Part shown: piece by piece, positions 1 to 64,000 of the stretch
Layout: every line of letters begins with the position of its first letter
How positions within the stretch are numbered: the stretch's first letter is position 1
NCBI GenBank assembly: GCA_951406725.2
Contig: OX597824.1
Coordinates: 86,738,001 to 86,802,000, forward strand
Source of the DNA: Octopus vulgaris
Taxonomy: Eukaryota
Reading direction: 5' to 3'
DNA: 64,000 bases
Made by a program: the position numbers and the translations under genes
The notes under the pieces: model-generated
Seen by the model: only the letters and a program-made list of their open reading frames with translations
Database searches by the model: none
What the model was told of the DNA's origin: nothing

Positions 1-146
1 CCCCTATGTCTAACTTTACCCCCACACCTGGGCTACTGAGGAAACAATATATAAACACCATAGGAAGCTCAGGTGCAACAATTTCAGGCAAACTAATTTC
101 AGACAGAATTAGCAGCATCTTCCTTTTCTACATATATTTTTTTTAT

Positions 147-340
147 TACTTTTCGTTTTGGGATTTGGTTTGCAAGATTCTTTATATGAGTTTGTGTGTT
201 GAAGCATATTCTGTTGTGTCTGGGGAGAGTCATTTTCTTTTTGTGGCTTATAATGTAACGCACTCACCTGTAAAATTTCCACTTATTTCTTATTTTTATT
301 TTCCTAAAATTTTCGTTGCGTCTTGCAACCTTTTCAATAG
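147..340 (-). mobile_element. Penelope-like element 5'/pLTR fragment
   Basis: Minus strand reads a hammerhead-like motif followed by ATG-TLPRHNRICFNTQTHIKNLANQIPKRK. The same fragment recurs at ~32236-32412; related starts at ~1917-1990 and 49076-49147 (MTFPKYNNICFNTRFHIRNLAKRI). Penelope assignment is inferred. Confidence 0.55.
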
Positions 341-470
341 TCTTGACTCTTTTTTTATTACTGCTTTACCAGGAATCCAGCAGAGATTTGCACTTTTATT
401 AACCCTGTTGTGCTGTATTCCCATTAGAGTGGCAATACAGCAAAGTAATTTTGCTCCTCAGTAAAAGTAA

Positions 471-471
471 T

Positions 472-505
<34 letters not shown>

Positions 506-615
506 GCCATCCAAGAATTTGGACCTGGAGATCTCCATTTCCAGCGACTTCGAGGGCCACCTCCCAGTGGTGTCGGGTGTCAACGAAGAGCCCTCGACTA
601 CAACAAGACGACCAA
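471..615 (-). mobile_element. LINE 3' end with (ATG)n tail
   Basis: Short ORF end (…KSLEMEISRSKFLDG*) directly followed by a (TGA)n microsatellite tail on the minus strand. Confidence 0.4.
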
Positions 616-1039
616 ATTTTTTTTTTTCCATAAATAAAAAAAATGGTTGAGAACCCCGGCTTTGGATGTCTGTATTGGTATATACTACAAGAAACAGCCA
701 GGTTTTTTTCTCTAACATTTTACATAGGAATTTTGAAAGAAGTTTCTATAAAAAATAGGTTTTAAACAACAAATGCAAGGGTGGGAGTGGGGGCGTTCTA
801 CTAGAATAAAATAGTAATCGAAAGGGTCTATGGTTGAGAACCCCGCGACTATAGGTACAATTCATCGGACAGATTTTTCAATCAGTTTTTATCAACATTA
901 TGTCTCCCCCCACAAGGCTTAGATTTACCCAAGGTTATAAAAGGAATATTTTCTGAAGATGTTATGTGATGGATTGAACCCAGGATCTTGTGAGTGCAAA
1001 GCAAGCTTCTTAACCGAGTGCCCGAGCTGTGTCTACACA

Positions 1040-1330
1040 TACATTACACATGTATAAATATACACATGTTTGCGTGCAGATACAGACACTCAGACACGCC
1101 TACATTTATAAGTACAAACACACAGATACATTTATACATGCACTCACACTATTGTACATAAATAAATACATAGATACACATATATACGTACATACTTACA
1201 TATATACAAACATACATACATACACACACACAAACATACATACACACATACATACATACATACAAACATACACACGCACACACATACATACACACACACA
1301 TACATATATACACACATACGTACATACGTA
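1040..1330. repeat. (CA)n/(CATA)n low-complexity tract
   Basis: Directly visible; explains the HT/YI-rich ORFs here. Confidence 0.9.
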
Positions 1331-1996
1331 GAATTCATGAACAATAGAAACTTTTTCCAATCTATGGGGAAGTTCATCTTATCTTTTAAATATTTTAATG
1401 TCAGTGTCATTGCCTACAGCTTTATCTCTTATCAGCTTTTGTCTGCAGAACATAATTATACGTGTGTGTGTGTGTGTGTGTGTGTTTTGATCCACCAGAA
1501 GCAATAAAGGACTCAATACAAGTGCAGAGTATCCGTTAATACATTATAACTGAAAGGCTCCGATTTCCAATACTCAGAGTTACTCATTTCCAATCATTAG
1601 CTACTCTTTTACTCGTTTACCTATTTACTTGTTTCAGTCATTTGACTGTGGTCATGCTGGAGCACCGCTTTTAGTCGAGCAAATCGAGCAAATCGACCCC
1701 AGGACTTATTCTTTGTGTTTACATCCCCGTAACTTAGCGGTTCAGCAAAAGAGACCGATAGAATAAGTACTAGGCTTTCAAAGAATAAGTCCTGGGGTCG
1801 ATTTGCTCGACTAAAACAGGTGGTGCTCCAGCATGGCCACAGTCAAATGACTGAAACAAGTAAAAGAGTAATTTTCTATATGACGGAGCGTTTGTTTATT
1901 GGGCAAGAAAAAAAAAGTGACTACCCTGAAATATAACAATATTTGTTGCAACACACAGTTTCACATCAAGAATCTTGCAGAACAAATTCATAAATA

Positions 1997-2741
1997 TTGG
2001 GTTGTCCGGAAAGTTCATGCCAATTTATAGTAGCTTACATTTCGACTTATTTTAGAACATGGTTGAGTCCATAAAATAAGATTTGACTATACCTCCATTT
2101 AGAGCACAGTTTAAGCCATCTTTTCGTGGAAGAAGGTTTATGTTCCTATAACCTGTGTTAATTCTGTAACCCTTTAAAATGGAAGATAAGAAAGTTCATT
2201 TTCGGCACTTGATGCTTTGGGAACCAGACAAAAATTGCTGCAGCTCAGCTGGGATGTGTTACCCACCCTCCATATTCACCAGATATTGCTCCTTCGGATT
2301 TCCACTAATTCAGGTCTCTGAAGAATAGTCTTAATAATAATAATAATAATGAAATTATTGTATACAGTGCTCAGGTGCACCACAACTTGTCAGAAAGTGC
2401 ATATAAAGTACATGCAGTAATGTAGAAATGTCTGGAAAGCGAACAATGTATGAGTCAGATACATGCTCGTGTGTGTATGGAGGGGAGAAAATCAAGTGTA
2501 GTGTAGTGTTAATGGTAAAAATTTCAAATTCCTTGGATGGCGTAAAAAGATACCTTGATGAATTCTTTGCCATGAAACCACCCCAATTCTGGGAAGAGGG
2601 TATTTTCAAGTTAAAGGAAAGATGGAGATGCATTGTGCAACAAAATGGTTCACATTTGGTTGATTAAAAATTGTAATGGCAAATATTCATTGGCTTTTTT
2701 CTTTCCTTTAAAAACTGGTACGAACTTTCCGGACAACCCAA
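1997..2741 (+). mobile_element. Internally deleted mariner element with nested LINE 3' end
   Basis: TA-flanked TIRs TTGGGTTGTCCGGAAAGTTC…GAACTTTCCGGACAACCCAA. Transposase remnants MEDKKVHFRHLMLWE, HPPYSPDIAPSDFH and FWEEGIFKLKERWRCIVQQNG. An insert at ~2335-2510 has a (TAA)n tail. Confidence 0.9.
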
Positions 2742-3119
2742 TATATTTTAATAATCCCACTTATTTTATTTTCAACCTTCTCAATCTCATTAATATTGCT
2801 TATACTTCATAACAAAGTTATTTCCCCTCACCCAATAACTGACATACTTCTTTTTGTTGGTTTCAATTTATAATTCCGTCATATTCTTGACTGCTCAGAC
2901 TAGAAGATAATTATTTTGTTTTTCTAGCATATGAATTGATTTCACTCTTTACTTTCCATAAACGGAATGTAACTGTTGTCTGTCTGTCTGTCTCTCTGCC
3001 TGTGGTTCTCTAGTCATCATTTCGTCTCTCTTTCCTCTATCTAAACCGTTCTTAATTGACATTTCAAGGTTCTGAAAAGGTCTGTCTGGAAAGAGTTTGC
3101 ATTCTGCAAGCAATCATTG

Positions 3120-3139
3120 ATATATATATATATGCATAA

Positions 3140-3206
<67 letters not shown>

Positions 3207-3240
3207 TATATATATGTGTGTGTGTGTGAGTGTGTATATG

Positions 3241-3312
<72 letters not shown>

Positions 3313-3320
3313 GTGTGTCT
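3120..3320. repeat. (TA)n/(TG)n microsatellite
   Basis: Directly visible. Confidence 0.95.
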
Positions 3321-4237
3321 TTGTGTTTATGTTTGCTCCTCGTTACCACATGCCAAACTGTGTTGGTTTGTTTATGTCTCCATAACTTAGCAATTCAGCA
3401 ATAGAGACTGATAAAATAGGTATCACACTTTGTAAAAATAAGTACCAGGTTTGACTTTTTGGGGGGACTAAAATCAATCAAAGGGGCACCCTTTGCATGG
3501 CCACAGTCCAATGACTGAAACATGTAAAAAATAAAATTTGAAAGATTATGCAATGAAAAAATCAAAAAAGAAAATGAATAAATTTACCATTTTTTTTTTT
3601 TTTTTTTGGGTAAAATAATTCCATGTGAAGGCACCAGTTTTAACATGTTCTCTCTTCAGAAATACTGACCACAAAACAGTTGAAAGTGAATATATTTTTT
3701 ATTTGTACATAATTGTGAAACAAAGTGAAATTAAACGATATTTTGAACTTCATACAATGTAATAATGAACATTGCTCTTAATTGATAAGTAGATGTAGAT
3801 TGTAAAATGACAATGAGAGTTCATGCGGAATTTGGCACAAACCACTCTATCTTCACAATCTAGTTATTTCTAAATGCATTTCTAGTAACATCTAAACACA
3901 TCAACAAAGCTTTAAAACTGTATTACAAAACCACCTTAAAACAAATATTTCCTATTTAGTCCCCCAAAATATAAAACTTGAACAACCTTTAAAATAATTT
4001 CCATATGGTAACCCTAGCTCCAAATATCATGCTAGAATGCCAATGGTTTCCAATAAATTCAAAAAGATTTTAAAAAAGCTGAAAGTTTATAGAATTATCA
4101 GAGTTTCGGACAAAATGCCTAGCGGCATTTCTTCCAGCCCCGTGACAAGGCCCTATTGCTGAAGTAAATGAAAAAAAATAAATAGGGATAACGTTTGAAA
4201 TTATTCATTTTTTTTCTTTTTGAATTATCTATGGTTG

Positions 4238-4279
<42 letters not shown>

Positions 4280-4280
<1 letters not shown>

Positions 4281-4556
4281 ACCGTGACTGACCAGGCTAT
4301 CAGATGTTGTTACACATCGCTGGTCACAATGCGCTTCGCATTGTCTTAGCCTTCAAATGAAGCCACCCCGCTGGCTAAGCAAGCAGGCCAACAAAAGAAA
4401 GAGTGAGAGAAAGTTGTGGTGAAAAAGTATAGCAGGGATCGCCACCACCCCCTGCTAGAGCCTTGTGGAGCTTTAGGTGTTTTTGCTCTGGGAATCGAAA
4501 CCGTGATCCTATAACCGCGAGTCTGCTGCCCTAACCACTGGGCCATTGCACCTCCA
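4280..4556 (-). mobile_element. tRNA-derived SINE (family 'GGAGGCGCAATGGCCCAGTGG')
   Basis: A/B-box head on the minus strand; further copies at ~12545-12900 and ~56220-56518. Confidence 0.8.
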
Positions 4557-4579
4557 CATATATAATATATATATATAGT

Positions 4580-4900
4580 GAGGGCGCGTGGCTTAGTGGT
4601 TAGGGCATTCGGCTCATGATCGTAAGGTTGTGAGTTCGATTCCCGGCGACGCGTTGTGTCCTTGAGCAAGACACTTTATTTCACGTTGCTCCAGTCCACT
4701 CAGCTGGCAAAAATGAGTTGTACTTGTATTTCAAAGGGTCAGCCTTGTCACTCTCTGTGTCACGCTGATTATCCCCGAGAACTACGTTAAGGGTACACGT
4801 GTCTGTGGAATGCTCAGCCATTTGCACGTTAATTTCACGAGCAAGCTGTTCCGTTGATCGTATCAGCTGGGACCCTCGTCGTCGTAACCGGCGGAGTCTT
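4580..4900 (+). mobile_element. tRNA-derived SINE (family 'GGCGCGTGGCTTAGTGGTTAGG')
   Basis: A box TGGCTTAGTGG and B box GTTCGATTCCC. Related copies at ~42225-42465, ~43857-44270 (two heads) and ~59940-60260. Confidence 0.85.
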
Positions 4901-4952
4901 TGAAATATATATATATATAAGATATATATAAATCAACTTGCGTGGTGGATTT

Positions 4953-5082
4953 TGACGCGTGCTATTGGTCTCATAATTATCGGTTAGTCTTGGATGGCTC
5001 AGTTATTGATGAAGATTTGCCTTGTAAATTATTTTATATACTAAAAAAATCTGAAACCTATAGGTATAACTGTACAAACGAG
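4953..5082 (+). promoter_or_regulatory. Candidate core promoter and non-coding first exon of the bZIP gene
   Basis: TGACG CRE half-site (4953), ATTGG (4964), Inr-like TCAGTT (4999) and donor AG|GTAAAA (5082/5083). The ATG exon at 5744 is preceded by an acceptor, so an upstream exon is expected. Confidence 0.35.
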
Positions 5083-5216
5083 GTAAAAGTTTTTATTTTT
5101 GCATTCCCTTTGAAATTGCTTAAATTTTATGGTTTTTGGTCATTTTGACTGTCTCCTAGCGTGTAGACATTGCCTGTTATAGGTAATTTCTCTTGTGTTT
5201 AAATGTACAGTATTTC

Positions 5217-5259
<43 letters not shown>

Positions 5260-5341
5260 TATATTCCGGCTTCACAGACCCCAGTTAAACCGTCCAACCC
5301 ATGCTAGCATGGAAAACGGATGCTAAATGATGATGATGATG

Positions 5342-5342
<1 letters not shown>

Positions 5343-5376
<34 letters not shown>

Positions 5377-5566
5377 TGTGTACAGTGCTCAGGTGCACTA
5401 CAACTCATCTAAAGTGTATATATAATCAGGTGTAGTTTCGGCGGATTTCGGAAAGCATGAGGGCCTTAAAAGATGCAGTGTCATGGCAGTCAACAACTGA
5501 CGCAGGCAGTTTATTCCATGCTTCAGCAACTCTGAGCGTGAAAAAATGTTTCCGAAAGTCATGGGG
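5343..5566 (-). mobile_element. CR1-like LINE 3' end
   Basis: Minus strand encodes HDFRKHFFTLRVAEAWNKLPASVV…, the typical CR1 ORF2 C-terminus, followed by a (TTA)n tail. Confidence 0.8.
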
Positions 5567-5749
5567 ATGATATATATATTGTTATATACACACGACTTCA
5601 CATAAAAAAATCTTGCATAACAAATATATATATATATATATATGTTTGTTGTATGTATGTATGTATGTATGTATGTATGTATGTATGTATGCATGTATGT
5701 ATATATATATATTGATCTTTTTTTCTTTCCTTCTTTAAATTAGGTCAAA

Positions 5750-5920
5750 ATGTATACAAGACTTGATCCGGAGATTGAAGAATGCCTGAAACAATGTCAG
5801 CTGCAGAATTCTGCTAGTCCTATGACCAAGCAGTATTTGAAGCTTAACATCCTGAATAAAAGACATGCCAATGGACTGAGCCCGATTAATACTACATTTA
5901 CTGGAGAGAAAAAATATCGA
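5750..5920 (+). CDS. ATF3/Fos-like bZIP transcription factor, coding exon 1
   Basis: Acceptor ttag at 5743, ATG at 5750, donor GTAAGT at 5921. PMTKQYLKLNILNKRH resembles the ATF3/JDP2 N-terminal PxxKEELRxxIQxKR motif. Confidence 0.8.
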
Positions 5921-6192
5921 GTAAGTTTTATTACCTTTTAACCCTTTAAGCATTTAAACTGGCCCATATCTGGCCCAAAATAATCTACCAGTTTTATCAC
6001 TGAACCTGACAGATACCACGGTATGGATACTGTCTGGTGGTATGCGCTACTGTAACCACAGAACTGACCAATACCTTATGAGTGAGACTGGGAGACGGAA
6101 ACTGAAAGAAGCCTGTTCTGTATGTGTGTGTTTATGTCTGTCTGTCCGTTTATCTGTTTATCTATCTGTCTGTCTGTCTGTCTGTCTATCTG

Positions 6193-6283
<91 letters not shown>

Positions 6284-6296
6284 ATATATATATATA

Positions 6297-6739
6297 GGTG
6301 CAGGTGTGGCTGTGTGGTAAGAAGCTTGCTTCCGAACAACATTGCTCTGGGTTCAGTCCCATTGTGTGGCACCTTGCGCAAGTATCTTCTACTACAGCCT
6401 TGGGCCAACAAAAGCCTTGTGAGTGGATCTGGTCGATGGAAACTGAAAGAAGCCTGTCGTATATGCATATGTGTGTGTGTGTGTGTGTGCGTGTGTGTGT
6501 GTGTGTGTATGTTTGTGTGTCTGTGTTTGTCCCCCCAACATCGCTTGAGAACCGATGCTGGTGTGTTTAAGTCACCGTAACTTTGCAGTTTGGCAAAAGA
6601 GACCGATAGAATAAGTACTGGGCTTACGAAGAATAAATCCTGGGGTCGATTTGCTCGACTAAAGGCAGTGCTCCAGCATGGCCACAGTCAAATGACTGAA
6701 ACAAGTAAAAGAGTAAAAGAGTAAAAGAGTAAAAGAGTA
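6297..6739 (+). mobile_element. tRNA-derived SINE with internal (TG)n and (GTAAAAGA)n tail
   Basis: Very abundant family. Copies at ~1610-1870, 7334-7697, 31660-32010, 38077-38240, 47883-48290(-), 58617-59007(+) and 60284-60686(-). Confidence 0.9.
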
Positions 6740-6841
6740 TGTGTATGACACTTGAAGCCAATAATGAAAATAATGAAGTCGGTGATGGAAGAGGAGAAAT
6801 GTTCTGAGTACTAATGACGACTGTTTTGTCTTTTTGAACAG

Positions 6842-6949
6842 TTGAGACCCGATGAAGAGATGAAGAAAGAGAAGCGGCGAGAACAGAACCGGAGAGCCGC
6901 TGCTAAATGTCGCAACAAGAAAAAATGGGAAGAAAGGCTTTCTCAAGCT
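6842..6949 (+). CDS. ATF3/Fos-like bZIP, basic-region exon
   Basis: 108-nt phase-0 exon (cag|…|GTAAGT) encoding RREQNRRAAAKCRNKKK. Size and position match the Fos/ATF3 basic-region exon. Confidence 0.92.
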
Positions 6950-7483
6950 GTAAGTAGTCGATACTTTACTAATACTGTATATTACATTATTTGTATTTCA
7001 ATTAAGCGCTGGTATGTTAGTTTGGGGCAATGTTTTGAGATGGTGCTAGTGTCATCATTTAGAGGGAAGAATATTATATGAGACTTTGTTGTATCTAGGG
7101 AGGGTCATTGGGCCACTGATGAACATACACACACTGGTTCTATTTTGTTTCTTTATTATTTGTTAATTGGATGACTATTTAACCAATGAAATATTCAGTT
7201 CTTTGATTGAATAATTTGGTCAATAATTAATCAATCAGTTATGCATGCTTGTCAAAGTCAAAGTTCATACAACACCATTTGCAGACTCATAAACAACTTA
7301 CACTATGGGAAGAATATCTCTCTAAACGATTCCTGCTGTGGTAAATAGCTTGCTTACCAACCACATAGTTCTGGGTTCAGTTCCACTGCATGGCACCTTG
7401 GGCAAGTGTCTTCTACTATAGCCTCGGGCCGACCAAAGTCTTGTGAGTGGATTTGGTAGGTGGAAACTGAAAGAAGCCCGTCG

Positions 7484-7516
<33 letters not shown>

Positions 7517-7792
7517 TTGTCCCCCAACATTGCTTTACAACCAATGCTGGTGTGTTTATGTCCCCATAACTTAGCGGTTCAGCAAAAGAGACTGATAGAA
7601 TAAGTACTAGGCTTAGAAAGAATAAGTCCTGGGGTCGATTTGCTCCAGCATGGCCATAGTCAAATGACTGAAACAAGTAAAAGAATAAAAGAATAACATA
7701 TTGTAACCTTGTGCTTTTTTTATACATACTAAACTTTCTGAAATGTTAAGTAAAAACCTGGATTTAATTTTTCTTTCTTTTATCAATTTCAG

Positions 7793-8824
7793 AATCTCTT
7801 GGAAGAAGAAAAAAAACAAATAATGTTAAAAAGCGTCGTAACGAAGCTTACAAATATGAAACAAAATATGGGAAGGCTGTTGTCTAATCTCACAGATGAA
7901 GTTAGAGACATCAACTCCAATGAACTTTATGGCCATCCTAGCTTCAGGGATATTACTCAGGACTGGACAAGGCAAACGTATCCCCAAACGGAAACGTATG
8001 AAGGAAATTACCTGAATGATAATCTTATCAATAACACACCTGCACATACAAATACATTTAATGCTTATCAACAGCCAATTTATTATCCATCGGCTTCCTT
8101 TGAAGCATCCTCTCCTGTAAATGTTTCTGATCAAAAATACGATCAATCTAAAATTTCTTCGAGCTTTAATGGCTTTTATTGCCTTCCTGGATCAAATAAT
8201 CTGGATATCAGTGGAAGTTTCAGTAGCTGCTCTGACATTTCAAGCACGTCTCCCTCCAGTGTTATGTCTGGTTCACAGTATAGTCTTACTAGTTATGATT
8301 CTGCCGGTTCTGAGACTGCTTTTGACTGGAGTGATAACGAGAACTCCCAAACATCCACTTTTGCAAATAACAACACAAATTTTGGTTCGTCATCTTATGT
8401 AAATTACAACATCAATCAGGATGATGTATTTACTGATATATATAACAACATCGACCTTGGTGCACCTGTTGATGTAAGTAATGGTACCAGCTTCAGTAAC
8501 AACATTGACTTTAATGCTTTTCCAAGACTAAACAGCAACATCAACCACGGCGGCACATATACTAATAGAAACGGTGATGGATTTCTTGACAGAATTAGCA
8601 ACTTTAATTTTGGGACTGAAACTGTAAATAACATGCAGTTAGACAACACTGATTTCATTTTAGGGAAATCTAATTCCTGCAATCAAAACATGGACAAAAT
8701 ATTACATCTACAACCCGTTGATGGATCCCCCACTCTGAATGAAAACATTTTATATAAGATTATGGATAAATATCCACCCCAATGTGTAAATACTCATAAC
8801 AATGATCTGCCTTACTTAAAATGA
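7793..8824 (+). CDS. ATF3/Fos-like bZIP, zipper and long S/N-rich acidic C-terminal exon
   Basis: Acceptor tttcag at 7792, in frame with the 341-aa ORF 7799-8824; heptad L/L/M residues near the start. Confidence 0.88.
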   Translation, partial: NLLEEEKKQIMLKSVVTKLTNMKQNMGRLLSNLTDEVRDINSNELYGHPSFRDITQDWTRQTYPQTETYEGNYLNDNLINNTPAHTNTFNAYQQPIYYPSASFEASSPVNVSDQKYDQSKISSSFNGFYCLPGSNNLDISGSFSSCSDISSTSPSSVMSGSQYSLTSYDSAGSETAFDWSDNENSQTSTFANNNTNFGSSSYVNYNINQDDVFTDIYNNIDLGAPVDVSNGTSFSNNIDFNAFPRLNSNINHGGTYTNRNGDGFLDRISNFNFGTETVNNMQLDNTDFILGKSNSCNQNMDKILHLQPVDGSPTLNENILYKIMDKYPPQCVNTHNNDLPYLK

Positions 8825-9254
8825 ATTCTAAAAGTGTCAAATAGTAGGACCTACAGGAAATTTGAACCGAAAACACAGGAAACTATCAATTCCCCTGTTT
8901 AAACCATTTTAACATAATCCACGTTTCCAGCATGGATGAGAATTTAATAGGGACCATTTGCTGTTACAACAGTAAAGGGAATGACTACAAGAAATCTCAC
9001 TAGTCAGATCTGTGGATAATCTAATTGCCAGAGTATTCAATTACCTGACTCCACACATAGTGCCGTCTGACTTGCCCCTTCTGTTGTGGTCAACACTAGG
9101 ACCAGGATCTATGGGTATACAGAAACAGAGTGGACAATGAGGAGAGCACATGTTCAGGCTGCTCCCCTATATCGTTAACTACTTCATGCCAGAGTCTACC
9201 TCATCATCATCATTGTTTTAATGTCCACTTCTCCATGCTTGCATGGGTTGGACA

Positions 9255-10365
9255 GAATCGGTTGAGGCAGATTTTCTATAGCTGAATGGCCTTCCTTTTG
9301 CCAACCCTCACCTGTGCCCAAGTAAGGTAATATTTCACCTGTTTCTTTACCACCCACAAGGGGCTAAACATAGAGGAGACAAACAAGGACAGACAAATGG
9401 ATTAAGTCGATTACATCGACTCCAGTGTGTAACTGGTACTTATTTAATCGACGCCGAAAAGATGAAAGCCAAATTCGACCTCGGAGGAATTTGAACTCAG
9501 AACGTAATGACAGACGAAATATGGCTACGCATTTTGCCTGGCATGCTAACATTTCTGCCAGCTTGCCGCCTTAAAGGTAATATTTCACCATGATCAGAAG
9601 ACTGGAAATGGAGGACACTGCTTGTATGAGGGTGACATTCGTTTACAACTATCACATGAATCTAAGGCAAAGCGAAAGTATCTTACATGTGCATGCGCAC
9701 ACACACATGCATACACATATTAACAAGCTACTTTCACTTTCTATTTACAAAATCTACCCACGACACTTTGGTCAGTCCATGGATGTAGCAGAAGACCTGA
9801 GTCCATGATGGTCAGGAAGTTCATGGAGGACATGGAGTGTGTGAAACAAGAGGTCTATAAGTCGTTCTCATTTGTCCATCTGACGACTTACCTACCTCTG
9901 GTCAGCTCAATCAGGGTTGATTAAAGGTGGTCATACAACAATAACAACTACAACAACAGCAGCTGAGACTATTCAACAAGTACACAAAACTATTTTTCAA
10001 AAAGTACTCCAATATCTTCAAGATACAATCAGAATTATATTATAATAATACAAATCTGAAAATATATGTAAAATAATCAAAGAGAATTTTATATTTATTT
10101 AACAAATTATTTAACTTATATATTTATTTTTATTTATATTGTGTATTAAAATTTCTTCCATAAATAATACATTTCAATGGTTTTTATTTATTTGTTTCAT
10201 CTCACCATACAGGCACAAGTGTAACTGTGGGGTTAAGAGGCTTGCTTTCCAACCAAATGGTCTCGGTTTCAGTCCCACTGTACGGCACTTGGGGCAAATA
10301 TCTACTACTATAACCATGGGCTGTTCAATGCTATGTGAGTTAATTTGGTAGACAGAAAATGAGTG
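9255..10365 (+). repeat. Segment A (3' flank/UTR of the bZIP gene), present as an inverted copy at ~23060-24300
   Basis: Non-TE stretches such as ctacctctggtcagctcaatcagggttgattaaagg match the reverse complement at ~23806-23840. Confidence 0.9.
9342..9575 (-). mobile_element. tRNA-derived SINE (family 'GGCGGCGAGCTGGCAGAAACG')
   Basis: Copies at ~24540-24772, 25070-25455, 38780-39175, 46393-46885 (nested), 47065-47160, 50730-51060 and 57560-57790. Confidence 0.9.
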
Positions 10366-10371
10366 GAAATG

Positions 10372-10548
10372 CAGCACCCACTACACTCTCGGAGTGGTTA
10401 GCGTTAGGAAGGGCATCCAGCTGTAGAAACTCTGCCAGATCAAGATTGGAGTCTGGTGCAGCCATCTGGTTTGACAGTCCTCAATCAAATCGTCCAACCC
10501 ATGCTAGCATGGAAAGCGGACATTAAATGATGATGATGATGATGATGA
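10372..10548 (+). mobile_element. Retroposon with (GAT)n tail and internal GTGCCACCGGCAC repeats
   Basis: Ends CCAACCCATGCTAGCATGGAAAGCGGAC(G/A)TTAAA-(TGA)n. Copies at ~11775-12010, 22785-23045, 30260-30470, 45395-45770, 49155-49545, 51430-51752, 57975-58245, 61975-62145 and 63155-63435. Confidence 0.85.
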
Positions 10549-10842
10549 TATATATATATATATATATATATATATCATTATCCTTTATCTTTCGTTTTCC
10601 ACGCTGGCATGGCTTGGGCAGTCTGACCAGAGCTGACAAGCTGGTGAACTGCACCAGGTTCAACTCTGATTTCGCTTGGTTTCTACAACTAGGTGCCTTT
10701 CCTAATCCCCACCACCACCACACACACACACACGCACATACAGTACTAAGCTTAAAAAGAATAAGTCCTAGGGTTGATTTCTTCGACCAACACCTTTTAA
10801 GGCAGTCAAATGACTGAAACAAGTAAAAGAATACATACCAAC

Positions 10843-10880
<38 letters not shown>

Positions 10881-10883
<3 letters not shown>

Positions 10884-11025
10884 GGTCCCGGGTTGATTCG
10901 GGGTTAACCACAGTAAATAAGGTACTCAATACATAGCAGAGTAAAATTAATTTATTATATAGAAGGAGCTTCTACAGGACTAGAACAGTTCTAGTCCTGT
11001 AGAAGCTCCTTCTATATAATAAATA
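10881..11025. mobile_element. Penelope-like fold-back fragment
   Basis: Hairpin centred at ~10986. Same family as 49766-49966 but lacks the ribozyme core. Confidence 0.7.
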
Positions 11026-11038
11026 AAAAAATTAAAAA

Positions 11039-11071
<33 letters not shown>

Positions 11072-13697
11072 CATATATATAATATTCAATATCTGTACAC
11101 CACACCTAACACTCTATATATATATATATACATACACATGCAAGTATAAGCATGCATACATATACAAACATATATACATACATATGCATACTCACGCACG
11201 CACACACATATATATCTAGCATGCAAAAATTGGTTTTAAAAACTCACTTTTGCATAAATGTAAAAAAACAAAAATACAAAGGATGTCCTTGGGATTTGAA
11301 CCCTCATCTCTAGTGGGCATGTCAGATGTTCTGCCATTAGACTAAAGTGATCTTTATAATTTCCTCATTCATTTTAGGAACTTCATTCTTATCAGCAAGA
11401 ATTGTATGTTTTTGATGTAAGAATATTATAAATTTTTATTAGTGAATCTTGAAGCATATAAAGCTACAAATAATAACATAAGCAACATTTGACTTTTTAC
11501 TATCCAAGAGGGTTTCCCACCCAATATTCACATGCTATTGTAGCAGAGCTACATAATTTAGGCATAGTATTAAGTGATTCGATCTGCTCAGCAAATGAAT
11601 ATATCAATGAGGCAGCTAGCCTCGCTTTGATACAGTAGCCTCGTTCTGAGCTCCTCTGTAGAAACAGCCTGAATTCCTGCCAGGCTTTGATCAAAGACAC
11701 ATGTCTTCTCTGCAGCTCCACACACAATCTCCCACGTGCGACTCACAAGTCTATTCACCTCGACACAAGATATCATCATCATCATCATGACCACCGTTTA
11801 ATGTCCGCTTTCCATGCTAGCATGGGTTGGACGGTTTGACTGAGGGCTGGCGAACCAGATGGCTGCACCAGGCTCCAATCTTGATCTGGCAGAGTTTCTA
11901 CAGCTGGATGCCCTTTCTAATGCCAACCACTCCAAGAGTGTAGTGGGTGCTTTTAGGTGCCACCGGCAAGGGGGCCAAGTCAGGCGGTACTGGCAACGAC
12001 CTCGCTCAAATTTTTTTTACGGATATATGGTTTGTAAACGAAGATATTTTATCACACACACACATTCTCAAAACGACTGTTCTCATTACACACATGGATA
12101 AAATCAAAACTTTCTTTCTATGTAAACACACACGTTTTTGTATCATACTACAGGCTTCCACCACAAAGGGTTTTAGATGGATAGGTGGTATTCCCTCTAA
12201 TGTGACTCTGCTCAGAAGGCTGTAATGTTATCGTGGTAGGAAACCGGTAAAGAAATACATGGATCAAATGTGATAACTTTAAATACGTTTATTGTGGCTA
12301 CACGTATATATACACAACTGAATGACAAATGGAAGTGGTTGATGTACATTTATTCATATATCTTCATGCATCTGCGTGGGTTGTATGCTAGCTGTTAACC
12401 CTGGTGAGGAAAGCTCACGAACAGCGATATATCAGAACTAGTGCAGTGTGTTGGTGCTGTATAGATGTTGTTGATGACGTTGGTTTGTTTCTTTCTTTGT
12501 TGAGTGAAGCGGTCTTCACCCCAGAGCTCGCAAGATCGCGCCTCAGGATTGTCTGTAGTGGGAGAAGTCCGAAACGTGGTCCTTTGCTATCCGTAAGACC
12601 CACAGAAGAGAAAGCAGGTCAACCCCCGACACCGAGAGCATCGACGGATGGATTAATGCGCATCCAGGCTCAGCGGTTGTGTAGGAAGTCGGGGACAAGA
12701 AACAGGAAGAAAGAGTGAGAGAAAGATGGGGCGAAAGAGTACAACAGGTGTTGCCACCACCCCTGCCGGAGCCTTGTGGAGCTTTGTGGAGCTTTAGGTG
12801 TTTTCGCTCAATAAACACACACAACGCCCGGTCTGGGAATCGAAACTGCGATCCTCCGACCGCGAGTCCGCTGCCCTAACCACTGGGCCATTGTGCCTCC
12901 ACGATGTCGTTGGTGAGAGACATCACGAAGATGAAGAGGCTCAAATGATGTTTGGGACAGACTGTCTTACGTGACTTATTTGAGGGTTGTGATTGGTTGG
13001 GTTTCATACTAGCGTGCGATAGAGTAAGAGGCAAATTGCACCAACCCCAACCACTCAGAGTGGTAAACACAGTGGGTTCCAAAACAGCACCCAAAGGTTA
13101 GCAGTTACCTGCTACGTTCGTATGTATTTGTATATTATAGAGAGAGGAAGGTCAATAGAGTTCGCAACAAGGTAAACACAGAATAAACAATATATTTATA
13201 CACAAAAATGTCTTATGGTGATTCGTGAATTGTCGAGTTGTCACGGAAACAGCCGAGTGTTTGTTTTAGATTTTGTCGAGTTATATCGAAGGATTGCTTC
13301 AATCGTCCCTTATTACAAACAAGCGGGACTCAGTACACTGTAAAAATAAAAAGGTTCCGACTGCTGTCAAGCACGCTGTTACCGAATAAATTGGTAAATG
13401 GCACGTTAAACCCAATCATTGCCTCGAGTCCTTATGCGCAGGGTGCGGAAAAGAAATACTAGTCCTTCCGGTTGAGTGTGAGACTTACAAAAATAGAGGT
13501 GAAAATATTTAAATTTGTCATGTTCGTTATAAAGGTGAACTTACACATTTGCACGTGAGCTTATGATGCGCCGATTGTGAAGAAATACCTGATGTGAGAT
13601 TATATGTAGTTCTGACGCACCTTTGTACTATAAACGTCAGAACTGTAAAATCTGTGCTGTGAAAAAGCTGTGTTAGTCCTGGTTTCTGTCGAAATTA

Positions 13698-14645
13698 ATG
13701 ATGTTATTGACAATTTTGGCAGCTGTGGGCACAACAATAATTTTACCCTTGTCGATTCGCTACTTTATGAAAGGAGCCACCTGTACCAGCCCTGTTAAAC
13801 TGGAAGGCAAAACAGTTATTATTACTGGAGGTAACTGTGGAATCGGATTCGAAACAGCCCGTAATTTATTACTACGAGGGGCCCGAGTGATCCTCGCATG
13901 TCGGGACTTAAATAAGGCGAAATCGGCTGCGGAACAATTAAGCGAATTAGGTTCAGGTGTTGTACTTGTTGAAAAACTTGATCTCTCAAGCTTCGATTCC
14001 ATTCGGACATTCTGCAAGAATATTAAGCAACATATCACCTCTTTGGATATCCTTATAAACAATGCGGGTGTTTATTTCCACCCGTATGCTGAGACAGAAG
14101 ATGGCCTGGAAATGCATATGGGCGTCAATTACTTTGGTCCCTTCCTTTTGACACATCTTCTCCTGGAGTTATTAAAGAAGTCTGATTCACCCCGCGTCGT
14201 TTTTGTCGGGAGTGGGATTTACAAATACGGGAAAATCGATTTTAACAACACGATTAGAAAAACATTTTTCCAAAAACACAATGCCTACGGCGACAGTAAG
14301 TTAGCCTGTGCTTTATTTTGCCGTGAATTTAGCAATCGAATGTCAGACACTGATATTAACATATACTATGTTCACCCAGGACCAGTGAACACAGATATAG
14401 GAAGAAACCTTTTTAATTCATTTCTTTGGAAACCAATGCACTATCTTTTCAAATTATTTTCAAAGACTTGCGTAGAGGGTTGTCAAACTGTTGTATATTG
14501 CGCTGTTAGTGAAGAGACGAAAGACCAATCTGGTTACTACTACAGTGAATGCCAGAGAGACGAATGGGCAAATCAAGCCCTGGATAAACAACTTGCTGTA
14601 AAGTTGTGGAACTTCAGCGAAAAAGTTACGGGATTAATCGAATGA
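13698..14645 (+). CDS. Retinol dehydrogenase 11/12/14-like SDR, copy 1 (intronless)
   Basis: 315-aa ORF with N-terminal hydrophobic anchor, TGGNCGIG, LDLS, NNAG, catalytic YGDSK and HPG. Confidence 0.95.
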   Translation: MMLLTILAAVGTTIILPLSIRYFMKGATCTSPVKLEGKTVIITGGNCGIGFETARNLLLRGARVILACRDLNKAKSAAEQLSELGSGVVLVEKLDLSSFDSIRTFCKNIKQHITSLDILINNAGVYFHPYAETEDGLEMHMGVNYFGPFLLTHLLLELLKKSDSPRVVFVGSGIYKYGKIDFNNTIRKTFFQKHNAYGDSKLACALFCREFSNRMSDTDINIYYVHPGPVNTDIGRNLFNSFLWKPMHYLFKLFSKTCVEGCQTVVYCAVSEETKDQSGYYYSECQRDEWANQALDKQLAVKLWNFSEKVTGLIE

Positions 14646-15822
14646 AAATTGTTCTCTCACCAAATTATAAATATAAGGCTACCCTTCTTTTCTGTGGAAT
14701 AATTAAAAAAAATAATAATAACGAAAGAAGAAAGACTCTCGGATGCAATTAATGTAAAAAAAATCTTGTTCGTCACAAAATTAAAGAAATTCTATGAGAG
14801 TTTCGTTTTGAAGAAATACTGATTCGATGTTGGAAGGTGTGAAGGATCTTTTATTTTATAGAATAGAACCGTTGCAGGGAGCGAAGAAAGTATCTTGTAT
14901 TTTAATGTATGTTTCGTTTTCTGAATCAAATCGACGGCAGATTAATTATTGATGTTACATGACAATTAAGAAAATATTTATTTGTTTGTTTAATATCGAT
15001 CATGATCAGTGATATTGGAATATCGAGGACTGGCTTTAGTGCTTGAATGAAAACATTTTTCGAACCAAATATTTGACAGTCCGTGTTGAAGTAATTAATG
15101 TTCGTGCGAATGTGTTGAGAATCTCAACATCTGTAGCTTTCTGGTTGTTTTCGTATCGTCGTGTTTTTAAGAAATCGGAATTTTCTCTTTTTAATTAGTT
15201 TAAAGAAAAGCATTCCTGCCGGGACCAAAAACCTAATCCTAATAACTCTTTACCAATAATAAGTTTTTCAGTAATTGTATTAAATGCAGTTAATTACTGC
15301 CGCATGAAGAAAAGGCAAAACTAAATGTGACCGTCAAGTATTTGTTTTGAAAAGTTTTCGTGTTGGATTTTAAATCCAGGATTCCCTAATTATTTAATGA
15401 GGGTCAGCGTAAGAAGATCACTGATCGCAAATTGTAACACAAATATATAGTTTAATGAACATCATTTTCAAAACTTTCTCACACGCCTTTCTTGAAGTGA
15501 GGTACAACAGTTTCCAGGCGTACCTACACAAATGTACCTCGCCCCATCGACTTTGTTTTCACATAACTTTCTCCTGTACGTATGTGTTCGTCACAGCATT
15601 TTCTTTTTTTACGTTAAATTCCGATATAATCGTAATTTACAGCATCTGAAAGTTATTTATACAAATCTTCATTAAAAAAATATCGTGTCTATATGGTTTT
15701 TATATCATATCTATATCGTTGCATAATCATGTCTGTATTGGTAAGATGGAATTCAAAATCGGATTCAGTAACTTAAATTTCCAATGTTCCAGTGCAAAAA
15801 TACAAAATCAATTAGCTTAGAA

Positions 15823-15987
15823 GGTACTATTTAAGAAGAGTGGTCCCGGTGCGCGCACTCGCGCAATCGCACTAGCTAGTCGTGACTACCTAGCAAAGTA
15901 AATAAAATACAAAATTAATAATTTTTTTACACAAAGTAAATAAAACACAAAAACACAAAGTAAAGATCGACTAGTCACGACTAGCTA
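15823..15987. mobile_element. Truncated MITE (mirror of 25991-26189)
   Basis: Has only one TIR (GGTACTATTTAAGAAGAGTGGTCCCGGTGCGCGC) and is fused to the next element. Confidence 0.85.
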
Positions 15988-16551
15988 TTATGTCCACCCA
16001 TAATTATGACCCTAGTATCGATCTATTGCATTTCAATCTGTTTTAGGGTTGGGGTTGGGTTAGGGGTGGGAGAAGGGTATCTTTTTTTCTTCAGTAATGT
16101 AAATAAACTCAATCTGTTTCTTAAACGAATATATAATATGTAATGTGTGTATCTGTGCAACAGAGAGGGAAATTAAAACTGCTTATGTTGTGAACTTAGA
16201 ATCTGTGTTTATTGATAAAAGTTTAATAATGATAATCTTTTATTCATACGAACGTAACTGATATGAAACATGTCATAAATAACAGTGACACATTGATATG
16301 ATACCGCCAGAAAATGTTGTTGACACACTACAGCAGAAATTGTATTCACCTCAATAGATGTCATTGATTGGTTGAAATTGCTGAAATGCAAGAAATTAAA
16401 CAACAAATAGCTTACAAACTACAGAATTTTCTCAAGAAAGCCAAGAAGAAAAGATGTTTTATGTAACACATTCTACCAGTATACGAAGTTTAAAAGTGTT
16501 TAGTTACAAAGAAATTATTTTTAAAATCTGCCGGTCAAAGTGAAAAGATCC
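15988..16551. mobile_element. Left-truncated GGATC…GATCC MITE, inverted relative to 16707-17113
   Basis: Reverse-complement match to 16707-17113, for example ccataattatgaccctagtatcgatc. Confidence 0.8.
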
Positions 16552-16706
16552 AATACTTTTTTTTTTTAAACGATGGTATTTTCTAAGTGCATTTTATATA
16601 CCGGAAAATGTGGGTTTTTTTTTATCTATTATCTTTTCTTTGTATCTGACTGAGGTCATACTGGGGCACTGCCTTGAAGAATTTTAGCTGAACGAATTGA
16701 CTCCAG

Positions 16707-17113
16707 GGATCTTTTCTGTTTGACTGGCAGTTTTTTTAAACAATTCCCACGTAACTAAACACTTTAAAACTTCGTATACTGATAGAATGTGTTTATAAAA
16801 CATCTTTTTCTCTTGGCTTTATTGAGAAAATTCTATAGTTTGTAAGATATTTTTTGTTTTTTTTCTGCAATTTCAACCAATCAGTGACGTCTATTGAGGT
16901 GAAAACATTCTGTGCTGTATGAATATGTCCCTCGTTTAAGAAACAGATTGGGTTTATTTACATTTCTGAAGAAAAAAGATACCCTTCCCCCCACCCCTAA
17001 CCCTAACCCCAAAACAGATTGAAATGCAATAGATCGATACTAGGGTCATAATTATGGGTGACAATTTCATATGACACCGCTAGAAAAAACTGCCATTCAA
17101 ACCGCAATGATCC
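16707..17113. mobile_element. MITE with GG termini and 8-bp TSD (Merlin-like)
   Basis: GGATC…GATCC termini with TSD gactccag/aactccag; inserted in a SINE. Superfamily is inferred from termini and TSD length. Confidence 0.75.
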
Positions 17114-17673
17114 AACTCCAGTACTTACGTTTTAAGCATGGCACTTATTTTATTGGTTTCTATTGTCAAACGCTAAGTCACTAGTATGTAAACTAACCAA
17201 CATAAGTTGTCAACCGGTGTGGGAGACAAATACAGCCACAAGGACTCACACACACATATATATGACAGGCTTCTTTCGGAATTCCTATTATCAAGTCTAT
17301 TCACAAGGTTTCAGTTGACCCAAGGCTATAGTAGAGTACACTTGCCCAAGGTGCCACACAGTAAGACTGGACCCGGCACCTATACCAACATAACTAAATC
17401 TCGCAAACTATTTTGTCAAACAGCACGTTCCTATAACATATATATTATCATTCAAATGAAAATAAAAATGCTTCTTTTTTTGTGGGGGTGTATTTTTGTA
17501 TTTTGACCTCTTTTCCCACAGTCCTAGTTAAAACCCAAATTGATAAAAATCTTTTCAGAAAGGTCCTCTTGAGGGCTTTTATTATCTTGTATTCTTATCA
17601 TCCTGTCACCTCAGCTTCGCTTATGTATATAAGTTTACATATATATGTATGTATATATTTATATATGTATGTT

Positions 17674-17706
<33 letters not shown>

Positions 17707-19087
17707 GTGCGTTATACTAATACATCTGTTTGTTTTGTACAGCACCTGTCTTCGTCTTTTGTTTTTTTCGTAAACTCTCCCTATATATGTATGTGTGTGT
17801 GTGTGCGTACCTGAAAATACAAGTTTCAACAAATTGACTTCAGGACTTATTTTTTAAAGATAAGTACTTATCGTATTGGTCTCTTTGCTAAACTACTAAG
17901 TTACGCTGGCATAAACACACTGACACTGTTTACCAAGCGGTGATGGGGACAAACATAGTCACTAAGACACACACATATGACGGGCTTCCTTCAGTTGTTG
18001 TCTAACAAATCCTCTCACAAGGCTTTGGTCAACCCAAAACTATAGCAGAAAACACTTGTCCAAGGTGCCATGCAGTGGGACTGAACCCAGAACTGTTTGG
18101 TCAGGAAGCAAACTTCTTAATACACAGCCATGCCAGCGCTTATGTTTTATGTTAAATTCTTGCATTTTTCACAATTTTACTTTTTCTACAACATTACATA
18201 TTATGATAAGACAAGTACTTTCATGTTTTCTGCAATCTTCAGGTTCATTTAGTAGCAGTATTAAACAACAGCTATGTTTCACAATTGATAACTGTAGTAG
18301 AATGCTTGAAATTCTCCTTTAAATACTTTCCAGCAGGCTCCAGCAAGTTGTACCATAAATCTTACGAACTGTATTTTAATCAACCAAAGTACTGCTTAGA
18401 TGTCGCAACTAAGTGGGTGTGATAGCATTCTATTCATAAAAACATTTTGACCAATCAGCATACAGCGTAGCAATTATGCCAACCCAGTTGACGTTTACAG
18501 CACTTACTCATAGAAATACTTTAGTCCTCTATAAAGGATTTGGTGATATTCAGATGTTGAAGAACACTTGATACTGTAAACGCTATCCTTGGTTTCAGCG
18601 AATTTAATATTACTATTACTGTTCAAATTTCTAAGTTCAAATTCTGCTGAGGGCGACTTTACCTTTCATCTTTAATAATGGAAGGCAAGATTTACGATAT
18701 TGGAAGAATATCGTCCCCTTCCATCATTCATTTTGTTCTTTATGTAGTTCAGGCTTCCGGCAGGCAAAGAGAAAAGACTTCAAAGTCACTATATATATAT
18801 ATAGGTTCAGCAAAATTTAGATTCAGATGAATATGGTACTTAATTTAAAGGCACCAGAATTTGGTATGGTATTATCCATATAAATCAAATGGGGTGATTA
18901 TAATCAAAATAAGCAACAAGGATATCCAAGGTAGTGTAGTACAATCGTTTCATGCTACTTCATTTTATTAAACAATGCAAGTATTACATCAGTTTTAAAA
19001 TGTAGAGCAATCTTCAGTCACATATAGAATTTTTTAATTAAATAGACAATGTACATTTTTATACTTATTCTGTTTGCCATATATATA

Positions 19088-20369
19088 CGAGGGGCGTTCA
19101 ATATGTAATGCCCCTGACCCACTTCCCATTGCAGTAGAGCAACGAAACTTGGCACAGTTATTAATCTTTTTCTACATAGGAACCACCCAGAGTTACGCAT
19201 TTCTCCCATCGTTTGATGCAGCTCTGGAGACCGCTTTTGTAGAAGACCCCAGCTTGGTCCTCCAACCACGACGTGACTTCAGAAATCAAGGCTGCATCAT
19301 CTGGGAAACGCTTTCCTCTCAAAAACAACTTCATGGCTGGGAAGAGGTGAAAATCAGAGGGTGCAAGGTCAGGAGAGTAGGGGGGATGGAGGAGGAGTTC
19401 ATAGCCGCACGCCTGTGCTTCTGATCTGGCGACACGCGAGTTGTGGACCGGAGTGTTGGCCTGCAGGTAGAGGATGCCTTTGCTGATCTTGCCCCGCCTC
19501 TTGATTTTGATAGCTTCTCTTAATTTCCTCAAAAGTGAAGCATAATAGGCTCCTGTAATTGTGGTACCCTTTGCCAGGAAATCTGTCATCACTACTCCGT
19601 CCTGGTCTCAGAAGATTGTGAGCATGACCTTGCCAGCGGAGGGCTGCACCCTTGCTTCTTTGGAGGAGGTGAATCATGGTGTTTCCACTGCATTGACTGG
19701 GCTTTGCTCTCTGGATCATAGTGATGGACGCAGGTTTCATCCTGTGTAGTCAGTCTTTTGAAAAATTTTGACTCATCTTCTTGGCACATCTCCAAATTCA
19801 TCCTCGAGCACTCGACGCATTCTTTGCTTCTGGAAAGGTGTGAGCAACCTGGGAATCCATCTGGCAGATACCTTTTGCATATGCAAATGGTTATGAATGA
19901 TAGTTTCCACAGACCCGGTACTAATCTTGACCTCATGAGCTATTTGGCGAATAGTTATGCGTTGATCTTCCAAAATGGCAGCCTCAACTTGACGGACAGA
20001 TGCCTCATCAATGGCAGAGGTGGGACGACCAGATCTGGGTGTTGTTTCCGACCATGTTTGAATTCACGATGCTAGTGTTTTACAAGGCCATATGATGGGG
20101 CATCATCACCATGAGTTACTTTCATTTCATCAAAAGTCTCCAGTCGTGTGCGTCCTTTCAAATATAAAAACCGGATCACTGCTCGACACTCAACAGGCTC
20201 CATTTCACACTTGACTCAGTTCAAACACCTGTAAATCAGACACCACAATTAGTTCAGAGCTGTAATTTGCCACTTAATCTGTAGAGATATAAATAATTGC
20301 ACATGCAAACTTTCAGCTAGATCAAACAATTGCAAGTGGGTCAGGGGCATTACTTATTGAACGTCCCTC

Positions 20370-20370
<1 letters not shown>
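19088..20370 (-). mobile_element. Near full-length mariner transposon with pseudogenised transposase (~20203→19161)
   Basis: TA-flanked ~37-bp TIRs CGAGGG(G/A)CGTTCAATA(T/A)GTAATGCCCCTGACCCACTT. Motifs WIPRLL, TQDET and YSPDLAPSDFHLF. Frameshifts, a stop and the second catalytic D→A (QANT). Confidence 0.95.
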
Positions 20371-20412
<42 letters not shown>

Positions 20413-20413
<1 letters not shown>

Positions 20414-22299
20414 TAGCTGGTGTACCTGGCAATTCCTGGGTGTAAAGATGTTCTATTGAAATGCCTTATTACTCTGATATAAGAAAGCAATTTCATTATA
20501 ACTGCCACAAGAGGTGTATTTTCTGTCATAGAAAAGTACAAAAAACTGTCAGTTGGAGGAGGGAGAGATTGCTGGAGGTTGGCAAGAGAGGTTTCGGAGG
20601 TTGGCAAGAAAGTACTCTGACTCGTGGCATTTTGAAGGTGAACTGTATGAAGGCTAATTTATCAAAGATAATATATACATGTAGTATATATGTATATAAA
20701 TATATGAATGAAATATTTAAGGTTTAAGAATGAAATGAAGAAAGTGCAGTAATAACATTCACAGTTACAGATGGTCACTCTCAGTAACTGCCTTTAGCTT
20801 ACAGAGTTCTTGCTTTTATAACTATCGAAAAGCAGTCAGAAATATAGACATATTGTTGAGAACAAATGATCTCGTTGGAGGTCTGCTACCTCCATTCCAG
20901 CCCCTGGTGGCTTAGAAGAGATTAGACGGGTCAAGTGGCAAAGACATTATTCTGTTTAGCGAAGGCATCTGGGAAATGTATAACTGCTGTCATTCACAGA
21001 AAAACTATTGTTTTACCGTGAGAAAAGCGCTGTTGAAGTGTGAAGTGAAATTTGGCAATCGAGGGTCGAATCCACGCTATGCCTGCATGAAGCCACTACA
21101 AATACATTGTAGAATAAAAAAAATTTATCTACTGTCATAGGAAAAGTGGAACTGTAAAAAATGCAGAATTATCGGAGTAATGGGCATTCAAAAAAGTATT
21201 ATGTATAGAAATGTATGAATGAAGTCTTTAAGGTTTAAGATTCAAATCAAGACAGTGCAATAATAATGTTTAGCAGTTCAAAACTGAGTAGTGAAATGCA
21301 GAATTAGGTTGGCTGATCATGAGACTCAAATATTGATCACTTCACTAAAAACTGCAGGTGGTATGGGTTGTTTAAATAAAATATTAGTAATATGTAGTAG
21401 ATAGAAGGATCCATTGGAGGGGTCCTATTATTGATTTTTTTTTTCAACAATCTAAGTATGTCACAAGGTTTCCAGACATGAGTTCTATTCATGTGTCAAA
21501 TAAAGTATAAAAGTGATATTGTCTGCAAAAATTAGAAATTGGACGCACAAAAAAAATCAATATTCAAAGTAATCGAACGTAAACAATGAAACCTGTAAAA
21601 TATTTCTAAATTCGATGGCTCAATTAGTTTCATGAAAATGTTGTATGAACTGTAAATAAAAATAAATGTTATAATTTGCAAAATAAGTATAACTGACACA
21701 GGGTGTCCCAACTGAATGTGGTGTGGAAGTTTGGTTTCGTTTTTAAAGAATTTTAGGCATTCAAAGTTTGAGTTCATTGTATTGGGACACGTTAAGTACA
21801 TTCTGGAATCAAAAATTTATGTAGTGTCATCAAAAAATTTTAACTGGAAAAATGCAGAATTATTGGAGTTACAGGCATTGATAGTGTACACACACGAAGA
21901 AAATGCAATAAGGCTTAGCAGTTGAAAACTGTGAGTAGTAAAATTCAGAATTTGGTGCGCTGATCGTGAGAATCAAATATTGATCACTTCACTAAAAACT
22001 GTAAGTGGAGGTACTATGGGTTATTTCCCTTGAGAGTTATAAAAAAGAATATTGTGCAGGTGCTGTGGGCTGTTTCCCTTGGGTGTTTAAAATAAAAATC
22101 TAGTTATATGAGGTAGATATATGATCCCTTCCAGGGGCCGTATTATCAATTTTTTCAACAATCTATGTACGTCATGAGGTTTCCAGACACAAGTTCTACT
22201 CATGTGTCAAGTTTCATGAAAATCAATAAAACAATGTAGAAGGAGTTAGCTAACAATACCACAAACAAACACACACCGATTTTCCACATATGTAGTAGA
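20413..22299 (-). mobile_element. Non-autonomous Helitron
   Basis: Minus strand begins TC(TACTAC) at 22299 and ends with a GC hairpin plus CTAG at 20413, in A|T context; contains internal repeats. Confidence 0.7.
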
Positions 22300-22589
22300 T
22301 ATGTATATATAAATTCCACCCCCTCACTCTATATACCTCTCTTTCTATTGGTTTTTTTCTAATTTTTTATATATATATATATAATATTGTGTGAAATTTG
22401 ATTTAGTATTTCTAAATTGAATTTTTTCCCTCTAAGTTAGGAGTAATATTCCCTCAAATAATTATTCTATATATATATATATATATATATGGCATTAAGA
22501 AAGGTACCCAGTTTTAGAAACTAAGCCAAAATCAGAGTAGAACCTGCCTAACCAATACTAGCATGGAAAACAAATGTTAAAGGATAATG

Positions 22590-22642
<53 letters not shown>

Positions 22643-23059
22643 TGCACCACCAGATGCTCCTGAACCAGTTGTTGAGTGTCCCACCCAAGAGGAATCGATA
22701 TTAGATGTGTCGAAACAACTGTCATGATTAATAATAAATTCTCGTATATTCCACCTTCTGTCTTTCATTTGTTTTATATATATCATCATCATCATCATCA
22801 TCATCGTTTAACGTCTGCTTTCCATGCTGGCATGGATTGGACGGTTCAACTGGAGTCTGGGAAGCCAGAAGGCTGCACCAGGCCTAGTCTGATCTGGCAG
22901 TGTTTATACAGCTGGATGCCCTTCCTAACGCCAACCACTCCGTGAGTGTAGTGGGTGCTTTTTATGTGCCACCGGCACAGGTGCCAGACGAGGCTGGCAA
23001 GCGGCCACGATCAGATGGTGCTTTTTATGTGCCACCGGCACAATACATATATATATATA

Positions 23060-24300
23060 TATATTATGTGTTTCCACTCAGTTTCTGTCTACCAAATTCA
23101 TTCACAAGGCATTGAACAGCCCATGGTTATAGTAGTAGATATTTGCCCCAAGTGCCATACAGTGGGACTGAAACCGAGACCATCTGGTTGGAAAGCAAGC
23201 CTCTTAACCCCACAGCTACACTTGTGCCTAAATGGTGAGATGAAAAGAATAAATAAAAACTATTGAAATGTATTATTTATTGAAGAAATTTTAATAGGTA
23301 ATATAAATAAAAATAAATATATAAGTTAGATAATTTGTGTAGTGTGATGGAGGAAAAGGACAACAGAAAAAGAAACAAAGGGGAGAAAGAAACACAAAAG
23401 GCCTTACCTGTTGACCGAGGCAGAATCAGCGGTCACTCGCATGAATTAAACACGTCTTGTCTCTCTGCCGTCTCTGCTCGAACTGACCACACGTGCTTCC
23501 TGCCCACACATGCACCCATGGCTGTGCTGCCGGCCCCTGCAGTCTTAACTTCCATCTACCTCATCTGCAATCCCCTCCACCAACACCACATAGCTCATCA
23601 CAGCCCATAACACCACTAACACAATAATTTGTTAAATAAATATAAATTTTTCCTTGACTATTTTACATTTATTTTCAGATTTGTATTATTATAATATAAT
23701 CTGATTGTAACTTGAAGATATTGGAGTACTTTTCACGAAATGGTTTTGTGTACTTGTTGAATAGTCTCAGCTGCTGTTGTTGTAGTTGTTATTGTGGTAT
23801 GACCACCTTTAATCAACCCTGATTGAGCTGACCAGAGGTAGGTAAGTCATCAGATGGGCAAATGAGAACGACTCACAGACCTCTTGTTTCACACACTCCA
23901 TGTCCTCCATGAACTTCCTGACCATCATGGACTCAGGTCTTCTACTACACCCATGGACTGACCAAAGTGTCGCGAGTAGATTTTGTAAATAGAAAGTGAA
24001 AGTAGCTTGTTATTGTGTGCATGTGTGTGTGTGTGTGCACAGGTATGAGATACTTTCGCTTTGCCTTAGATTCATGATAGTTGTAAACGAATGTCGCCAT
24101 CATACAAGCAGTGTCCTCCAGTACCAGTTACGCACTGGGGTTGACGTAATCGACTTAATCTGTTTTTCTGTCCTTGTTTGTCACCTGTGTTTAGCCCCTT
24201 ATGGGTATTAAAGAAACAGGTGTAATATTACCTTACTTGGGCACAGGTGAGGGTTGGCAACAGGAAGACCATTCAGCTATAGAAAATCTGCCTCAACAGA
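23060..24300 (-). repeat. Inverted copy A' of 9255-10365
   Basis: Reverse-complement match including shared SINE remnants, with one 288-bp insertion and a deletion at ~24120. Confidence 0.9.
23336..23623. mobile_element. Solo LTR-like insertion
   Basis: TGT…ACA termini with imperfect terminal inverted repeats and TSD ATAATT(TG). Absent from the paralogous site at ~10100-10115. Confidence 0.75.
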
Positions 24301-25774
24301 TTCTGTAGTTGTTATTGTTGTATGACTACCTTTAATCAACAGTGATTGAGCTGACCAGAGGCAGGTAAGTTGTCTGTTGCACAAATGGGAGTGACTTGCA
24401 GCTGTTGTGCCAGTCCCACAAGCAGACAAATGCATTAGGAGTGGATTGTGTAGACAGAAATTAAAAGAATCTTGTTAATGTGTGTGAGATCTAGTCACCT
24501 TGACTTAAATCCATGTGACAGTTGTAAACAGATGTCACCTATTTCTTTACTACCCACAAGGAGCTAAACACAGAGAAGACAAACAAGGACAGACACACAG
24601 ATTAAGTCGAGTATATCGACCCCAATGTGTAACTGGTACTTATTTAATCGACCCGGAAAGGATGAAAGGCAAAGTCGACCTCAGCGGAATTTGAACTCAG
24701 AACGTAACGCAAGACGAGATACGGCTACGCATTTCGCCCGGCATGCTAACAGTTCTGCCAGCTCGCCGCCTTTGTAAACAGATGTCACCATCATACAAGT
24801 AGTATGCTCCAATTGCAGTCTTCCAATCACTTCAGGCTTTCGGCAGGTGAAGAGAGAAGACTTCAAGTACAAGTGCTGTTCACAACTGGTTTATTTACAG
24901 GATTTACAGGATAGTGTAGTGTGCTGCCCTCAGCCACCATCTTTGGCTGTGTGTGTTGTGTACGTAGTTCCGTTAGTGCGGGTGCATTGCCTCTGGAGAT
25001 AGACAGGTGCAGCCAGTGGTGGTGTTCACAAAGTGGTGCCAAAAAAGAGAGAGATTTGAATCAGGTTTTCCCCCGGGCAAAGTGCTAAGCCGTATTTCGT
25101 CTGCCGTTACGTTCTGGGTTCAAATTCTGCCGAGGTCGACTTTGCCTTTCATCCTTTCGGGGTCGATAAATTAAGTACCAGTTATGCACTGGGGTAGATA
25201 TACCCGACTTAATCCGTTTGTCTGTCCTTGTTTGTCCCCTCTGTGTTTAGCCCCTTGTGGGTAGTAAAGAAATAGGTATTTAGTCTGCCATTACGTTCTG
25301 AGTTCAAACTCTGCTGAAGTCGACTTTGCCTTTCATCCTTCCGGGGTCGATAAATTAAGTACCAGTTATGCACTGGGGTCGATGTAATCGACTTAATCCC
25401 TTTGTCTGTCCTTGCTTGTCCCCTCTATGTTTAGCCCCTTATGGACAATAAAGAATTAAGAAACTGTGTGGAAGCCTATCATATATGTGTGTGTGTGCAA
25501 GTGTATTTGTTTCTGTTCCTCCTGCCCATCTCTTGACAACCAGTGTTGGTTTGTTTACGTCTCCATAACTTTACAATATGGGGAAAAGACTGATAGAATA
25601 AGTACCAGGCACAAAAAAAAATAAATAAGTATGTAGGTTGATTTGTTCAACTCTATCCTTGAGGGTGGTGCCCCAGCATGGCCAGAGTTCAATGACTCAC
25701 TCAAGTAAAAGATGAAAGGTATGCCTTTCATAAAAAAAAAACAATTAGAAAATACCATCGTTTAAAAAAAAGTA

Positions 25775-26320
25775 TTTTATTGACAGAATAAAAAGTCGAT
25801 TGGAATTTCTAAAATAATTGATTTTGAATTTTTGCATTGGAACATAGCAAATTTAAGTTACTGAATCCGATTTTGAATTCCATCATAACAATACAGACAT
25901 GATATGCAACGATATAGATATGATATAAGAACCATAAAAAAAAAATGGATTTTATTGGCAGAATAAAAAGTCGATTGAAATTTCTAAGGTAGTACTATTT
26001 AAGAAGAGTGGTCCCGGTGCGCGCACTCGCGCATCCGCGATAGCTAGTCGATCTTTACTTTGTGTTTTTGTGTTTTATTTACTTTGTGTAAAAAAATTAT
26101 TAATTTTGTATTTTATTTACTTTGCTAGGTAGTCACGACTAGCTAGCGCGATTGCGCGCGCACCGGGACCACTCTTCTTAAATAGTACCTTCTAAGCTAA
26201 TTGATTTTGTATTTTTGCACTGGAACATTGTAAATTTAAGTTACTGAATCCGATTTTGAATTCCATCTTACCAATACAGACATGATTATGCAACGATATA
26301 GATATGATATAAAAACCATA
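25775..26320. repeat. ~180-bp tandem duplication whose second unit carries a MITE
   Basis: cagaataaaaagtcgatt…gatatagatatgatata occurs twice. Confidence 0.8.
25991..26189. mobile_element. Complete ~200-bp MITE (Merlin-like)
   Basis: ~33-bp TIRs with TSD ttctaaggt/ttctaagct; the empty site is visible in the tandem copy at ~25806. Confidence 0.85.
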
Positions 26321-27365
26321 TAGACACGATATTTTTTTAATGAAGATTTGTATAAATAATTTTCAGATGCTGTAAATTACGATTATATCGGAATTTAACA
26401 TAAAAAAAGAAAATGCTGTGACGAACACATACGTACAGGAGAAAGTTATGTGGAAACAAAGTCGATGGGGCGAGGTACATTTGTGTAGGTACGCCTGGAA
26501 ACTGTTGAACCTCACTTAAAGAAAGTCCTGTGAGAAAGTTTTGAAAATGATGTTCATTAAACCATATATTTGTGTTACAATTTGTAATCAGTGATCTTCT
26601 TACGCTGACCCTAATTAAATAATTAGGGAATCCTGGATTTAAAATCCAACACGAAAACTTTTCAAAACAAATACTTGACGGTCACATTTAGTTTTGCCTT
26701 TTCTTCATGCGGCAGAATTTAACTGCATATAATACAATTACTGAAAAACTTATTATTGGTAAAGAGTGATTAGGATTAGGTTTTTTGGTCTCGGCAGAAA
26801 TGGTTTTCTTTATACTAATTAAAAAGAGAAAATTCCGATTTCTTAAAAACACGACGATACGAAAACAACCAGAAAGCTACAGATGTTGAGATTCTCAACA
26901 CATTCGCACGAACATTAATTACTTCCAACACGGACTGTCAAATATTTGGTTTGAAAAATGTTTTCATTCAAGCAGTAAAGCCAGTCCTCGATATTCCAAT
27001 ATCAATGATCATGATCGATATTAAACAAACAAATAAATACTTTCTTAATTGTCATGTAACATCAATAATTAATCTGCCGTCGATTTCATTCAGAAAACGA
27101 AACATACATTAAAATACAAGATACTTTCTTCGCTCCCTGCAACGGTTCGATTCTATAAAATAAACGATCCTTCACACCTTCCAACATCGAATCAGTATTT
27201 CTTTAAAACGAAACTCTCATAGAATTTCTTTAATTTTGCGACGAACAAGATTTTGTTACATTAATTGCATCCGAGAGTCTTTCTTCTTTCGTTATTATTA
27301 TTATATAATTATTCCACAGAAAAGAAGGGTAGCCTTATATTTATAATTTGGTGAGAGAACAATTT

Positions 27366-28313
27366 TCATTCGATTAATCCCGTAACTTTTTCGCTGAAGT
27401 TCCACAACTTTACAGCGAGTTGTTTATCCAGGGCTTGATTTGCCCATTCGTCTCTCTGGCATTCACTGTAGTAGCAACCAGATTGGTCTTTCGTCTCTTC
27501 ACTTACAGCACAATATACAACAGTTTGACAACCTTCTTGGCAATTCTTGAAAAGTAATTTGAAAGCAGAGACCTTTTGTATCAGAGGATATGAATTCAAA
27601 ATGTTCCTACTTATATCTGTGTTTACTATTCCTGGGTGAACATAGTATATGTTGATATTAGTGTCTGACATTCGATTGCTAAATTCACGGCAAAATAAAG
27701 CACATGCTAACTTACTGTCACAGTAGGCACCGTGTTGATGGAAAAACTCCGGTTTATTCATGTTGTCAAAATCGATTTTCCCGTATTTGTAAATCCCACT
27801 CCCGACAAAAACGACGCGGGGTGAATCAGACTTCTTTAATAACTCCAGTAGAAGATGTGTCAAAAGGAAGGGACCAAAATAATTGACGCCCATATGCATT
27901 TCCAGGCCATCTTCTGTCTCAGCATACGGGTGGAAATAAACACCCGCATTGTTTATAAGGATATCCAAAGAGGTGATATGTTGCTTAATATTCTTGCAGA
28001 ATGTCCGAATGGAATCGAAGCTTGAGAGATCAAGTTTTTCAACAAGTACAACACCTGAACCTAATTCGCTTAATTGTTCTGCAGCCGATGTCGCCTTATT
28101 TAAGTCCCGACATGCGAGGATCACTCGGGCCCCTCGTAGTAATAAATTACGGGCTGTTTCGAATCCGATTCCACAGTTACCTCCAGTAATAATAACTGTT
28201 TTGCCTTCCAGTTTAACAGGGCTGGTACAGGTGGCTCCTTTCATATAATAGCGAATCGACAAAGGTAAAATGATTATTATGGGTACTACAACTGCCAAAA
28301 TTGTCAACAACAT
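27366..28313 (-). CDS. Retinol dehydrogenase 11/12/14-like SDR, copy 2 (intronless)
   Basis: 315-aa ORF with TGGNCGIG, NNAG, YCDSK and HPG; inverted paralog of 13698-14645. Confidence 0.95.
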   Translation of the reverse strand: MLLTILAVVVPIIIILPLSIRYYMKGATCTSPVKLEGKTVIITGGNCGIGFETARNLLLRGARVILACRDLNKATSAAEQLSELGSGVVLVEKLDLSSFDSIRTFCKNIKQHITSLDILINNAGVYFHPYAETEDGLEMHMGVNYFGPFLLTHLLLELLKKSDSPRVVFVGSGIYKYGKIDFDNMNKPEFFHQHGAYCDSKLACALFCREFSNRMSDTNINIYYVHPGIVNTDISRNILNSYPLIQKVSAFKLLFKNCQEGCQTVVYCAVSEETKDQSGCYYSECQRDEWANQALDKQLAVKLWNFSEKVTGLIE

Positions 28314-29674
28314 CTTTAATATACTGAGATTTCGACAGAAACCAGGATTAACACAGCTTTTTCACAGCACAGCTTTCACAGTTCTGACGTTTATTGTACA
28401 AAGGTGCGTCAGAACTACATATCATCCCACAACATGTAATTCGACAAGGTCGGCGCATCGTAAGCTCACGTGCCTAATGATTAAGTTCATCTTTATAACG
28501 AACAAGACAAATTATATTTTCATTTCTATTTTTCTGAGTCACGGCTGGTAAGACAAGCATTTCTTTTCAGCAGCCTGAGCATAAAAACTGGAGGCGATGT
28601 TTGAGTTTAACGTACCATTTCAGTTTCTTGTAAGCTCTCTTGACAGCAGTCGGAGATTTTTTTTAAGGTGTCCTGCGGCCCGCTTTTTTGTGATTAGGGA
28701 CAATTCAAGTTTGTTGTCGTTGTTATTATTTAACATGAGAAAGTTTACCTGTATTAGAATAAAATTGTTTATCTTTCGTTATATGTACCCCATGTTTTGT
28801 GTTATTATATCCCCTCTCTATTCAGGCTTTATGCCTATATAATAAAGATTTCTAGAATAAAATTATGTTGCTCTTCATCATTATCATCATCATTTTACGT
28901 CTGCTTTTCATACTTGCGTGGCTTGTTGAAATATTCTATATCTAATAATCCTGTTATTAGGGTGTCGCTTAAAAAAAAGTATTTCGGTTATAGATGGATG
29001 AATGCAGAACAGCAAAAACTAAGATAAATGACCGATCTATTTATATAACTAGGTATTTTAATTTAAAAAAATATAACTTGAAAATACAAAATATACTTGT
29101 AAAACTGGGATAATGAAATGAAGTTTTAAAATCTTATAAACCTTCGAGACACCATGAAACAATACTTTTTTAGACTAAGGGATCTTGAAGCACATAAAAC
29201 TATAAATAATAGCATGTAAATAAATATTGGGTTGGGAAACCTTCGAGGATAGAAAAAAAAGTCAAAGGCTGCTTATGCTTTAATTTATAGCTTTATGTGC
29301 TTCGAGATTCACTATTCCAAAAAGGAATTATTTCACATTTTCTTGAGAGTTTATAGTATTCTTATGATATCAAAAACATAGAATTCTTGCTGCTAAGAAT
29401 GAAGTTTCTAAAATAAATCAGGAAATTAAAATGATTGCTTTAGTCCAATGGTAGAACATCTGGTATTCCTACAAGAGATGAGAGTTCATATGCATCCTTT
29501 GAAATATTTTTTCCCCCTTTTCCAAATGGGAGTTTTTCAAACCAGTTCTTACATGCTATCATTGTAACGCTTTATCTGCTTCAAGTTCTGCTATTCTAAA
29601 AAAATTTTTTAAAGTTATCTTTGCTTTAATGACTTTTTTTGTTATCAAGTTCAAGAAGGCAGCTGTTTATGAAA

Positions 29675-30066
29675 TCTCTATATATAAAGCTGAAGTTGTC
29701 TGTGTATGGCAGGTTTGGTAGCCTTCAACTAACACTATCTCCTCTGAGACCCTGCGGTGCAAGTTGAACCAAAATTGAGTGTATGATAGAAGAAGGTTTG
29801 CTCTTCATTCCGTAGAAGAAAAAATTCAAATCGGACCATGTTAACACCAAAAATTATTTACATCAAAAAAGTGCTTTTTTTTCTATGGAAATCCCTATTT
29901 TTTACGATTTTTTGACTGCTGTGTCACCATTTTTCGGTGTATTTCAACCAGAAAAATGTTCACTTATAGAGAATAACAAGCTACATAATGCAAAATTTTT
30001 ACTTTTCAAAAATTCCAATTCTAAAGGATTGAAACAAACCCGAGCAACACCGGGCGATACTGCTAG
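29675..30066 (+). mobile_element. Non-autonomous Helitron
   Basis: A|TC start, subterminal hairpin CCCGAGCAACACCGGG, CTAG|T end. Second copy at 35979-36371. Confidence 0.85.
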
Positions 30067-31033
30067 TGAATATAATATTGATATTTCAATGCTCTGCAAG
30101 CAGCACTTGTGCCATTACCCGTTCCATTAGTCCCATTCATTTTTGTATTATTTAGTGCTGAAAACAATGTTTTATGCAAACATCCTTTCTACCATAAGCA
30201 TAAGACTTGAAATTCGGGAAGAGGGATGTTAGTTGATTACATTGACTAGTACTTATGTCATCATCATCATCATCATCGTTTAACGTCCGCTTTCCATGCT
30301 GTCATGGGTTGGACGATTTGACTGAGGACTGGCAAACCAGCTGGCTGCACCAGGCTCCAATCTTGATCTGGCAGAGTTTCTACAGCTGGATGCCCTTCCT
30401 AATGCCAACCACTCCAAGAGTGTAGTGGGTACTTTTACGTGCCAGTCAGGCAGTACTGGCAACGGCCACAAAAAAATCGTTTTTTTTTAAAATTTTTTTT
30501 TTTTGCCAAGAATACAAAACTTAAACATTTTGTCAAACACATTCCATAGCATCATGTAATGTAGGATTTTACAAAAAAGAAAAAAGAATAAAAAAAAAAT
30601 GAAACCAAACATAAAAATACTCACAATTCAAAACTATTTAATAACCAAATTTCTTTCACTGGTTGAAGAACTTCTATGAAAGTGGATTGTTTATCAAAGT
30701 TTTGAGATTGATTGCTAATAAGAATTATCAGCCCAAAAAGGACGAGAATTTAGTAAAATAACTTAGTTATCATTAAGCTAGTGTTAGGAACATAAATTGT
30801 GACTAAGGTTTGGTGGAAGATTTTAATTCAAAACTTATGAAAACAAGAGATTTGTACTCAGAGCCAGAGCTGGTTTCAGCCGGGTTGGTAACAAAAGGGT
30901 TAAACGTACCTCTACATTCGGGTAGATGCACATTAGAAGCAATTGGAAGGGTGTGGATTGAAGGAAATTTAGCCTATTATTTCTAGCATATAGAGTGACC
31001 ACATTGAGGTCTCCTCATATCTTCTGCTGATTC

Positions 31034-31260
31034 TTAACCCTTTTGTTACCATATTTCTGTTGAGATGCTCTGTGTTTCTTTCAATTACTTTAAATATAAC
31101 AAAGAATTTAGTAAAATAACTTAGTTATCATTCAGCTAGTGTTAGGAACATAAATTGTGACTAAGGTTTGGTGGAAGATTTTTATTCAAAATTTATGTAA
31201 ACAAGACATTTGTACTCAGAGCCAAAGCTGGATTCAGCCAGGTTGGTATCAAAAGGGTTA
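31034..31260. mobile_element. piggyBac-type MITE
   Basis: TTAA-CCCTTT…AAAGGG-TTAA. Copies at ~30745-30903, 36943-37172, 37220-37448, 37552-37780, 39184-39413, 47412-47630 and 61405-61647. Confidence 0.85.
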
Positions 31261-31510
31261 ATATTAAGTTTATTCAGGGGCAGTGAAAATTCCATACAAA
31301 AACATAAGTTGTATGGATTAATCAAAATCAACAGTTGAAAAAAAAATAATGGCTCCATCCTAAAACCCATTCAAGTACGTGGTTTCTACTTAATCATTAT
31401 AGATTATTTTGTATGATTTCAGTTAGAGAAAACTATTCTTAATTCACTGTGACACACCATTCCTGCTTTTCTTTCTCTCTCATACACTTCATGACACTAC
31501 TCAGTTAAAA

Positions 31511-32169
31511 CAGTGGTTCCCAAACTTTATCTGGCTGCCGCCTCCTTGATACTCAGGCCACATTCCTAGCACGCCCATCCCAACTAACCATCACAAGCAT
31601 AAACCTTTTTCTGAAGCAAATTCAAAGCAACTGTATTTCACAAATGAAGCTTAACCTAAGGAATGGCTGTGTGGTAAGTAGCTTGCTTACCAACCACATG
31701 GTTCTGGGTTCAGTCCCACAACGTGGTACCTTGGGCAAGTGTCTTCTACTTTAGCCTCGGGCTGACCAAAGCCTTGTGAAAGAAGCCCGTTGTATGTATG
31801 TGTATATATATATATATGTATATGTGTGTGTGTGTATGTGTATATGGTTGTGTGTCTGTGTTTGTCCCCCAACATCCCTGTAACTTAGCAGTTCGGCAAA
31901 AGAGACCGCTCGAATAAGTACTTGGTTTACAAAGAATAAGTCCTGGGGTCTTTAAGTAAAGGTGGTGCTTCAGCATGGCCACAGTTAAATGACTGAAACA
32001 AATAAAAGAGAACCCATTATTTTGTTGTTTTTACATGAATCGCTACCCCATTATCACCCCACATTTTACATGAATCATAACCCTATTATTGCCCCACTTT
32101 TCTTCAACACCCCCTAGGAACTTTCTACTGCTCCCAGTCGGGCAATACCACCCTCTTTGGGAATCACTA
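31511..32169. mobile_element. hAT-type MITE with nested SINE
   Basis: TIRs CAGTGGTTCCCAAA…TTTGGGAATCACTA and 8-bp TSD AGTTAAAA. Confidence 0.8.
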
Positions 32170-32987
32170 AGTTAAAAGATTTCTCCAAATTTTGTTTAAC
32201 CCAGCATCTGCCAAATTATGTTGATAACACTATACTTTCGTATTTCGTTTTGGGATTTTGTTTGCAAGATTCTTTATATGAGTTCGTGTGTTGAAGCATA
32301 TTCTGTTGTGTCTGGGAAGAGTCATTTTCTTTTTGTGCCTTATAATTTAACACCCTCACCGGTAAAATTTCCACTTATTTCTTATTTTTATTTTCCTAAA
32401 ATTTTCGTTGTGTTTGTTTAAGTTTCAAATTTAGTTAATGGAGTTTCTTCTATAAGAACAATCATTCCTTTTTTTTTTACATTAGGACAAAATTTATACC
32501 ATTCAATCTCAACCGAAGCAAGGCTTTATGACTTCACTACCTTCTCCTGGTCAAAAAAAAATGTGGAGGGGGTCCCTAATAAACCAAAAATATTGTTTAA
32601 TTCTATTTAAGAAATATTGTTTAATTCGATTATTTATACAACTATTATTGTTATTATTGTTGACCTGAGGAGTGACTATACTTTTAAATTGAATTGTTTT
32701 TCAATTAAATTTAAATTTAATTGTAATTCGGATTTAAATTATCGCCATGAAATGTACGTAGTCTTTTTACTTATTATATATTGTTTTTTCATTTTTGTAC
32801 TTTTTGTGATCTAGTTATTTGTTTTAAAATATATTTTATTTTTTATTTATGATTTGGTTTATGTCTATCATTGTTTTAATTACATGATAGTGGTTTTCCT
32901 CTAATTTATATATTTTATATATTTATATTGTGAAATTTGATTTAATACTAAATTGAATTTTTCCCTGTAAGTTTGGAGTTATACTCC

Positions 32988-33067
<80 letters not shown>

Positions 33068-33098
33068 CAAAATAAGCAACAAGGATATCCAGAGGTAA

Positions 33099-33185
33099 TG
33101 CAGTACGATTGTTTCATGCAACTCCATTTAATTGAACAATGCAATCATTACATCAATTTAAGATGCAGGGCAATCTTCAGCTGCA
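33099..33185 (-). ncRNA. Type I hammerhead ribozyme motif in a Penelope-like repeat
   Basis: Minus strand reads UGCAG-CUGAAGA-[long stem II]-GAAA-CAAUCG-UA-CUGCA. A degenerate homolog lies at 18935-19022. Confidence 0.7.
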
Positions 33186-35105
33186 CAAAAACATAGAATT
33201 TAATTAAATTAAATTAGGTGGACACATTAGTATAATTATACCTAAAATCTCCAAGAAGTTAAGGAGATAGACAAAGAACATGCTGCCTTCACTCCAGCAT
33301 AGAAGTTACTAAGGTATCAAGAAGACATACATTGTTTCAGACTATTGATTCTGCCTGTCACTGATTTTTTGTTTTTATGGGGTCAGTTTTTAATTTATAG
33401 ACTAGTTTATCAAATCCCTTGTATATCTAAGGCTGAGAGAACAGAGGGCAGTATCTGTTAGGGGTAGGGCTGAGGGAGCAGACAGACATAATTGGTATAG
33501 TCATAAAATCAAGATTTATTAGAAGCAATATCATGAGGTTTGGTAAAGGAAGACTTAAAACAAGATGTTAGCTGACAATTAAGGGGTTCGCCTACTAGCA
33601 GACCATTGATAATGAAACAGGGGAAGTCTTATCATGTAGTACTATAGTTAAAATACTTTAAACAATGCTGCTATATTGTATACAGTTAAAGCTTAGGGTT
33701 ATTCAGAGGATTATTAAGAAGAATATTATAACAAAAGGATAGGAATTTATGAATACTTTTGAGTATATACCAAACTTTTACCACAATAGAAGGAGGAAAA
33801 GAAATTATCCAGAAATAGTTTAATATTTATACGAATTATATACTTAAATACTAACTCATCAGATGGTATCTGGGAATATTGATTAGTTGGTATATACAGG
33901 TATTAATAAAGGAGTATTGAGGTAAAAGAACATGCTAATTATATATTAATAAAATTATAATCTAAGCAGTTTTTTTATTATAAGTAGTGAAGATACCAGT
34001 ATAGTTTTATATAAGTTAAGTATGAACTTATAGAGATACAAAAATTAGATTAATTTTATAAATAAATAAAGGCTAATTATAAAATAATCAAGTAGGGCAG
34101 AACACCATAGAAAAGGAAATAAAATAGCTTAATCACTAAAACCATGATAAAGTATATGTAGCTTATTAACACCAATAGAGAAAATTTTTAGAAAAAGTAT
34201 AATAATTCAAAATAGATTAGACTAAAAATTACATATTTACTTATTTAGCTAATATCAATAAAAGACTGATGTCTGGTATCAGCTAAAGGAATATTTCAGT
34301 TATGAGACATTCATATTTTACACTAATTTTTTTAACACTAAGGGTTATATTATAGGTTTAAGAAGTTATTATTGTTACTCCCTACACTTGTTTTAACTTT
34401 ATACAACTTTATACAATAAGACAATATTGTTTGAAATGATCTTTAGAAATTACTTGATTTATCCCTTTCTTAAATGGCTCTACCCTCCTCATCTTAGTAT
34501 ACACACACAAACAAACACACACATACAGGTGTAGCTTTTATCTATTTTTTAAAGGTCAACCTTTGGTCACGTGTTTAGAGATAAGTACATGTATTAATGT
34601 AGATTAACAATCTAACATGCTGCAAAGTAATATATTACGGACTTTTACTTCAAGAAACTGTTGCACAAGATCTCAATGGTATTTTAATATTTTTCTAGCT
34701 TTCCACTGTGTTTTCTTACTTCCACATAATTACTCCCATTTCAGAACATTTGACTGTACTTCTCTAAACCTGAAAGCTAATATGTCCGTTTCTAGTATCG
34801 TTGAGTTGTCTTCTACTTTCTTATTTATCTAATTTGTTACAAAGTGGGTCAGAAAATCTTCCATGTTCTCTCTCTCTCTCTCCTTCTTTCTCTAAGCATG
34901 TCAGTTCTTCGGTGTATCTTTGTATACGATCCAATTCTAATTTCCCAGCACCTGACTCCTAAAGATCTCATACCAGTTCCTTTGGAATATGTCTCAGGCT
35001 TACGTTCTACTAGACACAATGTCAGTTATGAAAAGTAGACTTTTAGGAAGAATCTGTTTACAAAAATTTGTCCTCTAGACTTTGTGTTATATGTAATATA
35101 TATAA

Positions 35106-35401
35106 ACAATTGCAGCGTGGAAGGTGTTTATAAGCCATTTAAGAAACACCCAAAACCGTTAGATTCACTTCAACATTTAAATTTAATTTGTCAGTGCTGC
35201 AGCACAAAGTTTTGTCAGTGAACAAGTCGCGGTCTTAAAGCGCCGAAAATATTTTGACGAATTAAATTTAAATGTTGAAGTGAATCGAACGGTTTTGTGT
35301 GTTTCTTAAATGGCTTACAAACACTTTCCATGCTGCAATTGTTTTCGTTCCAGCACACGATCTCAGATCAAGTCACTTGCTATGCAAGTACATCTCCGTA
35401 A
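35106..35401. mobile_element. Penelope-like fold-back fragment
   Basis: ~90-bp inverted arms around a hammerhead-like centre; second copy at ~62329-62626. Confidence 0.65.
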
Positions 35402-35569
35402 TATATATATATATATTTAGCAAAACACCTTGAGCAAATACCTTGGGTTGATACAATGCCTTGTGGGCGAAAATTGATAGATGGAAATTGTCCAGAAGCC
35501 TGTTGTGTGTGTATGCATATGTATGTATATGTGTGTGTGTTTGTATGTATATATGTATGTATGTATGTA

Positions 35570-35847
35570 TGGCCACTGGTGGTGGTTGTGTTACACACCA
35601 TACTAATCATATCTGTCGGGCATGTGGAAGAGAGTGTAATTCGGCTGGAAGACTTAAACGACATGCAAAGATACATGAAGCCCAGTTACAACTACAGCAG
35701 GCTATTACCGGTAAAGGTTTTAGTTGCCAAATCTGTACAAGACATTGTAGATCTTTAGCTGGGCTAAAAAGTCACGTTCGATCACAGCACCAGTAACAGT
35801 TAAGCTTCGTGCAATGGCCATACTTGATAACGAGGGGCAGCCATCAT
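35570..35847 (+). mobile_element. RTE-type LINE 3' end encoding two C2H2-like fingers
   Basis: CRACGRECNSAGRLKRHAKIH and CQICTRHCRSLAGLKSHVRSQH*, then a short 3'UTR ending CGAGGGGCAGCCATCAT; embedded in (TATG)n. Confidence 0.7.
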
Positions 35848-35978
35848 GTATGTATGTATGTGTGTGTGTGTGTATACATGTGTGTGTGTGTGTGCATGAG
35901 TCTATCTTCACATACATGCCTATATTGTTCTAGAAACTAGTGTCATCACCAATGTTGCATTCATTTTTAGACTATAAA

Positions 35979-36371
35979 TCTCTCTATATATAAAGCTGAA
36001 GTTGTCTGTGTGTATAGCAGGTTTGGCAGCCTTCAACTAACACTATCTCCTCTGAGACCCTACGGCGCAAGTTGACCAAAATTGAGAGTATGATAGAAGA
36101 AGGCTTGCTCTTCCTTCAGTAGAAGATAAAATTCAAATCAGACCATGTTAACACCAAAAATTATTTACATCAAAAAGGTGCTTTTTTTCTATGAAAATCC
36201 CTATTTTTACGATTTTTTGACTGCTGTGTCGCCATTTTTCGGTGTATTTCAACCAGAAAAATGTTCACTTAAAGAGAATAACAAGCTACATGATGCAAAA
36301 TTTTTACTGTTCAAAAATTCCAATTCTAAAGGGTTGAAACAAACCCGAGCAACGCCAGGCTATACTGCTAG
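35979..36371 (+). mobile_element. Non-autonomous Helitron, copy 2
   Basis: Same sequence and termini as 29675-30066. Confidence 0.85.
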
Positions 36372-38357
36372 TGGTTCAATAAATACAGAACAATAAATAT
36401 AGCCTTGTGCCAAAATCTGAAACCATTGCTAATCTGCTGTTTGAGACATAAATTAGCCATTAATTTTGATGGAAGTTTTTAGTTTGGATCACTTTAGAAC
36501 AAGAAGTTTGTATCATAAAACGAAGGGCAGTTTCGGTGGGTTGATATCAAGGGGATTAAAACATCACTGCTTTTACTGTACAAATGAGATTTCACTCTGT
36601 TGAATAGCAATGATGTGTAATGTTAGCTCCTGGTACATTTTAATACAGAAACACTCAAACGATTCCTCTTGAATTTGTAAGATTTTCAATGTCCCCAAGT
36701 GAACAGATTTATTTTACTCCTATCGTCCATATTAATCTTCAACATGAAGATTAAATAAGCATAAGAAATTAAGGTTTCTCAAAGGAGACTGTAATGCTCC
36801 CTTATAGGGTTGGGGGATTATTACAGCCTCCTCTGGAAGCCCCTGCACCAATGGTCCTCAATCAGGGCCCATATAAGAATTTTGAAGGTCCATGAAAGGA
36901 AATCAGTAAATTGGGGATGCACGTCCATGAAAAAATTTTGCTTTAACCCTTTTGATACCAACCCGGCTGAAACCAGCTCTGGCTCTGAGTACAAATGTCT
37001 CGTTTTCATAAGTTTTGAATTAAAATCTTCCACCAAACCTTAGTCACAATTTATGTTCCTAACACTAGCTGAATGATAACTAAGTTATTTGACTAAATTC
37101 TTTGTTATATTTAAAAATAATTGAAAGAAACACAGAGCATCTCAACAGAAATATGGGAACAAAAGGGTTAAAAGCATTCGTGCTGGTGCCATGTAGAAAG
37201 CACTAGTGATGGTGCCACATTAACCCTTTTGATATCAACCCACGTGAAACCACTTCTGGCTCTGTAGTACAAATGTCTTGTTCTCATAAGTTTTGAATTA
37301 AAATCTTCCACCAAACCTTAGTCACAATTTATGTTACTAACACTAGCTTAATGATAACTAAGTTATTTTACTAAATTCTTTGTTATATTTAAAATTAATT
37401 CAAAGAAACACAGAGCATCTCAACAGAAGTACGGTAATGAAAGGGTTAAATACATTTATTGCAAGAAACAGATTGGTTTTTACATAGTTCAAATAACTCG
37501 AGTGAATAACAAAATAGGAATTTTAAAAGAAATACCTATAAAACTAGTTTTTAACCCCTTTGTTCCTATATTTCTGTTGAGATGCTCTGTATTTCTTTCA
37601 ATTATTTTAGATGTAACAAAGAATTTAGTAAAATAACTTTGTTAACATTAAGCTAGTGTTAGGAACATTAATTGTGACTAAGGTTTGGGGGGAAGATTTA
37701 AATTCAAAATTTATGAAAACAAGATATTTGTACTACAGAGCCAGAGCCGGTTTCAGCCGGGTTGGTAACGAAAGGGTTAAACATCAAATGGTTATGGAGG
37801 TCCACTAGAATAAAATATTTATCAAAGTGGTCCACAGATAAAAAATAGTTGAGAACCATTACTCTATACTGTAAGGCAGCTATCATGAACTTCTTTTTGG
37901 GATTTTTGTTTTTTTACATGTGACCATGGCTCACATGTGTGTGATATCATAACTACCGTATCTGATATATAAAACTACTTCAGAATACCCTCACCTCATT
38001 CCTCCTTTGGCTATGCTACATAAACAAAAATTGAACAATTCATGAGACACATGACTAAGAAAAAGTTATCAAATATAGGCGTAGGAGTGGCTGTGTGGTA
38101 AGTAGCTTGCTTACCAACCACATGGTTCCGGGTTCATTCCCACTGCGTGGCACCTTGGGCAAGTGTCTTCTACTATAGCCTCGGGCCGATCAAAGCCTTG
38201 TGAGCGGATTTGGTAGATGGAAACTGAAAGAAGTCATCGTATATATGTATATATATATATATATATACATATATTTTTTCTTTCTCGTTAGACCACTGGT
38301 AACTAAGAATTTTTCGATGAATATTCTTGCTACCCTAAGATTTTAATTAACGCTAAA

Positions 38358-38436
<79 letters not shown>

Positions 38437-39506
38437 GTTTATGCTTGTGTGTCTGTGCTTGTCCCCCCAACAAAGTCGACTCGTATGAATTATCAGAAAC
38501 TGCTTTTCACTCTTATCGAACATTTTTCTTACAACAAATTCAAATATAACTTGAATCTACATCACTCAAAAAGTATTTGTAGAAAATTTCATTCACAAAT
38601 TCGGAGACGGGGCACAATTGTGTAGGTATGCCCTAGCAGAATCGTTAGAAACCCGGACAAAATGCTTAGTGACATTTCTTCCGACTTTACATTCGGTGTT
38701 CAGATTCCGCCGACTTTGTCCTTCAGAATGAGCAGCAAAGCCGATTTAATCAACAAGCCCCTTGCTCCATTAAACTTCTTATTTCTTTATTGCCCACAAG
38801 GGGCGAAACATAGAGGGGAACAAACAAGGACAGACAAAGGGGTTAAGTCGATTATATCGACCCCAGTGCATAACTGGTACTTAATTTATCGACCCCGAAA
38901 GGATGAGAGGCAAAGTGGACCTCGGCAGAATTTGAACTCAGAATGTAGCGGCAGACGAAATGCCTATTTCTTTATTGCCCACAAGGGGCTAAACACAGAG
39001 GAGACAAACAAGGACAGACAAACGGATTCCAGTGTGTAACTGGTACTTAACTTATCGACCCTGAAAGGATGAAAGGCAAAGTCGACCTCGGTGGAATTTG
39101 AACTCACAACGTAACGCAAACGAAATACGGCTACGCATTTCGCCCGATGTGCTTACGTTTCTGCTAGTTCGCCGTCTTTTGCTCCAACCTTTTCGTTACC
39201 GTATTTATTTTGAGATGCTCTGTGTTTCTTTCAATTACTTTAAATATAACAAAGAATTTAGTAAAAGAACTTAGTTATCATTAAGCTAGTGGTAGGAACA
39301 TAAATTGTGACTAATGGTTTGGTGAAAGATTTTAATTCAAAACTTATGAAAACAAGACATTTGTACTACAGGACCGAAGCCAGTTTCAGCCAGGTTGGTA
39401 ACGAAAGGGTTAAACTTCTGGTCTTGCGCCTGCAATGCAAATAATATTGCACAACCTGCGAGTGCTCTCCCTTGAGCGAATACGCTACAGCAAGGGAGAG
39501 CACTCA

Positions 39507-39518
39507 CCAATCACGTGA
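39507..39518. promoter_or_regulatory. CCAAT-adjacent CLEAR-like E-box (TCACGTGA) upstream of CLN3
   Basis: ccaaTCACGTGA about 600 bp before the ATG; function is inferred only. Confidence 0.35.
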
Positions 39519-39769
39519 TAGCGAAGTTATTTAAAGGCCTCAAGATCACAACAAACCAACCAAGTGAATGAACCTCATAGAGAAGGCTCCCTTCGCTGAT
39601 CATAACAGTAAAATCTCCCCCAAATCGACCCGAGTGTTTTAAGAACACATTAGTTATGGTAGTCATACATACCCTTGCAAAGACAGTATGGCTTAGGCGG
39701 GTATACTTTGATCATAGGTCTGATAGATCAAAGATGACCTGGACCCACTGAACAGAAGCGACCACTTTA

Positions 39770-39945
39770 TTTATATATATATAACAATTAATATATTATA
39801 TTTATATATATATAACAATTAATATATTATATTTATATATATATAACAATATATTATATTTATATAACAATATATATTTATATTTATATAACAATTAATA
39901 TATTATATTTATATATTTAACAATTAATATATTATTAATTGTTAA
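39770..39945. repeat. AT-rich minisatellite (TATATATAACAATTAATATATTATATT-like)
   Basis: Directly visible degenerate tandem units. Confidence 0.8.
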
Positions 39946-40116
39946 AATTTAAATAAAAAAACTCCCTCCGCCGAAAGGTCTGCCCTTTATACTGGACTTC
40001 TGTTCTTCACGCCAAATTTTTTTTTTTTAAACTTTCATAAAAGTTTTCGTTGATAAGCGAGGAATATATTTCTTTATCGTTGATTTTATTCCATCAACAA
40101 ACACTTCGTGGAGGAA

Positions 40117-40189
40117 ATGGACAACATAAAAAACCGTAGGAATGCTTCTGTCAGTTTTTCACAGTTGTCAACCGAAGAAGATATGGATG
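40117..40189 (+). CDS. CLN3: Battenin, coding exon 1 (MDNIKNRRNASVSFSQLSTEEDMD)
   Basis: ATG in a CpG-richer promoter-like region, donor G|GTAAG, phase compatible with exon 2. Sequence itself is not conserved. Confidence 0.7.
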
Positions 40190-41171
40190 GTAAGTTTATA
40201 ACTTTGAAGGATTCGACTGAGATTTTACCCAAACTGGAAAACTGTAAATAAGTTACTTTCTTGACACTCTTTAAAGCGTTAAGCTGTCACATGAATTCTA
40301 GTTGTTATTGTTTGGTTTCCGTTATTTCAACTTTCTTTTGTAATTTTATATTTTGCGGTGATTTTCAACACCTTTTCGTTAACTTTCCGTGATTAGAAAA
40401 GGGTCAAACTAAAGCAAGTTGTTTTACACCTATTACACTATTTATTTTTGTTTGTTTTTGTGTCCGGGTCAGACCCTCAGACCCTTTCGGAAATTCATGA
40501 TGTGAATTTTCGAGTCCAATCCTCCACCCACTTTCGCGAGCGCGCATTTATTTGTCATATTTGTTTAGAGCAAGTTGTTTTACATCTATTACACTATTTT
40601 TTTTTTTAATGCCTGGGTCAGACCCTTTAGTTTGACGTAGAAAAGATTATCCACTATTTAGCCCAGTCATCCTTTTTCAATATTTATGAAGTTTGTCATT
40701 CGACTAAGCTTTTCTACACATGCACACATACACCCATACACACACACGCATTTACTCGTATGTAATGCGAAAATTTTAATTTGAAAAAAAACAACATAAA
40801 AATGAAAATGCAGGGGTTGCAATACACTTGAGTGTAAAATATAAATACAGCAACAAATCTAAAAACGAATATACTGAATGTAGTAGCTCCGGGGAATCTC
40901 ACGATGAACGTGTTTTTATAGCCTGTGTTTTGAGGAAATATATCCAATAATAATTGTAGATTTCATTAACATGGGTCCCTGGTGGTGCGTGTATATAGAC
41001 TTGTTTAAAAGTGTTTCTATAATTATAAAATAAAAATACGGTTTAAACTTACGCAAATAGTGAAAAAAAAGTTTCGGTAAACACCATTATAATAGAAGTA
41101 TGGATGTGAAAAGCAGGTGTATTGCTTACAGTGCGAAATTTAAACTTCAAGCTGTAGAATTTTCCGAAAAG

Positions 41172-41332
41172 GGCGTAACTTCGGTATAGGTACCGGTGTA
41201 AGTACCGGATACATTTCAAGAAAGTGTTTTTTTTATATATGGGGGGTTTGGGTTAGGGGTGGGAGAAAAGGGTTTCTGTTATCTTCAGAAATGTGAACAA
41301 AGTCACGTGTGTACCTATACCGAAACATCACC
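41172..41332. mobile_element. MITE in pogo remnant
   Basis: TIR TTCGGTATAGGTAC/GTACCTATACCGAA with TSD CCGAAAAG. Confidence 0.85.
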
Positions 41333-41548
41333 CCGAAAAGAACAACAACTGTGCAACCTGTATGAAATTTGGTGTTCTTGAGAACAATATCAGGTTATGG
41401 AGGAAGAACAAAATCCAATTGCAAAAAATGCCTAGCAAGAAACAATCTCTAAGGAGGAAGCAGGCTCACTATCCAGAACTGGAGGAAGAATTGGTTGAAT
41501 GGGTGGAAGAAAAGAGAAAGGATGGACATATTGTAACAACATCGGATG

Positions 41549-41960
41549 ACTGTCTCCGCCACATTCTTTGCCGCCAACGCATTGATCGGGTTCCTACAGC
41601 CGGTCTTCGTCATCGTCTGAATCTCTGGCCCTTCCCTTCAGTGCTTTTACAACAGCGCTTAAGGTGGTTCGGTCATGCAGCCTGGCGTCCAGAGGGTGAG
41701 CTGATTCGCGATGTCCTCTTCCCAGCTAGCGCAGGCGGGCAGCTGAAGACCTGGGCAACGACGATAAAGGAGGACCTCTCTGAGCTCTCAGGTCTGCAGG
41801 TGGTCAGTCTGCACAGATGGAACCACGAATGGCTCGCTATCTCCAGTGACCTTGCACAGGACCGTCGAGCGTGGGCCGCCATGGTTCGTGATGCCGTTAG
41901 GACCAGAGAAGAAGCCAGCTCAACCTGCCCTGGGTGAACGCCGTCATAAGACAAGACAAG
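41549..41960 (+). mobile_element. 5'-truncated RTE LINE
   Basis: Encodes RRLRWFGHAAWR-like and AQDRRAW motifs; (CAAGA)n tail; 11-bp TSD AACATCGGATG. Confidence 0.9.
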
Positions 41961-42680
41961 AACATCGGATGTAAAGTTACAAGCAAAGAAAATGTCAAAA
42001 GATGAGAAATATGGAATTAGTCAATCTTTCAAGTTTCCGAATGGATGGTGCCAAAGATTCTTCAGAAGACATTCTTCAGCTGTAAGTCAGAAAACAAATA
42101 CTTCATAGAAGCTTCCTTCTGATGTAGACGAAATGATTGTGCAGTTTCATTGCTTTATAATAAAACTGAGGAAGTGGTATGACTTTGGACTGTGTCAAAT
42201 TCAAGACTTGTATGAGATACATGTGGAGGTGCGTGGCTTAGTGGTTAGGGTGTCAGCACCATGATCGTATGATTGTGGTTTCAATTCCTGGACCAGGCAA
42301 CGCGTTGTGTTCTTGAGCAAAACACTTCATTTCACGTTGCTCCAGTCCACTCAGCTGGCAAAAATGAGTAACGCTGCAATGGACTGGCGTCCCGTCCAGC
42401 TGGGGAACACATACGCCATAGAAACTGGGCTCATGAGCCTGGCTAGGCTTTAAAAGGGCACATTTATTATTATTTTATAAGATACATATTTGTTTTTTGT
42501 TGTTTTTCCTATAACATGTCAAGGAACAGAGCATTGAATAAAATATGGAGTATTACTATGGAAGAGCAACAAGACAAAAAAACATGATACTGTTTTTTCT
42601 TTAGCTGATGGAACCAAGCTAAACCTTATGATTATTGTTAAAAGAAAAACAGTTCCTCCTCCTCCTCCTCCTTCTTCTTC

Positions 42681-43410
42681 TTAATAATAATAATAATAAT
42701 CCTTTTTGCCCCTTGTGGAGCATAGGGCCTCAACAGTTGTTTTCCACTTTTTGCAGTCATTGACATGTTTCTTGGCTGCTTCCCATGTCAGGTCGGTGGT
42801 CCTGAGCTCGTCCAAAATGCTCTGCTTCCATGTCTGCTTCAGGTGTCCTCGCTTCCTTTTCCCCAGCGGGTTCCAGTCAAGTGCTTGTGTCACATTTGAG
42901 TGTTCTTTCCGCAGTGTGTGTCCAATCCATCTCCATTTCCTTTGCCTAATTTGAACATGCATGGGCTCTCCTGGTTGGCCCTTTCCCACAGGTTGGTGTT
43001 TGGCACTCTGTCGAACCACTTCAGACGGAGGATCTGCCGGAGACATTTGTTGATGAAGTTCTGGATCTTCTTATAGTTGCTGCAGGTGGCTCTCCATGTT
43101 TCAGAGCCATACAAAAGCTCAGATTTTACATTTGAACCAAATAAGTGGAGTTTAGTTCGAGTTGAGATGGCAATGGACTTCCATACCGGCCGAAGAATAG
43201 CGAAGGCTTGCCAAGCCTTCTTCCTTCTTGCTGTGATGTCCTCGTCTGATCTGCCTGATTTGCTGATCTTGCTTCCAAGATAGACAAACTCACTAACATC
43301 CTCCACAGGTGCCCCCTCAATTGTGATTGGCTTTTCCTGCTTGTTGTTGATATGCAGCACTTTTGTCTTTTCCTGGCTGATCCTCAAGCCCACTCACCGT
43401 GAAGTTTCTG
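42681..43410 (-). mobile_element. RTE LINE 3' fragment (RT thumb/C-terminus)
   Basis: GLRISQEKTK…FVYLGS…LLYGSETW…WRWIGHTLRK, frameshifted, with (TAT)n tail. Confidence 0.9.
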
Positions 43411-43667
43411 TCAGGTGGTCATATTCAATTAATAAACTGTAATATTTCTCTTTGTCTCTCTCTGCATATTCCTGTTTCCTTGAGTGCCAAAAAGTACAAA
43501 GCAGGTTGAATGCCCTATCACCCATGGCAAAATGCCAGTATCTAAACAGCTGTATTAAATCCTCTCATTCTGTTCTTCTAATTCCTCTAACCTTACTAGT
43601 CATGTTTTTTTGAGAAATAGTTGTATGCACATTTTACCATTTTTTAAAATCTTTTTTTTTTTTTTAG

Positions 43668-43751
43668 ATCAAGTGAACGCTGAAGATTCTACCTACCTGC
43701 TTCCTTCTGAACACTCCACTTCTACAATGCAAAACAATTCACAACATTCCT
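43668..43751 (+). CDS. CLN3: Battenin exon 2 (DQVNAEDSTYLLPSEH…)
   Basis: Poly-T acceptor, GTAAG donor, 84 nt, phase 1-1, open frame. Confidence 0.7.
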
Positions 43752-44834
43752 GTAAGCCACAATTTTAATACTAACCTCTTCATTAGTCACTGGGTCTTCA
43801 TCATCATCATTATCATTGTCATCATCATCATTCAACGTTTGTGTTCTATTCTCGCGTGGAGGCGCATAGCTAAATGGTTAGGGTGTTAGACACATGATCA
43901 TAAGATTGTGGTTTCAATTCCTGGACCGGGCGACATGTTGCGTCCTTGAACAAAACACTTCATTTCATGCTGCCACAGTCCACTCAGCTGTTAATAGGTA
44001 ACCCTATGACAGACTAGGCTTCCAGTGAAGTCACATGGCTTAGTGGTTAGGGTGTTAGACTCATGATCATAAGATTATGGTTTCAATTCCTGGACTGGGC
44101 AACGCGTTGTGTTCTTGAGCAAAGCACTTCATTTCATGTTGTTCCACTTCACTCAACTGGTAAAAAATGAATAACCCTGGGACGGACCAGCGTCCCATCC
44201 AGGTGGGGAATTTATATACAATGGAAACCAGGAAATCGGCCCTCGTGAGTTGGCATGATTCGAGAAGGCAATTTTATTTTACTTTTTACTTATGCTCTTT
44301 GCTGATATGGGTCAGACAATTTGAGAGGATCCACTGAGTCCAAGAACTGCATCATACTTCAAAGTCTACTTTGGCATAGTTTCTATGGCTGGATGCCCTT
44401 CTTTATGCCAACCACTTTACAACAAGTACAGGGTGCATTTTTTGTGCCACCCCATTACTGAGGTTGCTATGTGCAGCTTGCAAAACTACAAACCCTGAAG
44501 GAGAGGAAGATCAGTTTTATGCTAGGGGACTACGGGTTCCTACGAGAGAATTGTGGGTGAGTTGGGAACAGACCAGGTTCTTGTAGAAGGGCTGCATGGT
44601 TTCTCATATTTATTAAGGAAAGGAAGAGGATGATCAGAGAGAGAGAGAGGAGATGAGGTGTCCAGTTAGCCTCAAAGTGGGTAGGTGGAAGACAGGGTGG
44701 GGGTTTGCAAGATTGTATGGGATGCTGGAGATGAGGGTGTGCAAATATATTTCTTACTTGAACGATGAAGTGGGACAGACAGTGATGAAGTGGTCCCAGA
44801 TGGAACTAAAGGAAGGTGGAAAATATATATTTAT

Positions 44835-45090
44835 TTTTGGGTTGGTGCATAATTATTGATGCTTTTTTTCAGCAAATTTTATTCAACAAAAACTATAACA
44901 ATATTTAACAAAAACATCTTTAATTGACGATCTGACCATCTGCTGAGCAAATGGGAAGCAGTAATTGAAGTAGATGGTGAATATGCTCCAGAATAATCAT
45001 TTAAAGATATTTTTGTTATATGCTGTTATTGTTTTTGTTGAATAAAATTTGTTGAAAAAAGTCTGCAATAATTATGCACCAACCCAATAT
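44835..45090. mobile_element. mariner-derived MITE
   Basis: Long TIRs TTGGGTTGGTGCATAATTATTG…CAATAATTATGCACCAACCCAA. Confidence 0.85.
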
Positions 45091-45844
45091 TAGAGAGAAA
45101 GATTGTTGAATATGGAAAAGTCAATGAAGTGAGAACATGGAGAGCAATCCAGTCTTTAGACTGGCAGGGCTGTTAGCTGTAATTGAAGCAAAAGAGTTAT
45201 GAAGAATGGAAAAGCAGGAGGATCAGCAGGATTTGTGGGTAATGCTTTGGGTCATTTTTCACAGCCATTTGGCATCACTTATTTCATGTCACTGAATCGA
45301 AGCTGACTTATTTGACATCAGACGTTTAAATGATTCCCTCTATCTCTCTCTTTTCCTCTCTTTCATTCTTTAAGTGTATATTTATCTGTACAATACCGGT
45401 GGCACGTAAGAGAACCATCTGAACGTGGCCGTTGCCAGCGCCGCCCTGACTGGCCTCGTGCCGGTGGCACGTAAAAAGCACCATCCGTTCGTGGCTGTTG
45501 CCAGAGACGCCTGGCCCCCGTGCCAGTGGCACGTAAAATGCACCATCCAATCGTGGCCGTTTGCCAGCCTCGTCTGGCACCTGTGCTGGTGGCACGTAAA
45601 AAGCACCCACTACACTCACGGAGTGGTTGGCGTTAGGAAGGGCATCCAGCTGTAGAAACATTGCCAGATCAGACTGGGCCTGATGCAGCCTTCTGGCTTC
45701 CCAGACCCCAGTTGAACCGTCCAACCCATGCTAGCATGGAAAGTGGATGCTAAATGATGATGATGATGTGTATATTTCTGTGCATGCATGTGAGGATGTG
45801 TTAATATCCTTATTTTTCTGATGACATATTTTCTTTTACTTCAG

Positions 45845-45899
45845 TGGATTCTATGAAGCATGAAGAGAAGGAAAATAAAAGAAATCTCTTAGCTTTTTG
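45845..45899 (+). CDS. CLN3: Battenin exon 3 (…KRNLLAFW)
   Basis: AG/GT boundaries; RNLLAFW corresponds to the CLN3 'N..GFW' motif. Confidence 0.85.
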
Positions 45900-48327
45900 G
45901 TAAGCAACTGCCAAATTCTTCCTATCATCAATATCACCAACCTCTCGTCTTTATCATTAAAGTATTTAATCTACTTCACACCAATTACTTGAATCTATCA
46001 AAATGTAAAGTAAAAACCCCCTTCGGTCATGAATGACCGACCATGGGATTCCACCTAGAAAGTTACCCTCTGAGGCACAAGTCTGGGCAAGTTTGTTTTA
46101 TGAAAGACCAGTCACCCATGCATACCAGCCTCCTCTCACCAATACCACTGGCTGGTGTTATCCAAGGGAAAGGTAAAGGGGCCAACACAGCTTGGCACCT
46201 GTGACATCATAACTCTTTTCTACAGCTGAGTGAACTGGAGCAATGTGAAATAAAGTGTCTTACTCAAGAACACAACACACAGTCCGGCATGGTAATTGAA
46301 CTCACTATCTCATGATTGTGAGCCCAACACTCGAACCAGTGAGCCATGCACCTTCACTGTCAAAATATATTTGTGTGTGGAATTCAACTATATTTCTTTA
46401 CTACCCACAAGGGGCTAAACACAGAGGGGACAAACAGGGACAGACAAATGGATTAAGTCGATTACATCAACCCCAGTGCGTAAATGGTACTTAATTTACT
46501 TAATGGTACTTAAGGTGGCGAGCTGGCAGAGACAGTAAGCACGCCGGGCGAAATGCTTAGCGGTATTTCGTCTGCCATTACGTTCTGAGTTCAAATTCCG
46601 CCGAGGTCAACTTTGCTTTTCATCCTTTTGGGGGTCGATTAAATAAGTACCAGTTACGCACTGGGGCCGATGTAATCGACTTAATCCCTCTGTTTGTCCT
46701 TGTTTGTCTCTTCTGTGTTTAGCCCCTTCTGGGTAGTAAAGAAATAGGTACTTAATTTATCGACTCCGAAAGGATGAAAGGCAAAGTCGACCTCGGCGGA
46801 ATTTGAACCCAGAACGTAACGGCAGATGAAATACGGCTACGCATTTCGCCCAGCGTGCTAACGTTTCTGCCAGCTCGCCGCCTTGTGGAATTCAGCTATA
46901 AGTGGCCTATACTCCGCGTTAGGGCGGGTTAAAGGCAGGAAAAACAAAATTTTTATATGGTATAGAAACATGGACATTGATGAAAACTGACAAAGCAGAA
47001 GCTTTTGAAATGTGAATATAGAAAAAAAATGTTAAAAGTATTTTGGACAAGACATAAAACCAATGAGGTGGCAAGCTGGCAGAAACGTTAGCACGCCGGG
47101 CAAAATGCTTAGCGGTATTTCGTCTGCCGTTGCGTTCTGAGTTCAAATTACGCCGAGGTCGCCACCCTAATAATAATAATAGTAGTTTTAAATTTTGCCA
47201 CAAGGGCTGCAATTTTGAGGGAGGAGGAGAAGTTGATTACATTGACCGCAGTACGCAACTGGTACTTAGTATATTAACCCAAAGATGGTGAAAGGCAAAG
47301 TTGACCTTGGCAGAATTTGAACTCACAATGTAGCGATAGGTGAAATACTGCTAACGATTCTGCCAGCTAGCCACCTTAATAATAATAATAATAAGAATGA
47401 TGTTGAGATATTTAACCCTTTCATTATTGTATTTATTTTGAGATGCTGTGTGTTTCTTTCAATTAATTTTAAATATAACAAAGAATTTAGTAAAATAACT
47501 TAGTTATCATTCAGCTAGTGTTAGGAACATAAATTGTGACTAAGGTTTGGTGGAAGATTTTAATTCAAAACAAGACATTTGTTCTCAGTGCCAGAGCCGG
47601 TTTCAGCCGGGTTGGTAACGAAAGAGTTAAAGATGATTTCATTTTTGCTACTACTCTCACATTCATTTAATCTAAACTCGACCATTTTTTAGTGCCAGTT
47701 GTCTGTGTAATGTAATTTCTTGAAATGTAAAGAATTGGAAGAAATGCCATGAAGCATTTTTGTCTGCTGTGCTCTAACAATCCTGCCAGGTTGCTGCCTT
47801 AATAAAAATATGAGATAATTTAAGATGCCCTCCCATTCATTTAATCTAAACTTTACCGTTTTTTGGTGCCAGTTATTTGTATTACTCTTTTACTCTTTTA
47901 CTTGTTTCAGTCATTTGACTGCGGCCATGCTGGAGCACCGCCTTTTAATCGAGCAACTCGACCCCGGGACTTATTCTTTGTAAGCCCAGTACTTATTCTA
48001 TCGGTCTCTTTTGCTGAACTGCTAAGTGACGAGGACATAAACACACCAGCATCGGTTGTCAAGCAATGCTAGGGGGACAAACACAGACACACAAACACAC
48101 ATACACATACATATATATACATATATACGACGGGCTTCTTTCAGTTTCCGTCTACCAAATCCACTCACAAGGCTTTGGTCGGCCCGAGGCTTTAGTAGAA
48201 GACACTTGCCCAAGATGCCACGCAGTGGGACTGAACCCAGAACCATGTGGTTGGTAAGCAAGCTACTTACCACACAGCCACTCTTACGACTATGTATAAT
48301 GTAATTTCATATTTTATTCCTTTCCAG

Positions 48328-48430
48328 GATATTTGGGTTGTGCAATAACTTTGCCTATGTGATAATGCTGAGTGCTGCTCATGATATTCTGAAAGAAGAG
48401 AAAAATAAAAACCAGTCTGTTACATATGAT
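48328..48430 (+). CDS. CLN3: Battenin exon 4
   Basis: IFGLCNNFAYVIMLSAAHDIL, the CLN3 hallmark motif. Confidence 0.95.
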
Positions 48431-48453
48431 GTTAGTATAGCACATTTTTCTGC

Positions 48454-48507
<54 letters not shown>

Positions 48508-48574
48508 GCATGACTTGTTGCTCTACATTGTCTAAAACCTACTCTTTACTCTTTTACTTGTTTACTTGTTTATA

Positions 48575-48995
48575 TGATATAATAAAATTAAATTAAATAA
48601 AATAAAAAAATAAAATAAAAACATAAAATAAAAGAACTAATATAATAAAAGAAAAAAATAAAATAAAAAATAAAATAAAATAAAAAAATAAAATATAAAC
48701 ATAAAATAAAAGAACTAATATAATAAAAGAAAAGAAAAAATAAAATAAAAAATAAAATAAAATAAAAGAACTAATAAAAGAAAATAAAAAATAAAATAAA
48801 ATAAATTATAATAAAAAATAAAATAAAACGAAATAATATAATGAAAGAAAAGAAAAAATATAATAGAATAAATTATAATAAAATAAAATGAAATAATAAA
48901 ATAAAATAAAATACAATAAAATAAAATTAATTATAAAAAAAATAAAATGAAACGAAATAATATAATAAAATAATTAAATAAAATAAAATAAAGTA
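48575..48995. repeat. (TAAAA)n low-complexity tract
   Basis: Directly visible. Confidence 0.9.
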
Positions 48996-49736
48996 ATGTA
49001 ATGTAATGTGATGTGATGCTGAAGCAAATTAACACCAAATATATAGTCTGTGTTTTTTTTGGCTAAACTGGCAACATGACCTTCCCCAAATACAACAATA
49101 TATGTTTCAACACGCGATTTCACATCAGGAATCTTGCAAAACGAATATATATATATCATCATCATCGTTTAACGTCCGCTTTCCATGCTAGCATGGGTTG
49201 GACGGTTCAACTGGGGTCTGGCAAGCCCGAAGGCTGCACCAGGCCAGTCAGATCTGGCAGTGTTTCTACAGCTGGATGCCCTTCCTAACGCCAACCACTC
49301 CGAGAGTGTAGTGGGTGATTTTATGTGCCACCGACACAGGTGCCAGACGAGGCTGGCAGATGGTCACACTTGGATGGTGTTTTTTATGTGCCACCGACAC
49401 AGGTGCCAGACGAAGCTGGCAGACGGTCACGCTCGGATGGTGTTTTTTATGTGCCACCGACACAGGTGCCAGACGAGGCTGGCAGACGGCCACGCTCGGA
49501 TGGTGTTTTTTATGTGCCACCGACACAGGTGCCAGATGAGGCTGGCGAACGAATATAATAAAATAATTAAATAAAATAAAATAAAGTAATGTAATGTAAT
49601 GTAATGTGATGCTGAAGCAAATTAACACCAAATATATAGTCCGTGTGTTTTTTTGGCTAAACTGGCAACATGACCTTCCCCTAATACAACAATATATGTT
49701 TCAACACACGATTTCACATCAGGAATCTTGCAAAAC

Positions 49737-49774
<38 letters not shown>

Positions 49775-49831
49775 TTATAGAAGGAGCTTCTACAGGACTA
49801 GAACTGTTTCATTCAAAAGAAATCATCAGGA

Positions 49832-49882
49832 AGCTTCCTGATGATTTCTTTTGAATGAAACAGTTCTAGTCCTGTAGAAGCT
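49832..49882 (+). ncRNA. Type I hammerhead ribozyme motif (mirror copy on - at ~49785-49836)
   Basis: AGCUUC-CUGAUGA-UUUCUUUUGAAU-GAAA-CAG-UUCUAGUC-CUG-UA-GAAGCU. Stem I is 6 bp, stem III is ACAG/CUGU, cleavage triplet GUA; stem II is weak. Confidence 0.75.
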
Positions 49883-50078
49883 CCTTCCATAAAATAAATT
49901 AATTTACTCTGCTATGTATTGAGTACCTTATTTACCGTGGTTAACCCCGACTCAACCCGGGACCTACATATATATATATATATATATATATATAAATCAT
50001 GTGTCTTTAATTACAATTTCAGCTAATAGAATAAACAATTATCTTATTCTTGAATTTCTGTTCTTTCTGTATTTCAAG

Positions 50079-50147
50079 TCTGCATTTGGCAACGCCACCA
50101 CGGATTCCGATACCAAATATCTGACTTGTAATGAAATTGGAACTGGT
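50079..50147 (+). CDS. CLN3: Battenin exon 5 (SAFGNATT…CNEIGTG)
   Basis: Phase 0-0, GTAAGT donor, conserved CN..xT; NAT sequon in the luminal loop. Confidence 0.88.
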
Positions 50148-51215
50148 GTAAGTCATTCTATTTTTTTCAAATTTTTGTTACCAACACATCATCATCATCA
50201 TCATCATCATTATCGTTTTTTTCATGTTTGCATGGGTCAGACAGATTTCATAGAGGTAGATTTTTCTGTGGTTGGATGCCCTTACTGTCCCCAACTCTCA
50301 CTATTTTGCAAGCTAAGTTAATATTCGTGCTTGTCCTTTGAACACAAGAAACAGAAGGCCAGACATGTTTTCATGGCAAATTGCAAATGAACAACACACC
50401 TTGTATGATGGTGACATTTGTTTACAATTAGAATGCAATGCCAAGACAGGAATGCATGTGCGTGCACGACAGGCTTCTTTCAGTTTCTGTCTACCAAATC
50501 CACTCACAAGGCTTTGATCGGCCCGAGGCTATAGTAGAAGACACCTGCCCAATGTGCCACGTAGTGGGACTGAACCCGGAACCATGTGGCTGGGAGGCAA
50601 GCTACACTGCACCTATTTATTTATTTGTTTTTTTTCCATCTGCAGTCTTCCATGAAATTATTTCCAGCCACTGAATAAACTATGTTTCTCTTTACCATTT
50701 GATAAATAATAGAATGTAAAAAGCAAGATGGCTTGATGGCAGAATCATTAGCACACCAGGCGAAATGGCGAGCGGTATTTCATCTGCCGCTACGTTCTGA
50801 GTTCAAATTCCGCCAAGGTCGACTTTGCCTTTCATCCTTTCGGGCTGATTAAATAAGTAACAGTTACACACTGGGGTCGATATAATCAACTTAATCCATT
50901 TGTCTGTCCTTGTTTGTCCCCTCTATGTTTAGCCCCTTGTGGGTAGTAAAGAAATAGGTATTTCAACTGTCTTTACATTCTGAGTTTTAATTCTGCCGAG
51001 GTCAACTTTGCCTTTCATCCTTTCGGGATCAATAAATTAAGTACCAGTTGCATATTGAGGTTGATTTAATCGACTACCCCCCCCCCCAATTTCAGGCCTT
51101 GTGCCTAGAGTAGAAATGAAAAGAATGTACAAACCCATCTGAAGAATCTGACAATCACAGATTTGTAAGGGACAGGAAATTCATAGTGACATCTATATTT
51201 CCTTTATTTATGTAG

Positions 51216-51295
51216 GCTATCCTGCTTGCTGATATTCTTCCGGCACTGTTGATAAAATTATCTTCACCACTCTACATCCAGAAACTGTCTTACAA
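51216..51295 (+). CDS. CLN3: Battenin exon 6
   Basis: AILLADILPALLIKLSSP hallmark; 80 nt. Confidence 0.95.
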
Positions 51296-52162
51296 GTAAG
51301 TTATTCTTTTACCATTTTCTTCAGTATCAAATATCGATGTATTTTTGTCTCACAGTTAGGCAAGACGACATGTCACGATTTGCTGCTCTGTTCAGTAAAT
51401 CAGTCACAATTAAGTTTTTTTTCCAACTGGCCCCTGTGCTGGTGGCACGTAAAAGGGCACCATTCAAATGTAATCGTTACCAACGTCGCCTTACTGGCAC
51501 CTGTGCCGGTGGTATGTGTAAAAAGATTCGAGCGAGGTCATTGCCAGTACTGTCTGACTGGCCCCGTGCCAGTGGCACGTAAAAAGCACTGACTACACTC
51601 TCGGAGTGGTTGGCGTTAGGAAGGGCATCCAGCTGTAGAAACCTTGCCAGATCAGATTGGAGCCTGGTACGGCCGTCTGGTTCACCAGCCCTCAGTCAAA
51701 ATCGTCCAGCCCATGCTAGCATGGAAAGCGGACGTTAAATGATGATGATGATGTGTGCTTTTGTAGAGTTCATTACAAACCTGATAAAAGAGCAAAACTT
51801 AGAAGCAAAATGTGATGGAAAATTTATTTATTTCTTGTTTCAGTCATTGGACAGCGGTCATGCTGGGGCACTGCTTTGACGAGTTTTAATCAAACAAATC
51901 AACCACAGTACTTATGTTGATCAATGTTGCCAAACTGTTAAATTACATAGATGTAAACAAACCAACACTAGTAGTCACACTCATATATATATATATATAT
52001 CTTGTTTCAGTCATTAGACTGCGACCATGCTGGGGCACTGGCTTGAAGTTTTAGTCGAATGAATTTACCCTAGTATTTATATTTTAAGCCTGGTACTTAT
52101 TCTATCAATTTCTTTTGCTGAACTGCTAAGTTACAGGGACATAAATGCACCAACATATATAC

Positions 52163-52206
<44 letters not shown>

Positions 52207-52634
52207 ATAACAAAGGTAAGTTCAAGTGATCAGCCCAAAGTTATAGTAGAAGACACTTACTCAAGGTGCCATGCAGTAGGACTGAACCTGGTACTATATA
52301 GTTGGGAAGCAAGGTTCTTTACCTCACGACCACTCCTGCGCCTTGTATATATATATACACACTCACATACAACACACACATGCACACAACAGGCTTCTTT
52401 CAGTTTCTGCCAACCAAATCCATTCAAAAGGCTTTGTTGGCTGTGTGGGGTTATAGTAGAAGACAATTGCCTAAGGTGCCATACCTCGGCGTAATTTGAA
52501 CTCAGAATGTAACGACAGACGAAATACCGCTAAGCATTTCGTCCAGCGTGCTAACGTTTCCGCCAGCTTGCCACCTCATTAACATATTAATTAACAGCTA
52601 CATTTAACGGTATTTTTTTTTCTTACTATTTCAG

Positions 52635-52720
52635 CTTAAAGGTGACAGTAATCATCGCTACAACTACACTCAGTTTCATACTAGTTTCAGTAGCTTCAAA
52701 TGTTGTCTTCAGTATTATTG
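52635..52720 (+). CDS. CLN3: Battenin exon 7
   Basis: 86 nt, phase 2-1, hydrophobic (…SFILVSVA…SII). Confidence 0.9.
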
Positions 52721-52844
52721 GTAATTATTGATTTTTTAAAAATATTCTTCTCAATACCATATTTGCTTGTATATTCAGTCATATTATTCAAATAACTTCT
52801 TTACTGCTTTCCTCAAATTTCTGCTTTCTGAAACTAACTACCAT

Positions 52845-53320
52845 TACCGTAAATCCTCGAGTGTAACCCGCATTTTTCCCCAGATTTTAAAGGTCAAAAT
52901 CCCTAGTGTGTACTATATACGAGGTTAAAAATGAAAAGTATTTTCTAACAATGTCCGAGTCTCTATTTGCTGTCCGGCAATGTTTATTCGGACGCATTTT
53001 GTGATGCCAGGCGCAAAAATACCTTAAGCTAAGCCTGAAAGCAATGAAGTCATAAAAGAATCATCCATAACTTGCAGTAAGCAACATTTATTAAAATAAA
53101 AGTTTTCAGAACACAGAATAACATGTAACAAAAACAATTTGCAAACATATTTACATTCCCATATAACAGTTAAGAACATCACCGTTATTGTATTACGTAT
53201 GCGCGGAAGTGTTTGTTCGACTAGGTGCTGCTGGCTTAATTATGCATGACTCAAGTTAGAGAAGGGGTGTGTATTCTACACAAGGTTTAGGTTTCTCAGA
53301 GGTACAACCCCCTAAAAATC
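52845..53320. mobile_element. Tigger/pogo-type non-autonomous element (partial)
   Basis: Starts TA-CCGTAAATCCTCGAGT; the other end is not found before the satellite. Confidence 0.5.
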
Positions 53321-53389
53321 CCCTGTTTATTGGCTAGATACTTTTTTTTAAACCAACAGTGTGAAGCGCCTTTGCAGGTTTCATGAAAA

Positions 53390-54858
53390 AAGCACCCATG
53401 CCAGTGGCACATGTAAAGCACCCATGCCAGTGCCACATGTAAAGCACCCATGCCAGTGCCACATGTAAAGCATCCGTGCCAGTGCCACATGTAAAGCACC
53501 CATGCCAGTGACACATGTAAAGCACCCATGCCAGTACCACATGTAAAGCACCCATGCCAGTGCCACATGTAAAGCACCCATGCCAGTGACACATGCAAGG
53601 CACCCTTGCCAGTATCACTTGTAAAGCACCCATGCCAGTGTCACTTGTAAAGCACCCATGCTAGTGCCACATGTAAAGCACTCATGCTAATGCCACATGT
53701 AAAACACCCGTGCCAGTGCCACGTGTAAAGCACCCATGCCAGTGCCACATGTAAAGCACCCATGCCAGTGCCACATGTAAAGCATCCGTGCCAGTGCCAC
53801 ATGTAAAGCACCCATGCCAGTGCCACATGTAAATCACTCATGCCAATTCCACATATAAAGCACCCATGCCAGTGCCACATGTAAATCACTCATGCCAGTG
53901 CCACGTGTAAAGCACCCATGCCAGTCCCACATGTAAAGCACCCATGCCAGTGCCACATGTAAAGCACCCATGCCAGTCCCACATATAAAGCACCCATGCC
54001 AGTGCCACATGTAAATCACTCATGCCAGTGCCACGTGTAAAGCACCCATGCCAGTCCCACATGTAAAGCACCCATGCCAGTGCCACATGTAAAGCACCCA
54101 TGCCAGTGCCACATGTAAAGCACCCATGCCAGTCCCACATGTAAAGCACCCATGCCAGTGCCACATGTAAAGCACTCATGCCAATTCCACGTATAAAGCA
54201 CCCATGCCAGTGCCACATGTAAAGCACCCATGCCAGTTCCACATGTAAATCACCCATGCCAGTTCCACATGTAAATCACCCATGCCAGTTCCACATATAA
54301 AGCACCCATGCCGGTGCCACATGTAAATCACTCATGCCAGTGCCACGTGTAAAGCACTCATGCCAGTGCCACATGTAAAGCACCCATGCCAGTGCCACAT
54401 GTAAAGCACCCATGCCGGTGCCACATGTAAATCACTCATGCCAGTGCCACATGTAAGGCACCCATGCCAGTGCCACATGTAAAGCACCCATGCCAGTGCC
54501 ACATGTAAAGCACCCATGCCAGTGCCACATGTAAATCACTCATGCCAGTGCCACATGTAAGGCACCCATGCCAGTCCCACATGTAAAGCACCCATGCCAG
54601 TGCCACATGTAAGGCACTCATGCCAATTCCACATATAAAGCACCCATGCGAGTGCCACATGTAAAGCATCCATGCCAGTGCCACATGTAAAGCATCCATG
54701 CCAGTGCCACATGTAAAGCACCCATGCGAGTGCCACATGTAAGGCACCCATGCCAGTGCCACATGTAAAGCACTCATGCCAATTCCACATATAAAGCACC
54801 CATGCGAGTGCCACATGTAAAGCACCCATGCGAGTGCCACATGTAAGGCACCCATGCC
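53390..54858. repeat. 26-bp minisatellite (AAAGCACCCATGCCAGTGCCACATGT)n, roughly 55 copies
   Basis: Directly visible; continues into the (GAT)n-family retroposon body at ~54915-55065. Confidence 0.95.
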
Positions 54859-55594
54859 TGTTCCTTGTATCATGTGCCGGTGCACATATAAAGCACTTGT
54901 GTCAGTGTCATCTAAAGAGCACCCAGTACACACTGCAAAGTGGTTGGCATTAGGAAGGGCATCCAACCATAGAAACCATATCAAGAGAGACAATTGTAGC
55001 CTGGGTAGCTCTCCGGTTGACCAGCTCCTGTCAAACCATCCAACCCATGCCAGCATAGAAAAGAGACTTTGAATGATGCTAGTGATGAACTGTGTGTATA
55101 AATACATATTGAAGACTCCTAATAAGTTTTACACAGAAGCCATTGTGAACCCTGTGAAACAGTGCTTCTATTTGCATGAACATTCTTTTTTCCAAAAACA
55201 CCTAAAAGCTCAACTAGGCTCCGGCAGGGGGTGGTGGCGACCCCTCTTGTACTCTTTCACCACAACTTTCTTTCACTCTCTCTTCCTGTTTCCTGAGTAA
55301 CCCTGTGATGGACTGACGTCCCGTCCGGCTGGGGGGGAACACATACGCCACAGAAACTGGGAAACCGGACCCATGAGCTTGGTTAGGCTTGAAAAGGGAG
55401 CTAGGTTCTTAACTGCACTGATGGAAGATGTCCATGGTCTTTCCTTTAGAGATTGTACTGTCAGGCTTCACTATTGAATGTGCTTTAGAAACTTGAAAGA
55501 ATTCTTCAGAGTTGTTTCAAATTTGTGTGTACAATACAAAAGTATGAAACTCAAAAATAATCTTTATATAATAATAGGACAGTGGCTACTATAT

Positions 55595-55956
55595 ATGTAA
55601 GGTATACTAGCCATCTCAATATGGCTAACCACTAAGGGTGGGTGTTACTGTAGCTTTTAGCCCCAGGAGATCATCGTCTCCAGCTGGCTTTAGGCACACT
55701 TTCTGTGCTCTTATGATATTTGCAAAGGGAGGTCATCCCTCTCTCATAAACCTAAGTGATACTCACGGACTGCTGTTTCTAGTCCGTGTGTATCTCTTAG
55801 GTTTACGAGAGAGGGATGACCTCCTTTGCAAATATCATAAGAGCAAAGAAAGTGTGCCTAAAGCCAGCTGGAGACGATGATCTCCTGGGGCTAAAAGCTA
55901 CAGTAACACCCACCCTTAGTGGTTAGCCATATTGAGATGGCTAGTATACCTGACAT
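55595..55956. repeat. ~360-bp near-perfect palindrome
   Basis: Arms of ~175 bp with few mismatches and a loop near 55772-55780. Confidence 0.95.
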
Positions 55957-56039
55957 TGTCGTGCAGTTACTGTTTACATCTCGTTCAGAGATTTATTATT
56001 GCTGGCTACTATATAATTATATATTTTGTTTTTGGACAG

Positions 56040-56112
56040 GTGTTTGTTTTGCCAGCTTCAGCTCTGGATTAGGAGAAGTTACATTCCTGAGTTTAACTTC
56101 ATTTTTTCACAA
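56040..56112 (+). CDS. CLN3: Battenin exon 8
   Basis: GVCFASFSSGLGEVTFLSLT hallmark; 73 nt. Confidence 0.95.
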
Positions 56113-57069
56113 GTAAGTATTCATGAAATCTGATTCTGTGCTCACTGGAGAATGAGAGAAAAGAGAAAGAGGTATGGAATTGTCATTAGGAGAGGTTCTT
56201 CAGCATATAAAACGATAAACGTCGCCCATTTCAATCCTAGCCAGGCTCATGGGCCCGGTTTCCTGGTTTCTGTGGCATATGTGTTCCCCCCAGCTGGATG
56301 GGACACCAGTCCATCGCAGAGTTACTCAAGAAACAGGAAGAAAGAGTGAGAGAAAGTTGGGGCGAAAGAGTACAACAGGGATCGCCGCCACCCCCCACCG
56401 GAGCCTTGTGTTGCTTTTAGGTGTTTTCGCTCAATAAACACACAACGCCCAGTCTGGGAATCGAAACTGCGATTCTCCGACCGCGAGTCCGCTGCCTTAA
56501 CCACTGGGCCATTGCGCCAGGATCCAATCTGAACTGGCACGGTTTCTACAGCTGGATGCCCTTCCTAACACCAACCATTCTACCTATCTCAATGTATCAG
56601 ATTTCAATATTTACCTGGTGCAGATGTGGCTGTGTATTTAAGTTTGCTTCCCAAATACAATAGTTTAGGGTTCAGTCCCACTGCATGGCATATTGGGCAA
56701 CTGTCTTCTATTATAACTCAGAGCCAACCAAAGCTTTGTGAGTGGATTTGGTAAACAGAAACTGAAAAAAAAACCCATTTTGTGTGCGTGTGTGTGTGTG
56801 TCTCCTTGTCTTGACATCACATGATCATTGTAAATGAATGTCGTTTATTTCCAATATTCTGTGAAAACATGTCTAACCATGGGGAAATATTACCTTGCTT
56901 GGAAGCAGGTGAAGGTTGGCAACAGGAAGGGCACCCAGCTGTAGAAAATGTTTTTCAATAAACTCTGTCCAACCCATCCAAGCATGGAAAAGTTGAACGT
57001 TCAGATGATGATAATGATATTGGTTATAGCTTAATCTTAATTCAACATCTATCTTTAAGAAAAATCACA

Positions 57070-57198
57070 TTCCAGTTACTTTGTCCTATTTTTACTGTAA
57101 TTTTTTCCAGTTACTTTGTCCTATTTTTACTGTAATTTTTTCCAGTTACTTTGTCCTATTTTTACTGTAATTGTTTCCAGTTACTTTGTCATGTTGCA
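57070..57198 (+). repeat. 35-bp tandem repeat (4 AG sites), copy of the exon-10 acceptor array
   Basis: TTCCAGTTACTTTGTCCTATTTTTACTGTAATT(T/G)T units. Confidence 0.9.
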
Positions 57199-57294
57199 TT
57201 TAAATTTCTTTTTTTTTTCTGTTCAAATTTTAATTGTCATGGCTTTTGTATTTAATGCAGTAATATTTTTTCATATTTCGTTTATGCTTTCCAG

Positions 57295-57438
57295 AAATGT
57301 TGTCTCAACATGGTCCTCTGGAACTGGAGGGGCTGGAATTTTTGGTGCTCTCTCTTATGCAGGACTCACCATGCTTAATCTCTCCCCTCGTCACACGATT
57401 CTGGTAATGCTTGTCATTCCTGTCATTTTTGCATTCAG
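57295..57438 (+). CDS. CLN3: Battenin exon 9
   Basis: WSSGTGGAGIFGALSYAGLT hallmark; 144 nt. Confidence 0.95.
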
Positions 57439-59218
57439 GTAAGTCTCTCTTTTCTCTAGACCCCTGTCTAGGGATCACATTTGAATCCCGGTTAACATTA
57501 AAAATAATCCTTTATTACTGATAGTAAAAAACCTATGAAGTCAAAAAGTAAATGCATAAGGCAGGGAGCTGGCAGAAACGTTTGCATGCCGGGCGAAATG
57601 CTTAGCGGTATTTCGTCTGCCGTTACGTTCTGAGTTCAAATTCCACCGAGGTCGACTTTGCCTTTCATCCTTTCGGGGTCGATAAATTAAGTGCTTGTTA
57701 TGCACTGGAGTTGATATAATCGACTTAATCCGTGTGTTGTCCTTGCTTGTCCTCTCTGTGTTTAGCCCCTTGTGGGTAGTAAAGAAATAAGAAGCAAATG
57801 CATGTCTTGTCATAATCATTGTCATCCCATAATTGCGTGTGGCTGTGTGGGTGAGTGAGAGGTGATTGAGTGATGAGCAAGGATAAGTTGAATCATTAAT
57901 AATTGCAACTACACTATTTATTCACATTTAGTAATAGCTGAGGACTATACTATTGATTTTTTTTTTTTTTTTTAAGTGCCACCTTGACTGGCTTCTGTGC
58001 TGGTGGCACATAAAAAGCACCAATCAATCATGGCCGCTGCCAGCCTCCCCTGGCACCTGTGCTGATGGCACGTAAAAAGCACCCACTACACTCACGGAGT
58101 TGTTGGCATTAGGAAGGGCATCCAGCTGTAGAAACACTGCCAGATCAGATTGGAGCCTGGCGCAGCCTCCTGGTTTCCCAGACCCCGGTCAAACCGTCAA
58201 ACCCATGCTAGCACGGAAAACAGACGTTAAACGATGATGATGATGACCACAGGAGGATTAAAGGCAAAGTAAATTCTGACTGGGTTTAACCCTTCTGTAA
58301 CCATGTTTCTAAAGAAATTCATTCCCCTCCTCTCTGTTAGGAGGGCACAAGCACTTTCTTATACATGTACCCACACAATGAGAACTTCTACTCAATCACA
58401 AGGCTTTGGTAAGCCCAAGGCTATATCAGAGGACACTTGCCCAAGGTGCCATGCAATGGGACTGAACCCAGAACCATGTGGTTGGGAGCATAAATGAGAA
58501 ATGATTTAGTAAAATAACTGACTTATTTATTATTTAGCTGATGTTTGGAACACAATTAACTAAAGATTCTTACAATGGATAGTTATCATTTAAATACAAA
58601 CACTTTAAAATAAGTAGGCGCAGGAGTGGCTGTGTGGTAAGTAGCTTGCTTACCAACTACATCGTTCCAGGTTCAGTCCCACTGTGTGGCACCTTGGGCA
58701 AGTGACTTCTACTATAGCCTCAGGCCAACCAAAGCCTTGTGAGTGGATTTGGTAGACGGAAACTGAAAAGAAGCCCGTCATATATATGGATATATATACA
58801 TGTGTGTGTGTGTTTGTGTCTGTTTGTCCCCCCAACATCGGCTTGACAACCGATGCTGGTGTGTTTACATCCATGAAATGTAGCGGTTCGGCAAAAGAGA
58901 CCGATAGAATAAGTACTAGGCTTACAAAGAATAAGTCCTTGGGTCGATTTGCTCGACTAAAGGTGGTGCTCCAGCATGGCTGCAGTCAAATGACTGAAAC
59001 AAGTAAAAAAAAAATTTTTAAAAAAAAAGGTTTTCTATCATGAAACCAGAGGCATTTTCAGGTGAGTTGGTGCCAAACACATTAAATTTAAAATATAGAA
59101 GGACTCAACTAAATACTGAAGAGCATTCAGTCTGGCGCTCGATTGGTTTTTGGTTGATTCACTGCCCTCAAATATTGTAATATTAATTGTTAATCTAAAT
59201 ATGGTAAACTAAATCTGT

Positions 59219-59604
59219 ATTTTTACTGTAATTGTTTCCAGTTACTTTGTCCTATTTTTACTGTAATTGTTTCCAGTTACTTTGTCCTATTTTTACTGCA
59301 ATTGTTTCCAGTTACTTTGTCCTGTTTTTACTGCAATTGTTTCCAGTTACTTTGTCCTGTTTTTACTGTAATTGTTTCCAGTTACTTTGTCCTATTTTTA
59401 CTGTAATTGATTCCAGTTACTTTGTCCTATTTTTACTGTAATTGTTTCCAGTTACTTTGTCCTATTTTTACTGTAATTGTTTCCAGTTACTTTGTCCTGT
59501 TTTTACTGCAATTGTTTCCAGTTACTTTGTCCTATTTTTACTGTAATTCTTTCCAGTTACTTTATCCTATTTTTCACTGTAATTCTTTCCAGTTACTTTG
59601 TCCT
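59219..59604 (+). repeat. 35-bp tandem array (11 AG sites) spanning the exon-10 acceptor
   Basis: AG sites end at 59241, 59276, 59311, 59346, 59381, 59416, 59451, 59486, 59521, 59556 and 59592. Confidence 0.95.
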
Positions 59605-59669
59605 GTTGCAAAAGCCTCCAGTTTTACAAACAATTGGTACTGATATTCCCCACGGTATGCTACTAAACT
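59593..59669 (+). CDS. CLN3: Battenin exon 10 (SYFVLLQKPP…); 3' end uncertain
   Basis: Continues AF-S-YFVLL as in CLN3 'SYFLLL'. Best donor is GTAAGT at 59670; alternatives at 59637 and 59655. Confidence 0.8.
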
Positions 59670-59696
59670 GTAAGTAATTATTAATGATTAATTAAA

Positions 59697-59882
59697 TACT
59701 GTATATGATGGCATATAAGACCCCCCCCCCACCACCAAAATAAAATATCTCAAAAACTCACACCGTGGTCCTAAATGCACAGTTGAGCTTTCCATAACCT
59801 AATTTCATCCTTGGTGCACTTTTTTCCTAAATGTGCACTGCTAAAATTGGGCTGCATCGAATATATGCCATCAGATACGGTA
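59697..59882. mobile_element. Tc1/pogo-type MITE
   Basis: TIRs TACTGTATATGATGGCATATA / TATATGCCATCAGATACGGTA. Confidence 0.75.
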
Positions 59883-60489
59883 ACTTAAATTATTTGTTAA
59901 AAAAACTGTTTATAACAACTTACTACAATATAATGGTGAAGGTGCGTGGCTTAGTGGTTAGGGGCATTCGGCTCACGATTGTAAGGTCGTGAGTTCAATT
60001 CCCAGCGACGCACTGTGTCCTTGAGCAAGACACTTTATTTCACGTTGCTCCAGTCCACTCAGCTGGCAAAAATGAGTTGTACCTGTATTTGAAGGGGCCA
60101 GCCTTGTCACACTCTGTGTCATGCTGAATCTCCCTGTGAACTACGTTAGGGGTATGCACGTCTGTGGAATACTCAGCCACTTGCACGTTAATTTCATGAG
60201 CAAGCTGTTCTGTTGATTGTGTCAGCTGGGACCCTCATCGTCGTAACCGACGGAGTGCTCCTACAATATAATGGTATTGTTTGTTTACTCTTTACTCTTT
60301 TACTTGTTTCAGTCATTTGACTGCGGCCATGCTGGAGCACCGCCTTTAGTCGAGCAAATCGACCCCGGGACTTATTCTTTGTAAGCCCAGTACTTATTCT
60401 ATCAGTCTCTTTTGCCGAACCGCTAAGTGACGGGGACGTAAACACACCAGCATCGGTTGTCAAGCAATGCTAGGGGGACAACCACAGAT

Positions 60490-60522
<33 letters not shown>

Positions 60523-61072
60523 CGACAGGCTTCTTTCAGTTTCCGTCTACCAAATCCACTCACAAGGCATTGGTCGGCCCGAGGCTATAGCAGAAGACAC
60601 TTGCCTAAGATGCCACGCAGTGGGACTGAACCCGGAACCATGTGGTTGGTTAGCAAGCTACTTACCACACAGCCACTCCTGCACCTGTTCACAAAAAAAT
60701 AAAATGAGAATGATGAACTTGGTACACAATGTGATGTTGATTGGTTTAAATTGAATAAAAGACAGTTAAATAGTTGACTAGAAATAAGACACAAATGGCC
60801 TTGGTTAGTAGATACAAATCGGACAATCCTATTAGAATTATTTTATAATAAAAGATAATCAAAGGTAGCATCATTATCATTTTTTCATTTGGTTTTACCA
60901 CAATGACATAGGTGGAGACACGTAGCTTAATGGTTAGGGTGTCAGCATCATGATCGTATATATATATGATAGAAGGGTAAAATTTATTAATCAAATTAAT
61001 TAATTAATTAATCAATTAACAATTTTACCAAGTAGATTGGTAAAATAACCTTTATAGGTAAAACTATCACAT

Positions 61073-61243
61073 AATTATAATTAGGTTCAGCTAACTGCTT
61101 CACCACATACCGAAATTGGAAAAGGGAGTTAAAAATTCCCTTTCTACTACTATAAGATTCTTATACTAGTAGAAAGGGAATTTTTAACTCCCTTTTCTAA
61201 TTTCGGTATGTGGTGAAGCAGTTAGCTGAACCCTAATTATAAT
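61073..61243. repeat. Fold-back palindrome, probably Penelope-derived
   Basis: ~85-bp arms centred at ~61158, embedded in (TA)n. Confidence 0.8.
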
Positions 61244-61245
61244 TT

Positions 61246-61292
<47 letters not shown>

Positions 61293-61319
61293 TAACACCA
61301 ATATTCTTTCTGTTTCCAG

Positions 61320-61372
61320 CAACACCTCCGAGATTGATGCTTAATACAAGAGAAAAACTCATCAGAATTGGG
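61320..61372 (+). CDS. CLN3: Battenin exon 11 (…LNTREKLIRIG)
   Basis: ttccag acceptor; phase 1-0 fits both neighbours; resembles the CLN3 'LSxxEK/R' segment. Confidence 0.75.
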
Positions 61373-63620
61373 GTAAAATTTTTCACTGGTTTATATATGA
61401 TATTTTAACCCTTTCATTACTGTATTTATTTTGAGATGCTTTGTGTTTCTTTCAATTAATTTTAAATATAACAAAGAATTTAGTAAAAGAACTTGGTTAT
61501 CATTCAGCTAGTGTTATGAACATAAATTGTGACTAAGGTTTGGTCACTAAGGTTTGGTGGAAGATTTTAATTCAAAACTTATGAAAACAAGACATTTGTA
61601 CCCAGAGCCAGAGCTGGTTTCAGCCAGGTTGGTAACGAAAGGGTTAAAGTGCAGTTTAAAACCTGAATGTCCACTTTGTCTATGGATGAATCTGTGTGTG
61701 GTGTGTGTGTGTGTGTGTGTGTGTATAAAACGTCACCATCTTTATGTTTTTAATATTCCAACATTGAAGAAATGTGAATAGATGTTCAAGGCACTAAAAT
61801 ATCAGATTAAGTGCATTCAAATTGTGAGTTTTAACCTCTCCATTTCCATATCATCCTCCTCTTCCTCCTACTATCCTTTGACCATGTGGTCATTTGGGCA
61901 TTTGTTGATGATGCCATAATCAGATTTCACCACCTCCTCCTTTCTTCTTCCCTCTGTGAGTTAGCAAAATTGATGCTCTCAGAGTGGTTGGTGTTAGGAA
62001 GGGCATCCAGCTGTAGAAGCTCTGCCAGATCAAGATTGGAGCCTGGTGCAGCCATCTGGTTCACCAGCCCTCAGTCAAATCGTCCAACCCATGCTAGCAT
62101 GGAAAGCGGACATTAAATGATGATGCTGATGATGATGATGATGATAATGCCTGTCCACTCTTTGATGTTAACCCTGGCAATGACCAACTCACTATGGGTT
62201 CTGGTCTGGTTGTTGTCCTCATGAATGTATCATTAATCACAACACTATACTCTGGTGTAGTTGAGTTTATTTTTTTTTTAAGTGCCCCAGCATGACCACA
62301 GTTTTAAAGCTGAAACAATTTAAAGATTAACAATTGCAGTGTGGAAGGTGTTTATAAGCCATTTAAGAAACACACAAAAACCGTTAGATTCACTTCAACA
62401 TTTAAATTTAATTTGTCAAAATGCAGCATGAAGTTTTGTCAGTGAACAAGTCACGGTCTCAAAGTGACGAAAATATTTTGGCAAATTACATTTAAATGTT
62501 GAAGTGAGTCTAATGGTTTTTGTGTGTTTCTTAAATGGCTTATAAACACCTTCCATGCCGCAATTGTTTTCGTTCCAGCACACGATCTTAGATCAGGTCA
62601 CTTGCTATGCAAGTACATCTCCGTAAATTTAAAGATTTATATCTTTCAAGTACATGTTGACCTCACCAGTGTTAATGCTTTGTAAAAAGAAAAATTACCC
62701 AGTACCCTCTGTAAAGTGGTTGACATTAGGTAAGGGCATCCAGCTGTAGAAACCACACCAAGGCAGACGTTGGGGCTCAGTGTAGCCCTGTGGTTTGTCA
62801 GTTCCTGTTCTGGACTCATCCACCCCATGTTAACATGGATAAAGAGATGTTGAACGTGTTTGAAAGTGTTTAGTTATAAAAAATAATTTTTTAAATCTGT
62901 CGGTCAAAAGGTAAAGATCCGGTTTCTATACCGTTCCCATGTAACAAGTCCACTCACAAGATATTGGTCAGCTTGCAGCTATGGCAGAAGACATTTGCTT
63001 AACACTTTAGCATTTAAATTGGCCAAATCCAGCCTCTCACACTTACCCTACAATATTGTTCTAGAAAATAAACACTCATGTCAATGAAATCTCAAAACTA
63101 CAAAATAATGTATGATTAATTCAAATCGATAAGCATTACACTTGATAAAACGTAATCGTTTAATGTCCGCTTTCCGTGCTAGCATGGGTTGGACGGTTCG
63201 ACTGTGGTCTGGGAAGCCAGGAGGCTGCACCAGGCCCAGTCTGATCTGGCAGTGTTTCTACAGCTGGATGCCCTTCCTAATGCGAGTGTAGTGGGTGCTT
63301 ATTATGTGCCACCGGTGCAGGAGCCAGGCGAGGCTGGCAACAGCCACAATCGGATGGTGCTTTTTACGTGCCACCGGCACGGGGGCCAGGCGAGGCTGGC
63401 AAACGGCCACGATCGGATGGTGCTCTTTACGTGCCAGGGTTAAGGTGTCACACATTGGAACAGAACCCTAAACCACATGGCTGCAAAGCTAAACACAAAA
63501 AGCACACAGCCGTGCCTATACCTATTACTTAATTATATTGAAATTTTTGCTACTATTTCTATGTTAAATATTGATCTGGCTTCTTCAGGTTAAAATATTT
63601 TTCGTTTTTCTATTTTTTAG

Positions 63621-63689
63621 GCAGTTGTGAAGTATATGTTACCCTTGTGTTTGGTATATATTGCTGAGTATTATATTAATCAAACATTG
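63621..63689 (+). CDS. CLN3: Battenin exon 12; gene continues beyond window
   Basis: KYMLPLCLVYIAEYYINQTL hallmark; 69 nt; GTAAG donor. Confidence 0.95.
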
Positions 63690-64000
63690 GTAAGACAAAA
63701 CAATTTATTTTTCCCTCTATTACATTCTCTCTTACTCTGTCTCAGCTTTCTTTTTTTTTATTGTATTTGTAGTGTAACTGTTTGAATATGTGTTGTTTCC
63801 TTTTCTCTCCCATCTGCTAGTATATGACTGTCTTTCACCCTTTTCAAGCCTAGCCAGGCTCATGGGCCTGGTTTCCCGGTTTCTGTGGCGTATGTGTTCT
63901 GCCCCAGCTGGACGGGATGCCAGTCCATTGCAGCATTACTCAATTTTTTTAAGGTACCAGTTTGAAGAGAGAGTGAGAAGTTAAAGGAATTGCAGCGAAA

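Follow-up and report, generated by a model that had tools for sequence, protein, structure and literature searches.

The closest described counterparts of the locus reported here are the primate gene pairs OPN1LW/OPN1MW and RHD/RHCE, presented as cases of Teshima-Innan divergence peaks under gene conversion: linked duplicates ~30-40 Myr old and some 10-25 kb apart, in which species grouping prevails along most of the sequence and paralog grouping in a short coding peak (PMC3924837). Among invertebrate enzyme paralogs, GOT1p1 and GOT1p2 of Tigriopus californicus are described as having divergence islands amid ongoing conversion, and their diverged segments are occasionally transferred (PMC3728101), as we propose for the octopus pair. 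For octopod tandem duplicates, conversion and concerted evolution have been proposed in the reflectin and tyrosinase clusters of Argonauta, where they are explained by dosage and where protected trans-species islands are not among the features described (PMC9635652). Here, we describe a gene pair in a 64,000-nt stretch of the Octopus vulgaris genome (the window). Unlike the opsin and RHD pairs, it encodes an intronless short-chain dehydrogenase/reductase (SDR), its copies are inverted, two peaks lie within one exon, and the role of its peak residues is deduced by homology. In contrast to GOT1, which was compared among populations (PMC3728101), it is compared across species ~34 Myr apart, and its islands fall on what is predicted to be the lid of the substrate cleft. 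The mechanism is already known, both from textbooks and from the human colour-vision genes, and the octopus pair would add a new case. The literature on octopus retinol dehydrogenase, searched by title and start of abstract, contained nothing on this pair; the cephalopod gene-conversion literature contained nothing on this locus among the matches listed, and no work joining SDRs, gene conversion and inverted copies was found.

The two copies form a single inverted BLASTN block (13297-15974 against 28709-26044; 92.5% identity across 2694 aligned columns, with 158 mismatches and 14 gap openings). The convergent pair of retinol dehydrogenase (RDH)-like genes named in an initial annotation of the window is confirmed by two intact, inward-facing ORFs, whose products are 89% identical and both match PF00106 adh_short (118.6 and 121.1 bits, cut-off 26.6); the 'large palindrome' of that annotation turns out to be two arms around an unrelated spacer (Table 1). 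Palindromes of the sex-chromosome type have long arms that are ~99.9% identical and a short spacer; this class was ruled out, the arms here being 2.7 kb at 92.5% and the 10-kb spacer longer than the arms. A 333-aa ORF at 7823 has no Pfam or Atlas match. The complete MITE-like element of arm B ends in a 33-bp perfect terminal inverted repeat (55/59 when extended). In favour of later conversion, a MITE whose terminal repeats differ at only 4/59 positions occupies the same position in each arm, although its age by these repeats is too low for a duplication of 19% divergence (binomial p=0.007). The only two AATAAA motifs of the A 3' flank (15901, 15939) lie within the MITE-like element.

Table 1. 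Features of the inverted gene pair and its surroundings, in window coordinates.
Feature	Position	Strand	Remarks
Arm A of inverted duplication	13297..15974	+	2678 bp; BLASTN block
Arm B of inverted duplication	26044..28709	-	2666 bp; BLASTN block
Spacer between arms, repeat-rich	15975..26043	.	10,069 bp; sequence unrelated to arms
5' flank of A	13297..13697	+	vs B: 19.3% (13297-13600), 5.2% (13601-13697)
5' flank of B	28314..28709	-	10-bp insertion relative to A, present in 4/4 runs
GCACGTGAGCTTA, E-box core	13551..13563; 28461-28473	+; -	conservation at chance level
Gene A ORF	13698..14645	+	intronless, 315 aa, classical SDR, RDH11-14-like
Gene B ORF	27366..28313	-	intronless, 315 aa, paralog of A
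Homogenised Rossmann core, codons 26-181	A 13773..14240; B 27771-28238	+; -	4/468 nt differ, dS 0.028
Divergence island 1 in A, codons 183-198	14244..14291	+	16 nt, 10 aa differences
Divergence island 1 in B	27720..27767	-	coordinates via codon register
Divergence island 2 in A, codons 229-260	14382..14477	+	27 nt, 17 aa differences
Divergence island 2 in B	27534..27629	-	B-type contigs in runs X1, X8, X18, X19
3' flank of A	14646..15974	+	2.5% from B; 3.1% up to 15623, then 0.9%
3' flank of B	26044..27365	-	BLASTN block
MITE-like element, high-copy, inner end of arm A	15824..15987	+	far terminal repeat missing
MITE-like element, complete, matching place in arm B	25992..26188	-	
Foldback element, long inverted arms	15995..17060	.	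directly behind arm A, where homology ends
Decayed mariner-type element in spacer	~19095-20376		PF01359, PF13358, both below or near cut-off

Identity along the arms is a low-high-low-high mosaic rather than the sharp gradient first reported. The 5' flanks and N-terminal anchors are diverged with indels, as had been seen (55/285 paired sites mismatched, 19.3%, and 7 gap events at 13297-13600; 11/69 nt at the start of the coding sequence), and ~1.3 kb of 3' flank is highly similar (33/1320 mismatches, 2.5%, and 5 gap events, with mild heterogeneity, p=0.026). The statement that most of the coding sequence is nearly identical fails at 14243-14505, where 47/263 sites mismatch (17.9%), on a par with the 5' flank, and where two divergence islands had been overlooked; of the 30 residues that differ beyond codon 25, 27 lie in these islands. 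The paralogs differ at 3/81 nt between the islands (codons 200-226) and at 1/55 residues behind them (codons 261-315), where each differs from O. bimaculoides at 7-8. Such clustering was reached in 0/5000 shuffles (sum-of-squared-runs test), as were the 27 mismatches of the densest 100-nt coding window (0/5000). Since synonymous divergence of the core (3/110) is far below the divergence of the 5' flank (55/285, p=5e-6) and the synonymous divergence of the islands (8/30, p=2e-4), purifying selection alone cannot account for the core. The core value is statistically equal to the divergence of the 3' flank (Fisher p=0.75), an equality that one long event per lineage fits as well as steady conversion does, and GC bias between the arms is absent (21/19, 18/18, 13/9). 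The 5' flank of A is, on its sequence, old and mostly unconverted. An E-box said to be kept in both promoters is present in both 5' flanks, but the match carries no significance: GCACGTGAGCTTA is one of seven identical runs of at least 13 nt there, and because shuffles of the first 310 columns yield such runs anyway (mean 1.8; at least one with P=0.90), its conservation is no evidence of function.

Both proteins are classical SDRs with a Rossmann fold. Gene A has the motifs TGxxxGIG, NNAG, S172 and Y197xxxK201 behind an N-terminal hydrophobic helix (residues 2-25), and the SDR motifs (TGxxxGxG, NNAG, S-YxxxK) are invariant or almost so in the homologue alignment. The structure model (pLDDT 92.8, with the islands, at 76-79, lowest within the catalytic domain) matches the fold of LPOR (7jk9, TM-score 0.80) and also 3rd5; a search of solved structures gave nothing close, the best matches being ~30% identical. 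In its adh_short domain, catalytic S-Y-K, N-terminal helix and fold the pair is like RDH11-14/LPOR-type SDRs; unlike these, the octopod clade stands on a long branch (0.8, SH-aLRT 100) tied to no vertebrate RDH, at just 44-51% identity to non-cephalopod matches. The best-named homologues are 'retinol dehydrogenase 12/14-like', and the retinol dehydrogenase identity, a name transferred from matches, is putative only. An RDH14, at most a candidate counterpart of A or B, is listed as upregulated in the senescent oviducal gland of O. maya (PMC8976471).

Island 1 comprises a loop and the start of a helix immediately before the catalytic Y197, and island 2 the loop after HPG and a predicted helix (242-254) aligned to the alpha-10 region of LPOR. 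In a phmmer alignment, with residues counted by hand, residue 229 lies opposite the YPGC cysteine of LPOR and 247 opposite the glutamine of its alpha-10, two residues described as contacting the substrate (PMC13297055). By this homology island 2 is predicted to be the lid helix of the substrate cleft, on an alignment that is weak across the island (stretch E 0.005-0.007, ~28% identity overall). Conservation across the family is lowest in the islands (mean 0.49-0.53 vs 0.72 elsewhere). They are nevertheless more than tolerant loops: of the positions that vary across 41 distant homologues, 18/27 inside the islands distinguish A from B, against 2/65 outside (p=1e-10); O. vulgaris B and O. bimaculoides B differ at 7/27 and 12/65 of the same sites. 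Nonsynonymous island divergence (36/126) exceeds the 5'-flank level at p=0.04, in windows picked after seeing the data. Island dN is not clearly in excess of dS (0.36 vs 0.48 and 0.35 vs 0.25), with as few as 3 and 4.5 synonymous changes behind the dS values.

O. sinensis and O. bimaculoides each carry two copies as well (annotated proteins), closely linked on the same contig in O. sinensis and apparently likewise in O. bimaculoides. O. vulgaris A is 98% identical to O. sinensis XP_036363109.1, and the nearest relative of B is XP_036363108.1; a third, B-like O. vulgaris model, CAI9732554.1 (P0006), sits on another contig. Both other species were compared as proteins only, and island 1 spans just 16 codons. 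The segment-wise trees proposed with the initial annotation separate the two histories. Codons 17-172 of the six copies have 11 variable sites, six by species and none by paralog; of the 14 in codons 173-199, four follow paralogy and none follows species (Fisher p=0.005). The core tree unites the four O. vulgaris and O. sinensis copies with P0006 (93/90), O. bimaculoides outside, and the island 1 tree recovers an A-clade across all three species (99/96); four paralog-specific island 1 residues are identical in O. vulgaris and O. bimaculoides. This grouping of the core by species and island 1 by paralog supports the conversion of an old duplicate that had been suggested, and suggests that the duplication likely predates the ~34-Myr split of O. 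vulgaris and O. bimaculoides and was homogenised afterwards.

Island 2 groups by paralog in O. vulgaris and O. sinensis (2 and 3 vs 17-18 differences of 32), with a single O. bimaculoides version recorded, nearer B (10 vs 14 differences). The two O. bimaculoides models, one partial and one fused, have an identical C-terminal half (0/116 differences), so island 2 is undatable beyond the ~2.5-Myr O. sinensis split. One of them, P0122, has an A-type island 1, and to judge by the fused P0124 the copies there lie on one strand, in contrast to the inverted O. vulgaris pair. Both island trees give A a long branch. Derived states shared between copies speak for conversion: C177 and C280 occur in both O. 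sinensis copies where outgroups have Y; O. vulgaris B has G173 against V173 in O. sinensis B and P0006, and the 173/177 states are mixed among B-type sequences (unphased contigs, among the difference rows listed). Queries for further copies gave one candidate and no match for short fragments of B residues 165-275, and, with Argonauta residues 150-314, four already-known proteins from 210 candidates and no further cephalopod orthologs.

Contigs from independent public runs bear on whether the mosaic is real. They merge A and B over the core, split in two at the 5' end (X18, X19) and split into A and B types at island 2 (X1, X8, X18). Both island-2 types thus occur in 3/4 runs, which argues that the mosaic is no assembly artefact, a concern raised at the outset; contigs drop variants, so the fourth run, X19, with B-type island 2 only, is no evidence of absence. 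At 15588 both reference arms have T and contigs of 4/4 runs have G, and at 13630 the arms again agree with each other against other runs; the agreement at 15588 fits conversion between the arms, although cross-mapped polishing reads could have produced both sites. Core-to-promoter depth ratios of 1.9, 1.7 and 1.6 (X8, X18, X19) are suggestive of two copies rather than three, although such depths are not copy numbers. Run X1 looks RNA-like, a guess from the depth of a high-copy repeat bin relative to the core (~15x, against 1600-5450x in the other three runs); no run listed as containing the stretch is annotated as RNA. As contigs of this run cover it, the 3' flank of A is probably 3' UTR. RNA editing might account for an A>G difference that X1 shows at 14227. 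For a GTAAGT donor near codon 199, there was no splice joint among the joints listed.

We consider it probable that A and B are an old duplicate re-homogenised by interlocus gene conversion in the core and 3' flank, with selection preserving two pocket segments. Break repair in one arm would use the other, 10 kb off, as template. A crossover between inverted copies flips the intervening DNA without gene deletion, so this layout would make such repair safe. As the divergence-peak model for the opsins has it, selection would eliminate conversion tracts that overwrite island 1 or 2, since a difference in function would be lost with them. Separate regulation of the two enzymes would be possible through their diverged 5' flanks. 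The outcome would be two membrane-anchored NADP(H)-dependent reductases with a common cofactor domain, preferring different lipophilic aldehydes or retinoids (predicted substrates), whose two predicted substrate pockets selection likely preserves.

That conversion is real and the islands are neutral refuges, fast loops past a divergence threshold that block heteroduplex formation or tract extension without selection, is unlikely in our judgement. The low family conservation of the islands and their dN/dS close to 1 fit this account, as do an escaped 5' flank and the stop of arm A at a TE insertion, and accumulated substitutions, TEs and indels are described as able to terminate conversion (PMC3924837). 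Yet the islands measure merely 48 and 96 nt with homogenised DNA around and between them, equally variable sites outside were homogenised, the four island 1 residues stayed unchanged in two species, and the edge of island 1 (173, 177) is shuffled and its centre spared. A single recent duplication, with strong positive selection then reshaping the pocket in one copy or in both, would explain why island differences are mainly nonsynonymous (35.5/43) and the A branches long; the age of the 5' flank and of island synonymous sites, together with an A-type island 1 common to O. bimaculoides, contradicts it and makes it highly improbable.

Trans-species islands in species-grouped cores would also arise if there had been no lasting conversion and two old alleles, their islands under balancing selection and their flanks mixed by ordinary allelic recombination, had been fixed side by side through separate recent duplications in each lineage. 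The differing orientation implied by P0124 speaks for this, and the 3'-flank divergence is only ~2x the 1.22% heterozygosity reported for O. vulgaris (PMC10700109). We think it very unlikely nonetheless: a 300-bp 5' flank, rich in indels and diverged by 19%, would have to be allelic too, parallel duplications would have to capture the same two alleles in two lineages, and C177 and C280, common to both O. sinensis copies after the O. vulgaris split, would be left unexplained. We give next to no credence to an assembly or polishing artefact in which two haplotypes or a collapsed repeat create the identity. The reference was polished with short reads (PMC10700109), P0006 sits on another contig and the arms agree against other runs at two sites, but the independent contigs split as described, the B insertion is in every run, the B-type contigs over island 2 in X1 and X8 are 31 sites away from A, as reference B is, and assemblies of two other species contain both types.

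Under conversion with protected segments, the octopus pair offers a clean, compact invertebrate example: one exon, two sharp peaks and three annotated species. Whole-gene trees misdate this duplication, uniting A with B (SH-aLRT 97), and annotation pipelines truncate or fuse such genes. Specificity determinants of an RDH11-14-type SDR are narrowed to ~27 candidate residues. A further, doubtful extension is that the islands are separately inherited specificity cassettes, two pocket designs having been kept by selection for more than 34 Myr in the face of constant overwriting, conversion now and then recombining them, and P0122 (A-type island 1, B-like island 2) being a natural chimera. If so, evolution would already have mapped the specificity residues to ~27 positions, and one RDH14-like reductase would have been divided, in octopuses specifically, into a pair of enzymes selective for retinoids or lipid aldehydes.

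Genes A (+) and B (-), two convergent RDH-like SDR genes, occupy one arm each of an inverted duplication with a repeat-rich spacer of 10,069 bp. The identity profile between them is a mosaic: mismatches cluster more strongly than in all 5000 shuffles, and two diverged segments, island 1 (codons 183-198) and island 2 (codons 229-260), hold 27 of the 30 amino-acid differences downstream of codon 25. The initial annotation had described a palindromic pair with most of the CDS nearly identical, a real observation that was partly mis-described, as it overlooked the islands and the pair is no palindrome in the sex-chromosome sense; the protected islands are one respect in which the pair surpasses that description. 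The E-box 13-mer it reported does occur in both 5' flanks, but its conservation carries no weight, given that shuffles average 1.8 such runs.

Features of the window and A/B mismatches by segment
Feature	Position	Strand	Remarks
Inverted duplication, arm A	13297-15974	+	92.5% identity to arm B over 2694 columns
Inverted duplication, arm B	26044-28709	-	92.5% identity to arm A over 2694 columns
Gene A	13698-14645	+	uninterrupted 315-codon ORF, PF00106
Gene B	28313-27366	-	uninterrupted 315-codon ORF, PF00106
5' flank	13297-13600		55/285 mismatches, 7 gap events
5' flank, proximal	13601-13697		5/97 mismatches
CDS, first 69 nt			11/69 mismatches
Codons 26-181			4/468 mismatches
Codons 182-199			16/54 mismatches
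Codons 200-226			3/81 mismatches
Codons 227-260			27/102 mismatches
Codons 261-315			4/165 mismatches
3' flank			33/1320 mismatches
N/S-rich ORF	7823-8824	+	333 aa; no match in Pfam or Atlas; may belong to a neighbouring gene as a large exon
Decayed mariner-type element (spacer)	19095-20376		terminal inverted repeats
Partial tandem duplication of repeat preceding arm-B MITE	25760-25990		period ~383 bp, 92% over 97 nt
Minisatellite	53389-54858		26-bp unit x56.5
Minisatellite	59218-59604		35-bp unit x11
Minisatellite	57070-57190		35-bp unit x3.5

At 28280-28316, B lacks the first ATG of A (it reads AAG) and its anchor has a 3-bp insertion; in public runs X18 and X19, 5' contigs of the B type show 10 gap letters, window B 13. 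A database protein matching A from the third methionine (residue 24) is on record, and CAI9730597.1 (O. vulgaris) is a truncated model of B. A donor-like GTAAGT site lies within the YxxxK motif at 14294-14299, with a counterpart in B, and models P0125 and P0006 (O. vulgaris) and P0123 and P0124 (O. bimaculoides) all break there, probably through false splicing by gene predictors.

Site patterns among six copies from O. vulgaris, O. sinensis and O. bimaculoides give conflicting segment histories. Across codons 17-172, six of 11 variable sites (45, 59, 71, 79, 132, 168) group by species and none by paralog, whereas across codons 173-199 four of 14 (185, 189, 192, 193) group by paralog and none by species (core versus codons 173-199, Fisher p=0.005). 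Segment-wise trees, as the initial annotation had proposed, likewise arrange the core by species, with the O. vulgaris and O. sinensis copies in one clade (93/90, not starred), and island 1 by paralog, where window A, sinensis A and the O. bimaculoides model P0122 fall together (99/96, starred); all trees omit the partial model P0123, and the island-2 tree omits P0006 too. As O. bimaculoides split from the vulgaris-sinensis clade ~34 Myr ago, and O. vulgaris from O. sinensis 2.5 Myr ago (PMC10700109, excerpt), these groupings put the duplicate at a likely age of more than 34 Myr. For island 2 the dating reaches back no further than the sinensis split, because O. bimaculoides has just one version of the C-terminal half. 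The core and the 3' flank are equally diverged (p=0.75), which one long event per lineage would explain as readily as steady exchange. Signs of younger exchange include C177 and C280, carried by both sinensis copies where outgroups carry Y; B-type states at 173/177 vary, being G/Y in the window, V/Y in P0006, V/C in sinensis and G/C in X1, one of four public sequencing runs, where they were read from the start of its bubble and RNA editing is possible. P0006 (CAI9732554.1), a third, B-type model on another O. vulgaris contig, is closer to O. sinensis B in its N-terminus and V173 than window B is, and may be a haplotig, a misplaced allele or a real third copy. P0124 (A0A0L8FVH0) is a fused 504-aa model, a B-type N-half followed by a full A-type gene, which would put the copies on the same strand in that O. 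bimaculoides assembly, unlike the inverted window pair.

Contigs of the four runs (X1, X8, X18, X19) were compared with arm A. Island 2 is represented by two contigs in each of X1, X8 and X18, differing from A at 1 and 31, 1 and 31, and 6 and 35 sites; window B differs at 31 sites in the same stretch. X19 has a long B-type contig plus both 5' types, and the 10-bp B-specific insertion at 13693 occurs in all four runs. The core in X1 and X8 forms one contig each (2 and 4 differences, respectively). On a single contig, O. sinensis encodes an A-type and a B-type protein of 315 aa whose accessions are consecutive; in O. bimaculoides, too, the two island-1 types share a contig. Since both types occur in independent runs and in these two species, the mosaic is biological. 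Sites 13630 and 15588, where the window arms agree and other runs differ, could reflect polishing cross-talk; that the A/B identity itself is an artefact is extremely improbable.

Interlocus gene conversion between A and B is very likely. Purifying selection as the source of core likeness was rejected, core dS between A and B (0.028) being too low. Recent duplication with positive selection would require a young pair and can hardly be right, given the likely age of the duplicate; within the islands, dN is not clearly above dS, and we therefore take selection to mean maintenance against overwriting and make no claim of positive selection. The islands might be neutral heterology refuges, which we consider unlikely: where 41 distant homologues vary, A differs from B at 18/27 sites inside the islands and 2/65 outside, whereas the true orthologs, window B and bimaculoides B, differ at 7/27 and 12/65, which argues against mere tolerance. 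Captured balanced alleles would also yield two island types, and this reading is less plausible still.

Gene conversion combined with selection on the substrate pocket is the probable explanation. In an AlphaFold2 model of A (pLDDT 92.8, alignment of 49 rows), island 1 is predicted to form a loop and helix start ahead of catalytic Y197, and island 2 a loop following the HPG motif plus helix 242-254, whose amphipathicity is greater in A (moment 0.5) than in B (0.2). The closest structure is LPOR 7jk9 (TM 0.80), and in the sequence alignment with LPOR residue 229 falls opposite the YPGC cysteine and 247 opposite the alpha-10 glutamine (own residue count). These LPOR residues flank the substrate, and alpha-10 is the cleft wall facing the membrane (PMC13297055, excerpt). 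Homology at ~28% identity, rather than measured contact, would thus place the islands at the pocket.

A MITE-like element sits at the matching position in both arms (terminal repeats 55/59 identical), a further sign of younger exchange, since it fits insertion into a single arm followed by copying across. The 3' flank has just two AATAAA hexamers (15901 and 15939), both inside this element, which may supply the poly(A) signal for both genes. The run X1, RNA-like in appearance, covers 13219-15951, where its contig ends, and includes both island types; this weakly suggests transcription of A and B alike, with the 'non-coding 3' flank' being a UTR of 1.3 kb.

The 'RDH' label is a name transfer, because the octopod clade forms a long branch amid RDH14-like invertebrate SDRs (tree of 24 rows chosen from the 120 matches listed). 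The red/green opsin and RHD/RHCE pairs are, like A/B, conversion-homogenised paralogs with a peak at selected sites (PMC3924837, excerpt), copepod GOT1p1/p2 works in the same way (PMC3728101, excerpt), and a role for conversion has also been suggested in other octopod gene clusters (PMC9635652, excerpt); the open-licence papers searched, supplements apart, hold no description of the A/B pair.

In the mechanism we propose, a break in one arm would be repaired using the other as template, and conversion tracts crossing the islands would be removed. A crossover between inverted arms flips the spacer without deletion. The inverted orientation would keep the pair stable, and the unconverted 5' flanks would allow A and B to be regulated apart.

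What the first reader, a model, noticed from the sequence alone, without database searches (positions are those of the whole stretch)
14242..14490. Divergence islands confined to the SDR substrate-specificity segments
Seen: about 160 residues of the Rossmann core differ at one position (AKS/ATS), and the C-terminal ~50 aa differ at one position. Two short blocks are almost unalignable: NNTIRKTFFQKHNAYGDSK vs DNMNKPEFFHQHGAYCDSK, and PGPVNTDIGRNLFNSFLWKPMHYLFKLFSKTCVEG vs PGIVNTDISRNILNSYPLIQKVSAFKLLFKNCQEG. Established: the segment before YxxxK and the loop after the PG motif shape the SDR substrate pocket. Inference: selection protects two specificities (for example different retinoid isomers or aldehydes) from homogenisation, possibly relevant to cephalopod retinoid or visual-cycle chemistry.
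Basis: partly seen in the sequence, partly recalled or inferred. Interest (0 to 1): 0.8.

Follow-up and report, generated by a model that had tools for sequence, protein, structure and literature searches.

The report
Octopus enzyme twins differing at pocket
Two neighbouring octopus genes for a retinol-dehydrogenase-like enzyme are nearly identical, likely because they keep copying DNA from each other, yet differ sharply in two short stretches predicted to flank the substrate pocket; this known signature likely marks selection for two different jobs, and no link to vision is shown.

Summary
Two single-exon RDH14-like SDR genes (A 13701-14645 +; B 28313-27366 -) lie in a 2.7-kb inverted repeat. 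The core differs at 1 of 158 residues and the 3' flank at 2.5%, while codons 182-197 and 228-259 differ at 10 of 16 and 17 of 32. Corrections: the blocks align without gaps, and the N-terminal anchor and 5' flank also diverge. O. sinensis and O. bimaculoides paralogs show the core grouping by species (6 shared sites), which points to gene conversion. Island 1 groups by paralog across about 34 My (4 sites). Island 2 holds only to O. sinensis. Island 2 maps onto the pigment-binding helix of LPOR, the closest ligand-bound fold; island 1 ends on the catalytic helix. Neutral simulations gave both islands in 0 of 3,191 matched replicates. Against: dN is about dS in the islands, and both segments evolve fast between orthologs too. 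Best reading: a selection-maintained divergence peak under concerted evolution, as in human red/green opsins (0.6). Substrates are unknown and the retinal-isomer or vision idea is unsupported.

The parts
13297..15974 (+). Arm A of a 2.7-kb inverted repeat (92.5% identical to 28709-26044) holding gene A and its flanks
   Evidence: blastn and pairwise alignment
26044..28709 (-). Arm B of the inverted repeat, holding gene B; the two genes converge
13698..14645 (+). Gene A: single coding exon, 314-315 aa (in-frame ATGs at 13698 and 13701), RDH14-like SDR7C; residue numbers in this report count from 13701
   Evidence: (adh_short E 3e-34)
27366..28313 (-). Gene B: single coding exon, 315 aa paralog, intact frame and catalytic residues
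13297..13700 (+). 5' flank, not recently homogenised (51 mismatches in 381 aligned nt, 14 gaps)
13701..13769 (+). N-terminal hydrophobic helix (predicted membrane anchor), a third divergent block: 5 aa plus 1 extra codon, pS 0.35, pN 0.12
13770..14243 (+). Homogenised Rossmann core, codons 24-181 (TGxxxGxG 42-49, R68, NNAG 120-123, N143, S171): 4 of 474 nt differ
14244..14291 (+). Island 1 of copy A, codons 182-197: loop and first turns of the catalytic helix, includes Y196; trans-species A type
27720..27767 (-). Island 1 of copy B (closer to the outgroups than A's)
14292..14381 (+). Nearly identical bridge of 30 codons with K200 and the HPG motif; 3 of 90 nt differ; holds a site (14366) shared by both paralog contigs of run X20
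14382..14477 (+). Island 2 of copy A, codons 228-259: loop after HPG and helix 241-253, aligned to LPOR C309 and helix alpha-10
27534..27629 (-). Island 2 of copy B
14478..15974 (+). Homogenised C-terminus and non-coding 3' flank (33 mismatches in 1,320 aligned flank nt; at most 5 in any 48 nt)

Best explanation
Two intact, intronless RDH14-like short-chain dehydrogenase genes are near-identical in core and 3' flank, likely through repeated gene conversion, and selection likely rejects conversions that would overwrite two segments predicted to flank the active site, so the enzymes would differ in substrate preference or membrane docking. Shown: the sequence mosaic, intact N143-S171-Y196-K200 in both, grouping by species in the core and by paralog in island 1. 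Inferred: the duplication predates the O. vulgaris-group / O. bimaculoides split (about 34 Mya in the cited preprint); copy A is the derived one in island 1; both proteins are membrane-anchored, NADPH-preferring reductases of lipophilic aldehydes or ketones, as SDR7C enzymes are. The protection is partial: island 2 appears to have been exchanged or rebuilt in the O. bimaculoides lineage. The substrates are unknown.
For: Synonymous differences are 3 of 115.5 sites in the core and 33 of 1,320 nt in the 3' flank, against 7.5 of 28.8 in the islands (p=3e-4 against core plus C-terminus) and 6 of 17.3 in the N-terminus, so the copies are old and only partly homogenised. Site patterns: core 6 by-species and 0 by-paralog; island 1 0 and 4 (M184T, E188T, H191Q, Q192K); NJ trees switch topology accordingly. 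Both O. sinensis copies share C176, 17 nt upstream of island 1. In run X20 both paralog contigs share 14227 G and 14366 T, on either side of island 1. Columns equally variable in 113 non-octopod homologs (entropy over 2.5) differ between A and B at 14 of 22 inside the islands and 2 of 38 outside. Neutral simulations: both islands with a clean bridge in 0 of 3,191 replicates matched for overall divergence (of 11,300 run); 1,080 of 1,200 neutral peaks included one in the 3' flank, which here has none. AF2 model (pLDDT 94.5) matches LPOR 7JK9 (Foldseek TM 0.80; VIA Z 34.2, rmsd 2.1 A, 276 aligned). Of 14 LPOR pigment-contact residues named in PMC11110527, 10 align to a residue here and 5 of those differ between A and B, all in island 2.
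Against: No excess of amino-acid change: 35.5 of 115 nonsynonymous against 7.5 of 29 synonymous sites (p=0.82). With no conversion and near-neutral loops, island 1 reached its observed height in 8 of 100 and island 2 in 18 of 100 runs, so height alone needs no positive selection. Orthologous divergence is not flat: A vs O. bimaculoides A 7/147 core, 5/16 island 1, 14/32 island 2; window vs O. sinensis island 2 5/64 against core 1/294, p=8e-4. The islands are the most variable stretches of the family after the N-terminus (entropy 2.0 and 2.2 against 1.2). Island 2 of O. bimaculoides A is B-like at 7 sites and A-like at 3. One island alone arose neutrally in 61 of 3,191 replicates, the island positions were chosen after seeing the data, and edge effects inflate the flank peaks. 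Island 1 positions 182-189 are unaligned to LPOR, the alpha-10 alignment is low-confidence, and no coordinates were available to measure contacts. Only three named species with both paralogs, at protein level only.
Confidence: 0.6

Rival explanations
1. Neutral escape: the two segments are the tolerant loops of this family, diverged first by drift, and their own mismatch load now blocks conversion; the enzymes are functionally equivalent and the pair is kept for dosage or for different expression driven by the diverged 5' flanks.
For: dN about equal to dS in the islands; fast ortholog evolution there; highest family entropy; island heights reachable without selection; 5' flank and N-terminus also unconverted; island 2 not held in O. 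bimaculoides.
Against: The unconstrained 1.3-kb 3' flank should escape first but is 97.5% identical; 0 of 3,191 matched neutral replicates gave both islands; 0 of 62 matched replicates of the first grid gave a 16-in-48 peak; equally variable columns elsewhere are homogenised (2 of 38); island 1 is unchanged between the window and O. sinensis in both copies (0/16 each).
Confidence: 0.2
2. Selection acts against chimeras rather than for two specificities: the islands co-evolved as compensating surfaces (fold stability, membrane docking or partner binding), so partial conversions give poorer enzymes while both copies reduce the same substrates.
For: Both islands are the lowest-confidence, likely mobile parts of the catalytic domain, apart from one loop near 81-90 (pLDDT 82, 80-83 in A; 86, 75-79 in B). 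Helical hydrophobic moment of 237-254 is 0.40 in A and 0.07-0.09 in B, and island 1 net charge is +3 against -1 (crude calculation). In LPOR the region before the catalytic Tyr holds an oligomer interface as well as the pigment loop (PMC11930087).
Against: O. bimaculoides A combines an A-like island 1 with a B-like island 2, suggesting mixed forms are viable if that model is right. A/B differences fall on positions aligned to LPOR ligand contacts.
Confidence: 0.12
3. One reading: A and B are retinal reductases tuned to different isomers (all-trans versus 11-cis or 13-cis) in cephalopod retinoid or visual chemistry.
For: Family precedent only: human RDH11-14 reduce all-trans-retinal with NADPH, and RDH12 and mouse RDH14 also act on cis isomers (PMC7022914, passages).
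Against: The octopod clade is about 45-47% identical to vertebrate RDH11-14, sits on a long branch (0.88) outside the RDH11/12/13 clade, and SDR7C activity cannot be read from the name. The cephalopod cycle is described as rhodopsin-retinochrome-RALBP (PMC7910522). An 'RDH14' transcript, not matched to these genes, is reported as upregulated in O. maya oviducal gland (PMC8976471).
Confidence: 0.07
4. Assembly or polishing artefact: alleles joined as an inverted duplicate, or paralog cores collapsed to one consensus.
For: Gene models at this locus are unstable: three B-type predictions stop at residue 198 and one O. bimaculoides model fuses B to A.
Against: Both types exist as adjacent accessions in O. 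sinensis. Both island types occur as separate contigs in runs X14 and X20. The two O. bimaculoides cores differ from each other at 6 of 158 positions, so they are not collapsed.
Confidence: 0.02

Closest known systems
Human long- and middle-wave opsin genes (divergence peak in exon 5 under gene conversion; Teshima and Innan model, as reviewed in PMC3924837)
   Same: Neighbouring paralogs homogenised within species, with a narrow block that groups by paralog across species and lower divergence in non-coding DNA than in the protected coding block.
   Different: For opsins the functional sites are proven and introns bracket the peak. Here the gene is intronless, there are two peaks 90 nt apart, the copies are inverted, and no function has been measured.
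Drosophila CG18281/CG17637 pair (Pre28; PMC2588116)
   Same: Two clusters of paralog-specific (type-N) sites among species-specific (type-C) sites in a coding region, improbable in neutral simulation.
   Different: There orthologous divergence is flat; here it peaks in the same segments, so relaxed constraint is not excluded.
Tigriopus GOT1p1/GOT1p2 (PMC3728101, abstract only)
   Same: Invertebrate metabolic enzyme paralogs with islands of divergence amid conversion, and rare transfer of the divergent regions, as island 2 of O. bimaculoides may show.
   Different: Different enzyme class, with population-level sampling that is lacking here.
SDR7C retinaldehyde reductases RDH11-RDH14 (closest label RDH14-like)
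   Same: N-terminal hydrophobic anchor, Gly-rich motif, N-S-Y-K tetrad, basic residue after beta-B; about 45-47% identity.
   Different: Octopod-specific long branch; no introns in the coding region; activity untested.
Light-dependent protochlorophyllide oxidoreductase (PDB 7JK9)
   Same: Closest ligand-bound fold (TM 0.80); island 2 corresponds to C309 and the mobile pigment-binding helix alpha-10; R235 corresponds to NADPH-binding R317.
   Different: About 30% identity, a photoenzyme with a longer insertion before the catalytic Tyr; used only as a map of the pocket.

Membership tests
Classical SDR | TGxxxGxG and NNAG motifs, Rossmann fold | tested here: met
   Residues 42-49 and 120-123 in both copies; Pfam adh_short E 3e-34 and 5e-35; AF2 models pLDDT 94.5 and 93.8
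Classical SDR | Catalytic tetrad N-S-Y-K | tested here: met
   N143, S171, Y196, K200 identical in A and B; N143, Y196, K200 invariant and S171 nearly so in 121 sequences
SDR7C (RDH11-14 family) | Closest homologs and motifs of SDR7C | tested here: met
   Top named hits are RDH11/12/13/14-like; Gly-motif matches the consensus listed in PMC9859523 except A44G, which is specific to the window and O. sinensis copies
SDR7C (RDH11-14 family) | NADP(H) preference | tested here: inconclusive
   Sequence sign only: R68 invariant and R235 aligned to LPOR R317; the basic-residue rule is recalled; no assay
SDR7C (RDH11-14 family) | N-terminal membrane anchor | tested here: met
   Helix 2-24 in the model; best 19-residue hydropathy 2.2 and 2.9 at the N-terminus; prediction only
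RDH14 (SDR7C4) orthologs | Clade with vertebrate RDH14 | tested here: inconclusive
   32-sequence tree, midpoint root: octopod clade joins bivalve RDH14-like proteins (98/97) and lies outside the RDH11/12/13 clade (99/98), but no supported clade with vertebrate RDH14
Retinaldehyde reductases / visual-cycle enzymes | Activity on retinal isomers and expression in eye | not testable with these tools
   No assay possible; run metadata give no tissue
Selection-maintained divergence peak under gene conversion | Species-specific shared (type-C) sites around the peak | tested here: met
   6 in the core for O. bimaculoides vs window, 1 (C176) for O. sinensis; 14227 and 14366 in run X20
Selection-maintained divergence peak under gene conversion | Cluster of paralog-specific (type-N) sites kept across species: island 1 | tested here: met
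   4 sites across all three species, 10 across window and O. sinensis; p=0.005
Selection-maintained divergence peak under gene conversion | Cluster of type-N sites kept across species: island 2 | tested here: inconclusive
   14 sites across window and O. sinensis, but O. bimaculoides A is B-like at 7 and A-like at 3; the B copy's C-terminal half there is unknown
Selection-maintained divergence peak under gene conversion | Flat orthologous divergence (control against relaxed constraint) | tested here: not met
   Ortholog divergence peaks in both islands
Selection-maintained divergence peak under gene conversion | Excess of nonsynonymous differences in the peak | tested here: inconclusive
   pN 0.31 vs pS 0.26, p=0.82 with 29 synonymous sites; pN exceeds the N-terminal pN (p=0.007) and the 5' flank rate (p=4e-5)
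Selection-maintained divergence peak under gene conversion | Pattern improbable under neutral conversion | tested here: met
   0 of 3,191 matched replicates with both islands; 61 with one; simple fixation-level model, positions chosen post hoc
Selection-maintained divergence peak under gene conversion | Shared polymorphism outside, fixed differences inside the peak | not tested
   Needs phased population reads; only contigs of 4 of 24 listed runs were laid

The most novel reading that the evidence does not exclude
An intronless octopus enzyme pair behaves as a natural two-module specificity switch: conversion tracts, some perhaps under 25 nt, scrub everything around and between two pocket-lining segments, while copy A has held a new island 1 for over 30 million years and now reduces a different lipophilic carbonyl, possibly a different retinal isomer, than copy B; rare island transfers create new chimeric enzymes, as in O. 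bimaculoides.
Probability: 0.12. Interest if true: 0.65.

Novelty: new member of a known kind. Interest (0 to 1): 0.4.

Why it matters
If right, evolution has already done the domain-swap experiment. The two enzymes share a scaffold and differ at 27 residues in two segments, which makes the specificity determinants of an RDH11-14-type enzyme directly testable with four constructs; a sequence search of the PDB found no animal RDH11-14 structure at E 1e-20 or better. It would also add a molluscan, intronless case to the short list of divergence peaks under gene conversion. The phenomenon itself is known, and without a substrate or tissue the case says nothing yet about cephalopod vision.

Tried and rejected
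Whole-genome search: no genome held for this window, so synteny and copy number were not checked. No third copy in the window. Extra cephalopod sequences: a C-terminal region search gave 5 proteins, no new octopod; a search of short proteins gave none; no squid or cuttlefish sequence was among the 120 hits listed of 623. Sequencing runs: no RNA holder listed on record; 'RNA?' labels are guesses, so expression is not claimed. In runs X1 and X5 the B-type 5' end and A-type islands were laid but no B-type island contig; contigs drop variants, so this is not used as evidence. No joint was seen at the donor-like site after codon 198 where three gene models stop. Homodimer prediction of copy A gave no answer (score 0.00, alignment not used, controls not folded). 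Residue-level pocket distances could not be measured: model coordinates are not on the script machine. Positive selection by dN/dS: not shown. A compensated frameshift in island 1, suggested by the gapped DNA alignment, was rejected because the gap-free codon alignment and the O. bimaculoides intermediates need only point changes. Literature: no paper on this pair in searches (8 papers; passages read in 2; 7; 7; 2); one search gave nothing useful on RDH12 pocket residues. The library lacks most subscription papers, and no supplements were read. Earlier findings of the scan: none.

Full report
What is there. The window is repeat-rich animal DNA. It holds two long single-exon frames, A (13701-14645, +) and B (28313-27366, -), both Pfam adh_short. 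They lie in one inverted repeat, 13297-15974 against 28709-26044, 92.5% identical. No third copy is in the window. A named O. vulgaris prediction (P0125) equals copy B from residue 23 to 198, including the rare T74, so the window is likely O. vulgaris. No whole genome was held.

The observation. Codon alignment gives: codons 1-23, 5 aa and 12 of 69 nt different plus one extra codon; 24-181, 1 aa and 4 of 474 nt; 182-197, 10 aa and 16 of 48 nt; 198-227, 1 aa and 3 of 90 nt; 228-259, 17 aa and 27 of 96 nt; 260-314, 1 aa and 4 of 165 nt. The non-coding 3' flank differs at 33 of 1,320 nt and the 5' flank at 51 of 381 with 14 gaps. None of 20,000 permutations reached the clustering. The blocks do align without gaps, and the N-terminus is a third divergent block.

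Is the identity due to conversion? Synonymous differences are 3 of 115.5 sites in the core, 7.5 of 28.8 in the islands and 6 of 17.3 in the N-terminus (islands against core plus C-terminus p=3e-4). Purifying selection cannot keep silent sites and 1.3 kb of flank alike, so the copies are old and partly homogenised. Relatives confirm this. O. sinensis has both types (P0121, P0126), and O. bimaculoides has an A-like (P0122) and a B-like (P0123, partial; P0002) protein. In residues 24-170 both O. bimaculoides copies share 6 residues against both window copies, and no site groups by paralog. In island 1, 4 sites group by paralog across all three species and none by species (p=0.005); NJ trees of the segments switch accordingly. 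Both O. sinensis copies share C176. In run X20 the A-type and B-type contigs both carry 14227 G and 14366 T; the second site lies between paralog differences at 14357 and 14382, which implies a very short tract or a parallel change. A preprint gives 34 Mya for the O. bimaculoides split and 2.5 Mya for O. sinensis (10.1101/2023.05.16.540928, passages). In island 1 copy A is the derived one: 9 of 16 differences from the unnamed outgroup P0003 against 3 of 16 for B (p=0.07), including loss of N185, found in 84% of 113 non-octopod homologs.

Island 2 is less stable. It is kept between the window and O. sinensis (2/32 and 3/32 ortholog differences, 14 paralog-specific sites). O. bimaculoides A, however, is B-like at 7 sites and A-like at 3. 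P0002 equals P0122 from residue 198 on and its later version is partial, so the true C-terminal half of O. bimaculoides B is unknown and P0002 was not used for counts there. Rows P0125, P0006 and P0001 were left out of the site counts as truncated or duplicate models.

Do the islands line the pocket? The AF2 model of A (pLDDT 94.5) puts island 1 on the loop 177-191 and the start of the catalytic helix 192-213, and island 2 on the loop after HPG and helix 241-253; B is similar. The top Foldseek match is LPOR 7JK9 with NADPH and pigment (TM 0.80; VIA Z 34.2, rmsd 2.1 A, 276 aligned, tied with two apo or unliganded entries). By the HMMER alignment, read by hand, island 2 covers C309 and helix alpha-10 (316-338), described as a mobile substrate-binding element (PMC11930087, passages). 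Of 14 pigment-contact residues named in PMC11110527 (passages), 10 align to a residue here. Five differ between A and B (228, 234, 238, 243, 246), and five do not (125, 193, 225, 233, 250). Position 197 aligns to K277. The alignment in this helix is low-confidence, residues 172-189 are unaligned, and I had no coordinates, so the pocket role is inferred for island 2 and weaker for island 1. A crude calculation shows A's helix 237-254 more amphipathic than B's (0.40 against 0.07) and island 1 charge +3 against -1, so membrane docking may differ too.

Selection or neutral escape? For selection: columns equally variable in the family differ at 14 of 22 inside the islands and 2 of 38 outside. In fixation-level simulations with generous neutrality at variable codons, 62 of 2,400 replicates matched core and flank and none had a 16-in-48 peak. 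In a wider grid with late-starting conversion, seeds and tract stops, 3,191 of 11,300 replicates matched overall divergence; 1,200 had a peak, 1,080 of them with one in the 3' flank; 61 had one island without a flank peak; none had both with a clean bridge. Against: the positions were chosen after the fact and edge effects inflate flank peaks; dN does not exceed dS (p=0.82); without conversion the heights are reached in 8 and 18 of 100 runs; and orthologous divergence peaks in the same segments, failing the control used for the Drosophila case (PMC2588116, three passages). I put selection for two functional states at 0.6, neutral escape at 0.2, selection against chimeras at 0.12, the retinal-isomer reading at 0.07 and artefact at 0.02.

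How it likely works. Inferred from family knowledge: both proteins are membrane-anchored, NADPH-preferring reductases of lipophilic carbonyls, as RDH11-14 are (PMC7022914, passages). A 32-sequence tree places the octopod clade on a long branch beside bivalve RDH14-like proteins, outside the RDH11/12/13 clade. Lack of coding introns is compatible with a retroposed origin, proposed for human RDH14 (PMC9859523, passages), and also lets conversion tracts run through the gene. Conversions in scaffold and flank are tolerated and fix; those crossing the islands would be removed because they erase a second substrate preference or docking mode. Nothing ties this to vision. A review describes cephalopod chromophore regeneration by retinochrome and RALBP (PMC7910522, passages), and no tissue data were available.

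Comparison and novelty. The pattern is the known divergence peak under gene conversion: human red/green opsins and colobine RNases (PMC3924837, passages and first part of section 11), Drosophila CG18281/CG17637 and copepod GOT1 (PMC3728101, abstract). I found no paper on this octopus pair in searches of a library that lacks most subscription journals; no supplements were read, and genome-paper supplements could list the pair. Earlier scan findings: none. Verdict: real, a new member of a known kind, cleanly testable, with selection likely but not proven. Interest 0.4.

Noticed in passing
window 9252-10369 (+) vs 24306-23071 (-): A second inverted duplicate block (about 6-9% mismatches) lies upstream of A and downstream of B in each gene's direction. 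With the fused B-then-A model in O. bimaculoides (P0124), this suggests an ancestral direct tandem B-X-A later rearranged to the inverted layout.
   Followed up: partly
window 11217-11539 vs 29558-29208: Older upstream remnant of the duplication, 49 mismatches in 313 aligned nt with 9 gaps, similar to the 5' flank level.
   Followed up: partly
P0006 (CAI9732554.1): A third, B-type O. vulgaris prediction on a different, 84.7-Mb contig; its N-terminus, K74 and V172 match O. sinensis B rather than window B. Extra copy or misplaced haplotype.
   Followed up: partly
window 14292-14302 and 27709-27719: A splice-donor-like site right after island 1; three public B-type models (P0125, P0006, P0123) stop at residue 198. 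No joint was seen in the four runs laid on copy A.
   Followed up: partly
window 13666-13795 and islands, runs X1 and X5: B-type 5' contigs were laid with A-type islands but no B-type island contig. It may be contig simplification, or B loci carrying A islands; unresolved and not used as evidence.
   Followed up: no
window 15810-15974 and 26190-25985, 25936-25807: The homogenised tract ends inside a small element with terminal inverted repeats (MITE-like, label from inspection); behind it in B lies a second, 7% diverged copy of 15692-15822.
   Followed up: partly
window 14352: All four runs read A where copy A has G (D218 vs N), so this A/B difference is private to the window's haplotype or an error.
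   Followed up: no
window 7754-8824 (+): A 356-codon open frame rich in Asn and Ser with no Pfam match, likely a long exon of a neighbouring gene.
   Followed up: no
window 57101-57442 (+): Exon of a CLN3 (battenin) gene.
   Followed up: no
window 19038-20075 (-): Broken mariner-type transposase between the two SDR genes (Transposase_1); a possible agent of the inversion, untested.
   Followed up: no
window 53296-55128: Long 26/52-nt tandem repeat array giving repetitive open frames.
   Followed up: no
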